Below, piece after piece: positions 1-64,000 of a stretch of 64,000 nucleotides of DNA. The notes below the pieces were generated by a model, which worked only from the letters and a program-made list of their open reading frames with translations, was not told the DNA's origin and searched no databases. The stretch lies in the IMG/VR virus record IMGVR_UViG_3300022856_000004. One strand, given 5' to 3'. The position numbers were made by a program, and so were the translations under genes. The stretch's first letter is position 1; each line of letters opens with the position of its first letter. The stretch comes from an uncultured virus (IMG/VR IMGVR_UViG_3300022856_000004) (taxonomy: Duplodnaviria > Heunggongvirae > Uroviricota > Caudoviricetes).

Positions 1-1
1 G

Positions 2-1840
2 TGCAAATAAAGTAAATCCAGTTGCATTTGTATTAGGGAACCAATTTACAGCTGGTATATCATCACCTTTCCATACAAATATGGAAGTGTCCATTATGTA
101 TTCTGTAATTTTTAACTTACCATATATAGTGAAACCAGTCGCATTAACATCAGCAAAGAAATTAACACTATTAGGAATCATACCCTTCCAAACAAATTCA
201 GAAGTGTCCATTATGTATTCGGTTTGTTTGAAAACAGGATATATAGTGAATCCAGTTGCATTCGTATCTAAAAAGAAGTTAACACTATTAGGAATTAATC
301 CCTTCCAAACAAACTCGGAAGTATCCATTATATATTCAGTAGATTTTAATTTACCATATATAGTAAATCCAGTTGCATTTGTATTCAAAAAGAAATCCAC
401 AGACGGTATATCATCTGCTTTCCATACAAATACCGATGTGTCCTGTATATATTCTGTATTTTTAAATATAGGGTATATAGTAAATCCAGTTGCATTTGTA
501 TTAAGGAATGAATCTGTTGATGGTATGTTATCCGCCTTCCATACATAATCAGATGTATCCATTATAAAATTAGTTTCTTTTAATAAAGAAAATAATGTAA
601 ATCCAAATGCATCATCATCTATAAAACTATTAGAAAATGGTATATCATCTGCTTTCCATACATATAACGATGTATCATCTTTATAATATGAAGTTAGTAA
701 TGGACTGTATATAGTAAATCCATCTGCATTTATATTAAGGAAAAAATCTGTTGATGGTATATCATTAGATTTCCATACATAATCAGACGTGTCCATTATA
801 AAATTAGTTTCTTTCAATAAAGAAAATAATGTAAATCCAGTTGCATCATCATCTATAAATGAATTTGTAGTTGGTATATCCATACCTTGCCATACAAATT
901 TAGAAGTATTATCTATATATTCAGTTTCTAATGATTTACCAAATAATGTAAATCCAGTTGCATTTGTATTTACTATAAAGTTTACAGATGGTATATTATT
1001 TGCTTTCCATACATAGTCGGACGTATCTTGTATATATTCTGTATTTTTAAATATAGGGTATATAGTAAATCCAGTTGCATTGAAGTTACTAAAGAAATCA
1101 ACATTTGATATGTTATTAGCAGCCCATACATATAAAGATGTATCTTGTATATATTCAGTTTCCATTGGATTAGCAAATATAGTGAATCCAGTTGCATTAA
1201 AATTATCAAAAAAATCTGTTGATGGTATATCATTAGATTTCCAAACGAAATCGGATGTATCTGTTTTATATTTTGTTTCTTTTGGTTTTGGGAATATTGT
1301 GAACCCATCTGCATTCGTATTAGCAAAAAAATCAGTTGATGGTATATCATTGGATTTCCATACAAACTTAGAAGTATTCTCATTAAAATATGTTTGGTAT
1401 TCTGTAGCAAATGAATCGAACCCAACAGCATTAAAATTATTAAAGAAATCAACCACTGGTGGCTCATCTGTTTTCCAAGCAAAATCACTACTTAATAAAT
1501 TATAATCGGTTATCTTATTAACAGCAAAAGTAGTAAACCCTTTAGCGTTATTATTTTTAAAAAAATCAATTGAATCTGGCTCATCACCAACCCATACAAA
1601 GTTAGACGTGTCATATTTATAATTCGTTGTCTTCTGATTTGTTGTGAACCCAGATGCGTTCGTATCGGTAAAATTGTTGGTTTGTTGTGTAGTATCAATG
1701 TCAAATTTAGAATCTATAGAGGTAATATCAACATTTTGTATGTTGTTAATTGGTTTATCATTAAGCAATTCAACCAATGGTTTAGTTTGGAATCGTTGTT
1801 TAAAATAATTTTGTGTAGTAATTAGATCTATAAGTGCCAT
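2..1840 (-). CDS. Repeat-rich virion protein (about 15 x 39-aa repeats), partial, runs off the left edge; probably baseplate/tail-associated
   Basis: ATG at 1840 (MALIDLITTQNYF...). The frame reads open to the window edge, with a repeated unit like TSDFVWKxxDIPSxDFFxNxNATGFTIY. It follows the tape measure gene. It is absent from the ORF track because it has no stop in the window. Confidence 0.85.
   Translation of the reverse strand, partial: MALIDLITTQNYFKQRFQTKPLVELLNDKPINNIQNVDITSIDSKFDIDTTQQTNNFTDTNASGFTTNQKTTNYKYDTSNFVWVGDEPDSIDFFKNNNAKGFTTFAVNKITDYNLLSSDFAWKTDEPPVVDFFNNFNAVGFDSFATEYQTYFNENTSKFVWKSNDIPSTDFFANTNADGFTIFPKPKETKYKTDTSDFVWKSNDIPSTDFFDNFNATGFTIFANPMETEYIQDTSLYVWAANNISNVDFFSNFNATGFTIYPIFKNTEYIQDTSDYVWKANNIPSVNFIVNTNATGFTLFGKSLETEYIDNTSKFVWQGMDIPTTNSFIDDDATGFTLFSLLKETNFIMDTSDYVWKSNDIPSTDFFLNINADGFTIYSPLLTSYYKDDTSLYVWKADDIPFSNSFIDDDAFGFTLFSLLKETNFIMDTSDYVWKADNIPSTDSFLNTNATGFTIYPIFKNTEYIQDTSVFVWKADDIPSVDFFLNTNATGFTIYGKLKSTEYIMDTSEFVWKGLIPNSVNFFLDTNATGFTIYPVFKQTEYIMDTSEFVWKGMIPNSVNFFADVNATGFTIYGKLKITEYIMDTSIFVWKGDDIPAVNWFPNTNATGFTLFA
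10..1690 (-). repeat. Degenerate 117-bp coding tandem repeat, about 15 units
   Basis: The aaatccagttgcatt-like core (NATGF) recurs near 17, 134, 251, 368, 485, 602, 719, 836, 953, 1070, 1187, 1304, 1421 and 1538. Confidence 0.9.
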
Positions 1841-1872
1841 GTATATAAATATATGTTAATGTATAATAATAG

Positions 1873-4800
1873 TTAATATCTACTTGGTGTCGGTCCGAAA
1901 TTTGCATTTGCTTTATTAGTTGCTTCGCCAACTTTCTGTCCATCAAGATTAACATTAATTTTCATATTAGCCATTAATCTATTAAATTCAGCCATAGCTT
2001 CAACCAATGCCTTGTAGTGTTGTTCAGCTGGATCATATATATTTGGATCAATTGGTTTACCGAAATATCTACTTTGTTCATTGGCTTTACTGTTGTTAGT
2101 GGCTTCTTGCATATTACGGTTAGATTTTTTAGTGGCATCATCCATTGGATTACCACCTTTTTCATTATCTGATTTTGATTTATTAGTATCACCCTTACCA
2201 CTCCCATCAGCCATATATTTCACAAGTGGGTAAAATGAACCAAATATCATACGCATAAGACCATCACCCATAGCATAAAATAGGTTACCGAATGCGTTAC
2301 CCATACCAGACATGATACCTTCACCTATCTTCTCACCTATAGAATAGAATATAGGTTTATCCGATGCTAACATTTCTAATAACCCATTCATCATTTTAGG
2401 TAGATTCATTAGAAAACCAGCTATACTTTTTATTGTAGATTCAAAATTATTATCTAACCAATCAGATAAATTAGACACTACCTTAGCAAATGCACTATCT
2501 GGTCTATTAAGTTCATATACAAATCTATCTAATACTCTATTTAGAGGTTCTACTAATGGCCCTAATAATACATCTTTTATTTTATCCCACGCAAGCCCAA
2601 GTGATTCCATAAATGATAATGATCTTTTACTACGCAACACTTCCTGAACTATCATACGCTTCCTAGTATCAGTAATACCATCCAACTTATTTTTTAAATC
2701 ATCAATACCCATATCATATACATTGAAACCTAAATCTCGTATGTTCTGTTGTCTAGTTAAAATATCAGTTAATTCTTCAGATGTCATACCCAATGCCTTA
2801 GCGAATGCTTGTTGTTGGAATGGTAATTTAGAAGTAAATTCATTTAGACTACCAGCCTGCTCTAAAATAGATTCAAACATTAAATCGGTTCTACCTATCA
2901 TTTGATAATATCTAGCTGCATCAAGATTTATATTTTTACCATATATAATCCTAGCTTCCATTTCATCTTTCAATGAACTTTCAACATCAATTAATTTATT
3001 ACCAAAACCATCAATATCTTTCAAGCTACGACCTAACATCTTAGATTTCTGAACTAATAATACCATTTCCTGTGTAGTACCTTTAAATCCAGCTGCTATA
3101 TCTAATGGTATATTAGATAATTCCTTAAATACATTTCTCCAATCTAGTATAACACCAGTACCATCTTCCATAGCCATCATAACACCAGAGATACCATGTA
3201 CCATACTATTAAAATTAGAACCTAAAGCTAACGATACAAGATTTAAATTTGATGCTTCCTGTACAGATAGTCCTAAATTGGCAGTTATCAACATCAAACT
3301 TTCTAACATAGAATCGTATGTTTTTGATATACCACCACTCATCATCAAACCACCAAGTTCTTTTTGATAATCAACCTGTAATTCTAATACTTTTAGAAAT
3401 GTAGTTCCTAACGCAGATGTCTTTTCAAATTGATTGGCTAGTTGTCTAGACGCATTAACCATATTAGTTATCTGGTTTGCTGATGTTCCTGCTTTCTTAC
3501 CTAAATCAGCTAATGATTGATTCATATCTACGATTGCTTTAACTACCAAAGCAATAGCTACTATAGCCCCAACTACAACTACAGCTACAATCGCCACGGT
3601 TGCCCCAACTACTACTGCTGCCGCAGATAAACCAGCCATCGCAGCTGACATACCTCTTACTGACGCAATAGCAGGGCCCAAAGTTTGGTTCATTGATTTA
3701 AACGCCATACCCATCTTACCAGGGTCTTTCATTAGTCCTTGTTTGACTGCATTTTCATTAGCAAAATAATTATGCTTGAATTTCTCTTTGAAGTTAGTTG
3801 ATTTTTTTGCAAACCCACCTAAATGTGATACCACCCTACCAACACGACTTTTCTCTAATCGCTGTGTAAATCTTTCTGGTGCACCACCAATCATATTAAC
3901 TGGGTGACTTTTAAATTTTAATTGTTCTTTTTGTAGTTTTTGTTCTTCATTGTATTGTTTTTTTAATCCAGTTAAATATTTTTTACCCTCACGTGCCTTA
4001 TGTTGATCCATAACACGTTGATGCTTCATCATAGAATTGAATATTTTAATCTCAGTTCTTAATTTATCACGTGCTTCTTTCTCACGTATTTGTTCCATAA
4101 CACGCTGATGCTTCATCTGAGCTTTAAATAGTTTAGTATTAACCCTTATACGTTCTTTCTCATCTCTATCTATCAATCGTTGCTTAATATTCTCTTCTTT
4201 CTGTTTATCACGTGCATCTTTATTTCTTATTTGTTCCATAACACGTTGATATTTCATCTGAGCTTTAAATACTTTGGTTTCTGTTTTTATACGAAACGCT
4301 TCATCTCTATCTAATCGCATTTGTTCCTTACGTGCTTCTTTCTCACGTATCTGATCCATAACACGCTGATATTTCATCTGAGCTTTAAATAGTTTGGTTT
4401 CTGTTTTTATACGAAACGCTTCATCTCTATCTAATCGTATTTGTTCCTTACGTGCTTCTTTCTCACGTATCTGATCCATAACACGCTGATATTTCATCTG
4501 AGCTTTAAATAGTTTAATTCTAGTTCGTAAACTATATTCACCATCCTCATTTTTGACAGAAGTTGGATTATCAAAATTACGTTTGTATGCACCACTATTA
4601 TGAAATGAATTGCGATTTGATTTAACCTCACCACCAACCATATTAGGTATTTTTGAAATTGATCTTAGTTTGCGATTTAAATCTATTAATAGATTTGTAG
4701 ACTTATTTAGGTTTGTATTGAATCTATGTAATGATTTATCAATACTAACATCTACATTTTTATTATTTGATACATTACCTTTATTAGATAGTTTCTTTAT

Positions 4801-4980
4801 ATCAGTTAATATTTTTTTATTTTCTTTTTGTTTTTTTATAATCGAAGTATGTAATCGATCTAGTTCTTCTTGTTCATACTTTTGGCTTTGTATAACATCA
4901 TGAAGATCATCTTGTAACTGTCTCAATTCCTTTAAATTTTCAACACGTTTATTATGTAGTTCTTGTTCTTTAGGATCCAT
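1873..4980 (-). CDS. Tail tape measure protein
   Basis: 1035 aa, helical and coiled-coil, with an Ala/Val-rich hydrophobic stretch. It lies downstream of the tube and chaperone genes. Confidence 0.8.
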   Translation of the reverse strand: MDPKEQELHNKRVENLKELRQLQDDLHDVIQSQKYEQEELDRLHTSIIKKQKENKKILTDIKKLSNKGNVSNNKNVDVSIDKSLHRFNTNLNKSTNLLIDLNRKLRSISKIPNMVGGEVKSNRNSFHNSGAYKRNFDNPTSVKNEDGEYSLRTRIKLFKAQMKYQRVMDQIREKEARKEQIRLDRDEAFRIKTETKLFKAQMKYQRVMDQIREKEARKEQMRLDRDEAFRIKTETKVFKAQMKYQRVMEQIRNKDARDKQKEENIKQRLIDRDEKERIRVNTKLFKAQMKHQRVMEQIREKEARDKLRTEIKIFNSMMKHQRVMDQHKAREGKKYLTGLKKQYNEEQKLQKEQLKFKSHPVNMIGGAPERFTQRLEKSRVGRVVSHLGGFAKKSTNFKEKFKHNYFANENAVKQGLMKDPGKMGMAFKSMNQTLGPAIASVRGMSAAMAGLSAAAVVVGATVAIVAVVVVGAIVAIALVVKAIVDMNQSLADLGKKAGTSANQITNMVNASRQLANQFEKTSALGTTFLKVLELQVDYQKELGGLMMSGGISKTYDSMLESLMLITANLGLSVQEASNLNLVSLALGSNFNSMVHGISGVMMAMEDGTGVILDWRNVFKELSNIPLDIAAGFKGTTQEMVLLVQKSKMLGRSLKDIDGFGNKLIDVESSLKDEMEARIIYGKNINLDAARYYQMIGRTDLMFESILEQAGSLNEFTSKLPFQQQAFAKALGMTSEELTDILTRQQNIRDLGFNVYDMGIDDLKNKLDGITDTRKRMIVQEVLRSKRSLSFMESLGLAWDKIKDVLLGPLVEPLNRVLDRFVYELNRPDSAFAKVVSNLSDWLDNNFESTIKSIAGFLMNLPKMMNGLLEMLASDKPIFYSIGEKIGEGIMSGMGNAFGNLFYAMGDGLMRMIFGSFYPLVKYMADGSGKGDTNKSKSDNEKGGNPMDDATKKSNRNMQEATNNSKANEQSRYFGKPIDPNIYDPAEQHYKALVEAMAEFNRLMANMKINVNLDGQKVGEATNKANANFGPTPSRY
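4000..4516 (-). repeat. Repeat KLFKAQMKYQRVMDQIREKEAR (5 copies, three at 120-bp period) in the tape measure N-terminus
   Basis: Near-identical ccataacacgctgatatttcatctgagctttaaata blocks near 4236, 4356 and 4476, plus diverged copies near 4095 and 4008. Confidence 0.9.
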
Positions 4981-4996
4981 AATTCCATTCTAAAAT

Positions 4997-5033
4997 AATA
5001 AGCATTTCTATTAAATAAATAGAAATGCTTATT
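4997..5033. terminator. Perfect 16-bp inverted repeat between the chaperone and tape measure genes
   Basis: aataagcatttctatt - aaata - aatagaaatgcttatt. Confidence 0.55.
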
Positions 5034-5214
5034 TGTTTTTACTATCTTCATATTGCTTATTTTCAGTCTCAATCTGCTTAATTAACATATTAGTGTATAA
5101 TTTTCGTTTATTGACTGGCATCTCATATACATCGTCAAATGTAAAACCACCTTTACCAAAATATATAAGATTAAAAATTTCTTGATTTATATACAGACTA
5201 CTCTCGTAGCCCAA
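5029..5214 (-). CDS. Tail assembly chaperone C-terminal part (T4 gp51-like), possibly made by frameshift
   Basis: GGFTFDDVYEMPVNKRKLY motif. Only a TTG start is available, the ORF overlaps the upstream ORF, and it sits directly before the tape measure gene. Confidence 0.65.
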   Translation of the reverse strand: MGYESSLYINQEIFNLIYFGKGGFTFDDVYEMPVNKRKLYTNMLIKQIETENKQYEDSKNK

Positions 5215-6067
5215 CCCAAAAAAAGTCTACATCTGGGTAGATTTCCACTGTCTTTGTTATACCAGTTGATTCTGACGTTACTTCTTGATTCCAATCTAAA
5301 CCTGGTGATATTGCTCTGATATATTTTTTTAAATCACGACTATCACTTATAGGAATCTCATTTATAAATTCACCTATAGTTTTGGGTGATGAATCACCAT
5401 TAACTGATTTGATTATACTTTTTAGATATATAACATTATCAGGTATAACTTCAAGTTTATGTTTTAAGTTCTTCAGTGTATTTATTTCTGATTCGTATTG
5501 TAATGTTGATCCATGTGTTGGTAAACAGAATGTTATCGTTGCACCACATCTGGTTAATTCCATTTCAAATTCATTCTTGTTAGTAAATATAGACCAATCA
5601 TCAAGTTCTTTATCGGTTATGTCCTTTGTAAGATCGACATCTAACTCCATAGTATTATATTCATCACCTGGATCAGTTATACTAACTTTATAATCCTTTC
5701 CATATGATAATACTCTTGCAGCTACAAGTAATGCTTCTTTATCACCCTCTATCATCTCATTTAGATTAACACCATTAGTAACTACTATACTTTTTAATAA
5801 TCTATCAAATAATATACTAGCTCCTTTACTTATTAAGTTTCTAGATGTTAATATATCTTCATCTCTAGCAGTTAAATATCTCATCTCAACCTCTCCAGAT
5901 GACAATATACTTTCTTTTGGATAAACCAATCCTTTACTAGGGAGTTTTATCGTTTCTGATGGGTATTTTGTTCTTACTGGTGCTACCGTGTGTTGTTGAG
6001 CTACCTTCATAGCCATTTCTTTGTCCGACAAAGCTGTCGTACTATGTTCACTTTCTAAATTAGCCAT
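5198..6067 (-). CDS. Tail assembly chaperone / baseplate hub assembly protein (T4 gp26-like)
   Basis: LPSKG..Y, MRYLTARDEDIL and AARVLSYG motifs, ending DFFW. It lies between the tube and tape measure genes. Confidence 0.75.
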   Translation of the reverse strand: MANLESEHSTTALSDKEMAMKVAQQHTVAPVRTKYPSETIKLPSKGLVYPKESILSSGEVEMRYLTARDEDILTSRNLISKGASILFDRLLKSIVVTNGVNLNEMIEGDKEALLVAARVLSYGKDYKVSITDPGDEYNTMELDVDLTKDITDKELDDWSIFTNKNEFEMELTRCGATITFCLPTHGSTLQYESEINTLKNLKHKLEVIPDNVIYLKSIIKSVNGDSSPKTIGEFINEIPISDSRDLKKYIRAISPGLDWNQEVTSESTGITKTVEIYPDVDFFWVGLRE

Positions 6068-6130
6068 TTGCTACCTTTATAATTAAAATATTTAAAAATT
6101 CGTCGTATATAAATACAACTTAAAAATATA

Positions 6131-6165
6131 TAATACAACTAATATTTAATTTATTAGTTGTATTA
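6131..6165 (-). terminator. 14-bp AT-rich hairpin downstream of the tail tube gene
   Basis: taatacaactaata - tttaatt - tattagttgtatta. Confidence 0.5.
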
Positions 6166-6194
6166 TTAAATTCAATACAATTGAATAATTGATA

Positions 6195-6683
6195 TTAATA
6201 TTGTAATATCGCATAATCATATGATAAAACTACTGTACTTTTTACAGCACCACCAGTTTCCCAATCTAATGCACCTGGTTCATAGTTATTAATAAATGCA
6301 CCCTTTAATGTCCATTCTTCAATTTTATCACCAACTGGACCTAATAGGTTCAATGTCAAATCTTTTTTATAGAAATCAGCATAACCATCTCTACCAGTTA
6401 AAGACTCATGTGATAAACGAATCCATTCCATCATGGATTGTGCTGCTGATGGTACGATTGGATCGTATAACGTTAATGATATATCATTCCAATTACTTTT
6501 ACCCTTAACCTTTCTGTTAACATTGATGTGGTGTAATACAGTCACTTCATGTTCTATTTTAGGTCTTTCTGCCCCATGTATGATAAATGCAGGTACACCT
6601 TCAATGTACAACACAAATCTATTAATCTGTTTTGGTTCATATGAGGTGAAAAATATCTCATTCGGGTCTAATAGTTCTGGCAT
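6195..6683 (-). CDS. Tail tube protein (T4 gp19-like)
   Basis: 162 aa with WNDISLTLYDP, MMEWIR, EEWTLKGAF and LSYDYA motifs. It lies downstream of the sheath gene. Confidence 0.9.
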   Translation of the reverse strand: MPELLDPNEIFFTSYEPKQINRFVLYIEGVPAFIIHGAERPKIEHEVTVLHHINVNRKVKGKSNWNDISLTLYDPIVPSAAQSMMEWIRLSHESLTGRDGYADFYKKDLTLNLLGPVGDKIEEWTLKGAFINNYEPGALDWETGGAVKSTVVLSYDYAILQY

Positions 6684-6729
6684 TTGCCTTCCTCAATTTT
6701 ATTAGTTCTTTTCTATATATAAATATAAT

Positions 6730-7644
6730 TTAATTTCGTTTTTTAGTTAACAATGTATTTATATCTCTCATTGCAACTGGTTTAAATATAGAAACCTCTA
6801 TACCAGTATCTTGTATATATGAATCAAAATCAACTGGTTGGTACGTAGATGTGTACAATTCTATAGTTCCATCTGGATATACCAATGCAATTACACGTTT
6901 TAAATCATTTTCATCAGATGCGTTTTTATCTAATATATAATATGGTTTTATCATAAATTTATTAGTGTATTTCTTGTACTTTTCTGATGCTTGTAATGGA
7001 AGACACCATTCATAACCCATAGTCTGTATACAAGCAGTCACCTGTATATTTGGAGTTGTAATCATAATACCATTTTCATTATATATAGTTGATATTAGAT
7101 TTTGGCTTTCATGGTTTATTCTGATTTTATCAGTATCTTCAACGCTATTCATCAATTTAAGTGCATCTAACGTTTTATCCATATTATCAGTATCTAATAC
7201 TTCATCTGGATTAACAATTCCAAGACCAGATAGTCTTTGTAGATTTACCATGAAATCACGTATATCATCTAGTTTCTTATCATGTTCCACAAAGAATCTA
7301 AGTAGTTTCTCAACATACTTCTTATTTGTGGATGGATCCAATGACAATAGTTTCTTGTATGTATCACCATCTACCTTACCAGACTTTACATATTTATTAT
7401 ATGTATCTTTCTTATAATCACGATTATCAACTCTACTCTTTGGATTTCTTTTAACTGATGCTCTGGGTTTTTGTTTGGTAGTTTTACTATCTACTTCTTT
7501 CCCAGATGGATGTTTCCATGTACCGTCGGATTGTTTCTGTAAACCAGTTATTAATGATATATCACCAGCCTTATATTTGGACGTTCTATATTCACTAATT
7601 ATATTTTGTATTATATCTAATATTTCATTCTGATTCATCATCAA
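6730..7644 (-). CDS. Hypothetical protein, possibly an internal head protein
   Basis: 304-aa ORF with a basic N-terminal region following IISE. Confidence 0.6.
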   Translation of the reverse strand: MMMNQNEILDIIQNIISEYRTSKYKAGDISLITGLQKQSDGTWKHPSGKEVDSKTTKQKPRASVKRNPKSRVDNRDYKKDTYNKYVKSGKVDGDTYKKLLSLDPSTNKKYVEKLLRFFVEHDKKLDDIRDFMVNLQRLSGLGIVNPDEVLDTDNMDKTLDALKLMNSVEDTDKIRINHESQNLISTIYNENGIMITTPNIQVTACIQTMGYEWCLPLQASEKYKKYTNKFMIKPYYILDKNASDENDLKRVIALVYPDGTIELYTSTYQPVDFDSYIQDTGIEVSIFKPVAMRDINTLLTKKRN

Positions 7645-7927
7645 CCTTATTTTTTTTAGATTTTATCTTATCTGGTTCAATCTTGGGTGTAGGTGTTATT
7701 TTGTCTATATAAACGTCTATATTTTTAGAAATACTATCATGTATATTATTATACAAATAAGACCAAAATTCATCAGAACCTTTTCTAAAATATTCTTGTA
7801 TTTTATCTTTATCCAGACTATCTATAAATAATTTATTTATATAATATGATTTATCAGCTAACATACATTCATCTTCTGTATGATACACTTTACCATTGTA
7901 AGACTTGTATAATTTAACTTGTTCCAT
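7625..7927 (-). CDS. Hypothetical protein
   Basis: 100-aa ORF collinear with the operon. Confidence 0.6.
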   Translation of the reverse strand: MEQVKLYKSYNGKVYHTEDECMLADKSYYINKLFIDSLDKDKIQEYFRKGSDEFWSYLYNNIHDSISKNIDVYIDKITPTPKIEPDKIKSKKNKVDDESE

Positions 7928-7951
7928 ATAATTCTCTTTAATTTAAATAAT

Positions 7952-7972
7952 GAGGGGAGTATTAGTCCCCTC
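7952..7972 (-). terminator. GC-rich hairpin, probable intrinsic terminator after the sheath gene
   Basis: gagggga - gtattag - tcccctc, followed by an AT/T-rich tract on the minus strand. Confidence 0.7.
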
Positions 7973-7979
7973 TATTATA

Positions 7980-10427
7980 TTATTGCTCGTTAAATGTAGC
8001 ACCGGTCGGAGTAATATTGAACGGAATTATAATCTGTTCAATTGATTGTGCTGGTTGTAGTATGATTTGACCTACTAATTGTTTTCTATCTATAACTTCT
8101 GGTGTATTAACTGTTTCATTAACTATTACTTGGAATGAATACAAACCTTGTCTTTGTTGTACAGCTTCTAAATACGCATTAACTATATTCAAGAATATCA
8201 ATCTTGTAGATGTAGTATTATTCTCAAACACCAACGATCTTACTTGTGACGTTATAAATGATTTTAAGTTTATTAATAATCTTCTAACATTCACTCTGTC
8301 TAATGAGCTTGGAATACCTTGTAATGTTTTCTGACCCCATATTGCAATTCCTTCTCTTGGGAATGTAGCAATTGGATTGACTCTTGCATCATACAAAGTA
8401 TCTCTTTCTTTTCTTGTTAATCTATTTCTAACATCAATAGCACTATTAACTTTACCTCTATTAAACCCAGCTGGTGCGAACCACGGATTTGATATTCTAT
8501 CATTATATGCTATTACACCACCAACTACAGTTGTAGGTGGAACCCATACTGGTTTATTAGTGTCTGTATCTAGGATTTTAACCCACGGATAATATGTAGC
8601 TGAATAATTACTGTCTATCGCTTGAATAGATGATATTGTAGTTGTTATATTTGAATCTAATCCAGATGGGTCTATTATATAGAATACATCTTGTCTTTCT
8701 TCACACATATTCTTAGCATACTCTATTATACCAGAGTGGTATTGATATACTAATCCAGGTGTTAATAACATATTAATATTATATACATCTGCATTGGATA
8801 ATATATCTATAGCTCTTTTATAAGAGATGTAACCAGCTGACGTTGTGTTTGTTAAATCAAGTCCTTGTGTATTAGCAGCTGACATATCACTACCAACTTT
8901 ACGTTGTTGATTTGGTTTCCATCCATCAAATCCACCTTGAAATGGAACTATGAATTTTCTACTTGATATAGCAGTATTTAAACTATTTAAATCTATACTA
9001 CCTGAGTATGGACTTGTTGAGTTTGGATAATTTGCACCTGCTTCTTGACTATAATTTGATAATAAGAAGTCTGTGTTTGATCCTGTAGTTTGACTACCAA
9101 TAACTGGTAATGGTTTTAAGTAATTTGCATTATCAGTATTTGAGAAATCATAATTAAATCCAAAATATTTATTTGCATTGTAAGATGCATTTATAGTCTG
9201 ACTTGTAACATATGAACACGCTACTGGTTGTGTAAATGAACTTGGTAATGGACTTACTAATGATTTAAATCCAAAAGGAACCAATGTAGGTGATATAGCT
9301 TTATTTTTAACTGTATTAGTTAATTCAACTCTAACATAGTTAGATTTTGTTGAGTAATCTCCAGATACAGTTATTTTTCCAGTTGAATCGGATGTTACAT
9401 ATTGATCACCAATAACTCTACCAATATAAGTAGCTGAGTCTGGATCCAAATCACAAGTGAATCTTTCAACCACATCATGTCTAATATCATCATCTGACGA
9501 TTTAAACGGTGAACCTTGTATTTTATCACTATTAACCTTTCTAACTACAACGTCAAATTGACCATAGTTAGAACCTGCTATAGTTCCAGCTGCTCTGATA
9601 TTATCAATTGCAACCTTAATTTCATAGTTTGAATTATCACCATGTGATAAAGTTTTAAACTTAAATAGGTTAGTAGTTGATGAACCAACTTGTTGTGATG
9701 TAATCCATGGAGTTTCAGCTTCTGAATATTCTGATGAGAAATCCCAATCTTCTGATGATCCAGTTTCAATTGTTATATTAACTTCACCTTCAGATGTTGT
9801 AGATATTCTACTAGCTTCATTAGCAAAGTTAGAATATATATATACTGGTTCTGTAGAGTTTGGACTTGATCCAAATAAACTACCAATCCAACTATTATTC
9901 GTAGAGAATAATGATGATGAATATGAAGTTCCATTCTTATCAGTTGCACCAGTAAATGCCGATGTGTCTGTTACGTATGAACCAGATACAGTTATTACAA
10001 ATGATCCAGTTGTTGTAGAACTAGTTACCATTGTACTAGCCTCAAATAAAGCATCAATACCATCACTTGTAACTACATATGTAGGGTGTAATGTTGTTAT
10101 AGAATATTCTCCTAATGAAGACGATGCTACTATATTTATAGGATTTGTAAGTGAATAACCACTTGTACCTAATAATCTAATAACAGTTAATGATGTTCCA
10201 TTTGATAAATATTCTTTAGCTGTATATGATGTATATTGCTTATCGTTCATAGGTCCAAACTTGTTACTATATTCGTTTCTAGTAGAAACTACCGTAGGAA
10301 CAAATGCCCTACCCTTAACAGTTGGGCCTATTAATGCTGCACCAATCTCACCTGCCACTGTAGATACAAAAGAACTATCTATCTCTTGTGTGTGTATCCC
10401 AGCTGATGAACCCATTGCTCGTGCCAT
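7980..10427 (-). CDS. Tail sheath protein (T4 gp18-like)
   Basis: YYPWV, PWFAPAGFNRG, VNPI, WGQKTLQ and RVNVRRLL motifs. Confidence 0.97.
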   Translation of the reverse strand: MARAMGSSAGIHTQEIDSSFVSTVAGEIGAALIGPTVKGRAFVPTVVSTRNEYSNKFGPMNDKQYTSYTAKEYLSNGTSLTVIRLLGTSGYSLTNPINIVASSSLGEYSITTLHPTYVVTSDGIDALFEASTMVTSSTTTGSFVITVSGSYVTDTSAFTGATDKNGTSYSSSLFSTNNSWIGSLFGSSPNSTEPVYIYSNFANEASRISTTSEGEVNITIETGSSEDWDFSSEYSEAETPWITSQQVGSSTTNLFKFKTLSHGDNSNYEIKVAIDNIRAAGTIAGSNYGQFDVVVRKVNSDKIQGSPFKSSDDDIRHDVVERFTCDLDPDSATYIGRVIGDQYVTSDSTGKITVSGDYSTKSNYVRVELTNTVKNKAISPTLVPFGFKSLVSPLPSSFTQPVACSYVTSQTINASYNANKYFGFNYDFSNTDNANYLKPLPVIGSQTTGSNTDFLLSNYSQEAGANYPNSTSPYSGSIDLNSLNTAISSRKFIVPFQGGFDGWKPNQQRKVGSDMSAANTQGLDLTNTTSAGYISYKRAIDILSNADVYNINMLLTPGLVYQYHSGIIEYAKNMCEERQDVFYIIDPSGLDSNITTTISSIQAIDSNYSATYYPWVKILDTDTNKPVWVPPTTVVGGVIAYNDRISNPWFAPAGFNRGKVNSAIDVRNRLTRKERDTLYDARVNPIATFPREGIAIWGQKTLQGIPSSLDRVNVRRLLINLKSFITSQVRSLVFENNTTSTRLIFLNIVNAYLEAVQQRQGLYSFQVIVNETVNTPEVIDRKQLVGQIILQPAQSIEQIIIPFNITPTGATFNEQ

Positions 10428-10440
10428 TTAATTTCCTCAA

Positions 10441-10716
10441 TTAATCGTTTTGTATGAATTTTTTTCTATCTAAATCTGCTTGACCATGACCATATTTCTC
10501 TGAAAGTTCGTCTATCAATTCTCGTTCTTCTTGTATATAAACTTCTTCTTGTCTAAGTTCTTTCTGAGTGTCACCGTCAATTTTATTAATCATTTCTTGT
10601 AACTTATACTTATTTATAACTAATTCTCCAATCTTTAATCTCTGCTTAACTTTTTTATCTCTTATTGCAGTGATTTTAGTTATATCGTTTTCTTCTAAAT
10701 CTAGCTCTTTAGGCAT
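10441..10716 (-). CDS. Hypothetical coiled-coil protein
   Basis: 91 aa, GAGG Shine-Dalgarno (SD) site upstream, ends L.EKYG.G..D. Confidence 0.7.
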   Translation of the reverse strand: MPKELDLEENDITKITAIRDKKVKQRLKIGELVINKYKLQEMINKIDGDTQKELRQEEVYIQEERELIDELSEKYGHGQADLDRKKFIQND

Positions 10717-10817
10717 ATCAACCTCTATCTTTTAATAATTAAAATATATAAATATAGATATGAATGTATAAGTGTTCATATCTTATAATAAATATAAATA
10801 AAAAAGCTCAAAATTAT

Positions 10818-11633
10818 TTAACTTTGGTTTATAACGATTTGTTCAGGTTGTATAAATTTGGTATTATTGTTATTGTACCAATATTCATCTTGGATTATAT
10901 AACCATCTAATGTCAAATTGCAATTAGCAGTCACTTTTCTCTCTGTATTAACTGGATTAACAGTATCATACATAAACGGACTAAACTTTGATGTGAATTT
11001 ATAATAATGTTCATCTCCAAATGCAAGTCTATTATATGATAATAGTTTTTGTACTATCTCATCTAACTGTGATTCCATATCAGTCCATATAAATACATTA
11101 TATGTTATATATACATAATCTGGAAATACTATCTTATATTGTGTTTTCTGTCTTTTTGTATTATTTAATACTGAATATCTGTTGTATGTGTTGTTCTTGT
11201 CATAAGAACTATTTGTAGTCCACATAGTCTCGGATTCACGCAATACATTAGGCTTTCTCATTTCATCTCTGACTTGTATATCAGTCTTTCTTATAGCTAT
11301 CAACGGACATTGTAATTTATGTTTATCATCTCTCAAATAACCAAATTCATTATGTTCAGTCCATTTCTCTCTATTCATCCATAATACAGGAACTTTTAAA
11401 TTTTCATTTTGATTTATAGTTATGTAAGGTGATATTACATCATTAAAATATGTTAGTAATGCATCAGAATTATCTTCTAATGATACAGTTGGACCTTTTT
11501 TATCTGTACCAGTAAATTTTATTTGTTCATGTCGTTTATTAATAGTATGATTATTAGGTATATCAATATCATTAGTATGTGATGATATTGTATTCTTTAA
11601 ATCAGGTTTATTATATATTTTAATTTTATCCAT
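10818..11633 (-). CDS. Tail terminator / sheath stabiliser (T4 gp15-like)
   Basis: KVPV, PLIAIR and PDYVYITY motifs. It lies between the neck and sheath genes. Confidence 0.65.
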   Translation of the reverse strand: MDKIKIYNKPDLKNTISSHTNDIDIPNNHTINKRHEQIKFTGTDKKGPTVSLEDNSDALLTYFNDVISPYITINQNENLKVPVLWMNREKWTEHNEFGYLRDDKHKLQCPLIAIRKTDIQVRDEMRKPNVLRESETMWTTNSSYDKNNTYNRYSVLNNTKRQKTQYKIVFPDYVYITYNVFIWTDMESQLDEIVQKLLSYNRLAFGDEHYYKFTSKFSPFMYDTVNPVNTERKVTANCNLTLDGYIIQDEYWYNNNNTKFIQPEQIVINQS

Positions 11634-12124
11634 TATCTAAGAACCCTCTGTGTCATTGGAAGAGAAGTATCTTTAATTTTATAACCTCTACATTTTATAG
11701 ATACATTATAACCATGTTCAGTTCCATTGTAACTTGTAGTTGGATTCTTACCTGCAAAATATTCATTTTGGAATATTTCAGATAATTCAAAAAAATCATT
11801 ATCCCATTCTAATATATCACCTGTAAATGGCTGATAATTAAAATTTTCTAATTCATCATATAAAAATGAAAATGAAATTCCTTGATTATAGTTAAATCCT
11901 GTATTTGCACTTTCAAACATAGGATCAGTTCTATCCACTAAACAATTAATTAAAAATGGTTCATAATACATTTTGTTCGTTGTTTCACCATAAGTATTAT
12001 TTGATGTCATATTGGTTGGATCTAATTGAAATACCTTAACTTCGGTATTAATAACTTTATTTATTAATTCCATATTTAACTTTCTAAACAAGTCCATATC
12101 TCTAGATCTATCAAATAATGACAT
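11633..12124 (-). CDS. Neck / head closure protein (T4 gp14-like)
   Basis: N.YGE and P..GDILEW motifs, plus synteny. Confidence 0.65.
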   Translation of the reverse strand: MSLFDRSRDMDLFRKLNMELINKVINTEVKVFQLDPTNMTSNNTYGETTNKMYYEPFLINCLVDRTDPMFESANTGFNYNQGISFSFLYDELENFNYQPFTGDILEWDNDFFELSEIFQNEYFAGKNPTTSYNGTEHGYNVSIKCRGYKIKDTSLPMTQRVLR

Positions 12125-12130
12125 TATAAA

Positions 12131-13276
12131 TTACCTTATGTAAATTTTCAATGGTATATTCAAGAATTGATTTCTAATCGCTTCTGATTCAGCAGTCATT
12201 TTTTCTAATTGATTACGTTTAGATAATTTCTCTAATGTATCCATTAACTCTTGTCTTAAACTTTCTTTCTCTTGTTGAGCTTGTATTAGTAAATCATTAT
12301 AATTTAATGATACAGTTGAATTTGGTATTGGTATAGTAGAGAATTTACCTCTTATCAACCCAAGCCCTTCTTTAGCTAATGCTATAGCATAATTCTTAAT
12401 CCATTGTCTACCTACAGAATTTATATCTGAGTATTGTATATTATCATAAGGAACATTACTATAATCACTAACTATACTATTAGACCCACTAGGTTCAGAA
12501 ACATCTAATCTTTCATCACGTAATATATATTGATATGTTAATTTATGTGTGTGTTCTGGAACTGGGAATATACGTAGGTTATTATTTATAAGTTCAAAGC
12601 TATACGATGATTTTCTAAATTGATCATTAAATTCAATCGCTTGCATTCTAACTAAATCTTCAAACATACTATAAGGTGTTAATGTATAAGTTACACCCTG
12701 TGCATATCCTGATAAACCCATTGCATTTAAGAAATCTCTATTACCTAAGTTAGGATCAAAATATCTTAAATTAGCTGGTATAGCATAATGAAATACACGT
12801 TTAATCTCTATACTACCAGATCCACCGTTCTGCTCATACAAGTCCTGTAAATCGTATAATTGCACACCTTCTTCTAACTGTACGAATCCCTCTCTCCAAT
12901 CTAAATTACCACCTGCACCAACTTCAGCTGAATAGTTCTTTGCTATTCCAATAACTCTATCTAAACTGTGTTTTATTACCTTTCCACTTAGAGATGCATC
13001 TCTATCTGAACCTTGAACACTTATAAAGTTATCAATTGTATTGTATTCATTTACAATAGCACTATATTCAGTTATAGATTCCTCTATAAATGAATACATT
13101 GATCCAGATGTCAATTCGACATCCATAATAGGATAACCAAGTCTATTAGCTATTAATGTAGCTATCTTAGGTGCGTCATTCTGAAATTGAATATCATTAT
13201 CATAATATCCAAAAGGAGTTGACCCTGATACTGGACCTGGACTTCCATCCCAAATAGGTATTGTTATTGTTGCCAT
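12131..13276 (-). CDS. Neck protein / head-tail adaptor (T4 gp13-like)
   Basis: RLGYPIMDVEL and WIKNYAIALAKEGLG..RGKF motifs. Confidence 0.85.
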   Translation of the reverse strand: MATITIPIWDGSPGPVSGSTPFGYYDNDIQFQNDAPKIATLIANRLGYPIMDVELTSGSMYSFIEESITEYSAIVNEYNTIDNFISVQGSDRDASLSGKVIKHSLDRVIGIAKNYSAEVGAGGNLDWREGFVQLEEGVQLYDLQDLYEQNGGSGSIEIKRVFHYAIPANLRYFDPNLGNRDFLNAMGLSGYAQGVTYTLTPYSMFEDLVRMQAIEFNDQFRKSSYSFELINNNLRIFPVPEHTHKLTYQYILRDERLDVSEPSGSNSIVSDYSNVPYDNIQYSDINSVGRQWIKNYAIALAKEGLGLIRGKFSTIPIPNSTVSLNYNDLLIQAQQEKESLRQELMDTLEKLSKRNQLEKMTAESEAIRNQFLNIPLKIYIR

Positions 13277-13300
13277 ATATTAATAAATATAAATGATTTG

Positions 13301-14026
13301 TTATTTTGTGTTCTGATATTTATCAAATCTAATCATAAATTCATCTAAGATTGGATGTCTATGGTTTGATTGCATTTCAAATGTAGTAAAACCATTTATA
13401 CCTTGACCACATTCAATTAAAAATTCTAAACCACTATCACGTCTATTCTTTAAATCAATTTGTCTATAATCACCACAGAATATCATTTTTGATCCTTTAC
13501 CAAGTCTTCCAATTATCATCATCACTTGGTCTATAGTTATATTCTGACACTCATCAATTATAAGACATGCATTTGAAAACGTAACACCTCGTAGATATGC
13601 TAATGGTGATATTACTATATCATCATTATCCATCATATTTTTTATAGTTTGTTTTTTTTGTGTGGAGCTACCATAACATTTTCTAAAGTTATCATATACT
13701 GGTTGTAACCAAGGTTCCATTTTTTCATTTATATTACCTGGTAGGAAACCAATCTCTTCCTTTGATACTGTTGGTCTAGTTATATGTATTCTATCTATCT
13801 CTTTATCAAAAAATGCTGATAACGCATAGTTAACAGCACTCAATGTTTTACCTGATCCAGGCTTACCGAATAACACGGTAATATCATTTTCGATTATAAG
13901 TCTTTTGACTTCTTTTTGTTCTTCATTTAACTGGATGTCAAATGTTGGTTTCGTTTTTGGTCTTGCTTTTGATTTATTATCAATCTTAATATCTAAAATT
14001 TCACCGTTAGTCTTCTTCTTAGCCAT
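13301..14026 (-). CDS. phoH: PhoH-family ATPase
   Basis: Walker A GKPGSGKT, plus ITRP, GFLPG, YLRGVTF, IIDECQN, GDYRQID and RHP motifs. Confidence 0.95.
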   Translation of the reverse strand: MAKKKTNGEILDIKIDNKSKARPKTKPTFDIQLNEEQKEVKRLIIENDITVLFGKPGSGKTLSAVNYALSAFFDKEIDRIHITRPTVSKEEIGFLPGNINEKMEPWLQPVYDNFRKCYGSSTQKKQTIKNMMDNDDIVISPLAYLRGVTFSNACLIIDECQNITIDQVMMIIGRLGKGSKMIFCGDYRQIDLKNRRDSGLEFLIECGQGINGFTTFEMQSNHRHPILDEFMIRFDKYQNTK

Positions 14027-14073
14027 AGAAACCTCTTGGTATATTTAAAACTCGTTACTATTAATAAATAGAT

Positions 14074-15942
14074 TTAATATTTCAAAATATATTCGCTTTT
14101 ATGTTTAGATTTGTTATTAAAATGAGAAGTATTATTCTGTAAAAAATACTCATCACCATCAGGAAAATACTGCCTAAGATTAGAACTGAAATTTATCAAT
14201 TTGTTATTAAATTTGTTAATTCCATTTACGATGAATTGGTCTACCCATTCTTCCAAAGAAGAGTAATAAATATGATTAGAGTAAATTTCTTTATCATAGT
14301 ATGGTATAGAAGTAAACGTTAAATTAAAGTTGTAAGTATCACTATAATCTTCCAATTTAGAATTTAATATAGTTACATTATCAAAATTAGAAGATAATAA
14401 TTTTAATTCATTATAAGTTTCTATATTAGGTTCTAACCCAATATATGTTCCATTTGGATATATAGATTTGAATCCTAATAATCTACCACCAAACCCAGCA
14501 CAAGGGTCTAATACAACTGGAGCTGTATTATCACCTATAAAATGTTTATATATTCTAGCAGCTACAACTGGTTTGAAAAATGATATTGTATGTCTAAGTG
14601 ATGACATACCAACATTTATATTTCTAATTGAGAAATCATATACTTCGTCATTACTACCAAGACCAAGTCTATTTTTAATAATTTCAGTTACATGTTCATC
14701 AGAATTGTAAATTTCATATGGGGATTTTGAGTTGTTATAATGTGATTTCCAATATGATTTAAATATTGATTTTAAATATTCATTGCCTACAACTGATGTG
14801 TTGTTATTAAATGTTTTATCTTCTAATTTGAAGTTGATAGTTTTATCATATATAGACTTTGTTATTGATTGTATATTATAATCACCAAATGGATATGGGT
14901 AATCGTCTATAAATTCCCTTATGAATTTTCTATATAACCACATATTTTTATTTATGTAATCGGCTTTTAATTCTATATAATCTTTACGTATTATAATATC
15001 TTTATATGATACATTAATATGGTTATTAGTATTATAATTTAAAATATCATCAATACTATTTATATTATAAACGTCCTTCTCCATAATCCTAATTAAATTC
15101 GGTATATTTCTATTTTTACGATTATCATTTATAACTTCAGATAATTGTCTATGGTTTAAATCCTTTAATGTTGTTGGATGCCAATAAACACCATCAACCT
15201 CAATATACATATCATGATCATATAAGTAAAAATCTATTATACCAAATTCATGTTGTGCTTGTGGCTCAAATCTACATCCTGATTGTTCAAGTATAGATTT
15301 TATATGTAGTTCTATTTTTGTATCTTTATAGTCACTGGTCATTCCACGTTTTATAGCTGCTTCACGCATTTTAGATTTACTTTCTTCTGAAAATATATAA
15401 CCTGTTTTAACTGGTTGATGGTGATCCACATAATTTCGTCTAAATGGTTCGGATACAAGTAATGTCACCTCTTCTCCACAACCACATTCACAGAATTTTG
15501 GTTCGTCATCAAATATATATTTTCTAACATAATCTAATTTATCCATATTATGTTTTTTCTTAACATGATGTGATAACGTAACTTCATTATGAAATTCGTT
15601 ATTGCATATTTTACATGTTACTCCATTAGTTTCTTTTATTTTGATACGACGTAAGTATTTTTGTCTGAATTCTGGATGTGTCTTTACATACTCATCAATT
15701 GTTAATCCACCATGACCATCTCTTAAATGTGTAGCCATTCCTCTGGTTGAATATGTTTATTTGCATATTCCACACTCCACAACATTATTTTTTAACTCTC
15801 TATTTTGGAACTTTAATTTATTTGGTCTAAATTCACCATATAAATTAACATATTCATCTGACTTTATTTTATGTGCTTTGAATATATGAGCAGCCATTCC
15901 TTTATTGTCAACTTCGTTTTTGCATATGTTGCATATTATCAT
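14074..15942 (-). pseudogene. C2H2 Zn-finger + NUMOD3-like + DUF559/Vsr-like endonuclease + DNA amino-methyltransferase fusion, interrupted by one in-frame TAA at 15757-15759
   Basis: ORFs 15757..15942 and 14074..15738 are in the same frame. Motifs: CxxC..H..H fingers, CECGCG, DFYL..IEVDGVYWH, VLDPCAGFGGRLLG and FTSIPYY. Confidence 0.75.
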
Positions 15943-15975
15943 AATAATTATTCATGTTTGTTAATTAATAATATA

Positions 15976-16007
15976 CAAACTTACGAAAAAGAAATGATAT
16001 AACCTAA
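15976..16007 (-). promoter_or_regulatory. Bacteroidota-type sigmaA promoter (TTAG-N20-TAAGTTTG)
   Basis: Matches the -7 TAnnTTTG element. 23 bp are identical to the primase promoter. Confidence 0.75.
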
Positions 16008-16058
16008 TTTTATTACAACGCATATTAATCTTTGTATATCATGTTAAAAATAAAAAAA

Positions 16059-16080
16059 CGATTGTCATTTCTAACAATCG
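16059..16080 (-). terminator. Probable terminator after the major capsid gene
   Basis: cgattgt - catttcta - acaatcg hairpin followed by a T7 run on the minus strand. Confidence 0.7.
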
Positions 16081-16111
16081 CTTTATTTTAATCAACTTAC
16101 AATTTATAAAA

Positions 16112-17782
16112 TTATAAACCATAAATAGTTTCAAGTCCGTCAATTTTAATTCTACCATAGAACTCAGGTCTATAGATTTTTTTAGCATAGCGAGTCATTA
16201 AGGCTTTAGATGGCACATAATTCACAGGATCCCATATAATTGGCGTAGAGATTAACGGAATGTAAGGAGCATACACCGCACCAGTGTGCAAGAATGAATT
16301 ACCTTTATAACCCATTAAAATCTCATTGTTAGTATAGTAAGGAATCACATAAACATCAAACTCACCTCTAAAGTTACCAACTTTCTTAGTACCAGCTGAG
16401 AAGTTTTTAGTATAGTCTTTACTAGCGTCAGAACTGAATCCTGGCATAGATTGGAATATAGTTGCAATTTTAGGAGATGTAACTAAGAAGTTAGCACTAC
16501 CCAATTGAGTTTTTTGATAGATTTGGTTTGATACACCATTAACCGTGATCATTAACTCTTGGAACCATTGTGTTCTTGTATATGCAGCAGTTTCACCTTG
16601 AACAGTAGAGAAATCTGTCATTTCAGTACCATTGAATGTTCTACCCAATTTAGCACTCCAAGCAGCTGTATTAGTAGCACCATCTCTTAACATTTGTAAT
16701 ATTTCTAAATCCTGCTCTCTCGAAATATAATCGCCCATTACAGTTGTTAATTCTGCCTCTGCATCAATTGAATGATAAGCATTAACGTCTTGTTGGAATT
16801 CAGGAGTCCATGTTGTTTTTAACTTTCTAGTCTTAGCCACGATCTCTTCAGATCTGAATTCCATGTTTAATTCTGGAATATCTAAAGGTTCTTCTTGTGT
16901 TTTCGTATATTCAAAATCACCTCTCACTTCTGAGCTTGGTTGTTTGTGATATGTAATCACTAAGTCAGTTGACAATGCATCTGCTGAACCAGAAACCACA
17001 AATGTAATTTGTGTTTTAGCACCATTGATTGATGTGAATTGTGGGTAATATGAAGATACACCAGTACCAGCTACTTTGAATGCAGATACACCAGCTATAT
17101 CAGGAGTTGCTAATGAAGCAGCTGCTACAGTGATTGTATAGATTGAATTAGCTAAAGTTCCAAATGTATTACCTGTTGCCGTAACAGATTGTGACCATTC
17201 TGTATCGTAATTGTATGTTGCTGCTGATGCCATAGCACCAGAAACGAATGTTGATGCACCAATAGTTGTTCCAACTGATATTGCTGATGAAGTTACGTCA
17301 TTGATTGTATAACCAAATTTACCGTCACCATATAAACCACCTCTTGCTTCACCTTCTTCTTTAGTAACACCCCAAACGGAATCTTCTTGTGAGTCTTTAC
17401 CAGAGTTATTTTCGAAACCTGGTTGAGCAGTACCATATTTAAACTCTAGATAGAATACTAGTCCAGAAGGCATATTCATTGGTTGAACAGATACAAATTC
17501 CTTTGCTACTGTATTACCGAATACTCTTCTTACTAATGGTAATGCGATACCATTCCATTCTTCTGAGTTAGCAGCAGTACCTAATCTTGATGATTCATGT
17601 ACTAATCTTTTTGCTTGGTTTTCAAGCATTAATGCCATATTCCTTTTTTCGTAATCAGAAGATAAATCTTCTAATAGGTGGGTAGGTTCCCACTTTCTAA
17701 TTAAATCTGCTGACTGTCTGATTAAGTTAGCTTCTGTGTTAGAAGTCTCAGTCAATAGATGTTGTAAGCCATTATTAGCCAC
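16112..17782 (-). CDS. Major capsid protein (T4 gp23-like)
   Basis: LPLVRRVF, VSVQPMNMPSGLVFYL, AKTRKLK, YAPYIPL and MTRYAK motifs. GTG start with GAGGA SD. Confidence 0.97.
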   Translation of the reverse strand: MANNGLQHLLTETSNTEANLIRQSADLIRKWEPTHLLEDLSSDYEKRNMALMLENQAKRLVHESSRLGTAANSEEWNGIALPLVRRVFGNTVAKEFVSVQPMNMPSGLVFYLEFKYGTAQPGFENNSGKDSQEDSVWGVTKEEGEARGGLYGDGKFGYTINDVTSSAISVGTTIGASTFVSGAMASAATYNYDTEWSQSVTATGNTFGTLANSIYTITVAAASLATPDIAGVSAFKVAGTGVSSYYPQFTSINGAKTQITFVVSGSADALSTDLVITYHKQPSSEVRGDFEYTKTQEEPLDIPELNMEFRSEEIVAKTRKLKTTWTPEFQQDVNAYHSIDAEAELTTVMGDYISREQDLEILQMLRDGATNTAAWSAKLGRTFNGTEMTDFSTVQGETAAYTRTQWFQELMITVNGVSNQIYQKTQLGSANFLVTSPKIATIFQSMPGFSSDASKDYTKNFSAGTKKVGNFRGEFDVYVIPYYTNNEILMGYKGNSFLHTGAVYAPYIPLISTPIIWDPVNYVPSKALMTRYAKKIYRPEFYGRIKIDGLETIYGL

Positions 17783-17809
17783 TTTTTGTCCTCAATTTAT
17801 TTTTGTTGT

Positions 17810-18934
17810 TTAATCGCCTAAACTGTAATTTAGTATTGATTTGAATTTAGCAAATTGGTCACCTTTACCTTCTGTAATGTTTTTCTTTACAGTTTGATTA
17901 CCAATGTGTTTAGCACTTTCTTTAATTTGTATTTTACTCTTAGGAGCTACATTATTAATGTCAAATGCTTCTGTGAATGATTCGAAGTATATTTTAATAT
18001 CGTTTTCTGATTTAGCAGAATCGAACTTTTCAATTATTCTCTGTCTTGTCTGTGCGTTAATAGGATACTTATCGAAGATAGTATTCAGATATTGTAATTT
18101 AGTTAAGTCTCTCTTCTGTTCAGTTAATGTTTTATTGTAAATACCAATAGCTTGTTTTAACTGTTCGTTCTCATTACTTAACGTTTTATTTTTGTTTTCT
18201 AAAGTGATAACCTTACCTTGTAACTGATCAAATGCATATTTAGATACACTATTAGTTTCTGATAAATTATTATTTACTTCTTCATCTTCTACTATTTCTA
18301 AAGAATCTTCTTCTTCACTAACAGTATCTTCTTCATTCATTTTCTTTTGTTCTGCGTCTGGAGAACTTTTCTTAACCGTACCCATTTCTGAGTTTGGTTC
18401 GTTTTGTTTTGGTGCATCCATATCTTGTGTAGGTGATGCATTTTCTTCTACTTCTTCTTGTTCTTGGTTAATACCAGGTTCGATTTCGTCAGCTGGATCT
18501 AATCCACGTTCTAAATCAGGATCCATTTCTGGTTCTAGTTTTATTCCTAACAATTCTTTCAAAGCATCGATTATATCTTGCTTATCAATTCCCATTTCTG
18601 GTTCTACCTCTGGTTCCATTGTAACTGATTGATCAGTTGCATCAGGTTCCAATGTTGGTACCATATCTTCTTCTACATTGGTTTCATCCAATTTTTCTGA
18701 ATCTGGATCTTCATCCGAAACGTAAAGTTCACTCACCTCCTTTTCGTATGCTTCTTCGTCTTCCTCTTCGGAATCCATTTCAGATAATTTTTCTGAAACC
18801 ACAGCGTTGTTTCTAGGAACAAACTTTTCAGTTAGTGCTCTCTGAACATGTTGCGTGAATAACTCCTTAGAGTCTTCAGCCATATTCATAGCCTCTTCCA
18901 ACATTACGTGTGTATTTGATGTTTCTTTTGACAT
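17810..18934 (-). CDS. Prohead scaffolding protein (T4 gp22-like)
   Basis: Very acidic with a coiled coil, located immediately upstream of the major capsid gene. Confidence 0.75.
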   Translation of the reverse strand: MSKETSNTHVMLEEAMNMAEDSKELFTQHVQRALTEKFVPRNNAVVSEKLSEMDSEEEDEEAYEKEVSELYVSDEDPDSEKLDETNVEEDMVPTLEPDATDQSVTMEPEVEPEMGIDKQDIIDALKELLGIKLEPEMDPDLERGLDPADEIEPGINQEQEEVEENASPTQDMDAPKQNEPNSEMGTVKKSSPDAEQKKMNEEDTVSEEEDSLEIVEDEEVNNNLSETNSVSKYAFDQLQGKVITLENKNKTLSNENEQLKQAIGIYNKTLTEQKRDLTKLQYLNTIFDKYPINAQTRQRIIEKFDSAKSENDIKIYFESFTEAFDINNVAPKSKIQIKESAKHIGNQTVKKNITEGKGDQFAKFKSILNYSLGD

Positions 18935-19080
18935 CTAAAAACCTCTTATATTTCTATGATTATTGTCAATCATAATATTATTATTAAATAACTATGTATG
19001 TTTTAAATGGTTATTACTAGAACCATTATAATTGATGTATTATACACCTTATAAATAAATATAAATAAAAAAACTCAAAA

Positions 19081-19482
19081 TTATTCGTCGTTACCAACTT
19101 CATAGTACCTATCTATAATGATACCAATGGAATCATAACAATTAGATAGTCTTTCTTTTAACGGTCGCAACTCTTGTGCTGTTTTTGTCATTAACTTATA
19201 TGTATCTTTTAATGACTTCATATCTCTATTAACACTAACTTTATCCATCCAATCTTGTGTTTCTTGAAGAGTTAGTATCTCCATATTTTCTATCATATTA
19301 CCTAAACTCTCAATAACTTCATATAATCTATCATCACCATACATAAGTGTTGAATGATTACCATATTCTCGTATTTGATTTAATAACATAGGAACATCAT
19401 TTTTATCTAACGTTCTCTCTGACATACCAGTTAATGATTCATTTATACGATTACTTCTATTTATAATGTCTTTAAAATCCAT
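19081..19482 (-). CDS. Hypothetical head-module protein
   Basis: 133-aa helical ORF between the protease and scaffold genes. Confidence 0.7.
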   Translation of the reverse strand: MDFKDIINRSNRINESLTGMSERTLDKNDVPMLLNQIREYGNHSTLMYGDDRLYEVIESLGNMIENMEILTLQETQDWMDKVSVNRDMKSLKDTYKLMTKTAQELRPLKERLSNCYDSIGIIIDRYYEVGNDE

Positions 19483-19494
19483 TACATTTCCTAT

Positions 19495-19914
19495 TTACTT
19501 TATTTTGCCAAAATTAACTTTTACTATATTATCATTAATTGGATTTTTAATATAGACCATATATTTAGAACTATCACCTAACATTATTTCATTAAGATTA
19601 ATACGATTACCATTGTATTCTCCCTCTTGTAACGTATTGTTCATAGTACCAATATATATATCCATTAATATACTATCTATAATACCTTGTATATTCTGTA
19701 TATCTCTATCAGAATCCTTAGTTGGTTTTAATTTTGAATTTGTCTTATCAGAAAATAATTCTAGTTCTTTCTCTGAAAGAGAATCTGATATATCTATTAT
19801 TGTTTGTTCTACATCTTTAGTTTCACCACGCTTATACGCTAATGCCTGTTTTAGTGTATCACGTTGTTTATCTGCTTTGGATGTCATATACCACATCTCT
19901 GGTTGTATTGACAA
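19495..19914 (-). CDS. Hypothetical head-module protein (true start may be the ATG at 19887)
   Basis: Collinear ORF with ATGA overlap with the protease stop. Confidence 0.65.
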   Translation of the reverse strand: MSIQPEMWYMTSKADKQRDTLKQALAYKRGETKDVEQTIIDISDSLSEKELELFSDKTNSKLKPTKDSDRDIQNIQGIIDSILMDIYIGTMNNTLQEGEYNGNRINLNEIMLGDSSKYMVYIKNPINDNIVKVNFGKIK

Positions 19915-20507
19915 AATATACCGTAGAATATATCATCTACATTTCTTTTTGTATTCTCTACGATAATCTCGGATGCTTCTGATATTGTGTTCTCTCTAAC
20001 TGGATTCATAAAACTACCATGATTAGATGGATTAGTTACAAAATCCCAACCTATCAACTCATAATCATCACATATCTCTGACGCTTCGTTGTTTATTTGT
20101 TTTGTTGAACCAACACCTCTACTTGATATTCCAAACTTATAACCACGTTTGATTATATTAGCTACGATTCTACCGGCTGGATTATCATCTAATATTTCTA
20201 AACGACCCATCACATTATTACCTTCCCACCATATACGTGTTATTACATGCGATGCATTCTTACCTTCAACTACTGTTGACTCTGGATGATCTAACTCACC
20301 ATAAGCACGTTTCTCATTGACAAATTCTTTTATGTATTCTTCTATAATACGTTCAAATATTTTTTTGGGATATACACGTCCATTCTTATTGACTTTATCA
20401 ACTGTAGTTAGTATTCCCTCAACGAACATACGTTTAAGTCCGTTCGTAGATTCATACATAACATTTACAGGTTCAAATATATTATATTCTAATATTGTGT
20501 TTTTCAC
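19884..20507 (-). CDS. Prohead core protease (T4 gp21-like)
   Basis: NKNGRVYP, GELDHP, GISSRGVGS and DFVTNPS motifs. Confidence 0.95.
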   Translation of the reverse strand: MKNTILEYNIFEPVNVMYESTNGLKRMFVEGILTTVDKVNKNGRVYPKKIFERIIEEYIKEFVNEKRAYGELDHPESTVVEGKNASHVITRIWWEGNNVMGRLEILDDNPAGRIVANIIKRGYKFGISSRGVGSTKQINNEASEICDDYELIGWDFVTNPSNHGSFMNPVRENTISEASEIIVENTKRNVDDIFYGIFCQYNQRCGI

Positions 20508-20697
20508 GTTCCAGTTCCGTTTTCCGTTTTATAAACTTCTGTTTTTGCTTTATACTATTCTTCTTTTCAGAAGGGGAAATATGATGTTTAGTTCTATTAA
20601 CTTCGTCTATGAAGTTATGATTTTTTTGTTTCTTCTTGAAACGTTTAAGCATTGAATCAACACTCTCAGTTCCTCTATTGGTAACACCAAAAGACAT
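20482..20697 (-). CDS. rpsU: Phage-encoded ribosomal protein bS21
   Basis: 71-aa basic protein, ESVDSMLKRFKKK...IDEV...HHISPSEKK, matching the bS21 pattern E..D..LKRFK(R/K)...PS. Confidence 0.8.
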   Translation of the reverse strand: MSFGVTNRGTESVDSMLKRFKKKQKNHNFIDEVNRTKHHISPSEKKNSIKQKQKFIKRKTELEREKHNIRI

Positions 20698-20700
20698 ATA

Positions 20701-21162
20701 TCACCTTTCTGTTTCGTTGTATATTGAATCTATCAAACTAATAACTGTATTAGTTTTCTCTCTTAATTTAATTAGCTTATCTTTAGATGATTTCAATAGT
20801 GATGTATCATCCATACCAGTTTCATGTTTTAACTTTGACGTATGCTTTAATTTCTTCTCTAATCCACACATCCAAGAATATAGCAATTTTATAGTTTTGT
20901 TCATTCTGTCTTTATCAGACTTATATGCATCATCAGACTTGTACTCTTTATACGATGCTTCCTTTATTTCATTTTCGCATTTACAAGATTTACCTTTGCA
21001 CTTGCAACTTGATTTATTTCCGAATGCATTTGGTGTTAAGTACCCTGGTGTTGCATCACTTGTATTTCCTGCGTCACACCCACCTGCCCCATCACCATCT
21101 TCATCTAATTCATCATCAGTATCAGGTTCTATTATTTTTTTGTGTATCTTACTAAAATCCAT
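20701..21162 (-). CDS. Hypothetical head-module protein
   Basis: 153 aa with an acidic N-terminus, a PGYLTPNAF motif and a Cys cluster CKCKGKSCKC. Confidence 0.7.
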   Translation of the reverse strand: MDFSKIHKKIIEPDTDDELDEDGDGAGGCDAGNTSDATPGYLTPNAFGNKSSCKCKGKSCKCENEIKEASYKEYKSDDAYKSDKDRMNKTIKLLYSWMCGLEKKLKHTSKLKHETGMDDTSLLKSSKDKLIKLREKTNTVISLIDSIYNETER

Positions 21163-21485
21163 TATCTAACTACTCCATTTCTAATAAATACATATTGTTT
21201 TGCGGATGCATTATTAACGACTTTAGATATACTAAATTCATATAATTCATTAACAGCCAATGCAGTTCCAGGTATAGACCCACCATCTGTAAAGTGTATT
21301 GTACAAGCTGTATTAGTTAGTATAATTGCCCCTGCACCATAATCTGATCCTGTAAATGAACTTGTACTTGTGTTCTGGACTTCTATTACTCTGTTCCATC
21401 TACCTGGATGTCCTTGCATAGCAAATGAATCTAAGTTTATAGTAGGATTTAAACTGTTCTTCTGTTGTGGATTCGGTGTCGCCAT
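21162..21485 (-). CDS. Hypothetical protein, likely virion
   Basis: 107-aa beta-rich ORF with stop/start overlap. Confidence 0.65.
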   Translation of the reverse strand: MATPNPQQKNSLNPTINLDSFAMQGHPGRWNRVIEVQNTSTSSFTGSDYGAGAIILTNTACTIHFTDGGSIPGTALAVNELYEFSISKVVNNASAKQYVFIRNGVVR

Positions 21486-21487
21486 TA

Positions 21488-22315
21488 TTATACCTTTAAT
21501 ACATTAACTAATTCATAAATATATAACATTGTAGCTATATGATTCTTTTGTAATTTTTCTAAACTTGATAACTCGGTAAGTATATCCAATACTTCATCTA
21601 ACTTCACGGATAATACGTTTGAGCTTTGAGTTGTCTTTATTTTATTTATCTCTTCTTGTAATAACGGAATTTTTGATTTTATAAACTCAACCGTCATTTT
21701 TGAATTGGATGAATTTGTTATATATTCAACCAATATTGATTTTTGTTCTTCTGATAAATGTGAGAAACGCTCATTAAATTTCTCTATATATTTATCTAAT
21801 ATCTTAACTCTCTGATCAAATGGCCTATTTAAAAATGAATCCATTTGAATAGTTTGACTTTGTTTTGTCGCTGTTAAGTGATCTAATACAAAATACATAT
21901 GATTTGTAGAATCTTCTTCTGAATACCCACTTTCCATTATAGTATTTATAGATGCTAGTAATTTGTAATTAGGAACTTTAGTTTTAAATAAATCCTTAAT
22001 ATCAGACGTATCTTTTAATTCTTTAACTAAATTATATTTTTCTCTATCTAATTTGTTTTTGTCCAAACCATTAAATCGTTCTATAATATTATCAATTAAT
22101 ATTTGTGCTTTGGTTTCTGATTTTGATGTTGTATTAACTAAAGTTCTATATAAATCATATTCCTTAGCTAATTCTGAATTGCCAGAAAAATACTTCTGTA
22201 ATATAGGTGATACAGTTGATTCTCTTTGATGTAGAATATCATCTGTTATTTTTCTAGTTATAAATTCAAACATCAAACCAGTGTTTCTATATTTAGAATG
22301 CTTATTTTTGCTCAT
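21488..22315 (-). CDS. Conserved-looking hypothetical protein next to the portal gene
   Basis: 275 aa beginning KHSKYRNTGLMFE. Confidence 0.75.
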   Translation of the reverse strand: MSKNKHSKYRNTGLMFEFITRKITDDILHQRESTVSPILQKYFSGNSELAKEYDLYRTLVNTTSKSETKAQILIDNIIERFNGLDKNKLDREKYNLVKELKDTSDIKDLFKTKVPNYKLLASINTIMESGYSEEDSTNHMYFVLDHLTATKQSQTIQMDSFLNRPFDQRVKILDKYIEKFNERFSHLSEEQKSILVEYITNSSNSKMTVEFIKSKIPLLQEEINKIKTTQSSNVLSVKLDEVLDILTELSSLEKLQKNHIATMLYIYELVNVLKV

Positions 22316-22360
22316 TTAACGACTCGTTGGTTTCTTCTTAATTATAAATATAAATAAAAT

Positions 22361-24013
22361 TTAATTTTCTGTATTGGTTTTGTTTTTGATATACGACGTG
22401 TTAGCTAGTTTAGGCTTTTTCATTAACTCTTTATTGCCAAGTGTATCATACGCAAAATTGTTATCATGTGATCCATATTTGTCTCCTTCGGGTGGTCTCC
22501 CAACTGGACTTGATTGTGCTTCACCACCAGTCATAGCAACACCAGTTGATACAGGATCATTACCTTCCATCTCAATTTGTTTATATCTAAACTGTTGTTT
22601 CTTATCTTCTATCATTTGATTACGTGATATTTCTATCTCTTCATCATTCATATTAAATATATGTTTATATATATATTCTGATGGAATCATGTCCAACTCT
22701 CTCATGTGTTTAGATACATTAACTTTTGATTGCATAAGAGTTAACATCTCTTGTTGGTATATAAGTGATGGATTGTTTAATTTTATATCAAACTCTATCA
22801 ACTCATTTAATTCAAATCCCTGTGCAAATAGATGTGTATATGCTATTTCTACTAATGTAGCTTCAATTTGACGTTGTATTCTTTCTATAGTTCTTGCAAA
22901 TCTAACATCTTGTGCTGCTAAACTTGACCTACCAGAACTTTCATCTTCAAATCCCAAATATGATTTTGGAACCATTAGCCCAGCGAATAGTCTATTTTTT
23001 AAATAATCTATTTCATCAATCATATTATTATTATCTAAACCATCTAATGTTTCTATACCAGAACCATCATCTTTACCACGTCTAGGAATAAAATAATCTT
23101 CGTTTAAATTTTGTATGTTATAACGTAAATTATATTCTCCAGTATTTTGATCATAGATTGGAGTTTGTTTCATCTCAGCAGTGATACGTTCTATATAAGC
23201 ATCTACAGCTGATGGTTCTATCCCAGCAACATCTATATTAAATACTCTTTTGTGTGGAGCACGTGTTATTCTATGAATCATCATTGCATCTTCCATCAAT
23301 GATATTTGTTTCCAATGTTTTCTAACACCCTCTATTATAGACTTACCATAAGGTAGAAAGTTAGAATCTGATGTTAATCTAAAATGTGCTAATTCCCACT
23401 TCTCATATCTTTCTTTATTGAAATAATCACCGTATTCACCATAATCATCCTTAATCTTAAAGAATGTTGTTATTCTACCATAATCATCTGCATGCTCAAC
23501 TCTCTCAACAATATAAGGTGATACTGACATTGCATTAACAACACCATAATCTTGCCTAACATCTAATAAAACTGGATAATCACCGTACTTACATGTTTCT
23601 CTAACCCAATTCCATAGGTTCATCTCTATATTCAACACATCATAAAATAAGTTGTCTAATATAGCCTTTAAATCTGCATTATCAGTTTTAACTACTAACA
23701 TATCACCACGTTCATTGACTAGTGTAGCTTCATCAGCATACACCTTTAACGCAGCAGATATGATAGAATCTTTATCCATCATCTCGTAATCTTTGAATAA
23801 ATCCATACGTTCTTGATTGAAATTATATGAATTATTTTCATAATCCACCAAACTTCTACGCATAACTAATCTTTTGTATCTATCAGATGTATAGGGTGAA
23901 CCTGCACTCTGTATTACATTAGGATCAATTATTTTTAATTTATTCTTATCAATTCTCTGTACTATTACGTTTCCAGAGAATAGTTTATTTAACCTATCTT
24001 TTAAACTTGCCAT
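22361..24013 (-). CDS. Portal protein (T4 gp20-like)
   Basis: LMEDAMMIHRITRAP..RVFNIDV, EDYFIP and IETL.G motifs. Confidence 0.96.
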   Translation of the reverse strand: MASLKDRLNKLFSGNVIVQRIDKNKLKIIDPNVIQSAGSPYTSDRYKRLVMRRSLVDYENNSYNFNQERMDLFKDYEMMDKDSIISAALKVYADEATLVNERGDMLVVKTDNADLKAILDNLFYDVLNIEMNLWNWVRETCKYGDYPVLLDVRQDYGVVNAMSVSPYIVERVEHADDYGRITTFFKIKDDYGEYGDYFNKERYEKWELAHFRLTSDSNFLPYGKSIIEGVRKHWKQISLMEDAMMIHRITRAPHKRVFNIDVAGIEPSAVDAYIERITAEMKQTPIYDQNTGEYNLRYNIQNLNEDYFIPRRGKDDGSGIETLDGLDNNNMIDEIDYLKNRLFAGLMVPKSYLGFEDESSGRSSLAAQDVRFARTIERIQRQIEATLVEIAYTHLFAQGFELNELIEFDIKLNNPSLIYQQEMLTLMQSKVNVSKHMRELDMIPSEYIYKHIFNMNDEEIEISRNQMIEDKKQQFRYKQIEMEGNDPVSTGVAMTGGEAQSSPVGRPPEGDKYGSHDNNFAYDTLGNKELMKKPKLANTSYIKNKTNTEN

Positions 24014-24038
24014 TGTATATAAATATAATTGAATTTTT

Positions 24039-25631
24039 CTATAATAGTGATCTTAAATCAAATGAATCCCCATTACCAACTTTCATTTGCCAAGGATCTT
24101 CATTTTTAAATTGATGTTCGTTTTTAACTCGTTTGATGTTTCGTAGCATAGACATCTTAATATTACTACCTGCACCTCTAACTCTAACTGCAAAATCTCT
24201 AGTATATAGTCCTATTGCCATAGCAATAACTAAGTCATCATTATACCCTTTTGCTGCTTGTGTTTTTCTACCATCCCATATAAACGAATACATTTCATTT
24301 ATAAGTCTAAGTGAATTTATTTTTGGTCGTGATGTATATACACCATTATGATCCATTTCTCTAAAATATAATGCTAATTTATCAATTATTAATTCACGTG
24401 TTACGTGTGACATAGTAAATCCAGGTGTCATACCATCTTTATTATATCTATAATCGTATTTATAAGCATTAGAGCTATCATCAAGAACATTAATAGCTGA
24501 TTTTGAATAATATATATTGTCATAACCAATATCAATAACATCCTGTATTACAGCCCAACCAATACTATTATTCTCAACTACCAACATAGCATTATTATAT
24601 TCTCTAGCTATAGATACAACTCTATTAGCGAATAACTTAGTATCAACCTGACCTTTGTATTCAGCCACTTGTTTTAATTCATTAACTTCTAATACTTGTA
24701 CAGTTGAATAATCCGAACCGTTTCCACGTGCAACATCGACAGCAACTACATAATCATGTTTGTTTGATGCCTCTTCCCATATCCAAAAATCATTGTTATA
24801 ACGAGTTTCGATTGGATCATTACATAATTTTTTGTATTCTTCTAATATCCTATGCTCTATCAATGAGTTACCTGACGAAGCGAAATCGCAATCATATTCC
24901 TGTGCGGCCTGTTTTTCACCTAACTCTATAGTTTGTCTATCTCTGAATGCTTGGTCTTGATCTGGATGTAAGTACCAAGGTAATTTTATAAAATTAAATC
25001 CATTAACACCTGCTTCTGCATTAGCCCACATATTATGAAAGAAATTTGCAGTTCCGTTTGGAGTTGATAAAAGTATAGTCGAACCACCTCGTGATAGGGT
25101 TGCTTGTGCTGATGTCCAAATCTCCGAAATATCATTAATAAACGCAATTTCATCAATTATTAATAGACTTAGAGCCTCTGACCTACCTGCATTCGGAGAT
25201 GAACCAACTGCCTTTATTCTAGATCCATTCTTTAATACTAATGAAGTTTTATTATCTTCTTTTCTCGGTACCATAGACCTAAGAAATGTAGGTAGATTTT
25301 CATACATCAACTTAACTTTTCTAATTAAGTTTATAGCTGTCTTCTCATCAATTGCAATTACAAGTATATTCCTATTCTGCTCAAATATCATCATATGAAC
25401 ACATCGCATAGCAGTTAGAGTAGATATTCCCATCTGTCTAGCTTTAAGTATTATGTTTCTATCATGTTCCATAATAGATAATAATGCTTTCTCTTGAAAT
25501 TCATACAGTTCAAATGGAACAACACCTTTCATCGGATGTTCTACTTTACAATACTTTTTAGCAAAATAAACTATATCTTGCTTACACTTTAGTAATTCTG
25601 GTTTTAAACTTTCTAATATTTTCTTATTCAT
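24039..25631 (-). CDS. terL: Terminase large subunit
   Basis: KARQMGIST Walker A, LIIDE Walker B, LSTPNG, VDVARG and DDLV motifs. Confidence 0.97.
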   Translation of the reverse strand: MNKKILESLKPELLKCKQDIVYFAKKYCKVEHPMKGVVPFELYEFQEKALLSIMEHDRNIILKARQMGISTLTAMRCVHMMIFEQNRNILVIAIDEKTAINLIRKVKLMYENLPTFLRSMVPRKEDNKTSLVLKNGSRIKAVGSSPNAGRSEALSLLIIDEIAFINDISEIWTSAQATLSRGGSTILLSTPNGTANFFHNMWANAEAGVNGFNFIKLPWYLHPDQDQAFRDRQTIELGEKQAAQEYDCDFASSGNSLIEHRILEEYKKLCNDPIETRYNNDFWIWEEASNKHDYVVAVDVARGNGSDYSTVQVLEVNELKQVAEYKGQVDTKLFANRVVSIAREYNNAMLVVENNSIGWAVIQDVIDIGYDNIYYSKSAINVLDDSSNAYKYDYRYNKDGMTPGFTMSHVTRELIIDKLALYFREMDHNGVYTSRPKINSLRLINEMYSFIWDGRKTQAAKGYNDDLVIAMAIGLYTRDFAVRVRGAGSNIKMSMLRNIKRVKNEHQFKNEDPWQMKVGNGDSFDLRSLL

Positions 25632-25635
25632 AATC

Positions 25636-26031
25636 TTATAACATTATTAATATACCTAAAATCAACCCAGTTCCTAACCATAGTTCTTTTCTATCATACC
25701 ATTTAGGTTGTAACTCTTCTATTCTTATCTTCTGTAGATTTATTATATCTTGATTTAACTTCTGTGATTTATCATATTCAGTTAATAAAAATTGATGTTC
25801 TTTTATAGTTGACTTATATAGTTCTATTTGTGACATCCTATTATGTATAATACTATCTTTATTATCAGATATATCGGTTAATATTTCTATCTTCTTCTGT
25901 AACTCATATATCTTAAATCCATATTTATACAAGTTCTCTCTTGGTAAACAAGTATCAGATTTCATTATATCAACTTGCGAATATAAACTGTATGTTGATA
26001 ATATGAATATTAATATTATTATTCTACTCAT
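25636..26031 (-). CDS. Spanin-like envelope protein (signal peptide, coiled coil, C-terminal membrane anchor)
   Basis: Hydrophobic N- and C-termini, overlapping the upstream TM/coiled-coil gene. Confidence 0.5.
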   Translation of the reverse strand: MSRIIILIFILSTYSLYSQVDIMKSDTCLPRENLYKYGFKIYELQKKIEILTDISDNKDSIIHNRMSQIELYKSTIKEHQFLLTEYDKSQKLNQDIINLQKIRIEELQPKWYDRKELWLGTGLILGILIML

Positions 26032-26353
26032 TATCTATATTCCTAAGAATTGCTATTGATTCGTCATATGTTATTTTTTCTTGTTCTCTTATAGCTGAAA
26101 ATGTGGCTATTAACTCTTGTTCTCTGGTATCTAACTCAGATAGTTTAATGTCTAATTCTTTTATGTTTCTATCTGAAACTTCTATATTATGTTTTAGTTC
26201 TTCTTTTCTACTTTCTATAAATTTAGATTCTGAACTTTTAGTATCTAACTTATTTTTATTATCTTCTAATTTAGATTCTCTATTCTTTTTATCATAAACA
26301 AAAAATCCAATTATACCCAAAACAACAATAATTATATAATTTATAATTTCCAT
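26024..26353 (-). CDS. i-spanin (Rz)-like protein
   Basis: N-terminal TM helix followed by a long coiled coil. Confidence 0.55.
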   Translation of the reverse strand: MEIINYIIIVVLGIIGFFVYDKKNRESKLEDNKNKLDTKSSESKFIESRKEELKHNIEVSDRNIKELDIKLSELDTREQELIATFSAIREQEKITYDESIAILRNIDNE

Positions 26354-26369
26354 AATAACCTTAAATTTA

Positions 26370-26921
26370 TTAAAAAATACCTACCCATGGTATTGGTGGT
26401 GATGGTATTGGTCCAGTTGGAGAAGGAACCAAACCATTATAAACACCATTTATAGTCGTTGTATGCGTTCTTAACGCTAATATCATACTTTGTATGGTAA
26501 TATTGGTTGTCTTACCACTAAACGCCATTAATGATGCTTTAAGTGCAACTTCCAATGAATTTATATCACCTGGAAATACAACTACACATGGAGTTGGTAT
26601 TGGCATAGGTAATATAGTTGGTGGGTGAGGTGGTAATGGTGAAAATTGTGATCCAGCCCAAAACCCTACAAACCCACTAGCTACCAATTTCATATTTAAC
26701 TTTGATGTGGCTCTAGCTAATAAAAATGCACTTTCTAAATTAGATTGTAATATAGCTTTGTTATAAGTTAATAAACTATTTTGTAACATTGTAGTTGCAG
26801 ATAGCATTCCTATTTCATATGCATCTGCTATTGATTTAGCTGCGTCTCTTTCATTAGATGGTCTTTTTTTTGTAAATATAATATCTAATTGAGTTTCTAT
26901 CAACTTCCAATTTATAGCCAT
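26370..26921 (-). CDS. Hypothetical Pro-rich protein
   Basis: 183 aa with PPHPP and PSPTGPIPSPPIPW segments. Confidence 0.7.
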   Translation of the reverse strand: MAINWKLIETQLDIIFTKKRPSNERDAAKSIADAYEIGMLSATTMLQNSLLTYNKAILQSNLESAFLLARATSKLNMKLVASGFVGFWAGSQFSPLPPHPPTILPMPIPTPCVVVFPGDINSLEVALKASLMAFSGKTTNITIQSMILALRTHTTTINGVYNGLVPSPTGPIPSPPIPWVGIF

Positions 26922-26927
26922 TAAACC

Positions 26928-27449
26928 TTAATTTTTAAATTCTTTGATTACATATGATATTATACCAGCTATAGCAGTTAACCCAAATACTATCATTTGC
27001 CAATTAGTTCTAGCCCATTTAAATACATCAATACTATCAGTAACTGTACTTATAGACAATATTGGTGGGTTTAAATTTATCAGTTCGGTTACTTGTGCTA
27101 AATAACATATAAATTCACCATCTGAACTTCTAACTGGTGATACATTCAATAAAACCCAAACTATAACTCCAGTCTTAGTTATATAACGTTTCTTCATTCT
27201 ATAAGATGGAACTTCACCATCATATATACGCTTGGTCATCTCAACATCAGAATCTACATCATCTGGGTGAGTTATTGATTGGAATGTTTTTAATTGTATT
27301 TCTGCTAGATTATATTCAATTACATTCAAATATATATCATTTGCATGTAGAATTAAACCATCTTTGGATACTAATAATATCCCAACTATAGAGTTGTTCC
27401 ATATACTATCAAATATATTCTCTTTCATAGATGAATCTATAACAAACAA
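26928..27449 (-). CDS. PAS/PAC-domain protein with C-terminal transmembrane helix
   Basis: GILLVSKDGLILHAN, ITHPDD, KRYITKTG.IVWV and VRSSDGE are PAS S-box/PAC hallmarks. TM segment MIVFGLTAIAGIISYVI. Confidence 0.9.
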   Translation of the reverse strand: MFVIDSSMKENIFDSIWNNSIVGILLVSKDGLILHANDIYLNVIEYNLAEIQLKTFQSITHPDDVDSDVEMTKRIYDGEVPSYRMKKRYITKTGVIVWVLLNVSPVRSSDGEFICYLAQVTELINLNPPILSISTVTDSIDVFKWARTNWQMIVFGLTAIAGIISYVIKEFKN

Positions 27450-27634
27450 GATAATTCCTCTATAACAACCTTAAATTCTGATGATCTAACGTTTTCATGA
27501 CAACCTTTAATATCAGTACCACTACATAATTTATCAAGTACATAGTCTCTTAATTGGCATTTTAATGTACACCAATTTTCATTTTTCATATCATTGATAG
27601 TACACACATCACATTTATTAATACCATGTCTCAT
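27437..27634 (-). CDS. Small Cys-rich hypothetical protein
   Basis: 65 aa with 7 Cys (CxxC, CxxxC). It fills the gap between the holin-like and PAS genes. Confidence 0.55.
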   Translation of the reverse strand: MRHGINKCDVCTINDMKNENWCTLKCQLRDYVLDKLCSGTDIKGCHENVRSSEFKVVIEELSCLL

Positions 27635-27646
27635 TCATATTACCAT

Positions 27647-27925
27647 TTATTTATCGTTAAGACTTTTTATAGTTGCCTTAACTCTTCTAGTGGCATCTGT
27701 AAACTTTTCAGTTGCAGTTACACCTAATCCAACAACAACCAAATATAGAAACCCATCGAATATATAATCTAATATAATCATACCAAACCATAAATTACAT
27801 ACCCAAGTAATTATCATCACTAAAAACCCTAAAAATGTTATTAGTCTTTTAGATGATAAATCACCATCTACATCAGAGAATATCTCTCTTAAATTTTTTA
27901 ATAATGCTTCTAAAAAATTCTTCAC
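27647..27925 (-). CDS. Holin-like two-TM membrane protein
   Basis: 92 aa, SSKR followed by two TM helices and a basic C-terminal tail. Confidence 0.6.
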   Translation of the reverse strand: MKNFLEALLKNLREIFSDVDGDLSSKRLITFLGFLVMIITWVCNLWFGMIILDYIFDGFLYLVVVGLGVTATEKFTDATRRVKATIKSLNDK

Positions 27926-28530
27926 ATAACTTCCTCATCTGTTATATTATATTGTTTCTTAACTTCTGATTTATATCTCTCGAAATCATCAATTATATCT
28001 TTCTTCACTTGTTCTGGATCTAATTTAGACCATTTATCTACTGTTCCATTCTCTCGTATAGTGCTAAAGTTCTCTAATGCATTCACCATATCTTGTAATT
28101 CTGTTTGTTTATCTTTAAGATAAGATATAGCATTTTGCTTAACTTTATTTTTTTCGTATTCTTCCCAATTACCATCAACTCTAATTTTAGTTTCTAGTTT
28201 GGCTACACATTTACCACACATACCCATTAAATTTCTGAATTTCTTGTCTAATCTGGTTTCATTGTATTGATTTACATTACATATTTCCATAGGACATGAA
28301 TTATATTTATTTATCTCTGCTCGAATATCGTCTAACTTGGTTACTTTAGATTTATATCCATTCATCTGCTCCCATTCAATTCCATCTAACCCTACCCAAG
28401 TTTCACCTATCTTACGTTGAATATCTTTTTCATTACTACCATAACCAATTTGAACATTTACAAAATCACCACTGAGAACTCGTTTTACATCATTAAGATT
28501 ATTAATTTGTACTCTTTCTTTAGACATCAA
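27922..28530 (-). CDS. Hypothetical protein with Cys pairs
   Basis: 202 aa with GETW..DG..WEQ.NG, CPMEIC and CGKC. Confidence 0.7.
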   Translation of the reverse strand: MMSKERVQINNLNDVKRVLSGDFVNVQIGYGSNEKDIQRKIGETWVGLDGIEWEQMNGYKSKVTKLDDIRAEINKYNSCPMEICNVNQYNETRLDKKFRNLMGMCGKCVAKLETKIRVDGNWEEYEKNKVKQNAISYLKDKQTELQDMVNALENFSTIRENGTVDKWSKLDPEQVKKDIIDDFERYKSEVKKQYNITDEEVM

Positions 28531-28592
28531 ACACCTTTAAATTTACAATTTTATAAATATAAATATAAATTAAAATACTATCAATCTATTAT

Positions 28593-28928
28593 TTAACGTT
28601 CATGTTCTATATTGTTTAATGATTCTTCCATTTTATTCAGTTGGTTTGTTAATGTAGTGTTATTAGCAGCTGCACTTTCCAAATTCATCTTTAATTCTTT
28701 AACTTCTGATTTGTTGTATATTTCTTCTAAATGTAATATACGTTCTTTTATATCATTATCTGCTAATATAAGTCTCTCATGACGTTTATCAGTTCTATCT
28801 TGTAAAGCTGTAAAATTCCAATATATAGTTGATAATGTAAATGTTGCTGACACTAACATTGAAGTCCACAATGCAATTGCACCGATGCTTATATTTATTT
28901 TTTTATTGAATTCTTCTATATTTGCCAC
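28593..28928 (-). CDS. Single-TM coiled-coil protein
   Basis: N-terminal hydrophobic helix plus heptad tail. Confidence 0.65.
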   Translation of the reverse strand: MANIEEFNKKINISIGAIALWTSMLVSATFTLSTIYWNFTALQDRTDKRHERLILADNDIKERILHLEEIYNKSEVKELKMNLESAAANNTTLTNQLNKMEESLNNIEHER

Positions 28929-28941
28929 TTTAAATCCAAAT

Positions 28942-29625
28942 TTATGATTTGATTCTGCCTTTTTGTCCGTATATCATTTTGATTTGACCTTTGCTTAATT
29001 TAACACCATAAGCTCTAATATTACATAATGCTCCATCTAACGAACCACTTGCTTTATAATCATCTCTTGTACCGATTAATAAAACATTTGTACTATCCAC
29101 TTTCGCATTACCTGTAAAAGTAAATGAATAAACAGAGTTACCGTCTTTAAATGTTTCTAAATTTAAAGAGTCAAATGTCGCTACATAATGATACCAAACA
29201 CTATTAGAAAAAGTCCAGTTATTATCTGAAAGATGTCTAGGAGTAGAGCTACCGTCATAAGAATATTGTCCTATTGATTTCGGCGAACTATTGCTTTGTA
29301 TTAAAATAGATGCTTGGCTATCTGTACTAAATCCACTTATAAAACCTCTTGTAGTTGAACTTGCATCGTGGTAAATATGGAACATTATAGTCCCTTGATT
29401 ATTCATATAACCAGCTATATTATTTAATACTGAACTTACAAGACTTAAATATTTATTCCCTGCTCCTGTAAAATCAAATGCTCTATTACTTTCTCCATTT
29501 ACACCTGCTCTAAATCCAACTGAACCTGTATTAGTAATAGTGTGATTATTAACAGAATTATCATTTGATGTATTATTACCAATAATATTAGTATAAGGTC
29601 TTCTCGCTATCTGCCCAAATATCAT
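28942..29625 (-). CDS. LamG/concanavalin-like lectin-domain protein (candidate receptor-binding tip)
   Basis: WYHYVATFD, FKDG, LIG and LDGALCNIRAY motifs. Confidence 0.75.
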   Translation of the reverse strand: MIFGQIARRPYTNIIGNNTSNDNSVNNHTITNTGSVGFRAGVNGESNRAFDFTGAGNKYLSLVSSVLNNIAGYMNNQGTIMFHIYHDASSTTRGFISGFSTDSQASILIQSNSSPKSIGQYSYDGSSTPRHLSDNNWTFSNSVWYHYVATFDSLNLETFKDGNSVYSFTFTGNAKVDSTNVLLIGTRDDYKASGSLDGALCNIRAYGVKLSKGQIKMIYGQKGRIKS

Positions 29626-29640
29626 ATCATATTATCCATT

Positions 29641-30210
29641 TTATAAACTAACATCATAATTATCTAATGCTGAGCCAGATAAGGTGTGGATTGTATTTTC
29701 TTTTGCTGTTTTGACAGGTTTTATAGTTGCATAACTACCAACAAACGTCATAAAGAATATATCCCATTCCAAATCTGTAACGTATTTTTGTGATCCACTT
29801 GCATCTGTTATAGAGGCAGTTATTATATTCCGTGTATATAATTCATTCTCTGATTTTAGTTTTCTATCTTTCTCAATCGCTTGATTCCAATCTGCAATAT
29901 TCCCTTTTGTATTATCATCTAATAAGAAATGTTTAGATTGATATACTATTCCTTCGTTTATTTTATTTGTATAGTTCTCTTCTAATTGTGATATTTTTTG
30001 ATTTCTTATTTGTTCTACTGAAACTTCTGGTATTGTTCCGTTGAAAACATAATCATAATTCTTTTGAGAATACACTATGTCATTAAACCGTGTTAAATCG
30101 GCTTCTTCTAATAATCTATAAGTCCAGTTTCCATTTGGATATAAATTACTAACTTGATTTTCATTAAAATCTATAAATTGATTTGCTTTTCTAAAATAAT
30201 ATTTAGGCAT
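29641..30210 (-). CDS. Tail-fibre assembly/chaperone-like protein (DUF4376-like)
   Basis: EQIRNQKISQL...GIVYQ pattern, located in the fibre cluster. Confidence 0.5.
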   Translation of the reverse strand: MPKYYFRKANQFIDFNENQVSNLYPNGNWTYRLLEEADLTRFNDIVYSQKNYDYVFNGTIPEVSVEQIRNQKISQLEENYTNKINEGIVYQSKHFLLDDNTKGNIADWNQAIEKDRKLKSENELYTRNIITASITDASGSQKYVTDLEWDIFFMTFVGSYATIKPVKTAKENTIHTLSGSALDNYDVSL

Positions 30211-30223
30211 TTCTAAACTCCTT

Positions 30224-30589
30224 TTATTCGATTGGTGATACTATGATTCTTATATCGCCATTTACATTTTTATATAAATTCCCTACTAATGTTTCTGAAC
30301 CTGAAACTGGTATTGATGCTCCAAAATTATCCATTGCATTTGTTATGTCATTCGTTATAGTCATAGTTTCCGAACCTGTTGGTTGTATTTCATAATAATA
30401 TAATCTATCATCTTTTATTGAACCAGTTGATATACTATTAAAATTGAAATTACCATTACCATAAATATAAAATTTATTATATTCATTTAATTGTTCTGAT
30501 TGATTTGAGGTTGTTGATGCTGATATTATTAACCAACTTCCATCCCAAGCTCTATCTTCTATTAATTTACTATTTATTCTTCTAATCAT
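30224..30589 (-). CDS. Stand-alone paralogue of the tail-fibre C-terminal domain
   Basis: DNFGASIPVSGSE...LYKNVNGDI...PIE aligns with the fibre end DNFGGSFILSGSE...LFKDGDGEI...PTE. Confidence 0.75.
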   Translation of the reverse strand: MIRRINSKLIEDRAWDGSWLIISASTTSNQSEQLNEYNKFYIYGNGNFNFNSISTGSIKDDRLYYYEIQPTGSETMTITNDITNAMDNFGASIPVSGSETLVGNLYKNVNGDIRIIVSPIE

Positions 30590-30621
30590 TTTATATTCTC
30601 TTTATTATAAATATATATAAT

Positions 30622-31350
30622 TTATATTCTTATTCTGCCTTTTTGCTTGTTTAGGATTGCTGCGCTCAATCCACCTAAATTTGACGAGTGTATAGTATAA
30701 TTGGACATATCCAAATCCAAATATTGATTACCACCCGTTTGATAATTAAGTCCTATTTTCACTGCTTTCCAAGATGTTACATTTGATTGTTCTCCCTGAA
30801 CATTAAAATATGTTACGGTACCAGATGATATAAAAATCCCATTCACATATAAACTTATGGTTTTATTAACTATGATGTATAGAAAATGATTCCAATTGAT
30901 TAATTCTAATTCTAATCCAACCATATCAAATGTTACCATTTTGCCAGTGAAATTGTGCCCTCCTCCATATGATGTTGAATATGGTTGTGTATATACTTGT
31001 AAAGCATCATTACTGTTCAATAAAATTGCAAAATATCGTTTGGATAAATTATCATTATTACCGTAACCGAGTATCGGATTGCTACCTACATCTGAATTCA
31101 TTTTACAGAATACTGATATAGTTTTCGTATTTGAATTTGAGGGTAATAATGTTGATGCATTATCACCGAGATCTAAATAATCAGATGATGAGAATGATCC
31201 AGCTTTATTACTTTCTCCTAATTGATTAGTTGTGAAAGTAACCCCATTATTAATGACTGAATATGAATTCATTGAAGAATCCTGTGTAGAATTATCAAAT
31301 GCTAAATTCATCTCAGGTCTTTTTGCTATATATTGTCCGAATAATGGCAT
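30622..31350 (-). CDS. LamG/concanavalin-like lectin-domain protein
   Basis: WNHF...LYVNG and KIG motifs. Paralogue of 28942..29625. Confidence 0.75.
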   Translation of the reverse strand: MPLFGQYIAKRPEMNLAFDNSTQDSSMNSYSVINNGVTFTTNQLGESNKAGSFSSSDYLDLGDNASTLLPSNSNTKTISVFCKMNSDVGSNPILGYGNNDNLSKRYFAILLNSNDALQVYTQPYSTSYGGGHNFTGKMVTFDMVGLELELINWNHFLYIIVNKTISLYVNGIFISSGTVTYFNVQGEQSNVTSWKAVKIGLNYQTGGNQYLDLDMSNYTIHSSNLGGLSAAILNKQKGRIRI

Positions 31351-34300
31351 TACTCTGTTGGACCTCCAGTAAATATTATCTCACCATCACCATCTTTGAA
31401 TAATTCAAATACACCTCTTTCACTACCACTTAATATAAATGAACCACCAAAGTTATCAAACACATTAGCATGACTATTATTTATAGTTCTATTACTTCCA
31501 TCGGTTTTAAATACAAACATATGACGAACACTTTCAACTAATGAACTTGTATTTACATAGGTCAAATCGAAATTACCATCCATTAATGTTTTTATATGAT
31601 TATATGTTCCTAATTCTAAACTACCAACTGATTCATTTGAAGATGTTATCATTTGCCATTTACTATCTAATAAATCTAATTGACTTCCAGATGATAATTG
31701 ATACCATTCTGTAGATGGATTGAAATATATAGATGATGTAGTTTCTGAATATCCTACTATTCTAAGGAATGTATTTCCAGTTGAAGGCTGTGTTGATGTT
31801 GGTCTTCCAGTTTCACTTAAATACATAACTGTTGATGGTGTCAATCCATTATATATATTACCACTATTACCCAGTTCTGAGAACGTTCCAAGTGTATTAT
31901 GTGCTACATCGGTAGTTGCCAACACTAATTTCTTAGATGATGCAACTTCCGTTAAATTAGTTGATACTTTAACACTTCCACTTTGATATACATAACATAT
32001 AGAGCCACTTGATATACTACCAGACGCTATGTATTGTGTTTCAGATTTATAAAAATCTAAATCTGTTATTTGTTGAGATGAAGAAATAGTATTTGTATCT
32101 TCTAATGAAAAATTACCAAATCCAAATCCAAATTCTTGTGCTGACCTTGAAACTTCTAAGTTGAAATTTGTTATAGACGAAGTTGTAATTGGTAAGAATT
32201 GATTAGAGCTACTAATAATATTATCACCAGTCTTCTCTAAAAACATATCATACGTTGATATTTGTGTAGATGATGATATTATATTACTTTCTATTATAGA
32301 ACCACTTATTCTAATTGTACCCGATAGTATAGTTTCTCCATCAAGTATAGCTAATCCATAATTCTTAAATGTATTTGAGCCACTAACCGTTAATGTAGAG
32401 AAATAACCACTACCACTAAATGAACCTGTGAATGAACCTGTAAGCCAAGTTGTATCTCCATCTTCTATAGAGTTTTGTGGTGCACCTGGTATTTGAGAAT
32501 AAATTATTTGTGCTGAATTTGTTATCATTGATGCAGAAGTCAATATTGATTGTGATATTATTGGTTCTATAGATCTAGCTAATTCAAATAAAGTTATAGA
32601 TCTATTATCATTATCACTTACAGATCTAAATGGGAATATATCAGTATAACCAGCTGTAGGTTTAACTATTAAATTGTTTAAGTCTAAAGAAAATTCAGTA
32701 GTAGATAAACCTAAACCACCATTTGTAGCTGCTGTGTATGTCCCACCACCACCACCACCAAATCCATATGCAGCTGCTGATTTTGAAACTTCTAAATCGA
32801 AATTATCAATTGATATAGTAGCTATACTTCCTGTAAATGAACCAGTATATTGATGTGTTGTTGATTGGAAGTATGCACCCGCAGTTGGTATTGTTATAAC
32901 GTCAGTTAATTGTTCTGATTGAGATATTATACCACTGCCACTCAGGCATTCCTCACATGATTTTGTACTAAATCCTGCATCTGTTAATGACGAAGTAAAT
33001 TGATCTGATGACGAATATATAGTTGGTTTATTAGTTATAAAATTAAAATCTATTTGTTCTGATGAAGAAACTATACCGCTGCCACTTAGACATTCACTAC
33101 AATCAAATATATCGGAGAATACACCAGATACATGAGTATAGAAGTTATCTATAGATTCAGTACCAACACTACCTGTGAATGAACCACTAAATGAACCAGA
33201 GAATGAACCACTAAAACTAAATGTATTATTACTAAATATCTCTTGTAATTGATCTGATGATGATATTATACCACTACCTTGTAAACAAGCATCACAATCT
33301 AAAATTTCAGAGTATATATTTGATATATGACCATAGAAATTATCTATAGATTCTGTACCTATACTTCCAGTGAATGAACCACTTATACTAAACACATTAT
33401 TGTTAAACATGTCTTGTAATTGACCCGATGAAGATATTATTCCACTACCATCTAAACATTCAGAACAATCAAATATATCAGAAAATACACCTGATACGTG
33501 ACTATGAAAGTCATTTATTGATTCTGTACCAATATTATATAATTCACTACCATCACCATAAAAACTACCAGTGAATGACCCCGTATATGCCAATGAATAT
33601 GATACAAATAAGTTACTTACTATTGTAGATTCTAAACCTTTACCTAAATGATAAAATGTTAATGTTTTATGTAGATTCTCATTTATATCATAAAATGCTA
33701 TTCTATCATCTTCAGTTGTCTCTGCATACGTAACCGGTTGTAAATTTGGAAATTCTAATGAAAACCGTCTTTCTAATGACATAGAAAGACCACTACCAGC
33801 CCCATTAGTTCCATATGAACCTAAAGTTTCACCATTTAACGATAAACTACCAGTGATATTAACACTACCAGTATATAGATGAGTATCATCTAATGTATCA
33901 CCGTGATTAGTAGAGCCACTCATATAACTTGTAGTTATATATGTAACTGAGCTACTAACTATAAATGTATTCGCAGTAACAGAATTAAATGTTACATTAT
34001 CTGTAGATGATAACCCTAATTGTTCTGATTGAGAAACAATCCCACTGCCATTTATTATTTGGGCTGATGATGAAACTATATTACTTTCTAAAAATACACC
34101 AGATCCAGATATATTTTGATTTCTAAAATTTATTGTTGAATCAGCTTCTTTTATATTTTTAGTACCAGTACCGGAAGTTACTAATAATATATTTGGTGCT
34201 GAAGATGTAATCATATCAACTGTACCAGTACCAGTATCAGCTGTATAGTCACTACCAATACCAACGTACCCACTATCATCTATAACTAATGGAGTATACG

Positions 34301-36071
34301 TAGTTGGTTTAGATGGTAATTCGGATGCTGTTATATCAGATATATGTATTCTTGAACCAGATTTGTAAAAATCTAAATCTATTAATTGTTGAGATGAAGA
34401 AATAGTATTTGTATCTTCTAATGAAAAATTACCAAATCCAAATTCTTGTGCTGACCTTGAAACTTCTAAATTAAAATTTGTTATAGAAGAAGTTGTTATA
34501 GGTAAGAATTGATTAGAACTAGAAAATAAACTATTTCCTATTAAGATTTGTGACGATTCAGATATTTCATATCCTAAACCTAATATTTGTATAGAAGTTG
34601 AAACAATTCCATTACCATTTAAATCTTCTATTGAAAAGTTACCAAATCCATATGTAGCTGCTGATTTTGAAACATCAGTTGAGAAATTGTCTATTTGTGA
34701 TGATGATAAGTTAGTTAATTCACTACCATCACCATAAAAACTACCAGTGAATGACCCCGTATATGCCAATGAATATGATACAAATAAGTTACTTACTATT
34801 GTAGATTCTAAACCTTTACCTAAATGATAAAATGTTAATGTTTTATGTAGATTCTCATTTATATCATAAAATGCTATTCTATCATCTTCAGTTGTCTCTG
34901 CATACGTAACCGGTTGTAAATTTGGAAATTCTAATGAAAACCGTCTTTCTAATGACATAGAAAGACCACTACCAGCCCCATTAGTTCCATATGAACCTAA
35001 AGTTTCACCATTTAACGATAAACTACCAGTGATATTAACACTACCAGTATATAGATGAGTATCATCTAATGTATCACCGTGATTAGTAGAGCCACTCATA
35101 TAACTTGTAGTTATATATGTAACTGAGCTACTAACTATAAATGTATTCGCAGTAACAGAATTAAATGTTACATTATCTGTAGATGATAACCCTAATTGTT
35201 CTGATTGAGAAACAATCCCACTGCCATTTATTATTTGGGCTGATGATGAAACTATATTACTTTCTAAAAATACACCAGATCCAGATATATTTTGATTTCT
35301 AAAATTTATTGTTGAATCAGCTTCTTTTATATTTTTAGTACCAGTACCGGAAGTTACTAATAATATATTTGGTGCTGAAGATGTAATCATATCAACTGTA
35401 CCAGTACCAGTATCAGCTGTATAGTCACTACCAATACCAATAGTTCCATCAGAATCGATTACTAATGGAGAGTATAATGATGTTTTGCTTGGTAAATCAG
35501 ATGCTGTTATATCTGATATATGTATTCTTGAACCAGATTTATAAAAATCTAAATCTGTTATTTGTTGAGATGAAGAAATAGTATTTGTATCTTCTAATGA
35601 AAAATTACCAAATCCGTTTGATTGTGCTGATCTTGAAACTTCTAAATTAAAATTTGTTATAGACGAAGTTGTTATAGGTAAGAATTGATCAGATGAAGAA
35701 AATAAACTATTTCCAATTAATATTTGTGACGATTCAGATATTTCATATCCTAAACCTAATATTTGTATAGAAGTTGAAACAATTCCATTACCATTTAAAT
35801 CTTCTATTGAAAAGTTACCAAACCCAGATGTAGCTGCTGATTTTGAAACTTCTAAGTTGAAATTTGTTATAGACGAAGTTGTTATACTAACTATATTACT
35901 ACCATTACCATAAAATGAACCAGAGAACATTTCTGCTGATGCTGTTTTAAAGTGAAGTATTGGTGGTTGTGATCCAGATCCGTCTAGTATCGATTGGTTA
36001 TCACCTGGGCTTATTTGTAGTAACCTTTGATACGTTTCGGATACTATACTACCTGATAAATCATATGACAT
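31350..36071 (-). CDS. Long Ser/Thr/Gly-rich tail fibre protein with internal duplication
   Basis: 1573 aa with many SGS/TGS and IISSS repeats, a 392-aa duplication and CxxC repeats. Confidence 0.8.
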   Translation of the reverse strand: MSYDLSGSIVSETYQRLLQISPGDNQSILDGSGSQPPILHFKTASAEMFSGSFYGNGSNIVSITTSSITNFNLEVSKSAATSGFGNFSIEDLNGNGIVSTSIQILGLGYEISESSQILIGNSLFSSSDQFLPITTSSITNFNLEVSRSAQSNGFGNFSLEDTNTISSSQQITDLDFYKSGSRIHISDITASDLPSKTSLYSPLVIDSDGTIGIGSDYTADTGTGTVDMITSSAPNILLVTSGTGTKNIKEADSTINFRNQNISGSGVFLESNIVSSSAQIINGSGIVSQSEQLGLSSTDNVTFNSVTANTFIVSSSVTYITTSYMSGSTNHGDTLDDTHLYTGSVNITGSLSLNGETLGSYGTNGAGSGLSMSLERRFSLEFPNLQPVTYAETTEDDRIAFYDINENLHKTLTFYHLGKGLESTIVSNLFVSYSLAYTGSFTGSFYGDGSELTNLSSSQIDNFSTDVSKSAATYGFGNFSIEDLNGNGIVSTSIQILGLGYEISESSQILIGNSLFSSSNQFLPITTSSITNFNLEVSRSAQEFGFGNFSLEDTNTISSSQQLIDLDFYKSGSRIHISDITASELPSKPTTYTPLVIDDSGYVGIGSDYTADTGTGTVDMITSSAPNILLVTSGTGTKNIKEADSTINFRNQNISGSGVFLESNIVSSSAQIINGSGIVSQSEQLGLSSTDNVTFNSVTANTFIVSSSVTYITTSYMSGSTNHGDTLDDTHLYTGSVNITGSLSLNGETLGSYGTNGAGSGLSMSLERRFSLEFPNLQPVTYAETTEDDRIAFYDINENLHKTLTFYHLGKGLESTIVSNLFVSYSLAYTGSFTGSFYGDGSELYNIGTESINDFHSHVSGVFSDIFDCSECLDGSGIISSSGQLQDMFNNNVFSISGSFTGSIGTESIDNFYGHISNIYSEILDCDACLQGSGIISSSDQLQEIFSNNTFSFSGSFSGSFSGSFTGSVGTESIDNFYTHVSGVFSDIFDCSECLSGSGIVSSSEQIDFNFITNKPTIYSSSDQFTSSLTDAGFSTKSCEECLSGSGIISQSEQLTDVITIPTAGAYFQSTTHQYTGSFTGSIATISIDNFDLEVSKSAAAYGFGGGGGGTYTAATNGGLGLSTTEFSLDLNNLIVKPTAGYTDIFPFRSVSDNDNRSITLFELARSIEPIISQSILTSASMITNSAQIIYSQIPGAPQNSIEDGDTTWLTGSFTGSFSGSGYFSTLTVSGSNTFKNYGLAILDGETILSGTIRISGSIIESNIISSSTQISTYDMFLEKTGDNIISSSNQFLPITTSSITNFNLEVSRSAQEFGFGFGNFSLEDTNTISSSQQITDLDFYKSETQYIASGSISSGSICYVYQSGSVKVSTNLTEVASSKKLVLATTDVAHNTLGTFSELGNSGNIYNGLTPSTVMYLSETGRPTSTQPSTGNTFLRIVGYSETTSSIYFNPSTEWYQLSSGSQLDLLDSKWQMITSSNESVGSLELGTYNHIKTLMDGNFDLTYVNTSSLVESVRHMFVFKTDGSNRTINNSHANVFDNFGGSFILSGSERGVFELFKDGDGEIIFTGGPTE
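33540..35849 (-). repeat. 1176-bp-period tandem duplication in the fibre gene
   Basis: 33540-34673 matches 34716-35849. The part 33540-34264 reads identical to 34716-35440. Confidence 0.95.
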
Positions 36072-36155
36072 TCGTTATCCTACTTGAAATATTTATTAGA
36101 TATATGAAAATATTAATATATTCTAATAATAAATATAAATTAGTTTTAATTATTC

Positions 36156-38693
36156 CTATGGTGGTGGTGGCGTAGATCCTGTGAAATCACTTACACCTGG
36201 ATTTATATATATTACTTTATCAGTTATAGCAACTCCAATTCGTTGTATATAACCATATCCACTTAACGTATAATTAATTGTACTTTTATAATTAATCTTT
36301 CCTGATGTGGATAAGAATAATTGTTGTCCAGGTGTATATGACCCATTTGGATCATATATATAACCATTAAATAATATATCTTGTACTCCAGTTGTACCAG
36401 TGAATACAATACCAACACCAACAACTCCATTTGTAACTGATGCTCTGATGTATTTTGGAACTCCAACAAATGATTGTATCCCAACAACATCCAAACCAGT
36501 AAATGTTGATATTACATCACCAGTAGTGAATAATCCAGACCCAGATGGAGTTTGTTTGAATTGTATAGGCGTTGTTATATCAGCTGTTTCTTCAGTTGTG
36601 AATGTTCCCTTATAATCATATATAGGTTCTAATTTAAATGACATAGTTGTATCAGTTAAACTACCAGACACACCATGAGATCCAGTTATAGTGAATATAG
36701 ATTCTGTTCCATTAGTTCCCTCTACAACACTAACACCATCACTTATATACCCATATGTAGTCCAAGTATCACCACCCCCACCAGATGTTACATCAACACC
36801 ATTTATCTTTAAACTTGTAGCATCTATATCTAATTTATCATTTGCAAAATCAAAAAAATTACCATCATTAGTTTGCATATAAACTCCCATATCAGAGAAT
36901 ACATGACTACTCTCAGTTATAGGGTTAGAACCAGAATATAACATAAACCCAGACTTCACATCTGGATCAAAGTTATACGATCTTATTATAGACGCACTAT
37001 TATGTTGTTCTAATTGAATACCTTTATTTATATCATCACCGATATATAAAGTTCCATTTATTATATTATCTCTACCGTTAACATACAAGTTGCTACCGTT
37101 AACATTCATTCTATCAATAGTATGATAGTATTTAGATTTGTTATTGTTCTGGTTGTAAAATTCAATTAGAAAATCTGTATCATCATCATTTATGTCATGT
37201 GGTAGTTCTATATAACAATATGTGTGTTCTGGATTAAATCCATATTTATAATATGACTTTATTGATATATCAGATATATACCACCTACCACCATTAATTC
37301 TAAATGTTGGATGTATATTGGCATCTACGTTAGGTTTGAAGTTAAACTTCATTTTACCACGATTACTATTGATTTTATTTAATATCTTCCCAACAACAAG
37401 CGACTCACCATTTCTACCTATTGGATCACCATCTATAATAATATCCATATCTGGAACACCATTACTATACTCATCTTCCAAATAATAATATTGAAATTCA
37501 AATGTGTATATATGGTCTTTGTATATTGAAACTAAATTATTAGATGATAACTTAATATCTGTACTTGATGTAACATTAGACGTATAATCAGTATATATAG
37601 ATTTATTTAAGGTTGTATTATCATAAAGTAGATCTATGGATGGTTCGGTTGTAGATATATAATTATCTATGTGTTCTTGTGAATTTATATCTCCAATTCT
37701 ATACGATGAATCTATATTAGTATTATCAACCATCAAATCGTTATATTTTAACTTTGATTTATTAACTAAGTTAAAAGTTTCATAATTACTATTTTTTGAC
37801 TTTGAAAATAACCCAATCGAATCTATAAATCCAGTATTAGGTTTTAAATTATACATTTCTATATAAAGATAAGATTTTATATCTGGTATAGATACATTAG
37901 TTCCATTATCAATATAATCAGTTGTATAAGCAACATTATATGATTTATTAGGTGTAAAGTTGGTATTGTGAATTGTACTATTTAACTTTATATGTGAATC
38001 TAGTATTATCGTATTAGAGTTAATTATACCACTTATAGTTCTGGTTATTGTATTTGTTGTTTGGAATGGTTTACTCATATCAAATGTAGAACTATTAAAA
38101 TCTAATGATATTGTTCTACCTATCAAATTAGAATTGAAATTTGCATTTGAATCTGTTAATATAGAATGTAATGATTTCTTATCTATAATTGCATTACCAG
38201 ACAGCGACAATACTCTATCTGTATCATAAGAGATACTATATTTGTTTTTTCTTTGTTCTGAATATTCTATAATTGGTGTTTTATCTACAAAAATTATCTC
38301 GGAGTTGGTGATGTGTTCTTTGTTTACTATGATATTATGATTATACTTCACAACTTTACCATCAATAGTAGTTGCTACCAAAGTTATAATCGCTATACCA
38401 TTCTTAACTTCATCAGTAATATTAACATTTATTATTCTAGATTTATCACTTAATTTCTTGGTTGATACATTATAATACACACTATTTTTATTAGAATCAG
38501 TTATATCTACTAATATACCATACTTACCATTTAAAACATTATAATTTGGATTTAATTTAATTATATTCTTACCATAACCAAACTCACGTTCTATCTCGGT
38601 AATATTAAAAAAATATGGAGAGTATAAAGTCGTGTCTAAAACATCAACCCTATAACTCCCCAAATCTTTACTTAATTTTTTATCTATTATCAT
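36156..38693 (-). CDS. Virion structural protein, fibre/baseplate-associated
   Basis: 845 aa. Its C-terminal TPG..LFLS..G...QRIG.A....IYINP domain is shared with the fibre. Confidence 0.65.
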   Translation of the reverse strand: MIIDKKLSKDLGSYRVDVLDTTLYSPYFFNITEIEREFGYGKNIIKLNPNYNVLNGKYGILVDITDSNKNSVYYNVSTKKLSDKSRIINVNITDEVKNGIAIITLVATTIDGKVVKYNHNIIVNKEHITNSEIIFVDKTPIIEYSEQRKNKYSISYDTDRVLSLSGNAIIDKKSLHSILTDSNANFNSNLIGRTISLDFNSSTFDMSKPFQTTNTITRTISGIINSNTIILDSHIKLNSTIHNTNFTPNKSYNVAYTTDYIDNGTNVSIPDIKSYLYIEMYNLKPNTGFIDSIGLFSKSKNSNYETFNLVNKSKLKYNDLMVDNTNIDSSYRIGDINSQEHIDNYISTTEPSIDLLYDNTTLNKSIYTDYTSNVTSSTDIKLSSNNLVSIYKDHIYTFEFQYYYLEDEYSNGVPDMDIIIDGDPIGRNGESLVVGKILNKINSNRGKMKFNFKPNVDANIHPTFRINGGRWYISDISIKSYYKYGFNPEHTYCYIELPHDINDDDTDFLIEFYNQNNNKSKYYHTIDRMNVNGSNLYVNGRDNIINGTLYIGDDINKGIQLEQHNSASIIRSYNFDPDVKSGFMLYSGSNPITESSHVFSDMGVYMQTNDGNFFDFANDKLDIDATSLKINGVDVTSGGGGDTWTTYGYISDGVSVVEGTNGTESIFTITGSHGVSGSLTDTTMSFKLEPIYDYKGTFTTEETADITTPIQFKQTPSGSGLFTTGDVISTFTGLDVVGIQSFVGVPKYIRASVTNGVVGVGIVFTGTTGVQDILFNGYIYDPNGSYTPGQQLFLSTSGKINYKSTINYTLSGYGYIQRIGVAITDKVIYINPGVSDFTGSTPPPP

Positions 38694-38710
38694 ATATAAT
38701 AAATATAAAT

Positions 38711-41700
38711 TTAAAACGTTATTCGTGATACCCCATCATTAATTATATGTAAATAGTTATCCATATAATCCTTAATAGAATCTATATGTGATATAACAAC
38801 TATATTACTATAGTATTCACGTAACATATCAAATACATCAGGTATTTTACTTAGGTTATTGACATCTAAAGCACCAAAACCCTCATCAATCATCAAAAAA
38901 TCTATAGATATATAACTTGAAATCCTATATAATGCAACTCGTGTAGCAATATCAATTATAAATGATTCCATTCCACTTGCAAGTCTAGAATCTCTATATG
39001 TTCCATTATGCTCTATATAATGATCTATATTACTACCATTCAATACCATTTTTATATTAAAGTCAACCATACCATGTATTATATTATTAGTCTCTATATT
39101 TATAATATCAATCATAGTGTTTAATATATAAAGTTGAATTCCATTTCTAGATAATAATTCGGAGTAGGATTTGTATATGTGATGTTTCTTCGATAGATCT
39201 GATATTTCTATTTGTATATTAGTTAACCTATCAATATTATCATTTTCTTTATATATATCAAGATTCAATTTGGATATTATATTATCAATCTCATCACGTT
39301 CATCCTTATAACTCTTAATTTTTATATTAGTATTTTCTATACGTGACATGATTATATTGTTATTATCTATAATATCTTTATTATTAATTATAGTATTCTT
39401 ATCTTGTTGTAATTCATTTAATTTGGACGTTATTTTATCTACTTCTAATTTCAACTTAGATAATTTATCGGTAGAACTTATAAGTTTATCCTTATACAAT
39501 TCAACCTCAGACTTTTTTTCATTATAGTTATCTATGATAGTCATATGCAAATCGTACTCTACTAATAGACCCTCACCCACAAGTAATTTATTTTCTAAAA
39601 CTTCTATTTCAGATTCCAACTTAGTTATTAATGTGCGTTTAGTTTCTATATTGTCAAAATAAAGTTTATTATTATTTACACAATGACTGCATTCTGGATC
39701 GTAATCATAATCCGAAAATTTATCTATCTCAGATGTGTATGATTTGATCAATTGTTTTTTTGAAATTACAATTTGTTTATTTGATTGTATATCCAATTTT
39801 AAATTTGAATTTGACTTTATAAATTCAATTGAATTATTATACGTTTCTAATAACTCACCCATATCTAATTTTATAGACTTTATTTTATTATTATATAATT
39901 CTATAGATTCATTACAACCATCAATATCAATAGAACCCAATAAATCATTATTAGTTTCAATTAAACTATCAATATCACTAACACTCATATCAACCGTAGT
40001 TATATCAGTTATATTTGACTTTTGAATTGATATATAATTAACAAGTTCATCTATATTATGATTTATATTATGTATATTATTTTTTTGAACTTCTAATTCT
40101 GATGTGTGTGCTTCTATATTCAGTTTGGAATTATTAATTTCAAAGTTTATATCTATGTTCTTATGTACATTCAATAAATTAGAAAATCGTTTAACTTCAT
40201 CATCAACTGAGGATTTTATATCTTCAAAAATATCAATATTTAAATATTTTATCAGTAAATCTTTTTTTTCGGATTGTGTTAATTTTGAAAATTTAAATCC
40301 ATTATCTTGTGATAAGAATGTAGTCATCAAGAAATCATCTATATTACCTATATATGATTGTATTATTTTATTAGTAGATGAACGCTTATCACCATTAAGT
40401 TTATCTTGTAACGTATAAAAATCTACTTTTACAGATACAGTTCCATTTTTAGACCTACTACCATAACGTTCTATATAAAATAATTCATCATTTATAACGA
40501 TTTCTATTTTAACAAACATCTCATCTGAGCTTATGTTCATAACATCAGCTGATTTTGTAGTTCTTCGAGTTGTGTCAAATATAGCAAATGTTATTATATC
40601 TAATATTGATGATTTTCCAGTTTGATTCTCTCCAATTATACCTAATATACCAGGTGTGTAACTTGAAAAATATATATAGTTATCTTTACCATAAGAAAAC
40701 ATATTATCAAACCAAAGTTTAGATATACTTATATTTCTTACTGATGTATCTACATTATCCATCTTATAATTATCAATGTGCAGATCAACTATAGAATCAA
40801 TATCACTATCAGTTATATTATCTTTGTTTGATAACATTTCACGTATAACATTACATTGATAATCAACATCTAACATGTTATTTGATTGTATTCTATCGGA
40901 TACTATCAGTTTACTATTATCAGAATTTATCAACTCCACACTACCAATATCAACACCCATCATACTTAACGTGTCACGTACCTCAATTGCATTAGCTATG
41001 TTACTTGTGGTATGTGGTATTCTAACCTTGTAGTTGGGCTTAATACCATCTAAAACTATATTATTAACATCAACAGTATAAAACCCATAATCATTAGTAA
41101 TATCAAATGGTACTATTTGCATACCAACCAAATCCCATATCAATCCACCATGATCACCACAACTCTCTGAGAAATTTTGTTGGATTAATGACCCAGCATA
41201 CGCAATGTTATTATCTAATATTTGTCTTTTATGTATATCACCTAATAACACACAATCATATTTAGAGAATATGTCTATTTTGACATTTGAACGTGATGGT
41301 TCTCCTGTATCATATACACAACCACTAATATCACCATGATACAAACCAACATTTATTTTAGAATCATCTATATAATCTATATGTGTTTTATCATAAAATG
41401 GAATATGACAAAAATTTATATTGTCTATAACCAAATTTTCATTACCAAATAAATAATGTATATGTGTATCTGTAGAATCATTTATAGCATTTATAATAAC
41501 TGATAGTGGATTGTCACGACCCATATTTTTCTCATTTAAATCATGATTACCTGGTATAACAACTAATGGTTGTAATCTAGACAGCTTATATAAAAAGTCA
41601 TATGTTATAGATATTAATTCAGATGATATATCCAACTTGGAATGTAAAATATCACCTGTCAATACAGTTACATTATTGCCTGTTTGGTTACTTATAAAGT

Positions 41701-41794
41701 TATATAATTTATCAAATATAACATTATATTCGTTATGTCTATTGTGAAGTCGAATATGTATATCCGATATATGAATTAGCTTATCGATTACCAT
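38711..41794 (-). CDS. Fused Mre11/SbcD nuclease - Rad50/SbcC ATPase (gp47-gp46-like)
   Basis: Phosphoesterase motifs SDIH, GD, GNHD, YHG and GDIH are followed by GENQTGKS, LSQ, a CSHC hook, ASG.E, IDEGFGALD and ISH. Confidence 0.92.
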   Translation of the reverse strand: MVIDKLIHISDIHIRLHNRHNEYNVIFDKLYNFISNQTGNNVTVLTGDILHSKLDISSELISITYDFLYKLSRLQPLVVIPGNHDLNEKNMGRDNPLSVIINAINDSTDTHIHYLFGNENLVIDNINFCHIPFYDKTHIDYIDDSKINVGLYHGDISGCVYDTGEPSRSNVKIDIFSKYDCVLLGDIHKRQILDNNIAYAGSLIQQNFSESCGDHGGLIWDLVGMQIVPFDITNDYGFYTVDVNNIVLDGIKPNYKVRIPHTTSNIANAIEVRDTLSMMGVDIGSVELINSDNSKLIVSDRIQSNNMLDVDYQCNVIREMLSNKDNITDSDIDSIVDLHIDNYKMDNVDTSVRNISISKLWFDNMFSYGKDNYIYFSSYTPGILGIIGENQTGKSSILDIITFAIFDTTRRTTKSADVMNISSDEMFVKIEIVINDELFYIERYGSRSKNGTVSVKVDFYTLQDKLNGDKRSSTNKIIQSYIGNIDDFLMTTFLSQDNGFKFSKLTQSEKKDLLIKYLNIDIFEDIKSSVDDEVKRFSNLLNVHKNIDINFEINNSKLNIEAHTSELEVQKNNIHNINHNIDELVNYISIQKSNITDITTVDMSVSDIDSLIETNNDLLGSIDIDGCNESIELYNNKIKSIKLDMGELLETYNNSIEFIKSNSNLKLDIQSNKQIVISKKQLIKSYTSEIDKFSDYDYDPECSHCVNNNKLYFDNIETKRTLITKLESEIEVLENKLLVGEGLLVEYDLHMTIIDNYNEKKSEVELYKDKLISSTDKLSKLKLEVDKITSKLNELQQDKNTIINNKDIIDNNNIIMSRIENTNIKIKSYKDERDEIDNIISKLNLDIYKENDNIDRLTNIQIEISDLSKKHHIYKSYSELLSRNGIQLYILNTMIDIINIETNNIIHGMVDFNIKMVLNGSNIDHYIEHNGTYRDSRLASGMESFIIDIATRVALYRISSYISIDFLMIDEGFGALDVNNLSKIPDVFDMLREYYSNIVVISHIDSIKDYMDNYLHIINDGVSRITF

Positions 41795-42722
41795 ATAATA
41801 CCTTTAATTTTATTAAATCAGATTTTTTGATTAATTTTGAATTTTGAACTCTAACTTTCATTTCTTCATATCCATGTTCAGATGGGTCTTTATCCCCTAA
41901 CTCACAAAAATACACATTTATACCTATTGATATTAACATATTTATATAACCAAGTGTACTTCTCATAGCATCTGGGTCTAAGCACATAACTATATCTTTT
42001 ATGTCATTATCATATATATAAGACATAGTGACATCAGATATTACTTTACCTAATAATGGTGTTGAATTTTGCTTAATAGCTATAGAATCAAACATACCCT
42101 CACATAAAACTATAGGGTGTGTTGGTGATAATAAATGCTCAAATATTATAGATGTTGGTTCAGAATCTGGTTTTTTGTGAGTTATAGACTTAGTATCTAA
42201 TATAGATCTACAATAATAATAATTTAATTTGTAGTCTGAGTTGTATGATGGTATAATAACCATATTATCATATACACCCACATCCGAGTAGCCTATATTA
42301 TATCTTATAATGTCTAAATCCGTAATCTTTCGATTGTCAATTAGATACTTATATAATTTATTCTCTTTATGGGAATTTATCCCATTAGTCAATGACTTAT
42401 AGCCAAATGGTAATTTTACATTTATATTATTCTTTGGTTGTGATTTGAATGTTATTCTGTGATTTGATACTATAGATTTTAACTCTTCAAAATACCTATA
42501 GTCTACATTTGATTTAGCAAATAAAGTGAATATATTATATCCACCATACTCAGATACCCAACAATTCCATTTATAGTTTCCGTCACTATCTGGTTGTAGT
42601 TTGATGCATAGTTTTGGTTTGGTGTGATTTACAAACGGAGAATAAAAGTAATAATTACCATTACTTACCGATTGATGCTTACCATATACTTTTTCTAAAA
42701 GATTTAAAAGTTGTAAATTCAT
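41781..42722 (-). CDS. DNA primase (DnaG-like TOPRIM)
   Basis: Degenerate Zn-ribbon SPF..H...CW, plus CEGMFD, CLDPDA and KDPSE motifs. Confidence 0.88.
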   Translation of the reverse strand: MNLQLLNLLEKVYGKHQSVSNGNYYFYSPFVNHTKPKLCIKLQPDSDGNYKWNCWVSEYGGYNIFTLFAKSNVDYRYFEELKSIVSNHRITFKSQPKNNINVKLPFGYKSLTNGINSHKENKLYKYLIDNRKITDLDIIRYNIGYSDVGVYDNMVIIPSYNSDYKLNYYYCRSILDTKSITHKKPDSEPTSIIFEHLLSPTHPIVLCEGMFDSIAIKQNSTPLLGKVISDVTMSYIYDNDIKDIVMCLDPDAMRSTLGYINMLISIGINVYFCELGDKDPSEHGYEEMKVRVQNSKLIKKSDLIKLKVLYGNR

Positions 42723-42726
42723 AATA

Positions 42727-42758
42727 CAAACTTACGAAAAAGAAATCATATATACAAA
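42727..42758 (-). promoter_or_regulatory. Bacteroidota-type sigmaA promoter (TTTG-N20-TAAGTTTG) for primase/SbcCD, likely giving a leaderless mRNA
   Basis: Full match to the -33 TTTG / -7 TAnnTTTG consensus. The ATG is only 4 nt downstream. Confidence 0.85.
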
Positions 42759-42765
42759 TTATATA

Positions 42766-43197
42766 TTAATTCATAGTTGATCTATAAAATTTTCGAATTA
42801 TATTCTCGTTTAAATATTCAAATTCACCAGTAGGTAATTGCTTTGTTAGTACATCATGTTTAACTTGATATTCCATCTCAGCATAGTTCAATTTAGATTT
42901 GTTATCGAAACATTCTATAATATCAAATATAAACTTATCCTTTCCATATTTTTTAATTTGGGATTTTACGTTTGTAGATGATGATTCATAGTATTTCCAA
43001 TCACTCTCTTTAACTACTATTTTTTTATTCTTTCTACCAACTATTTTTTTCTTAGTTGTAGACCAAAATAATTTTATACCTATATATTTCTGCTTAGTTT
43101 CTGTATTTGTTATCAGATATAGAAATCCCTTATAATTAGATATATCATCAGGAACATTAGTCCATTTAGTCTCTACTTTTATTTTACGTTTGGCCAT
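42766..43197 (-). CDS. GIY-YIG-like nuclease
   Basis: GFLYLITN...KYIG.K and ESDWKYYESS motifs. Confidence 0.75.
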   Translation of the reverse strand: MAKRKIKVETKWTNVPDDISNYKGFLYLITNTETKQKYIGIKLFWSTTKKKIVGRKNKKIVVKESDWKYYESSSTNVKSQIKKYGKDKFIFDIIECFDNKSKLNYAEMEYQVKHDVLTKQLPTGEFEYLNENIIRKFYRSTMN

Positions 43198-46100
43198 TTC
43201 TATGTTTATATTTTAACTTAACTCTCATATTAACTTGTGTTTCAAAGTCTTTTTTTGTAGGTGTACTCATCTTACCAACAGCTAATAACTCATGATTATC
43301 ATTATACAAACCAACTGTACTGATATATGTAGTTGGATTAACCTCAAATGATTTATACATTAAATTCCCGATTGAACCAGTTATAAACGTTGGGTTATTA
43401 GAATAATTAAAGTGATTCTGATTTATATGTAGGTTTATATATTTAGTAGTTTCTATCTCTATATTTCTTGCTGAAAATCCATGAGTTGTAGTTCTAACAT
43501 CTGTTATTGGTGATGCTGCACCAGATATGGACGTATATAATCTATAAGCATTGTCATAATTTGTATATCCTTCTAATGGAGCTGAGTTGTAAGTCAAAAA
43601 CCCAGATGATGTATCTAAATACTCACCATTCAAAACCATAATCCCCAATGTAGGGAATATCTGACCAAATGTATTTCTAGTATCATTTGTTCCAAGTGTA
43701 AAATTACCACTATACACACCATTGGTTATAGAACCAGAGTATATTTCAAAATATGGAACTCCACCAATTTCCTTAGATGTAGTTATAAATGTATGGTTGC
43801 TATCATAAGAATCATCAATTAAAGTAGTTATATTACCTATACTATAATTTGTATTATGATCATCTATAGCATCAGTATCAAATTCTAAATATAAGTTTGA
43901 TGATGTATATGTAGTTGGATCTAACCCACCAGTATAAACTCTTTTATTTTCTGTTATATCTAATGAATAAATTACATTTTGGTATTGACCATCATTATAT
44001 GTAATTGATAATTTATCACCATCTGGGTGAATAGCCATACCACTAAAAGGGGCCTCTACAGTTGTAGCTGAATATTGTTCTAATGTTAAATCAGCTCTAT
44101 ATGTAAATGTATCAGTTACATTGTCAATTTCAAAAAAGTGGGTCGATGCATCTGTATGATCAACCACAATTAAATAGTCTGAATCTGGTGTGAATGTCAA
44201 CTCTGATACCGTTCCAATCGTATTTCCAATTACACTTACATTTTCATTAGAGTATGAATCATCCGTAATTCTATAGATGTTAATGCCATGTACTAAATAG
44301 TTTCCATCTGGTGAGTATGCTATATTATCCGAATACCCACTTGGCTGTTCGTTTATAGTTATAGATGAAGTTGTATATACATCACTATCATTTTTATATA
44401 TAATTAAGTATGGTGTATTATCCTGTGATATAGCTACATGTGTATCGGTTGAATTACATGCTATCCCCTGTACAAAACTATCAGCGTGTTCAGTTATAGT
44501 AATACCACCACTATCTACTACATCACTAACTATATCGAATGCCGATAAGTATGGTGTTGCTCTACCACCTATATATATTCTATCATTTGAACTTATACAT
44601 GTTGGTCCACTTGTTATACCTGAAAGTTGAGAATTATCTATACTTTGTGTATTAAAGAATTCGGATGATTTCTTTGCTATAATAACTTCATTTTCACCTA
44701 ATCTGTTCTGAATTGCATATACTTCATCTGAAGTGAACTCCAATATGGAATTCTGACCTACACTATCAAAGTTATGTGTTACAACACCAGAATCGTATTG
44801 ATCTGTTGATGAGTTATACTTTAGTATATAATTATCAATCACACCAGACCCGCTACTATACGAATAATAGTTTCCTAATGGTGAAAATCTTGGATCACTA
44901 ATATCATTGTATAATGACGAAGTAAATCCTTGATATAAACTAGAATCATTTATATAATTTATAGTATTATACGTACCAGATCTGCCAATTAACCCTAACG
45001 ATAACTCCCAGTTACCTGGATCCAACATATCCTTTAATTTTCCATTTGCAAAGTTAATAAAATACGCATTTTCAAATCTATCGGATGTTCCATTTGCTAT
45101 ACTCTCAGGATCATAGTTACTATAGAATGCATCATAAGAATCACCCAAACATAATAATCTGTATTTGTGATATACAGCGTAAGGTATATTTGGTATCTTA
45201 CCATTATCAGAAGTTACTAAATCAGTACCTTTTCTATGACCCCAAGAAACAGAGTACATTGGTGTTTCATTATTATCTTCATCGTAATTTATAATATTAT
45301 AATTGTATTCTTTTGAACTTTCGTTCTGTAAACTAGAAGTTATATGTGTATATAAACTTCCAGTTACATCACCCCATAATGGTTCAGTTTTAATATCTTT
45401 ATTTTCGATGCGTATTCTACCAGAATCTATTCTGTTATAAACATAAGCACTTGTTTTTGTTGTTGTGACTTGGCTTGGTTGTTCATATATACCATCCGTA
45501 TATGAATTATTAAATGTTTGTTTATTATCTTGTACTACGGTACCATTTAATAAATCACTTTGCTTTTCTATAAATACATTTCCATCTTTATTAGTAGTTA
45601 CTATATCACCATCTTTATTAGTAGTTACATTACTACTACCACCACCCAAATCACCATATGATATATACTTTAATGAATCATCAGTTGTATTGGTATTAGT
45701 ATTTGTGTTTGTATTTGTATTTGAACCACCTGAACCGTTAGAATTATTTGAATTATTATCTATGTTATTACCAACCGAATCATCTATATTATCAATTATA
45801 GATTTAGCCATAGACCAATATTTATTGGTTTTGACTAATAATTCAATTACACTTTTATTTAATTTTACATTGTATCCATACTTGTGGAATGAATGCTCAT
45901 ATATAGTTGGTTTTTGATGTGGTAAATATTGTCTTTCTACTAACTGTCTTCCAGAATATCCTTCTATTGGATGACCTACTAAACCTGGTTCATATTTACT
46001 TGGACTATAAGATGTAAATATAGAACCCTCTACATCTCTATCTATTGGGTATGCATGTGATCCAAGTTTACCACTTGAATTTTCCTCGTCTGAATAATCA

Positions 46101-47068
46101 ATTGCTTTTCCAAATGAAGTTCTACCTGTACTAATATAATTCCCACGCTTAGCAAACATAGGATACCAAATAGTACCATCATATCTGACACCATCTCCAT
46201 CATCTAATTGGATCAATTCATATTTAGTCATATCTATAAATGAAAATGTAAGTGCGTGATCAACTGCATTTGTATGACAATACGAAAAATATATACAGTA
46301 ATTATATTGTGAATCATATATATAACCATATGTAGTTACAGGTGTACCCATACCATAATCTGATGTTTTTATTAATCCATTAGATACATTATAATCTGAT
46401 TGTAAATCTTTTAGTATTGGTGTGTTCGTATAACTATAACAATACATTGGCAATAATGTACCATTATCAGTATATAGTATATCTCTATGTGGAACATCAT
46501 ATAACGAATCACCTATCCATTTTTTCCATCTTTCAGTCATTGTCTTCTGAGGTGGATAACCAAAATATAATGGAGTTTTTCCACCATTAAGAGTATAATT
46601 CCAATCATATAAATGACAAGTATTTCCATCTACAGTGTTACGTGTTTCTTTAGAGAAATTTTGTTCTGGTAAATTTATATCAAGTGGTGTATCGTGTAAT
46701 ACACGTGTTCCACCAGCTAATTGAGTTGATTCATAACCAGTCTTACCATAATTCCATATATTACTCATATAGTTCCAAACTATATTATATGCATGTTGAT
46801 AGAATCCTCTATAATATGTAGGATCACCCTTCTTGATTTGACTTACAATTCCAATTCTATTCTTATGAGTATTAGCAAGTCCACTGGGCTCTTTTATTTT
46901 ATAAGGTAAGTTCTGGTTATCCAATGCTGGTCCAAATGAATTAGCATTGGAATAATCCAAATCAATATGTGGATTTATATATTGTTTATCATTAGGATTC
47001 AACCATATTGGATCAGGAACCAATCCAGTATCTTGAAGACCACCTTTTATAGCATTAAACATTCCCAT
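43184..47068 (-). CDS. Baseplate/fibre-attachment family paralogue with beta-propeller-like insertion
   Basis: LDPGNW and NYSNNPTF...TYISTVGLYN...LLAVGK. Blade-like repeats AYSPDG, FTPDS and IHPDG. Confidence 0.7.
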   Translation of the reverse strand: MGMFNAIKGGLQDTGLVPDPIWLNPNDKQYINPHIDLDYSNANSFGPALDNQNLPYKIKEPSGLANTHKNRIGIVSQIKKGDPTYYRGFYQHAYNIVWNYMSNIWNYGKTGYESTQLAGGTRVLHDTPLDINLPEQNFSKETRNTVDGNTCHLYDWNYTLNGGKTPLYFGYPPQKTMTERWKKWIGDSLYDVPHRDILYTDNGTLLPMYCYSYTNTPILKDLQSDYNVSNGLIKTSDYGMGTPVTTYGYIYDSQYNYCIYFSYCHTNAVDHALTFSFIDMTKYELIQLDDGDGVRYDGTIWYPMFAKRGNYISTGRTSFGKAIDYSDEENSSGKLGSHAYPIDRDVEGSIFTSYSPSKYEPGLVGHPIEGYSGRQLVERQYLPHQKPTIYEHSFHKYGYNVKLNKSVIELLVKTNKYWSMAKSIIDNIDDSVGNNIDNNSNNSNGSGGSNTNTNTNTNTNTTDDSLKYISYGDLGGGSSNVTTNKDGDIVTTNKDGNVFIEKQSDLLNGTVVQDNKQTFNNSYTDGIYEQPSQVTTTKTSAYVYNRIDSGRIRIENKDIKTEPLWGDVTGSLYTHITSSLQNESSKEYNYNIINYDEDNNETPMYSVSWGHRKGTDLVTSDNGKIPNIPYAVYHKYRLLCLGDSYDAFYSNYDPESIANGTSDRFENAYFINFANGKLKDMLDPGNWELSLGLIGRSGTYNTINYINDSSLYQGFTSSLYNDISDPRFSPLGNYYSYSSGSGVIDNYILKYNSSTDQYDSGVVTHNFDSVGQNSILEFTSDEVYAIQNRLGENEVIIAKKSSEFFNTQSIDNSQLSGITSGPTCISSNDRIYIGGRATPYLSAFDIVSDVVDSGGITITEHADSFVQGIACNSTDTHVAISQDNTPYLIIYKNDSDVYTTSSITINEQPSGYSDNIAYSPDGNYLVHGINIYRITDDSYSNENVSVIGNTIGTVSELTFTPDSDYLIVVDHTDASTHFFEIDNVTDTFTYRADLTLEQYSATTVEAPFSGMAIHPDGDKLSITYNDGQYQNVIYSLDITENKRVYTGGLDPTTYTSSNLYLEFDTDAIDDHNTNYSIGNITTLIDDSYDSNHTFITTSKEIGGVPYFEIYSGSITNGVYSGNFTLGTNDTRNTFGQIFPTLGIMVLNGEYLDTSSGFLTYNSAPLEGYTNYDNAYRLYTSISGAASPITDVRTTTHGFSARNIEIETTKYINLHINQNHFNYSNNPTFITGSIGNLMYKSFEVNPTTYISTVGLYNDNHELLAVGKMSTPTKKDFETQVNMRVKLKYKHRNGQT

Positions 47069-47079
47069 TTTTATTTTCC

Positions 47080-48771
47080 TTATATATCAAATCTACATAC
47101 AAATGTCATATCGACATCATTTCTTTTTTTAATAGGTCTAGCCAATTTACCAACTGCTAATAACTCATAGTTATTATTGTAAAATCCAATTGTAGTTATA
47201 TACGGACTAAATTGATTACTATGTATTGTTTCTTTAACTACACCATCACCATTATCTGGATTAACTAATATAGTTTCATTCATAGTAGTATTATAATCTT
47301 TCATATTAACTCTACACATCATCTCATGTTCATATAACTTCACCGTTGCTTTATATGACATATCAAACCCATTGGATTCACTAGTACCAGTAAATAAATA
47401 GTTATATTTTGGTCTAGGATCGGACATTGCGATTATACCAGTGTCATAGAACACATTACCTATTATATTTGTTTGGTAAGCCGATCCAGTTAAAAAATCA
47501 TTATTATATAAATAACCAACCTCACCAGATGTCAAAACTCTATCATATAATCTATATTCATCTATAGACCCAGATAAATATGAATTTCTATTCGCTAATG
47601 AACCTATATAAATATTGGATTTATTGGATACTTTACCATTAGAGTTATCACTAACTTGTACATCTAACTCACCATCAACATATAATTCTATATTACCACT
47701 ATTCTTCTGTAAAACTATGTGGTGTTGACTACCAGTTAATATATTAGATGATGTAATAGTAGTTTCTGCTGTTCCACCGTATCTTGATATACCAAGTTTA
47801 CCATTAAAACTATTATTTGAATTATATATATACACATCAAATGGATATTGAGTATAAGTGCCTTCCACGTCACGAAAATCTATAGTGCCTTTATTCTGAT
47901 TGAATACTTCTTCTATATCATAAGTTCGTTTGGATATTATATAATTTTTTTCGTATTCTAAATCAAATTGTGTATCTGGAATATCTATCCAAAATGACAT
48001 AGCAAAATCATCTTCTAATACAAACTTATCATTATTCTGTATAATGATTGATGATGATACACCACTAAAGTCAGCTTTATATCCACTTTGACTTATAACA
48101 TTACCATGTGTATATATACCATTAGAAAACCCAACACTACCAATTACATCAGCATGCTTTTTATATTTGGAATTATCTAAACATATATCACGATTAATAT
48201 CGGTTAAATTTTGATGTGAGAATTTCTCATTAAACCCATAATAGAATATTAAGTTATCATCACTAATTATATAACTGTTTGATAAACTAGTATCAATCAA
48301 ATTCAAATCAGAGTCATCAATGAAATTTATATCATATCCACTTGATTTGTCGGTTATAGAAACACTACCACGCTTAATAGAATTCCCAAATTTCTTTTGT
48401 GGCACGGATATTATACTTGCACTACAATATAGAGTTCTATTTGTATTTATATTCTGATTGTTTAAATGATTATAATCCCAATCATTAGAACCTTGATAAT
48501 AGTTATGTCGTAATGAATACCAACTAACATGAACATCAAATTGATTATTGTTTTGTACTGGATTATAACTATTAGTTTCTAATGGTGGTATATCACGTCT
48601 ATATATACCGTGTTGTGGAAATATACACTTTATAACACTATACCCACTACCACTATAATTCGATTGATTTAATGTGTAGCTTTTATTAGCTTCAAATGGA
48701 GTGATGTTTATATCATTATCACCAAACATTTTGAATACTATATTATTTCCATTTTTAGTATTACAAGACAA
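47080..48771 (-). CDS. Baseplate family paralogue with LamG insertion
   Basis: HHIVL..LYVDG..GSIDEYRLYDRVL, with C-terminal PYITTIGFYN...LLAVGKL. Confidence 0.75.
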   Translation of the reverse strand: MSCNTKNGNNIVFKMFGDNDINITPFEANKSYTLNQSNYSGSGYSVIKCIFPQHGIYRRDIPPLETNSYNPVQNNNQFDVHVSWYSLRHNYYQGSNDWDYNHLNNQNINTNRTLYCSASIISVPQKKFGNSIKRGSVSITDKSSGYDINFIDDSDLNLIDTSLSNSYIISDDNLIFYYGFNEKFSHQNLTDINRDICLDNSKYKKHADVIGSVGFSNGIYTHGNVISQSGYKADFSGVSSSIIIQNNDKFVLEDDFAMSFWIDIPDTQFDLEYEKNYIISKRTYDIEEVFNQNKGTIDFRDVEGTYTQYPFDVYIYNSNNSFNGKLGISRYGGTAETTITSSNILTGSQHHIVLQKNSGNIELYVDGELDVQVSDNSNGKVSNKSNIYIGSLANRNSYLSGSIDEYRLYDRVLTSGEVGYLYNNDFLTGSAYQTNIIGNVFYDTGIIAMSDPRPKYNYLFTGTSESNGFDMSYKATVKLYEHEMMCRVNMKDYNTTMNETILVNPDNGDGVVKETIHSNQFSPYITTIGFYNNNYELLAVGKLARPIKKRNDVDMTFVCRFDI

Positions 48772-48783
48772 TGTATATATCTC

Positions 48784-49926
48784 CTACCAATCTAGTTTAC
48801 ATTTTATAATATACTCTTTGTTGAACGACTTTAATTTCGGAGTGCTAACTTTTGCAACTGCTAATAATTCATTAGAGTTATTATACAAACCAACCGTAGT
48901 TATATATGTATTTGGATTTTTATAAAAAGAAGGATACTTTATATTTCCTTGTGACCCAGTTAAAAATGTTGGGTTATTGGAATAATTATAATCCATATTC
49001 TTAATTCTACTAAAATAGTATGTAGATGTCATTATTTCTGATGCTCTACCTTGAAATGCATTATCAGAGTCAATTACAGTTGAGCCAGATATAGATGTGA
49101 ATAATTTCCAAGAGTTATCACCGTTAGCGTTTGAACTTGTAACCGTATTGAATGATAAATCAGAATTTAACTTGGTGGCATCTAATACCAACATACCTTT
49201 ATCTGGATAAAATAAACCATAATATGTATTTTCATCATACACACCATTAGATAAACTACCAGATTTTATATTATAAACTCGATTCATACCATTTAATAAT
49301 TCAGTTGTATTATCATAATCATCAGAATCATCGATCAAGGTTATAACTTTATTTGAAGAACTAACACTAACATTAGAACCAGTATATACATTATTTGCGT
49401 GACTACCACCATTTAACTCAGCTAATGATATTTGCCAATTACCTGGATCTAACCGTTCTTTATATCTATTTCTAGCTATATTTATGATGTATATGTGGTC
49501 TGTATTAGAAGAATCCCCCATTGTAAATGTATCATCAGAAGGTTCTAATAGGAGTTGTTTATATTGACTATATATAGCTTTTGATGGCTTATCATTTAAA
49601 TTGTTATCTCCTGAATAACTACCACTACCAAATCTATGACCATAAACAACATCAAATTGTTTTTCTGATAAACTATCAGATGCATCTAATTGATGTATAG
49701 AGTAGTAATAATTTGTAGATGTATTATTTGCGTTTGAATTTGTATAGTAAGTAGTTAACTCTATTTGGCTATTTGACCATAATGGAGATGTAACTAATTC
49801 TCTTTGATTTTCTATTATATCACCAGATTTAAACTTACTGAATACCTTACCAGATTGCATTAATTGCTCTGAAAGGTTTAATTCATTCATAAGGTTCTGT
49901 GCTATTACCTGTGCGTTATCCATCAA
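48784..49926 (-). CDS. Baseplate family paralogue (minimal form)
   Basis: LDPGNW, NYSNNPTF and TYITTVGLYN..ELLAVAK motifs. Confidence 0.7.
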   Translation of the reverse strand: MMDNAQVIAQNLMNELNLSEQLMQSGKVFSKFKSGDIIENQRELVTSPLWSNSQIELTTYYTNSNANNTSTNYYYSIHQLDASDSLSEKQFDVVYGHRFGSGSYSGDNNLNDKPSKAIYSQYKQLLLEPSDDTFTMGDSSNTDHIYIINIARNRYKERLDPGNWQISLAELNGGSHANNVYTGSNVSVSSSNKVITLIDDSDDYDNTTELLNGMNRVYNIKSGSLSNGVYDENTYYGLFYPDKGMLVLDATKLNSDLSFNTVTSSNANGDNSWKLFTSISGSTVIDSDNAFQGRASEIMTSTYYFSRIKNMDYNYSNNPTFLTGSQGNIKYPSFYKNPNTYITTVGLYNNSNELLAVAKVSTPKLKSFNKEYIIKCKLDW

Positions 49927-49934
49927 TTAGTTCC

Positions 49935-51344
49935 TTAATATTCTAAGTTTAATGTTATATGTAACTCTTCATTGAAATTCTTTTTTATTGGTTGACTAAA
50001 CTTGCCAATCGCAAGTAAATCATGTCTATCATTATATAACCCAATCGAAGTTACATATGTAATTGGATTATTTATAAATGTTTGTTGTGTTAATTCACCT
50101 ATAGTACCAGATGCATAAGTTGGATTATTACTAAAGTTATATTGGCTTGATTCTACGTGGATGAAATAATGATTCTTTGTTATTGTTTTTGATGATCTAG
50201 CATCAAACGGATATAATGTACTCCTATCAGTTGTAGCTATAGATGATCCTGATATTGATGTGAATAATTTATAAGCATTATCACCATCTATATTAGAACC
50301 AGTTGAAGTTCCAAAGTTTAATTTTGAATCTAATACTCTACCATCAAGAACTATAATTCCTAATTTTGGATATACTTTACCCCATTCTTCATCTGAAATT
50401 ATTCCATTGGATATAGTTCCATTTACAACTGAATATTCGTTCAAATCACCATACTCTTCTGATATTATTTGATCCGAATCCATACTATTGTCAATCAAAG
50501 TATATAATGTAGAGCCAGTTGCAACACTTAACTCATTTCCAAAGTTTATATCTAAATTCGTAGATCCTGATAATTCAGTTAATGATAATTGCCAGTTACC
50601 TGGATCAAGTTTATCTTTATATGTATCCCTATTAAAATTAATAACATATATATAATCTGTTACCGATCCTGATATTGTGAATTTATTACCATATTCTAAA
50701 CACATTAATTTGTATTGACTATATATTGCTTTTGATGGTGAATCGTTAGTTTGACCACCACCAGAGTAACTACCACTACCATTCGCATGACCGAATGCAA
50801 CTGAAAATACGGTAGTTATGTCACTTGATAATTTCTTCACACCATAATAGTATTGTTTGCTTGTTGTTGATTGTAATGATTGAGTGTAAAATGTATATAA
50901 TGAACCAGTATTATTATCCCAAATTTCATCCGTATGTATTTTAGACACTTCATTGGATATATCATCTGAGTTTATTTTAGTATAAATATATGATGTTGGT
51001 AACACAGGTAAACCACCAGCACCACCAATATAATAAGCTATAGATTTGCCATTAATATCAGTTACACCATTACCACCTTGTAAATTACTAATCCACCAAT
51101 CATTCAATACATTTGTGTGTTGTGTTGATGGAAATTTAGCACTTTTTTTAGTACCATCACCATGAATATCGTAATACTCCAATATTTCAGGAAACGCATT
51201 TGTACTTAAATCGTATTGACCAGTTTCAAATGTTATAAATTTAACACCACCCACATCGAATGATCTGTATGTTCCTGGACCATCTATAGATATAAAATCT
51301 TGGTTTATAGCTGATGGGTTTGCGTATGCACTATATAATTCCAT
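49935..51344 (-). CDS. Baseplate family paralogue
   Basis: PSKAIYSQYK, LDPGNW, NFSNNPTY and TYVTSIGLYN motifs. Confidence 0.7.
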   Translation of the reverse strand: MELYSAYANPSAINQDFISIDGPGTYRSFDVGGVKFITFETGQYDLSTNAFPEILEYYDIHGDGTKKSAKFPSTQHTNVLNDWWISNLQGGNGVTDINGKSIAYYIGGAGGLPVLPTSYIYTKINSDDISNEVSKIHTDEIWDNNTGSLYTFYTQSLQSTTSKQYYYGVKKLSSDITTVFSVAFGHANGSGSYSGGGQTNDSPSKAIYSQYKLMCLEYGNKFTISGSVTDYIYVINFNRDTYKDKLDPGNWQLSLTELSGSTNLDINFGNELSVATGSTLYTLIDNSMDSDQIISEEYGDLNEYSVVNGTISNGIISDEEWGKVYPKLGIIVLDGRVLDSKLNFGTSTGSNIDGDNAYKLFTSISGSSIATTDRSTLYPFDARSSKTITKNHYFIHVESSQYNFSNNPTYASGTIGELTQQTFINNPITYVTSIGLYNDRHDLLAIGKFSQPIKKNFNEELHITLNLEY

Positions 51345-51355
51345 TTAATATCTAC

Positions 51356-52000
51356 TTATAATATTTGAGTGTATTTTTTTACTGTTAATTGTATCGTTTT
51401 CCTACCACCAGTTTCATTAGCTATGAATGTTAGTGTTGTCGTTTTATCAACTAATAATTGCTTAGCTGTTATTTTGAATTCTTTACCAACAACATAAGTT
51501 GATCTTGCATATTGACCATCACCTAAATATCTAGCCAATGTAGGTGTTACTTGACTACCGTTACCAGAAGATGATATTGTAGCAATGTCATTATTGTGTA
51601 ATATAGCTGTATATCCAAGTGTATTATTACCACCTGTGTATTGTGCTAAGTCTGGTTTTATTGTTATATTACCACCAACAGAGATTTCAACTGTAGATCC
51701 ATAACCAGGTAATGTTACCGTAGGTATATATTTTGTATTTCTAGGTAAAGTAACCAATTTATACTTCATCATTTGAGTTTCATCAGGAACAGCTTCAGTT
51801 ATAGGCATATTCTCAATGATAATACCATAATAATCACTCCCTAATGGGTGTGCTGGGTTCCATAGTGAATAATCAATTTCGTCATCTGCCAATGCAAATT
51901 GAGTAATATTAAATTCACTTCTACCTAATGATAGTAATTCTCTTCCTTTTTTTGTTAGGGTACAATCCACAGTTACACTGCTACCATCTAAATATCCCAT
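51356..52000 (-). CDS. Virion structural protein (tail-collar/baseplate-like)
   Basis: LTKKGRELL...ITQFALADDEIDY motif. Confidence 0.65.
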   Translation of the reverse strand: MGYLDGSSVTVDCTLTKKGRELLSLGRSEFNITQFALADDEIDYSLWNPAHPLGSDYYGIIIENMPITEAVPDETQMMKYKLVTLPRNTKYIPTVTLPGYGSTVEISVGGNITIKPDLAQYTGGNNTLGYTAILHNNDIATISSSGNGSQVTPTLARYLGDGQYARSTYVVGKEFKITAKQLLVDKTTTLTFIANETGGRKTIQLTVKKYTQIL

Positions 52001-52094
52001 CTCTATTCCTTTTAAATTTTGTTATTTAATACTATAATTAAAAAACATTTCACATATAAATATAATTTACTTTCAAAAAAACTTACATTTTATG

Positions 52095-53912
52095 TTATGA
52101 TTCTGCATCTTCATTGAAAACATCATCAGCTATATCAAACTCTTCAATTACAGGCTTATTATCTGGTGTAGGGTATGAATAATTATTATTCGGTATATCT
52201 AATAATTTACACCCATTATAATTTCTATTGTTTGTTGGTGTTGTATAAATTCTTTTTATCTCTGAACTCTCAGTTGTGTATGATGAATAACTACCATTAT
52301 AAATATCAACGTCACTATCAAATATATATTGTCTATTATCATAATATCCATCAATAGTATAAGAAGATATATCTTCAATTACACAATCAGTTATTTGTTC
52401 GGAATTACTAATGTAAACCCAGTCACTACCATCCCAAACCAAATTAGTTCTATTATATACACTTGTAATTGGAGAAACCCTATCAAAATCCAAATCAAAT
52501 TTATAAGTTAAACCAGTAGTTATTCTATTTGGTATTGAATTTATTATGTTAGCTGTATAATTAACATTTTCAATTTCAATTATATTGGTTATACCTATAA
52601 GGTCAGTTTTTATATCATTGGGTATATCACTCTCTATAATGTCAACTGATAGCTTTAGGTCTATATCTGTAGTTTTAATTTCATTTGATATTGACTTATA
52701 TAATCTTTGTTTTGAACGTTCTAATACACTTGGTTCATGTAGAATACCTAATAAGTTATCACCTCTAGCTGGTAAAACCTGTTTTATTTGTTGAAATACA
52801 CTATAATCAAATAACTTCAATATGTTATAATATGCTTCAGCTGAGTTTACTTGTGAGTATTTCTTCCAATATTCATTAGTGAATGTTTCCAATTCATTAT
52901 AATAATCACGATTTATGTCTTCTGGATTACCTATATAATCGTCTATAGAGAAATAACCAGTATGTGCAAATATATCATCATTTATTATATCAGTTGGGCT
53001 CAGTGCTATTCTAATTTTATTAGATGGTATTTCATATCTAGTTTCATTTGAATTTTCAACACTCTTATCTGGGTTTAAGTCGGATAGTAACTCTGTACTG
53101 ACAAACTCAATTTTATTACTATCATATATATTTGGACCATAATCAGGTGTATATTGATAGTATGTTTCTTGTGATGAATTATAATCTAATGAGCTTAGTC
53201 CATTTGGAGTTGCTCTATTTATATAACCATCAGTAGTTGTATTTACATCTTTATTGGGATGAATAGAATTTATATATGACCCATTATCAATATTAACATC
53301 TACATCATTCAATGGTATTCTGGAAATCAAATCATAATATGATGATGTTGGATTGTTACCAGCGTATGATTCACCATTAAGAACATGTTGTTCCTTAATA
53401 TCATCATTTAAACGTTTATGCCATAACCTAGTTTCTTGTATATAACCACTAAAATAATTAGTATTTATTGGGTTATTTGCGTATGCTACATATAAAGTGT
53501 TATCTACATTCCAACTATCATTATAAGCACTAAACTCAGACCCAACACTACCATTTATATATATACCTATAGAATTATTATAAGTTATAACTCCATTTTT
53601 TTGCTTTAGTAAATGTATATTATAATTTTGATCTATCTGTGAATCATCATCAAATTCAGTTCTTTCTATAAATAATTGATTAAATTCACTATCGAATAAA
53701 TGACTACCTGATAACGAAGTTGATGTATAAGTAGAACCACTACGAATATATAAATTTATATTTCCTTGTGTAGTGTAATCACCAATATGCTCCAACTCGA
53801 CTATCAAATTTGTAGACGTAGAGTTACCTAATTGTAACAATGTCTCATTTGGATTTGATGGTGATGAGTGTTTGAACCTAATTTCTATTGTATCTGGATA
53901 GCGATTTGACAA
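52095..53912 (-). CDS. Baseplate protein with LamG-like N-terminal region
   Basis: FSGYIQETRLW and KQVLPAR motifs. TTG start with AGGA upstream. Confidence 0.6.
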   Translation of the reverse strand: MSNRYPDTIEIRFKHSSPSNPNETLLQLGNSTSTNLIVELEHIGDYTTQGNINLYIRSGSTYTSTSLSGSHLFDSEFNQLFIERTEFDDDSQIDQNYNIHLLKQKNGVITYNNSIGIYINGSVGSEFSAYNDSWNVDNTLYVAYANNPINTNYFSGYIQETRLWHKRLNDDIKEQHVLNGESYAGNNPTSSYYDLISRIPLNDVDVNIDNGSYINSIHPNKDVNTTTDGYINRATPNGLSSLDYNSSQETYYQYTPDYGPNIYDSNKIEFVSTELLSDLNPDKSVENSNETRYEIPSNKIRIALSPTDIINDDIFAHTGYFSIDDYIGNPEDINRDYYNELETFTNEYWKKYSQVNSAEAYYNILKLFDYSVFQQIKQVLPARGDNLLGILHEPSVLERSKQRLYKSISNEIKTTDIDLKLSVDIIESDIPNDIKTDLIGITNIIEIENVNYTANIINSIPNRITTGLTYKFDLDFDRVSPITSVYNRTNLVWDGSDWVYISNSEQITDCVIEDISSYTIDGYYDNRQYIFDSDVDIYNGSYSSYTTESSEIKRIYTTPTNNRNYNGCKLLDIPNNNYSYPTPDNKPVIEEFDIADDVFNEDAES

Positions 53913-53920
53913 TTTAATTC

Positions 53921-55927
53921 CTAATTTTCTTCAAATTGATCCCATGGTATAGTAATATACTTATTACTTCCAAATTTAACTGAATATGTGTATTTATCAA
54001 ATTCATGTATTGATTTACGATTTGTTTTCGTAGTTGTACCGGAATATTCAATTGGTTTTAGTATCGTCGATGGTATACCATATGTATTTATTATAGACTC
54101 CACTCCACGTGCAGTACCCTTTGACTTATAAATATAAGGTAGGTTGTTTAATATACGTCTCCATATTTCGTGTGTTCTATCCTTATCAGATTTGGTTACT
54201 AATCCATCTCGTTCTGGTTGTAATTTAGAATCTCCAGTTGTAACCCCAAGCTCATTTTTACCTATACTTGAATTAACACTACCATTAGACAATATCCAAC
54301 CGAAATTTTTAGTTACATCATATAACATCTTATCTGGGAATGATTGTAATTGATTATGTTCTCGTGTATTAAACCTAGATAGGTGTGTTATGTATGACCA
54401 TAAAATATCAAAATGATGTGATGTCATATCTATAAATTTAATATAATCATCATTGTATGTATTCATTAATATATATTCAGGTATAGTTTGTCTTAAAGAA
54501 TATATATTATTTTTATCATATTCTTCTGCTACAGCTAAATTCTGTCGTAACCAAGATACAGAATATTCATCTATTGAACTTGCAATTGTATATGGATATA
54601 CTTGATAGAACGTCTCGGTACCGCCATTTTTACCCCAATAAATAACAGATTGGTTCCATACGTCAGACCAAACATCCCAGTTTGATTGCTCTGGATATTC
54701 AAATGTTGTATCTGGTTTTGGGTATGGATTTATTTTACCAATTATACCTTGAAATACATAACCATCATATGTTGTCTCTGGTAATGGTGGTGAGAAATAT
54801 AACCACTTCTCAAAATCATCAAATTCACTTATTATTTGATTCTTGGACTTGATATACTTATCATTTGTATCTCCGACGTTACCAACTAAACTATCAACTG
54901 TAGATATTAAAGAATCATAACCCTCTATTTTTTTTACTTTAGTATAGAAGTTTTTTATTCTAATGGTTAGATTAGAATAATGTGTGAATTGAGTTGGATC
55001 CGAATAATCTATATTTGAACGTATAGTATTTATATCTGATGATAAACTATCTAGTATTTTTTGAGTTGATGATAAATTTATATTAAGTATATCATCCCAA
55101 GATGTATATTGAGTTTCAGATCTTATTGTGTAATCAGTTTCAATATCAAAATTTGGACCAGACATACAATTATAAGTTTTTGCATCTGGTGAATCACTTA
55201 ATGTGAATGTTTCTATGTTTGGATCTAGCATTTGTATAGTTAGAAAACATTTAGAACCAACGTCAATTTTTTCATTTAATGGGTCTAATAGCTTAATTAT
55301 ACATTCATTGTCTAAATCTTCAATATAATTGATAGCTAAATACAAATCATTATTACCAAAATTAACTAATATCTTTGGTAGTTCATTAGGTCGATTCCTA
55401 ACATATTTTTGTAAAAAATCTTTATCATATTGATTAAATAATTTAGTATCAAATCCAGATTCTAATCTTACTCTTATCTCTCTTCTACTTGGTGATATTT
55501 CTCTAATATACATCTTTTTATCGGATAGATATGACCCTACTATATCCCTATGAAAGTTATATACTATTTTTAATGGTAAATTTCTATAATTGAATATAGA
55601 CATATCACTATATACATCAAGAGATATTACTTTTTTATTGGCTGTTCTATAATAATATGATCTTGGATCAATAGTATCTTCTATAGACCAAGTCTCAACT
55701 TTATGATTGCCATTTACATAATACCCATCAACACTATATAGATGTAATTCAACAATATCATTATAGTATTTGTTACTACTACCTGGAACTAACTCACCAA
55801 GTCCAAAATTTGTATCTACCAGTGATTTAATTAATAATGATTCATCTGATTCAGATAATAATTTACCTCGTTGTTGAGATTTAGTATCTATTATATTCTC
55901 TGGATTTTTATATTGTTCTAATGACAT
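53921..55927 (-). CDS. Baseplate wedge protein (gp7/P2 gpI-like motif near the C-terminus)
   Basis: IWRRILNNLPYIYKSKGT.RG..S.I..YG motif. Confidence 0.65.
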   Translation of the reverse strand: MSLEQYKNPENIIDTKSQQRGKLLSESDESLLIKSLVDTNFGLGELVPGSSNKYYNDIVELHLYSVDGYYVNGNHKVETWSIEDTIDPRSYYYRTANKKVISLDVYSDMSIFNYRNLPLKIVYNFHRDIVGSYLSDKKMYIREISPSRREIRVRLESGFDTKLFNQYDKDFLQKYVRNRPNELPKILVNFGNNDLYLAINYIEDLDNECIIKLLDPLNEKIDVGSKCFLTIQMLDPNIETFTLSDSPDAKTYNCMSGPNFDIETDYTIRSETQYTSWDDILNINLSSTQKILDSLSSDINTIRSNIDYSDPTQFTHYSNLTIRIKNFYTKVKKIEGYDSLISTVDSLVGNVGDTNDKYIKSKNQIISEFDDFEKWLYFSPPLPETTYDGYVFQGIIGKINPYPKPDTTFEYPEQSNWDVWSDVWNQSVIYWGKNGGTETFYQVYPYTIASSIDEYSVSWLRQNLAVAEEYDKNNIYSLRQTIPEYILMNTYNDDYIKFIDMTSHHFDILWSYITHLSRFNTREHNQLQSFPDKMLYDVTKNFGWILSNGSVNSSIGKNELGVTTGDSKLQPERDGLVTKSDKDRTHEIWRRILNNLPYIYKSKGTARGVESIINTYGIPSTILKPIEYSGTTTKTNRKSIHEFDKYTYSVKFGSNKYITIPWDQFEEN

Positions 55928-56814
55928 TAACCACTCTCCCCAAAATTAATATCATCATCGACAGAATCGTCGAATGTATCAGTTTCATCACTATTATCAA
56001 TATCCTTATTACCCTTACTATTCTCAATAGCAGATTTTATAAGTTGTGGTATAGCATCCAATTGTAATTGTTGTAACGAATCCAAACTTTCATTCATAGC
56101 CAACTTAACAGCTATATCATTTATGGAATTCTGTACGTTTGTTAATTGATCTGTATTTCCATTTGTTATTTGATCCACTACAGAATCATAATTATCTTCT
56201 AATGATTTTATAGTTTCTGTTAATTCAGATACTATATTTTTATTCTGTATTAATTCTTCATCTTTAGATTGCAATGAAGATTTTAAATCGGCTATAGTAA
56301 TCATTAGATTTTTTATTTGCAAGTTTAAGTCTGGTGTGTATGGTTTTACGTTTGACTTCAACTCTATTATATCTGTATTTATAACATTTTTTATAGATTG
56401 CAAATCATACACCACATTTATATTTGTCATATATAATTTTTGTGTTGTGTTCTTAGAGCTATCTATATTCAAAACAACACTTCCATTAGAAGCCCTATCA
56501 ATATCAAATTTAGTTGGTTGTGTTTGTTCTATAGTTTGATTATTAATTGTATTGTTTGTATCTATATGTTCCATTATAGAATTACCACCTAATACACTAC
56601 GTATAAGGTATAACCTAACGTCTTCTATTGTAAGTTGTGGTCTTTCACCACTATCACTTATAATTTGAAACACATCAATCGAACTACTCTCTATATCATC
56701 TAAATTAATTAGGTCATTAGTTATACTATCAAATAAAGTTGTAATTTCAATAGATGAAAATTGATAACCAGGTACCAACTCATTCAATCTAGAATATAAT
56801 AACTCTATATTCAC
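55927..56814 (-). CDS. Hypothetical coiled-coil protein (GTG start)
   Basis: 295-aa ORF with stop/start overlaps on both sides. Confidence 0.7.
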   Translation of the reverse strand: MNIELLYSRLNELVPGYQFSSIEITTLFDSITNDLINLDDIESSSIDVFQIISDSGERPQLTIEDVRLYLIRSVLGGNSIMEHIDTNNTINNQTIEQTQPTKFDIDRASNGSVVLNIDSSKNTTQKLYMTNINVVYDLQSIKNVINTDIIELKSNVKPYTPDLNLQIKNLMITIADLKSSLQSKDEELIQNKNIVSELTETIKSLEDNYDSVVDQITNGNTDQLTNVQNSINDIAVKLAMNESLDSLQQLQLDAIPQLIKSAIENSKGNKDIDNSDETDTFDDSVDDDINFGESG

Positions 56815-57911
56815 TATTTAACCACCTTAAATATAAATTCATTATCATATATAAGATCTTCATCGTTATAATCTACTAATATTGATATTTTATAAAACCT
56901 ATTTAGCATAAAATTATCAGTTCTTAGGTAAAAATAATTTCCATTCTCATCACAGCTTATTTTAGTATTACTTGTATCGAAATCAATAATCACATCATCA
57001 GTTATATAATCTGATATTTGATAATATGATGAACTAGGCATATAATAGTCGTTAGTGTATCCAGATTGAGTTGTAAACGTTCTACTTGGATATTTCAATC
57101 TAGACTTAACATAAACCTTATCTATCTCCCCATTTCTATATTTCTTCTTGTTTATTGGATATACAATTATATCCTTATCAGTTGGTATAGGATTTAAACT
57201 TCCAGTTACAAATACTGAATCGTCGTATTTGAATTTCAATACTGGGGGATAAATAGTATTACTTTCTAATGAAAAGAAACTCAATTTTCCTTGATACTCA
57301 TCACTAGTTTCAGATTGTAATGTTCGTTTTAATATCAATCCATTATTATTTATAGAACCAGATAGCCATTTATCAACTGTATATGTAATATCTAAATTTA
57401 TATCTGAACTATTGTAGTTATATATTTGCTCGGTTAATAATGAACCAGTTTCTATAAAATACCAATTTGCCCCACCAACACTATCAAAATATGAACATGT
57501 TACGTTTGTAGGTAAATTATCAACTGACCAAGTTGTAGCATTAGAACTACCATCTCTATATTTCCAAGAAACACCATTCTTTATTTTTGGTGAATCTGAT
57601 ATTCTACCAGTTCCCATATCCCATGATTCATATACAGGATAACATTCTATAGAATATCTAATAGGTATTTCTTGTGTTAAAGATGAATATAATTGCAAAC
57701 TACAAGTGTAATTACCTGGGAAAACACCACTATCAACATTTAACTTTATTTCATTAATTGATGCAGAAAAATCTATTAGTGTTCTACTAACAGAAAGTTC
57801 ATTGTCTATGTTAACATGTGATATTTCAAGTGACGCATCTGTACCTGAATTAGCATCTATGTAATTTTCATACATAGTAGAATCCTTATCAGGATAAAAT
57901 AATATAATCAT
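56814..57911 (-). CDS. Virion protein with DNRLRE/CBM96-like domain
   Basis: KDSTMYE...N.G, RTLIDF, ESWDMG.G, DIT..V..W..G...NNGLILK and FFS.ES...PP.L motifs. Confidence 0.6.
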   Translation of the reverse strand: MIILFYPDKDSTMYENYIDANSGTDASLEISHVNIDNELSVSRTLIDFSASINEIKLNVDSGVFPGNYTCSLQLYSSLTQEIPIRYSIECYPVYESWDMGTGRISDSPKIKNGVSWKYRDGSSNATTWSVDNLPTNVTCSYFDSVGGANWYFIETGSLLTEQIYNYNSSDINLDITYTVDKWLSGSINNNGLILKRTLQSETSDEYQGKLSFFSLESNTIYPPVLKFKYDDSVFVTGSLNPIPTDKDIIVYPINKKKYRNGEIDKVYVKSRLKYPSRTFTTQSGYTNDYYMPSSSYYQISDYITDDVIIDFDTSNTKISCDENGNYFYLRTDNFMLNRFYKISILVDYNDEDLIYDNEFIFKVVK

Positions 57912-58366
57912 TAACTAACCCACCAAAAATATCCAAACATTCTAACCGCAATATACATCATACGTCTTTTAACTTTAGAAACCCCAAGCTCTCTAAGCAT
58001 CCTACAAAATAATCGATCAGCATCCCTACGATTCCAATTTCTTTCTTCTGGCTCCCATCTACTATTACCAAATCTAGTTTGTATATTATTTTTTAATATA
58101 CCTTTATGTTTATAAATATAATCATGTATTAGACTTGCTGGTCTATGTATACCATCTGGATATATATCAATTAAACTCCATAATAACCTAGGTACCGAAG
58201 TACCATCATAATAGAATCCATTAACAACTGTTATTTTAAATGTAGATTTATTATATCTCCAAATATACGAATAATCACCTCTAAGTAAATAGTGACTCTT
58301 ATCATCCATCGGTATTATATCTGGTTGATCTGGAAAGGTTAAATTTATATCTTCTTTATGTATCAT
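57911..58366 (-). CDS. DUF1353-like protein
   Basis: DGTSVPR, ASLIHDYIY, ADRLF and MYIAVR.FG motifs. Confidence 0.8.
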   Translation of the reverse strand: MIHKEDINLTFPDQPDIIPMDDKSHYLLRGDYSYIWRYNKSTFKITVVNGFYYDGTSVPRLLWSLIDIYPDGIHRPASLIHDYIYKHKGILKNNIQTRFGNSRWEPEERNWNRRDADRLFCRMLRELGVSKVKRRMMYIAVRMFGYFWWVS

Positions 58367-60243
58367 ATACTAATAGTCCTACCTTTAATATCCGTGTTAG
58401 GATATTTTATTTCAAATATACTTGGATCCATAGATGGATATATAATTCCTTCTCGTGTAGAATTAGCTATATCATACATATTATCTGCATATCCTAAATC
58501 AGAACCATATAGGTTCTTTATAGTTACATCCGATACTGTCTGTACACCATCAACTCTATCCAAAGCAACATACAATGAATTTATTGATATTGGTTGGTTT
58601 AAATTCCACTTATCAATATCAAATATATCTCGTAATTTACTTATACAATTTGATATGACTTCATATGAATTGTATTCTGGTAAGGTTATTATCTTAAAAT
58701 CAATACCTATATTTATTATATAAGCATGCTTAATGGATATACTATCCGATAATATCTTATAAAAACCTATATATTTCTTTAAATTTTCTATTGTAGCAAC
58801 ATTAAGATGTGTTAAATTTTTATTACCATCATATCCCAACACATACATATCTATATTTAGTGGGTTATACTTATATTGATAATCATCTGAATCTGTATCT
58901 ACATTACCAGAAACAACGTGTACCTTTGATATAGATCCATATATAGATGGCATTGAATATGCTCTGATAGCGTAATCTTCTAATGTAACAGTTCTATTTT
59001 GAGTTGCAAAGTTTGACATGGCTTTTTGTCTAATTTCATCTAATCCATCAACATCTTTACCACCTGTAGCTGGAAACTCATTATTGAATGATATTGATTG
59101 TTTAGCTATTCTAACCAGTTCAGAATCTAATCCTACTTCATCTATAGTTGTATTTACATAACCTTTTAATTTTATACTATTTGATTGTACATTATCCTTA
59201 ATACCATTACCAGTTGTATACCTAATTGTTAATGTTGTATTACTAGGAGCCAAACCATATGTCTTTGTATATAAAAAATTAGTTGGGTCTATATTTAGAT
59301 TTCCGTTTTTATCAGCATCAAATAATTGTGATCCTATATTTGTAGGATTAGGTATTATATTTTCATCATCTTCTTCTGATATACCAGAACCGAAATTTAA
59401 TTGTAAATCACCATTACTCTTAAAATTAGTGGTGAAACGTTTAGCTACTTTTTTAAAATTTAATAGATATGGTGTTCCCGATGTTCTGTATGGTGACATA
59501 GATGGGTTATTACGTTCTATATTCTGCACTGGCTCCATTACTATATTCTGAGCTAGATAAGGAACTTCATACCACTTGTTACCATCACTATCATATACAT
59601 CAACTATAGATATTATATTAGTATCGGTTATAGTATATTTATCATACTGAACTGGACTTGAAAATGTAACTACTTCAGTATGTAATTTACCACTTACAGC
59701 CCTAACCCTTTTCTTTAATGTATAAAATAATGGTTCGTTTGTATTATCGTCTGTTCTATGAACAGTAACTTCGGTTGTGTCAAATGAGCTAGAATATGAA
59801 AAATCTACTATATCAATAGTTCTGAACTCTACATCAGTATTATCTTCTGATTTAACTATTGAATTTGCATTTACTATTATAGAATAATTAAAATCTGGTC
59901 TTACGTCACCACCACTACCAATTGATGGTATTAATTGATATACATCCAAATCAACTATAGATGGATATACATTATTAACTCTATACCCACGTGTCAAAGC
60001 TATATCATATACACTTTGCCTATTAGTTGCATACTGCAACATAGATTCTTTTAATGTTTCATCCGTGTAAAATGATAAAACGTCACCAACATAAGATGCC
60101 ATTTCTATATACAACATACCAGGTGAAGATTCATTAAAATCTTGATATGTATCTGGAAAATAAGTCTTAGAAAATTGTATTAATTTACTTCTAAAATGAT
60201 TAAAATCCTTATTTACATATTGTATATCTTTTTTTGAAGCCAT
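58363..60243 (-). CDS. Baseplate wedge subunit (T4 gp6 / gpJ-like)
   Basis: DFNESSPG, YVGDVLSFY and QNRTVTLEDY motifs. Confidence 0.9.
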   Translation of the reverse strand: MASKKDIQYVNKDFNHFRSKLIQFSKTYFPDTYQDFNESSPGMLYIEMASYVGDVLSFYTDETLKESMLQYATNRQSVYDIALTRGYRVNNVYPSIVDLDVYQLIPSIGSGGDVRPDFNYSIIVNANSIVKSEDNTDVEFRTIDIVDFSYSSSFDTTEVTVHRTDDNTNEPLFYTLKKRVRAVSGKLHTEVVTFSSPVQYDKYTITDTNIISIVDVYDSDGNKWYEVPYLAQNIVMEPVQNIERNNPSMSPYRTSGTPYLLNFKKVAKRFTTNFKSNGDLQLNFGSGISEEDDENIIPNPTNIGSQLFDADKNGNLNIDPTNFLYTKTYGLAPSNTTLTIRYTTGNGIKDNVQSNSIKLKGYVNTTIDEVGLDSELVRIAKQSISFNNEFPATGGKDVDGLDEIRQKAMSNFATQNRTVTLEDYAIRAYSMPSIYGSISKVHVVSGNVDTDSDDYQYKYNPLNIDMYVLGYDGNKNLTHLNVATIENLKKYIGFYKILSDSISIKHAYIINIGIDFKIITLPEYNSYEVISNCISKLRDIFDIDKWNLNQPISINSLYVALDRVDGVQTVSDVTIKNLYGSDLGYADNMYDIANSTREGIIYPSMDPSIFEIKYPNTDIKGRTISI

Positions 60244-60716
60244 TATAAGTTTCCTGAAATGTTTATTTTGCCATTACTATCAGCAAATAAAGTTAATGTT
60301 CTGTAGTTATTAGCATTTGTATCTATTATAAATGATAATTCTATGTAAATTCCATTTTTTAACATATTTGTTTTATTGATTGAACTTGTATTAGAAACAC
60401 CAATATCAAGAACTTTTATGCCTGGTAGCCATGTATTTATAGCTTTATTTATAGTATTTCTAACTCTTTCTACTAATTCATTAGAATAATTCTCAAATAA
60501 TATCCTGCGTAGATCGGTTCCGAATGTTGGGTGATTATAACGTTCACCAACACCAGTTAATAATAAATTTACTAAATTATAATATAATTGCTGTTCTGTA
60601 GTATCAGTTAAAGAAAATAAAGCCTTTCCATTACCATAAGGTAACTTCAGACCTATAGTTTTGTTATTATTAACATCATTAGGTAAAACTATATACTTTA
60701 TACGTTCAGTAGCCAA
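60243..60716 (-). CDS. Baseplate gp25-like sheath initiator
   Basis: NLLLT..GER...P.FGTDL..ILFE motif. Confidence 0.9.
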   Translation of the reverse strand: MATERIKYIVLPNDVNNNKTIGLKLPYGNGKALFSLTDTTEQQLYYNLVNLLLTGVGERYNHPTFGTDLRRILFENYSNELVERVRNTINKAINTWLPGIKVLDIGVSNTSSINKTNMLKNGIYIELSFIIDTNANNYRTLTLFADSNGKINISGNL

Positions 60717-60735
60717 TTAAATTACCATTTATTCA

Positions 60736-61050
60736 TTAAATATTATCATTTCCAATATGATGTAAGTCAGTTGCTGTTCTAGCAGTTTCCCTTAATATAT
60801 CATTATATGGGTTACTACTATTTATTCTTGATGTTGGGCTGCTTACTATTTGCTGTGTATTATTTGATTGGTGTTGTGCGTTAGCTGTATTATTATATGC
60901 ATCTCTAACATATTGATTATTGGATTGTTGATTAGTATTACTAACAACTTCCCTAATTATACCATCAATTACATATTTACCATCATTCAAAAAATACTCA
61001 CGTAACGCTTCAATCATTATATGTTTTACATCTGCTCGTGACATTGCCAT
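60736..61050 (-). CDS. Hypothetical protein
   Basis: 104 aa with a GAGGG SD site. Confidence 0.65.
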   Translation of the reverse strand: MAMSRADVKHIMIEALREYFLNDGKYVIDGIIREVVSNTNQQSNNQYVRDAYNNTANAQHQSNNTQQIVSSPTSRINSSNPYNDILRETARTATDLHHIGNDNI

Positions 61051-61081
61051 TATATATCCCTCTTTAATAAATATTATTAAA

Positions 61082-62272
61082 TTAATTTTTATTTAAAAAT
61101 ACCAATTTTGACTTAACTATGTCAATCTTTGATTTTATGTTTGTTATATTTGCTTTGTTTTTTATGAAATTAGCTGTATTTAACGGTGTTAATGATGGCC
61201 CAGTTCCAGTTGGAACAGTTAATAACATAATATTACCACATATAGATTCTAATTCTGATAGTAATTCAGTTAATATATCTACAGTTGTGTCACCAAGTAA
61301 TGCTGGTTCATTAGCATCTATACCAAGATTAATACGTTTAGATTGTAATTCTACTATATCACCAGATTCTACACTAATTGATGTTGGTGTGCTTAATGCA
61401 ATTCCATTTTTAGCTAATAGATTTATTTCTTTGTTTTTTGAAACTATAAATATTCTATCCGAAAAAACTCCAATTTGATTTCCAGAGTTTTTATTTGATT
61501 CTGTATTATATGAATCTATACCAAGTCTTGATTGTGAATCTAATATTGTAGTTGGATTTTTAAAATTTAAAGTTTGACCCTGTGTCATCCAAATACTAGA
61601 TATATTCATATCTATATTCTCAACGTTAAATATATTTGTCTTCTTAGGCAATTTACCATTTCTAATTACTAATATTGGATCTCCTACTTTGGATGTTCCA
61701 CTTGAAGATGATGATTTTACAGAATATATATCATTATTTTCTGTTGTAGATGATAATCTGATACTATTACCTGATCTACCCTCATATAGCATATCCCCCT
61801 CAAAAGGTTGTAATGCAACTTCATTAGTATCATACTTAAATGATGTTTTTAATTTCTTAGATTTGTCATTTGTATAACCATCATTTGAATTTTGTATTGA
61901 ATTTAAATCACCACCAACAACAACTAAATTTGATACTCCAATCATAGCATTGTAATTTATATTAGATTTCATTGCTATTGGAGATTGTATGTAATAATTA
62001 TCATTCATTATAACCCCACCAGATGATTCTGCATTAATTCCTTTCATCAAATAAACAATTTCCCCTATAAGAGGTATTTTTTTAATTGAAATATCAAATG
62101 GTTTAGCTATAATAACGCTATTTAGTGATGTAGAACCGGCTGTATATAATAATCTAACGCCTATAGCGTAAAGAGTATCTACATCATTACCTTTATAATT
62201 AACATACATAACCTCTGCTGGAACAATATCATAATTATCACCATCAATATAAAAGTGTCTATTACTTATCAT
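61082..62272 (-). CDS. Baseplate central spike/hub (gp5/gpV-like, no lysozyme domain evident)
   Basis: PLIGEIV OB-fold motif, EGDMLYEGRSGNSIRL, a beta-helical C-terminus and PTGTGPS. Confidence 0.65.
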   Translation of the reverse strand: MISNRHFYIDGDNYDIVPAEVMYVNYKGNDVDTLYAIGVRLLYTAGSTSLNSVIIAKPFDISIKKIPLIGEIVYLMKGINAESSGGVIMNDNYYIQSPIAMKSNINYNAMIGVSNLVVVGGDLNSIQNSNDGYTNDKSKKLKTSFKYDTNEVALQPFEGDMLYEGRSGNSIRLSSTTENNDIYSVKSSSSSGTSKVGDPILVIRNGKLPKKTNIFNVENIDMNISSIWMTQGQTLNFKNPTTILDSQSRLGIDSYNTESNKNSGNQIGVFSDRIFIVSKNKEINLLAKNGIALSTPTSISVESGDIVELQSKRINLGIDANEPALLGDTTVDILTELLSELESICGNIMLLTVPTGTGPSLTPLNTANFIKNKANITNIKSKIDIVKSKLVFLNKN

Positions 62273-62681
62273 CTTGATTACCTATTAATATAGTTTCTTT
62301 GGGATTCAATTCATCAATTTCATCGTCTTGTATGTGAGATTGTATCTTTTTTTCTACATTTTCTAAATCATCCAATATTTTAAATATTTCTTTATCTGAA
62401 ACGTTACCGTCGTCATCTGAATTCAGAATCATTTTTTGTATGGAATCTGCGATTTTTAACAACTGATTATCATTCTTAACATTTATATCAATCATATCCC
62501 TAACTGTTGATAGTAATACCAATGCAGATTCTGGTTGTTCCTTTATCTGTTTCGTTATAGTAGCTAAAATACTCTTTATCATAGAATTATTTTCTTGTGA
62601 TCTACTATATGCTTCGGACATAATATCCAAATACGATAACTTTTTGCCTTTTGCGGTTATAACCTTTTCATGTTCATTCAT
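62262..62681 (-). CDS. Hypothetical helical protein (possible small terminase)
   Basis: 139 aa with VKNDNQLLKIA..IQK. The function is a guess. Confidence 0.5.
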   Translation of the reverse strand: MNEHEKVITAKGKKLSYLDIMSEAYSRSQENNSMIKSILATITKQIKEQPESALVLLSTVRDMIDINVKNDNQLLKIADSIQKMILNSDDDGNVSDKEIFKILDDLENVEKKIQSHIQDDEIDELNPKETILIGNQDDK

Positions 62682-63397
62682 TAATAATATGACCCTGATA
62701 CAGTTAAGCTACCATATACATCATAATTATAATACATAGAATCATACATAACTTTAAATTTATTAACTACACCAGTTATCTTTAGTGTTTGTTGATTTGT
62801 TAAATTGGCACGTTCACGAATTAATACATATAATGTCTTCTTATCACCACGTTTACGCAAATCAATTTGTTCTCTGAATTTGAATATATCTATTATTGCC
62901 TCAGCTATACTAGTTTCTAATTTATCATTGAATATTTGATATAAATGCTTAGATATATAATCGGTATATAAATCCATAAATTCTTTCATATATTCTATAT
63001 TTGAATTTGCATTATAATCAATTAAAACATTATCATCTATATATTCTACATCAACGGTTTTCTTTTGTTTATAATCTTCTTGTTGATTTCGTTGTATTAG
63101 ATGTCGTTTAAGTATAGTTCCAAAATAACCAAATGCTCTACCTCTAGAACCATCATAGGTGTGCATCTTGTCATGTAGAAATACCATACATTCAGATCTA
63201 AGCATAAAATAATCTTCATTTATATAGGCATATAAATCTTTATATGTATTGTATATATTTTCAAATAACTTCTCAAATGGATATTGTATAGATTCTGAAT
63301 ATAATAGACTTCTTATAATAGGATCATCTTCCATATTATATTCTATAATTTTATCTTGTGTTTCTTGTGTGAAATACATTCTATTCTTTTTCTTCAA
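62681..63397 (-). CDS. Phage sigma-factor-like protein (gp55-like late sigma candidate)
   Basis: Y(D)...GRAFGYFGTILKRHLI resembles the sigma region 2 AF.YF..I motif of gp55-type proteins. Confidence 0.6.
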   Translation of the reverse strand: MKKKNRMYFTQETQDKIIEYNMEDDPIIRSLLYSESIQYPFEKLFENIYNTYKDLYAYINEDYFMLRSECMVFLHDKMHTYDGSRGRAFGYFGTILKRHLIQRNQQEDYKQKKTVDVEYIDDNVLIDYNANSNIEYMKEFMDLYTDYISKHLYQIFNDKLETSIAEAIIDIFKFREQIDLRKRGDKKTLYVLIRERANLTNQQTLKITGVVNKFKVMYDSMYYNYDVYGSLTVSGSYY

Positions 63398-63713
63398 CGT
63401 TATCTCCTATATATAGACTATTATATTCTTGTACATAAGTCACTATATTTTTATGACATTCGGTAACATGCTTAAAGTAAAATCCAATTTCATCATCGGA
63501 TTCAAATGCACTCCGTAATTCAGTATTATTTAAATTACTATCCAATTCAACCATTTTATGATGTATCGAATTTATAAATAAAAAATCAGTTTCCTGTTGT
63601 GTCTGAAATTCAGCTATTATATTTTCATATTTAGTTAATTTTATATACAAATTAAAAATAACATACACACATATAAATATAATTAATATCAACGTAAATA
63701 CAATGTATTCCAT
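63381..63713 (-). CDS. Hypothetical membrane-anchored protein
   Basis: N-terminal TM helix and FESDDEIGFYF motif. Confidence 0.7.
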   Translation of the reverse strand: MEYIVFTLILIIFICVYVIFNLYIKLTKYENIIAEFQTQQETDFLFINSIHHKMVELDSNLNNTELRSAFESDDEIGFYFKHVTECHKNIVTYVQEYNSLYIGDNVEEKE

Positions 63714-63720
63714 ATATACC

Positions 63721-63999
63721 TTATAGTTTTAAGTTAGTAAAGTCAAGTTCTATCTTGGATTTTACTTTCTTGGTTCGATTATAAACTTTTGTTTTTATTT
63801 TATCAGCATTAAATTCTACTTCTGGTAATTCAACATTATCATTAGGAACATTTAATAATTTAATATTAGTCAATGATATAATATTATATAATGTATATGG
63901 TAATGTATATCTAATTTTTAAATCATTATCTATATTAGATATATAATATTTATTACTATCCAATTTATCCCAATCTTGTAAATATATAGATAAATATAC
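63721..63999 (-). CDS. 3' part of a gene entering from the right edge
   Basis: The frame stays open upstream of the listed TTG start to the window end (VYLSIYLQDWDKLDSNKYY...). Confidence 0.6.
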   Translation of the reverse strand, partial: VYLSIYLQDWDKLDSNKYYISNIDNDLKIRYTLPYTLYNIISLTNIKLLNVPNDNVELPEVEFNADKIKTKVYNRTKKVKSKIELDFTNLKL

Positions 64000-64000
64000 A

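Follow-up and report, generated by a model that had tools for sequence, protein, structure and literature searches.

A bS21 gene in the head module of an uncultured tailed phage and its association with SD-led translation starts

bS21 is the most common ribosomal protein of phages, and why phages carry it is the question addressed here. The mechanism by which an altered bS21 could expose the anti-SD is provided by Flavobacterium johnsoniae, as described in the accessible sections of PMC7797042, PMC9976891 and PMC13000457. In this bacterium, Tyr54 of bS21 stacks on A1534 and Ile55 contacts the tail (PMC7797042), loss of bS21 or the Y54A change raises SD-led translation, and the SDs associated with the rpsU circuit are very strong, below -13 kcal/mol (PMC9976891). 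Among phages, Chen et al. (2022; PMC9723584) described freshwater Bacteroidetes myophages of clades a-e that carry bS21 beside the terminase, portal, protease and capsid genes. In the available portions of that paper, they proposed late substitution of the phage bS21 into host ribosomes, cited the entry of HTVC008M bS21 into 30S in E. coli, stressed that Tyr54 is kept, argued that the phage protein mimics ASD blocking by the host, and raised counter-defence as one bS21 role and packaging in the head as an option; the SD use of phage genes is not measured in those portions, and its supplements may hold RBS data. In the parts available, McNutt et al. speculate on phage-mediated bS21 exchange, and Al-Shayeb et al. 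linked the absence of SD to phage rpS1, not to S21; the word "phage" is absent from PMC13000457 and PMC13000453. Our literature search, outside which subscription papers lay, found no published test of bS21 against SD use in phage genes. The placement of phage bS21 beside head genes is already published, and the link to SD is without a precedent that we found.

The DNA analysed here (the window) is a stretch of 64,000 nucleotides corresponding to positions 62,001-126,000 of a phage contig of 134,590 bases (134.6 kb; 28% GC), on which no terminal repeat was found. We found that the 71-aa product of the ORF at 20482..20697 (minus strand) is a bS21 (rpsU) homologue, scoring above the cut-offs of both PF01165 (31.1 bits, cut-off 27) and TIGR00030 (32.1 bits, cut-off 28.95), matching phrog_21469 in PHROGs and aligning with host bS21. 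An earlier note, made from the sequence alone, had placed a bS21-like gene between the portal and protease genes, and this was borne out. Specifically, the prohead protease gene (Peptidase_S77; 19884..20507, minus strand) lies directly downstream and overlaps the end of bS21 by 26 nt, and three head-module ORFs without a Pfam family (153, 107 and 275 aa; 20701..22315, minus strand) fill the interval to the T4-like portal gene (22361..24013, minus strand). The portal ATG lies 5 nt past a ATATTTAT motif and its mRNA is likely leaderless; neither this gene nor that of the terminase large subunit (24039..25631, minus strand) has an SD. The bS21 gene, encoded in the same direction as the head genes, has its own SD-like site, AAAGGTGAT (20700..20708, minus strand; -9.5 kcal/mol, rank 10 of 134 starts). 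Also on the minus strand are the genes for a scaffold-like protein (17810..18934; SD GAGGT), whose role is suggested by its position, the major capsid protein gp23 (16112..17782; GTG start, SD GAGGA), PhoH (13301..14026; SD GAGGT), the tail sheath (7980..10427; SD GAGGA) and the tail tube gp19 (6195..6683; SD GAGGA). Between the capsid and phoH genes sit a 554-aa Vsr-domain protein and a 61-aa zinc-finger ORF (14074-15985) with their own host-type promoter, and this insertion is likely a mobile endonuclease.

According to the accessible text of PMC9723584, the clade a-e phages share with the present one the neighbours of bS21, an aromatic residue at the Tyr54 position (Phe here), PhoH and sugar-modifying enzymes, but their bS21 gene is on the opposite strand and their complete genomes measure 293-331 kb, whereas here bS21 shares a strand with the head genes and its end overlaps the protease gene. 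Among the loci of the present family, the opposite-strand layout was seen in G030 only. The F. johnsoniae system of rpsU autoregulation and ASD sequestration, as far as its described parts go, involves the same protein family and the contact positions Tyr54 and Ile55, but its circuit works through bS21-lacking ribosomes and one 13-bp SD, whereas in this phage the SDs are numerous and short and the bS21 site measures -9.5 kcal/mol. By capsid identity, the nearest cultured phages were Mel-JY01 (52%), Flavobacterium phage immuto (44%) and Rhodothermus phage RM378 (36%). Mel-JY01, a "Microcystis" phage (PP395634.1) on which our literature search found no paper, likewise carries a same-strand rpsU within its head module, TTTG..TAnnTTTG promoters and genome-wide SD use (90/210); it differs in that its bS21 gene is downstream of the protease gene, its bS21 is without the aromatic residue and its stated host is a cyanobacterium. 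Its Bacteroidota-type promoters and its grouping within the family (L319-L322) suggest that it may in fact infect a Bacteroidota accompanying the culture. Immuto (vB_FspM_immuto_2-6A, Immutovirus, NC_055915.1) resembles the present phage in its T4-like gene set and ATATTTAT motifs, but bS21 was absent in the 150 of 160 kb read, SD preceded only 9/173 starts, the capsid gene has an A-rich start and the host belongs to an SD-poor class.

The closest candidates for an intergenic promoter ahead of bS21 are two overlapping ATATTTAT motifs resembling late promoters (22344..22357, minus strand); the next such motif is at 24026, and no host-type promoter was found between 20697 and 26500. Half of the ATATTTAT copies (18/36) are in non-coding DNA, which makes up 8% of the bases, with 15 in the late arm and 1 in the replication arm. 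This concentration in the non-coding DNA of the structural arm points to late transcription, and bS21 is likely made late, from the ATATTTAT motifs; its proposed place among the late genes is supported by the positions of these predicted promoters. Bacteroidota-type promoters, which the earlier note had also recognized, number 17 on the whole contig, and the strict pattern TTTG-N19-21-TAA[GA]TTTGT occurs in 12 copies on the coding strand of the contig, one of them in the window, as compared with 0.025 in shuffles. The copy in the window, a predicted host promoter with TTTG at -33 and TAAGTTTG at -7 (42725..42758, minus strand), lies 4 nt before the ATG of a 313-aa primase-like gene. An ORF follows 16 of the 17 host-type promoters; two of these ORFs are leaderless, and 4 of the remaining 14 are SD-led. 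Starts located 4-6 nt past a promoter motif were observed for the portal gene (22361-24026), a 381-aa neck-region gene (12131-13290) and the 845-aa and 1586-aa genes (36156-38706 and 1840-1852), all behind ATATTTAT, and for the primase-like gene (41781-42758) behind TAAGTTTG, suggesting that leaderless mRNAs exist beside SD-led ones.

The SD-like sites that had been noted at nine starts were all present (9/9), 3-7 nt upstream of the cited starts. For a wider count, the starts of 134 minus-strand ORFs of at least 70 aa were picked blind to SD, as the first ATG in the first 16 codons or, failing that, the first start codon. In the pre-set test, which compared arm with arm and accepted a motif anywhere at -18..-4, SD preceded 32/51 ORFs of the late arm and 33/64 of the replication/metabolism arm (P=0.26), the other 19 ORFs falling in two further bins; the background at internal ATGs was 91/718, and shuffles of the late arm gave a mean of 5.5 SD-led starts of 51 (maximum 14) against the 32 observed. 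Beyond the window, in the arm with the replication and sugar-enzyme genes, which the earlier note did not cover, SD is almost as frequent (33/64). The motifs are mostly 4-5 nt long, and their aligned spacing peaks at 3-6 nt. Class-based and spacing-aware tests, chosen after the pre-set one, gave P=0.056, 0.027, 0.19 and 0.034. By function, with several class labels assigned without a profile match, partly by position, 22/35 virion and 7/20 replication genes were SD-led (P=0.056); under a spacing rule adopted post hoc, the counts were 20/35 for virion genes and 5/20 for core replication genes (P=0.027), 37/75 for other genes and 63/718 for the background. Grouped by nearest upstream promoter, 52/97 genes in late units and 12/37 in host units were SD-led (P=0.034). 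Replication genes themselves exceeded the background (5/20 versus 63/718, P=0.03), and genes first behind host promoters were SD-led in 4/14 cases versus the same background. SD precedes about half of all genes of this phage, early ones included, and we conclude that its SD use is real, genome-wide and graded toward virion genes, a gradient and no switch. An exclusively late use of SD was rejected on the arm test and on the replication and host-unit counts, both above background. Of the proposal that SD favours late genes, the enrichment of virion over replication genes was retained, but early genes are also SD-led, as in the replication arm.

The starts without SD are informative as well. Their G fraction at -13..-6 is 0.19, as compared with 0.21 in Ignavibacteria hosts, 0.08 in immuto, 0.07 in G022 and 0.11 in G019 (a 252-kb family genome with the same promoter form), and they are without the A-rich, G-poor signature of Bacteroidia phages. 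SD was found at 62/130 classed phage starts versus 0/81 in tiles of Bacteroidia hosts. Sugar enzymes were SD-led in 8/13 cases here versus 0/8 in G019, and the bS21 start, which is SD-led here, is SD-less in both G019 and a second family genome, G006. An extended SD of the rpsU type on the phage bS21 gene was rejected at -9.5 kcal/mol (rank 10/134) against the threshold of -13, and none of 64 bS21 starts in the family reached -13 kcal/mol, the duplex energies being our own calculation by a method other than that of PMC9976891. A duplex scan of non-coding DNA found no orphan extended-SD RNA; the matches at or below -13 kcal/mol lay in the tRNA clusters, at one gene start or at a hairpin on the non-coding strand.

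Scans of viral and genome contigs yielded about 230 loci of the family. With an iterated profile, bS21 was identified in 69 viral loci, always (69/69) on the head-gene strand, and PF01165 matched 25/46 whole contigs, including two SD-rich ones (L065 and L102) that had first been scored bS21-less and carry bS21 elsewhere. Among 152 distinct capsid genes of 180 found, SD preceded 48/54 with bS21, 2/63 without bS21 in the head module (mostly meaning none in the fetched locus) and 9/35 that were scored neither way. Similarly, in 21 pooled bS21-bearing genomes, this phage included, SD preceded 167/355 virion and 25/121 replication genes, as compared with 5/97 and 1/46 in six genomes without detected bS21. 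In G019, SD was found on 11/23 virion, 1/14 replication and 16/171 other genes (17/185 non-virion), and in G006 on 8/14, 0/4 and 5/63, respectively (5/67 non-virion); in both, bS21 is without an aromatic residue at the Tyr54 position. With SD confined to virion genes, these two genomes fit the unmasking model of the earlier note better than the present phage does. There are also bS21-bearing, SD-poor loci, namely L079 (1/19), L094 (1/10), L110 (3/12), L119 (3/19) and G030 (0/19). On the capsid tree, bS21 and SD look ancestral, with 8 and 7 changes and few separate losses, and independent contrasts are therefore few: 133 rows gave 4.0 in the same direction, 0.5 opposite and 2.5 without difference (median p 0.25), and 51 hand-picked rows gave 5, 0 and 1, respectively (p 0.0625). 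Thus, the suggested tie between bS21 and SD-led virion mRNAs stands as a family-wide association, but corrected for descent it is not significant (p 0.06-0.25). The capsid leaders of the sisters L065 and L068 are near-identical, and one A/G difference makes or breaks AGGA; in L065 (part of G019) bS21 is about 100 kb from the capsid gene, and the L068 contig is too short for a bS21 call. The 269-kb G030 (L219-L232) has two different head modules, one with the opposite-strand bS21, and is possibly a chimeric assembly.

The earlier note had further proposed that a divergent phage bS21 frees the anti-SD. Alignment of the C-terminal region with host bS21 did not support this, the masking positions Tyr54-Ile55 being kept as Phe-Ile, a conservative change. 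Host bS21 genes came from two classes, those to which an Ignavibacteriaceae MAG and a Parvicella MAG belong; the residue at the Tyr54 position is aromatic in 28/29 parsed Bacteroidia bS21 and in 0/30 of Ignavibacteria. The C-terminal helix of the phage protein is basic, with 8 K/R in 20 residues (mean 6.1 in the 29 Bacteroidia and 8.7 in the 30 Ignavibacteria proteins), and of these two classes, the Ignavibacteria profile scored it higher (25.1 bits) than the Bacteroidia profile (15.9 bits). Across the family, 169/392 head genes were SD-led in 32 loci retaining the aromatic residue and 285/499 in 34 other loci, so that loss of Tyr54 does not predict SD use; as a mechanism, it was rejected for this bS21. 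A search for host homologues of the phage bS21 gave two matches, both self-like, and five in a library of 1.84 billion; a PDB search gave weak matches (best E 0.022).

A host in Bacteroidota is supported by the promoters, a T9SS domain and the nearest cultured relatives. The domain is in a 518-aa phage protein with a signal-peptide-like start behind a late motif (L037:5949-7505, minus strand); its match to PF18962, the T9SS C-terminal domain, scored 25.2 bits, below the cut-off of 27, and no host could be assigned from its 3-4 homologues. For the class of the host, the -7 element TAnnTTTG was found upstream of rplM in 10/20 Ignavibacteria and 13/20 Bacteroidia; at -33, TTTG[CGT] was present in 15/17 phage promoters, 6/13 Bacteroidia rplM and 0/10 Ignavibacteria rplM promoters, and TTGAC in 0/17, 0/13 and 6/10, respectively. 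As a sequence feature, the -33 element favours a Bacteroidia-class host. Starts in Ignavibacteria were SD-led in 50/160 cases versus 0/81 in the Bacteroidia tiles, and the supplement rows of PMC10783764 that were available put SD use in Ignavibacteria at 28-36% (for background on SD use and promoters, see the accessible parts of PMC3155529 and bioRxiv 10.1101/172254). Since SD-reading Ignavibacteria also use TAnnTTTG, the promoters leave an SD-blind host unproven, and of the host type first suggested, the phylum was supported but the SD-blind class was not. Strong TTTG-type enrichment, picked by eye, was seen in 18 of 151 Bacteroidota genomes, with clear SD use in 1/18, and SD was used in 4/6 borderline genomes. 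Promoter tests with an over-specific pattern or random 20-kb tiles did not discriminate, nor did TANNTTTGYA counts, which reached 1.4x control or more in 15/31 Ignavibacteria and 10/31 Bacteroidia. Of 40 contigs in MAG bins, 18 were in Bacteroidota-labelled bins, two of these Ignavibacteria; one bin holds three different phages, which makes host evidence from bins weak. Family contigs with SD-led genes were in Ignavibacteria-labelled, noisy bins in three cases (L331, L335 and L372). Of two bS21 family contigs in Ignavibacteria-labelled MAGs, L372 (G048:C64) and L373 (G047:C203), one is SD-led and one SD-less. A sister link between the present phage and L335 appeared in one tree but was lost with IQ-TREE, the tree position being unstable, and was rejected.

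The reading that we tentatively prefer is that this is a genuine phage bS21, likely made late, which likely loads into host 30S subunits for SD-led initiation, the host itself being likely to read SD already. The protein would be produced from the head-gene operon through the ATATTTAT motifs and, by analogy with HTVC008M bS21, would enter host 30S subunits; ribosomes loaded with it would favour SD-led initiation during bulk synthesis of virion proteins, and the benefit may be a supply of SD-compatible bS21 while the most abundant of these proteins are made. The host would be an SD-reading Bacteroidota, for example of an Ignavibacteria lineage, in which case this phage would need no unmasking switch specific to the late phase. 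With SD before about half of the genes, early ones included, support of SD-led translation is the likely role of bS21, rather than such a switch. In favour of an SD-reading host we count the SD use of non-virion genes above background (replication arm, core replication genes, host units, genes first behind host promoters and sugar enzymes), the G retained in SD-less starts, the SD of bS21 itself, its higher Ignavibacteria profile score and basic helix, the pairing of TAnnTTTG with SD in Ignavibacteria, and the three Ignavibacteria-labelled bins; against it we count the Bacteroidia-like -33 element, the single SD-using genome among the 18 TTTG-enriched ones, the difference between late and host units, the Bacteroidia-like Phe-Ile, the noise of the bins and the unrecovered L335 link. 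It is also possible, and we give this some weight, that the phage bS21 replaces the copy of an SD-blind Bacteroidia host and loosens the bS21/bS18/bS6 pocket in a graded manner, allowing short SDs to work, with SD having spread past virion genes through still-active host-sigma promoters or head-packaged bS21. The Bacteroidia-like -33 element (15/17) and the contrast between phage starts and Bacteroidia tiles would suit such unmasking, as would the capsid counts, the SD-poor immuto without detected bS21, the virion-confined SD of G019 and G006 with their non-aromatic bS21 and, in G019, the same promoter form, the belated finding of bS21 in L065 and L102, and the effect of bS21 loss or Y54A in F. 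johnsoniae. Against it are the retained Phe-Ile, the SD-led head genes of loci that keep the aromatic residue, SD on genes first behind host promoters, the five bS21-bearing SD-poor loci and the non-significant contrasts; moreover, the F. johnsoniae circuit, in the described parts, is linked to SDs below -13 kcal/mol, whereas those of the phage are mostly 4-5 nt. Of the unmasking switch that had been envisaged, a graded family pattern remained, but a late-only switch in this phage did not.

A more extreme form, which we regard as rather doubtful, is that the ribosomes of an SD-blind Bacteroidia host are converted by phage bS21, possibly head-packaged and delivered at infection, so fully that half of the genome, early genes included, has adopted SD; if true, this phage would be the far end of a gradient leading from immuto (bS21-less and SD-free) through G019 and G006 (virion-only SD) to genome-wide SD. 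Less probable still is a bS21 role independent of SD, such as filling bS21 vacancies that arise once the host is shut off, or counteracting a defence that stalls translation (counter-defence is among the roles put forward by Chen et al. in the available text of PMC9723584), with SD tracking the host lineage and both traits lost together on moves to SD-blind hosts. The ancestral state of both traits with few losses means that shared descent can produce the correlation, and bS21-bearing SD-poor phages do exist; however, independent pairs were concordant 4-5 times and opposite 0-0.5 times, and the confinement of SD to virion genes within single genomes, G019 and G006, is not easily explained by host lineage alone. 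To return to the preferred reading, if the host simply reads SD, the gene is an ordinary new bS21, together with a warning against taking TAnnTTTG promoters by themselves as a sign of an SD-blind host; if unmasking is true, it would amount to a virus-made specialized ribosome and would offer a tool for orthogonal expression in Bacteroidota. The tie between bS21 and SD-led capsid genes makes the function testable in F. johnsoniae, and natural contrasts are offered by immuto (no bS21 found, no SD), G019 and G006 (virion-only SD), and the present phage and Mel-JY01 (genome-wide SD). The value of this phage is that it is the genome-wide end of the family SD gradient.

Several other features were observed. 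A stand-alone PAS-domain protein is encoded in the late region (26928-27449, minus strand), and the duplex scan revealed repeated segments inside a 1573-aa gene (33806 and 34982) and internal repeats about 116-117 nt apart in the 1586-aa gene (about 74-306). Elsewhere in the analysed loci, ten tRNA genes are present (L035:765-4617), and a ribonucleotide reductase is split by an intein with an HNH domain (L037:10011-14060, minus strand). A large sugar-nucleotide/glycosyltransferase cluster (L035:11317-20000 and L036:1946-14201) is mostly SD-led here and SD-less in G019. In addition, L036:5981-8081 and L035:10327-10746 (both minus strand) encode a tandem family of small paralogues that have nearly the same N-terminus, contain internal repeats and match no Pfam family.

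Follow-up and report, generated by a model that had tools for sequence, protein, structure and literature searches.

A phage-borne PAS protein with a C-terminal membrane segment, found near peptidoglycan hydrolase genes in unrelated phages

The timing of lysis determines burst size and influences phage ecology, and lysis inhibition in T4 is the best-studied signal input to a holin. In the window analysed here (the whole 64,000-nt stretch of uncultured phage DNA), a gene encoding a PAS domain, a membrane segment and no output domain (PAS-TM) lies among small genes upstream of the terminase. What such a protein could do there, and whether it might bear on the timing of lysis, is the question raised by the following block:

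27922..28530, minus strand: conserved soluble protein, 202 aa, heading the block; homologues in Mel-JY01, Immutovirus and L003
27647..27925, minus strand: small membrane protein with two TM segments and a basic C-terminus, 92 aa, holin candidate with weak family matches
27437..27634, minus strand: Cys-rich protein (CxxC...Cx3C), 65 aa, overlapping the PAS-TM start; four Cys kept in L003
26928..27449, minus strand: PAS domain, amphipathic helix and single C-terminal TM segment, 173 aa (Pfam PAS/PAS_3, AF2 model, PDB PAS folds)
26370..26921, minus strand: Pro-rich helical phage protein, 183 aa; ESM Atlas fold likeness to a viral CHAP/M15 protein domain
26024..26353, minus strand: N-terminal TM segment and coiled coil, inner-membrane spanin-like, 109 aa; phrog_7584 (Rz-like), E 0.0067
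25636..26031, minus strand: signal peptide, coiled coil and C-terminal hydrophobic helix, 131 aa; weak match to phi18:3 gp095
24039..25631, minus strand: T4-like terminase large subunit, directly downstream (context)

The gene order given in a preliminary description of this DNA is borne out: all six ORFs from the two-TM gene to the signal-peptide gene are present on the minus strand, as a single packed run that ends in the terminase (intergene gaps of +12, -13, +6, +16, -8 and +4 nt). A promoter and terminator scan of positions 24000-29700 was uninformative (51 promoter-like sites versus 43 +/- 8 in shuffles; no terminators).

That the 173-aa protein combines a PAS domain with a C-terminal TM segment and has no output domain, as had been proposed, is confirmed by Pfam (PAS, E 1.7e-8; PAS_3, E 2.3e-8; both above the cut-off), the AlphaFold model and hydropathy. 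In the model (mean pLDDT 86.9), the PAS core spans residues ~6-122 and is followed by a loose linker, a short helix (142-148) and a 23-residue helix (150-172), within which the hydropathy scan places the TM segment at residues 150-168. The five-strand sheet and helical connector of the PAS fold are present, the best Foldseek match being the PAS domain of NifL (2gj3, E 3.5e-8, rmsd 2.1). The PAS domain is not followed by a kinase, GGDEF or HTH domain. Translation starts at TTG, with an ATG at codon 8 as an alternative; the homologue in L003 also has a TTG start, and its position 8 is not Met.

The neighbouring genes had been taken for a holin and a pair of spanins, and in both cases the layout stands while the family evidence stays weak. 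The 92-aa protein has the size and shape of a holin (small, one to four TM segments, charged C-terminus), with two hydrophobic segments and a basic tail, but its match to Phage_holin_3_6 (E 0.033, 14.7 bits) lies below the cut-off of 28.4. It also matches phrog_1322 'membrane protein' (E 1e-4), and its homologues occur in L003, Mel-JY01 and Caulobacter phage Cr30, in the last of these between baseplate and tape-measure genes. The 109-aa protein has the N-terminal TM segment and periplasmic coiled coil of an i-spanin; it is the only one of the pair with Rz-like PHROG matches, which are weak (E 0.007 and 0.09), and its Mel-JY01 counterpart matches phrog_7584 (E 0.005). No lipobox was found in either member of the pair (26024-26353 and 25636-26031; the first 35 residues of the 131-aa protein were checked), and because of this the 131-aa protein is, as judged by its N-terminus, not a canonical o-spanin. 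A cysteine, Cys28, follows its predicted signal and is missing in the Mel-JY01 counterpart. The same protein weakly matches phi18:3 gp095 (E 7e-4, probability 27%), which is encoded three genes past an annotated glycosyl hydrolase.

Two further genes of the run are less easily placed. The ESM Atlas structure of the Pro-rich protein resembles one cluster that is 88% CHAP (TM 0.67) and another that is 90% Peptidase_M15_4 (TM 0.54), a likeness seen in the Atlas alone and treated as a lead; the Atlas clusters of this family have 80-135 mostly viral members. The protein's own model is poor (pLDDT 52) and gave no BFVD structure match, and two longer Pro-rich homologues contain no Pfam domains. The Cys-rich ORF is real, as had been supposed, since Cys 8, 11, 22 and 26 are all retained in L003 at 39% identity. 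It has no family match in Pfam or PHROG and could act as a metal ligand. The suggested partnership with the PAS protein was not upheld as a general one: a homologue beside a PAS gene was found only in L003, and the members of the PAS-TM family in lysis cassettes have no adjacent small Cys-rich gene. Small Cys-rich genes with two CxxC-like motifs lie just downstream of, and overlap, the PAS-TM ends at L115:5533-5763 and L116:5545-5745.

No endolysin gene is present inside the window cassette. The window comes from a phage record of 134,590 bp (28% GC, ~69% complete) that carries a T4-like terminase together with portal, prohead protease, major capsid, tail tube and baseplate genes. Two genes of this record bear on the endolysin and on the host:

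L211:4428-4913 (G000 C1:126428-126913): protein with an SLT domain and a hydrophobic N-terminal segment, just beyond the window end
L209:3949-5505 (G000 C1:41949-43505): Por-tail phage protein, with a signal peptide and a weak Por match

The SLT gene, 37 kb from PAS-TM and adjoined by a three-TM gene, is the sole peptidoglycan hydrolase found in this ~69% complete record; its product is possibly membrane-anchored and possibly the endolysin, being the one candidate found in the genome. The second gene weakly matches the C-terminal sorting domain of Por (type IX) secretion (E 2e-5, below the cut-off). The head cluster includes a gene for ribosomal protein bS21 (window 20482-20697, minus strand), on the strand of the structural genes. 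In the clades covered by the available text of PMC9723584, bS21 is opposite in strand to the structural genes, and S21 phages with such a gene set are assigned to Bacteroidetes. A Bacteroidota host is likely because of this gene set (PMC9723584) and the weak Por tail match; the nearest cultured record bears the label Microcystis phage.

Every gene of the block is kept in the same order in L003. The cultured phage Mel-JY01 keeps the 202-aa, two-TM, Pro-rich, N-terminal-TM, signal-peptide and terminase genes, with an unrelated gene for a soluble protein of about 125 aa in place of the Cys-rich and PAS-TM genes, and its genome contains no PAS_3 match. PAS-TM is therefore accessory and, together with the Cys-rich gene, forms a unit that can be exchanged within an otherwise conserved late block. 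That block is likely a lysis module, with a holin and spanins as plausible identities of the local neighbours. The holin-shaped gene, the weak Rz-like matches in two phages, the pair of the same shape in phi18:3 three genes past a glycosyl hydrolase and the CHAP/M15-like fold of the Pro-rich protein argue for it, whereas the missing lipobox and endolysin, the matches below cut-off and the position of the Cr30 two-TM homologue among tail genes argue against it. Scattered lysis genes are normal for T4-like phages. The possibility that an Immutovirus 'ferredoxin' near the homologue of the 202-aa gene is an M15 endolysin in disguise was rejected after inspection of its sequence.

The retention of the Mel-JY01 block without PAS-TM would also suit a different role, that of a membrane-anchored moron directed at the host, for example as a decoy that pairs with the PAS domains of its kinases or diguanylate cyclases, or as a modulator of superinfection or defence. 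Its proximity to lysis genes would then mark the place where late-expressed extra genes are inserted. This role is possible but rather unlikely.

Of the 328 proteins recovered by a profile search, the 120 best include 65 that share the layout, comprising 39 recognised by an automatic single-PAS-plus-TM test and 26 added by eye, which have a weaker hydrophobic tail and an identical preceding motif. The family alignment (A10) has 67 rows, i.e., these 65 proteins and two locus translations. Residues N37, E50, I59, T60, H61, R88 and Y89 are invariant in all 67, and an H61-P62-D63-D64...R88 motif is conserved family-wide. Lys and Arg are denser before the TM segment than after it in 53/67 members, which places the PAS domain inside, and at most 20 residues follow the segment in 59/67; the predicted topology is a cytoplasmic PAS domain with a short periplasmic tail. 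A quick tree of the PAS domain alone (116 columns) puts 49 PAS-TM domains on one side of a branch and the 40 best-scoring cellular PAS domains on the other (SH-aLRT 98), which is compatible with a single origin. Two TM-less phage PAS genes (L090 and L104) were rejected as members, as they fall outside the family branch on long branches. The one at L090:4902-5646 overlaps an XhlA-like gene (Pfam E 0.01) and resembles a split PAS-TM.

Among 206 fetched loci, a stand-alone PAS-TM gene occurs in 43, which reduce to 22 distinct loci, with L121 as a further incomplete one. The layout was seen in only one of the 80 loci retained from bacterial and archaeal genomes (L135, a Verrucomicrobiales MAG copy with no phage hallmarks within about 2 kb), and by this count the family is mostly phage-borne. 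An ESM Atlas cluster of 187-aa PAS proteins has 83 members, all viral, and BFVD contains further short phage PAS proteins. A tblastn search of 50,697 annotated phage records with PAS-TM gave no match, so no cultured phage with the family was found, and the 150 matches listed from an HMM search of 1.84 billion representatives are all long multi-PAS proteins. For the moron, the solitary MAG copy counts in favour, as does the PAS type, which is that of cellular multi-domain signalling proteins.

The gene contexts of these relatives carry most of the case for lysis. A Pfam-named peptidoglycan hydrolase gene, of four kinds, lies at most 2 kb from PAS-TM in 6 of the 22 distinct loci, and a seventh can be set beside them:

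L064: Amidase_2, 1.9 kb from PAS-TM
L102: Amidase_2, 18 bp from PAS-TM
L100: Amidase_3 within 2 kb of PAS-TM
L096-099: CHAP within 2 kb of PAS-TM
L123: CHAP, back to back with PAS-TM
L073: M15_4 and C92 peptidase within 2 kb of PAS-TM
L108 (seventh locus): DUF5675 gene 17 bp downstream, followed by a small membrane gene and an N-terminal-TM gene

The DUF5675 protein is a putative endolysin, and the counts are given both with and without it. By its predicted products, L102 is a textbook lysis cassette in which PAS-TM immediately precedes the amidase (coiled-coil-TM, PAS-TM, amidase, two-TM, and N-terminal-TM with an overlapping lipoprotein-like gene). In the close kin L098 and L100, PAS-TM keeps its place at the head of the cassette while the endolysin class and the holin candidate differ. 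The lysis-linked members are spread over several sub-branches of the quick tree. The constant place at the cassette head despite the change of endolysin, and the spacing of 17-18 bp to the L102 amidase and the L108 DUF5675 gene, speak against a moron whose position merely follows an insertion site.

Other loci look different. In 15 of the 22 no hydrolase was found within about 2 kb (L039 and L112 being too short to judge), which supports a moron. In two near-complete genomes without a hydrolase nearby, PAS-TM stands beside thymidylate synthase (G008) or, on the opposite strand, beside a Clp-type ATPase (G011). It lies among metabolic genes of large phages in L025, L101, L110/111, L112 and L114; the positions in L025, L101, L110/111 and L114, in metabolic surroundings or on the strand opposite to that of the nearby genes, likewise favour a moron. 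In L083, L087, L116 and L121 it directly follows tail genes, and in the window, L003, L094 and L115 it precedes the terminase. Adjacency to terminase genes (the window, L094 and L115) and to preceding tail genes could reflect a role in tethering virion assembly or DNA packaging to the membrane, with no part in lysis. Such a tether is improbable, given the very diverse hosts and virion types of the family and the fact that lysis cassettes are common near terminase and tail genes.

The excess of hydrolase neighbours was compared with chance. As a control, 18 whole viral records were searched with nine hydrolase families, four of which had been picked after being seen next to PAS-TM; six of the seven hydrolase-type matches fell within 2 kb of PAS-TM, and the seventh was the SLT gene of the window genome at 37 kb. 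After close relatives were merged and two near-complete genomes lacking any match were scored as misses, 5/8 were observed against 1.05 expected under random placement (P 2.5e-4). Against a null confined to a late third of the genome, the excess was weaker (4/6 observed, P 0.016; P 0.10 without DUF5675). An earlier model of 17 loci, which omits L039, L112, L121 and L135 as short or non-viral, was run under three assumptions, for which P was 4e-4, 0.014 and, for the most cautious, 0.18. Searches for GH108 and GH19 matched nowhere, controls included, so that absence of these families is not inferable from them. The proximity to hydrolases is thus real when set against random placement, but a general preference for late regions may account for part of it. 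Random contexts of the homologues, named beforehand as grounds for abandoning the lysis link, were not what was found, as hydrolase neighbours recur in unrelated phages. The link itself holds through these relatives beside Amidase_2, Amidase_3, CHAP and M15 genes, and not through the window locus.

If PAS-TM takes part in lysis, it could be the holin itself or act on one. As a holin with one TM pass and a folded, soluble domain for control, it would mirror T4 T, whose folded domain is periplasmic and probably GAF-like. The amphipathic helix and single TM segment, and a loose aromatic-x-K/R-x-N motif upstream of the segment in 52/67 members, are in keeping with such a holin, as are L073 and L093, in which no small two-TM gene was seen downstream. 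This identity is nevertheless improbable: a separate small two-helix protein, the holin candidate, is encoded in L064, L098, L100, L102 and L108 as well as in the window (a cassette layout absent in most other loci), the TM segment is weakly hydrophobic in 26/65 family proteins, and a related phage manages without the gene.

The preferred role for PAS-TM, with about an even chance of being correct, is that of an accessory lysis protein: a partner of the holin that adjusts the time of lysis in response to a predicted cytoplasmic input. The protein would be expressed late, its TM segment and amphipathic helix would contact the separate two-TM holin, as XhlA probably does with XhlB of PBSX and RIII with T of T4, and a ligand- or dimer-driven change in the PAS domain would delay or release hole formation. 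XhlA has the same layout, with its soluble part ahead of a C-terminal TM segment; that soluble part is a short coiled coil, as opposed to a PAS domain, and the PAS-TM protein has no XhlA match in Pfam. In the XhlA/XhlB/XlyA system, according to the available text of PMC10630273, an extra cassette membrane protein is likewise probably complexed with a separate holin; XhlA is described there as essential, whereas PAS-TM is absent from the related Mel-JY01 block. T4 lysis inhibition by T, RI and RIII, as far as described in the available text of PMC8385771, is similarly a membrane control of lysis through a soluble domain and partners, with RIII binding the cytoplasmic side of T. RI responds to a periplasmic cue (PMC8385771, same part), whereas the sensor-type domain of PAS-TM is N-terminal, has a PAS fold and is predicted to be cytoplasmic. 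No T, RI or RIII family matches were found among the window cassette proteins in Pfam or PHROG. VqmA-Phage of vibriophage VP882 is also a phage-encoded PAS receptor tied to a lysis decision (PMC8284805, available text); it is a soluble DNA-binding transcription factor, whereas PAS-TM has a TM segment and no DNA-binding domain. PAS domains in phage lysis decisions and holin partners are thus known from VqmA-Phage and from T4 and PBSX, respectively, and an output-less PAS-TM in lysis cassettes is apparently new: a full-text literature search, with most subscription journals and supplements outside its reach, found no description of one.

The nature of the input is narrowed by the residues of the PAS domain. 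Cofactor determinants of PAS classes, including the F-alpha His of heme-binding FixL and DosP, are set out in the available text of PMC10468136. The window PAS-TM has no such F-alpha His, and the 67 rows have no conserved column for it, with any His within residues 63-77 in 11/67. The F-alpha Trp of the FAD type (NifL/Aer) occurs in none of the 67 rows over the same residues. In LOV domains the photoactive Cys sits in a GxNCRFLQ motif, which is absent from all 67 rows, where positions 55-58 are T/N, W/F/Y, Q and S. Sensing of redox, O2 or light through a known cofactor, as previously suggested, is unsupported because the 67 members lack, or do not conserve, these FixL-heme, FAD and LOV residues, and the input is probably not of the FixL-type heme-O2, FAD redox or LOV light kind. 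H61 lies near the place of the Aer2-type heme His (E-alpha/E-eta) in 67/67, yet belongs to the generic HPDD motif; it may be used as in Aer2. By motif comparison alone, H61-P62-D63-D64...R88 matches the H(P)(D/E)D...R motif of PAS cluster 8, which PMC10468136, in its available text, calls largely unstudied; there the word 'virus' does not occur and 'phage' appears in one reference alone.

A possible counterpart emerged from the BFVD structure search, which matched two uncharacterised Cellulophaga phage proteins, of 240 aa in phi19:1 (E 1.8e-4) and 172 aa in phi18:3 (E 5e-3), assigned to the following genes by protein length only:

L216:39102-39620: phi18:3 gp090, N-terminal TM segment and putative PAS-like part
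L217:6202-6924: phi19:1 gp108, N-terminal TM segment and putative PAS-like part

In both, a hydrophobic N-terminal segment precedes the putative PAS-like part, and each matches the other's PHROG family (phrog_10199 / phrog_31932, function unannotated). The gp090 gene lies two genes upstream of a glycosyl hydrolase, and gp108 follows a weak holin match and precedes a lysozyme by 1.5 kb. Homology to PAS-TM was rejected (hhalign probability 0.3%), which leaves a separate family. Its members are probably a mirror image of the PAS-TM layout, with a PAS-like domain in a T4-T-like topology, and they strengthen the theme of PAS domains near lysis genes; their location near Cellulophaga phage lysis genes also counts for PAS-TM being a holin itself. 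A broader proposal, in which the PAS-TM family are widespread ligand-gated lysis timers whose cytoplasmic sensor acts directly on the holin, so that lytic phages of very different hosts set burst time from a host metabolite without transcription, and the Cellulophaga mirror family does likewise from the periplasm, is speculative and somewhat doubtful. Through an output-less PAS domain in the cassettes of unrelated phages, host physiology might be coupled directly to lysis; the small complete cassettes of L102 and L100, with the cultured Cellulophaga phages, make a test of this candidate feasible.

Some other features of the window genome may be mentioned. A run of glycosyltransferase and sugar-nucleotide enzyme-like genes, recognised by reading the sequence, extends from L207:11317-20000 to L208:3621 (G000 C1 about 11300-23600). 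Five tandem paralogous short ORFs built of repeats follow at L208:3981-6081 (G000 C1:23981-26081), four of them with near-identical N-terminal residues. At positions 31350-36071 of the window (minus strand), a fibre-like protein of 1573 aa is encoded, which contains an internal duplication spanning several hundred residues.
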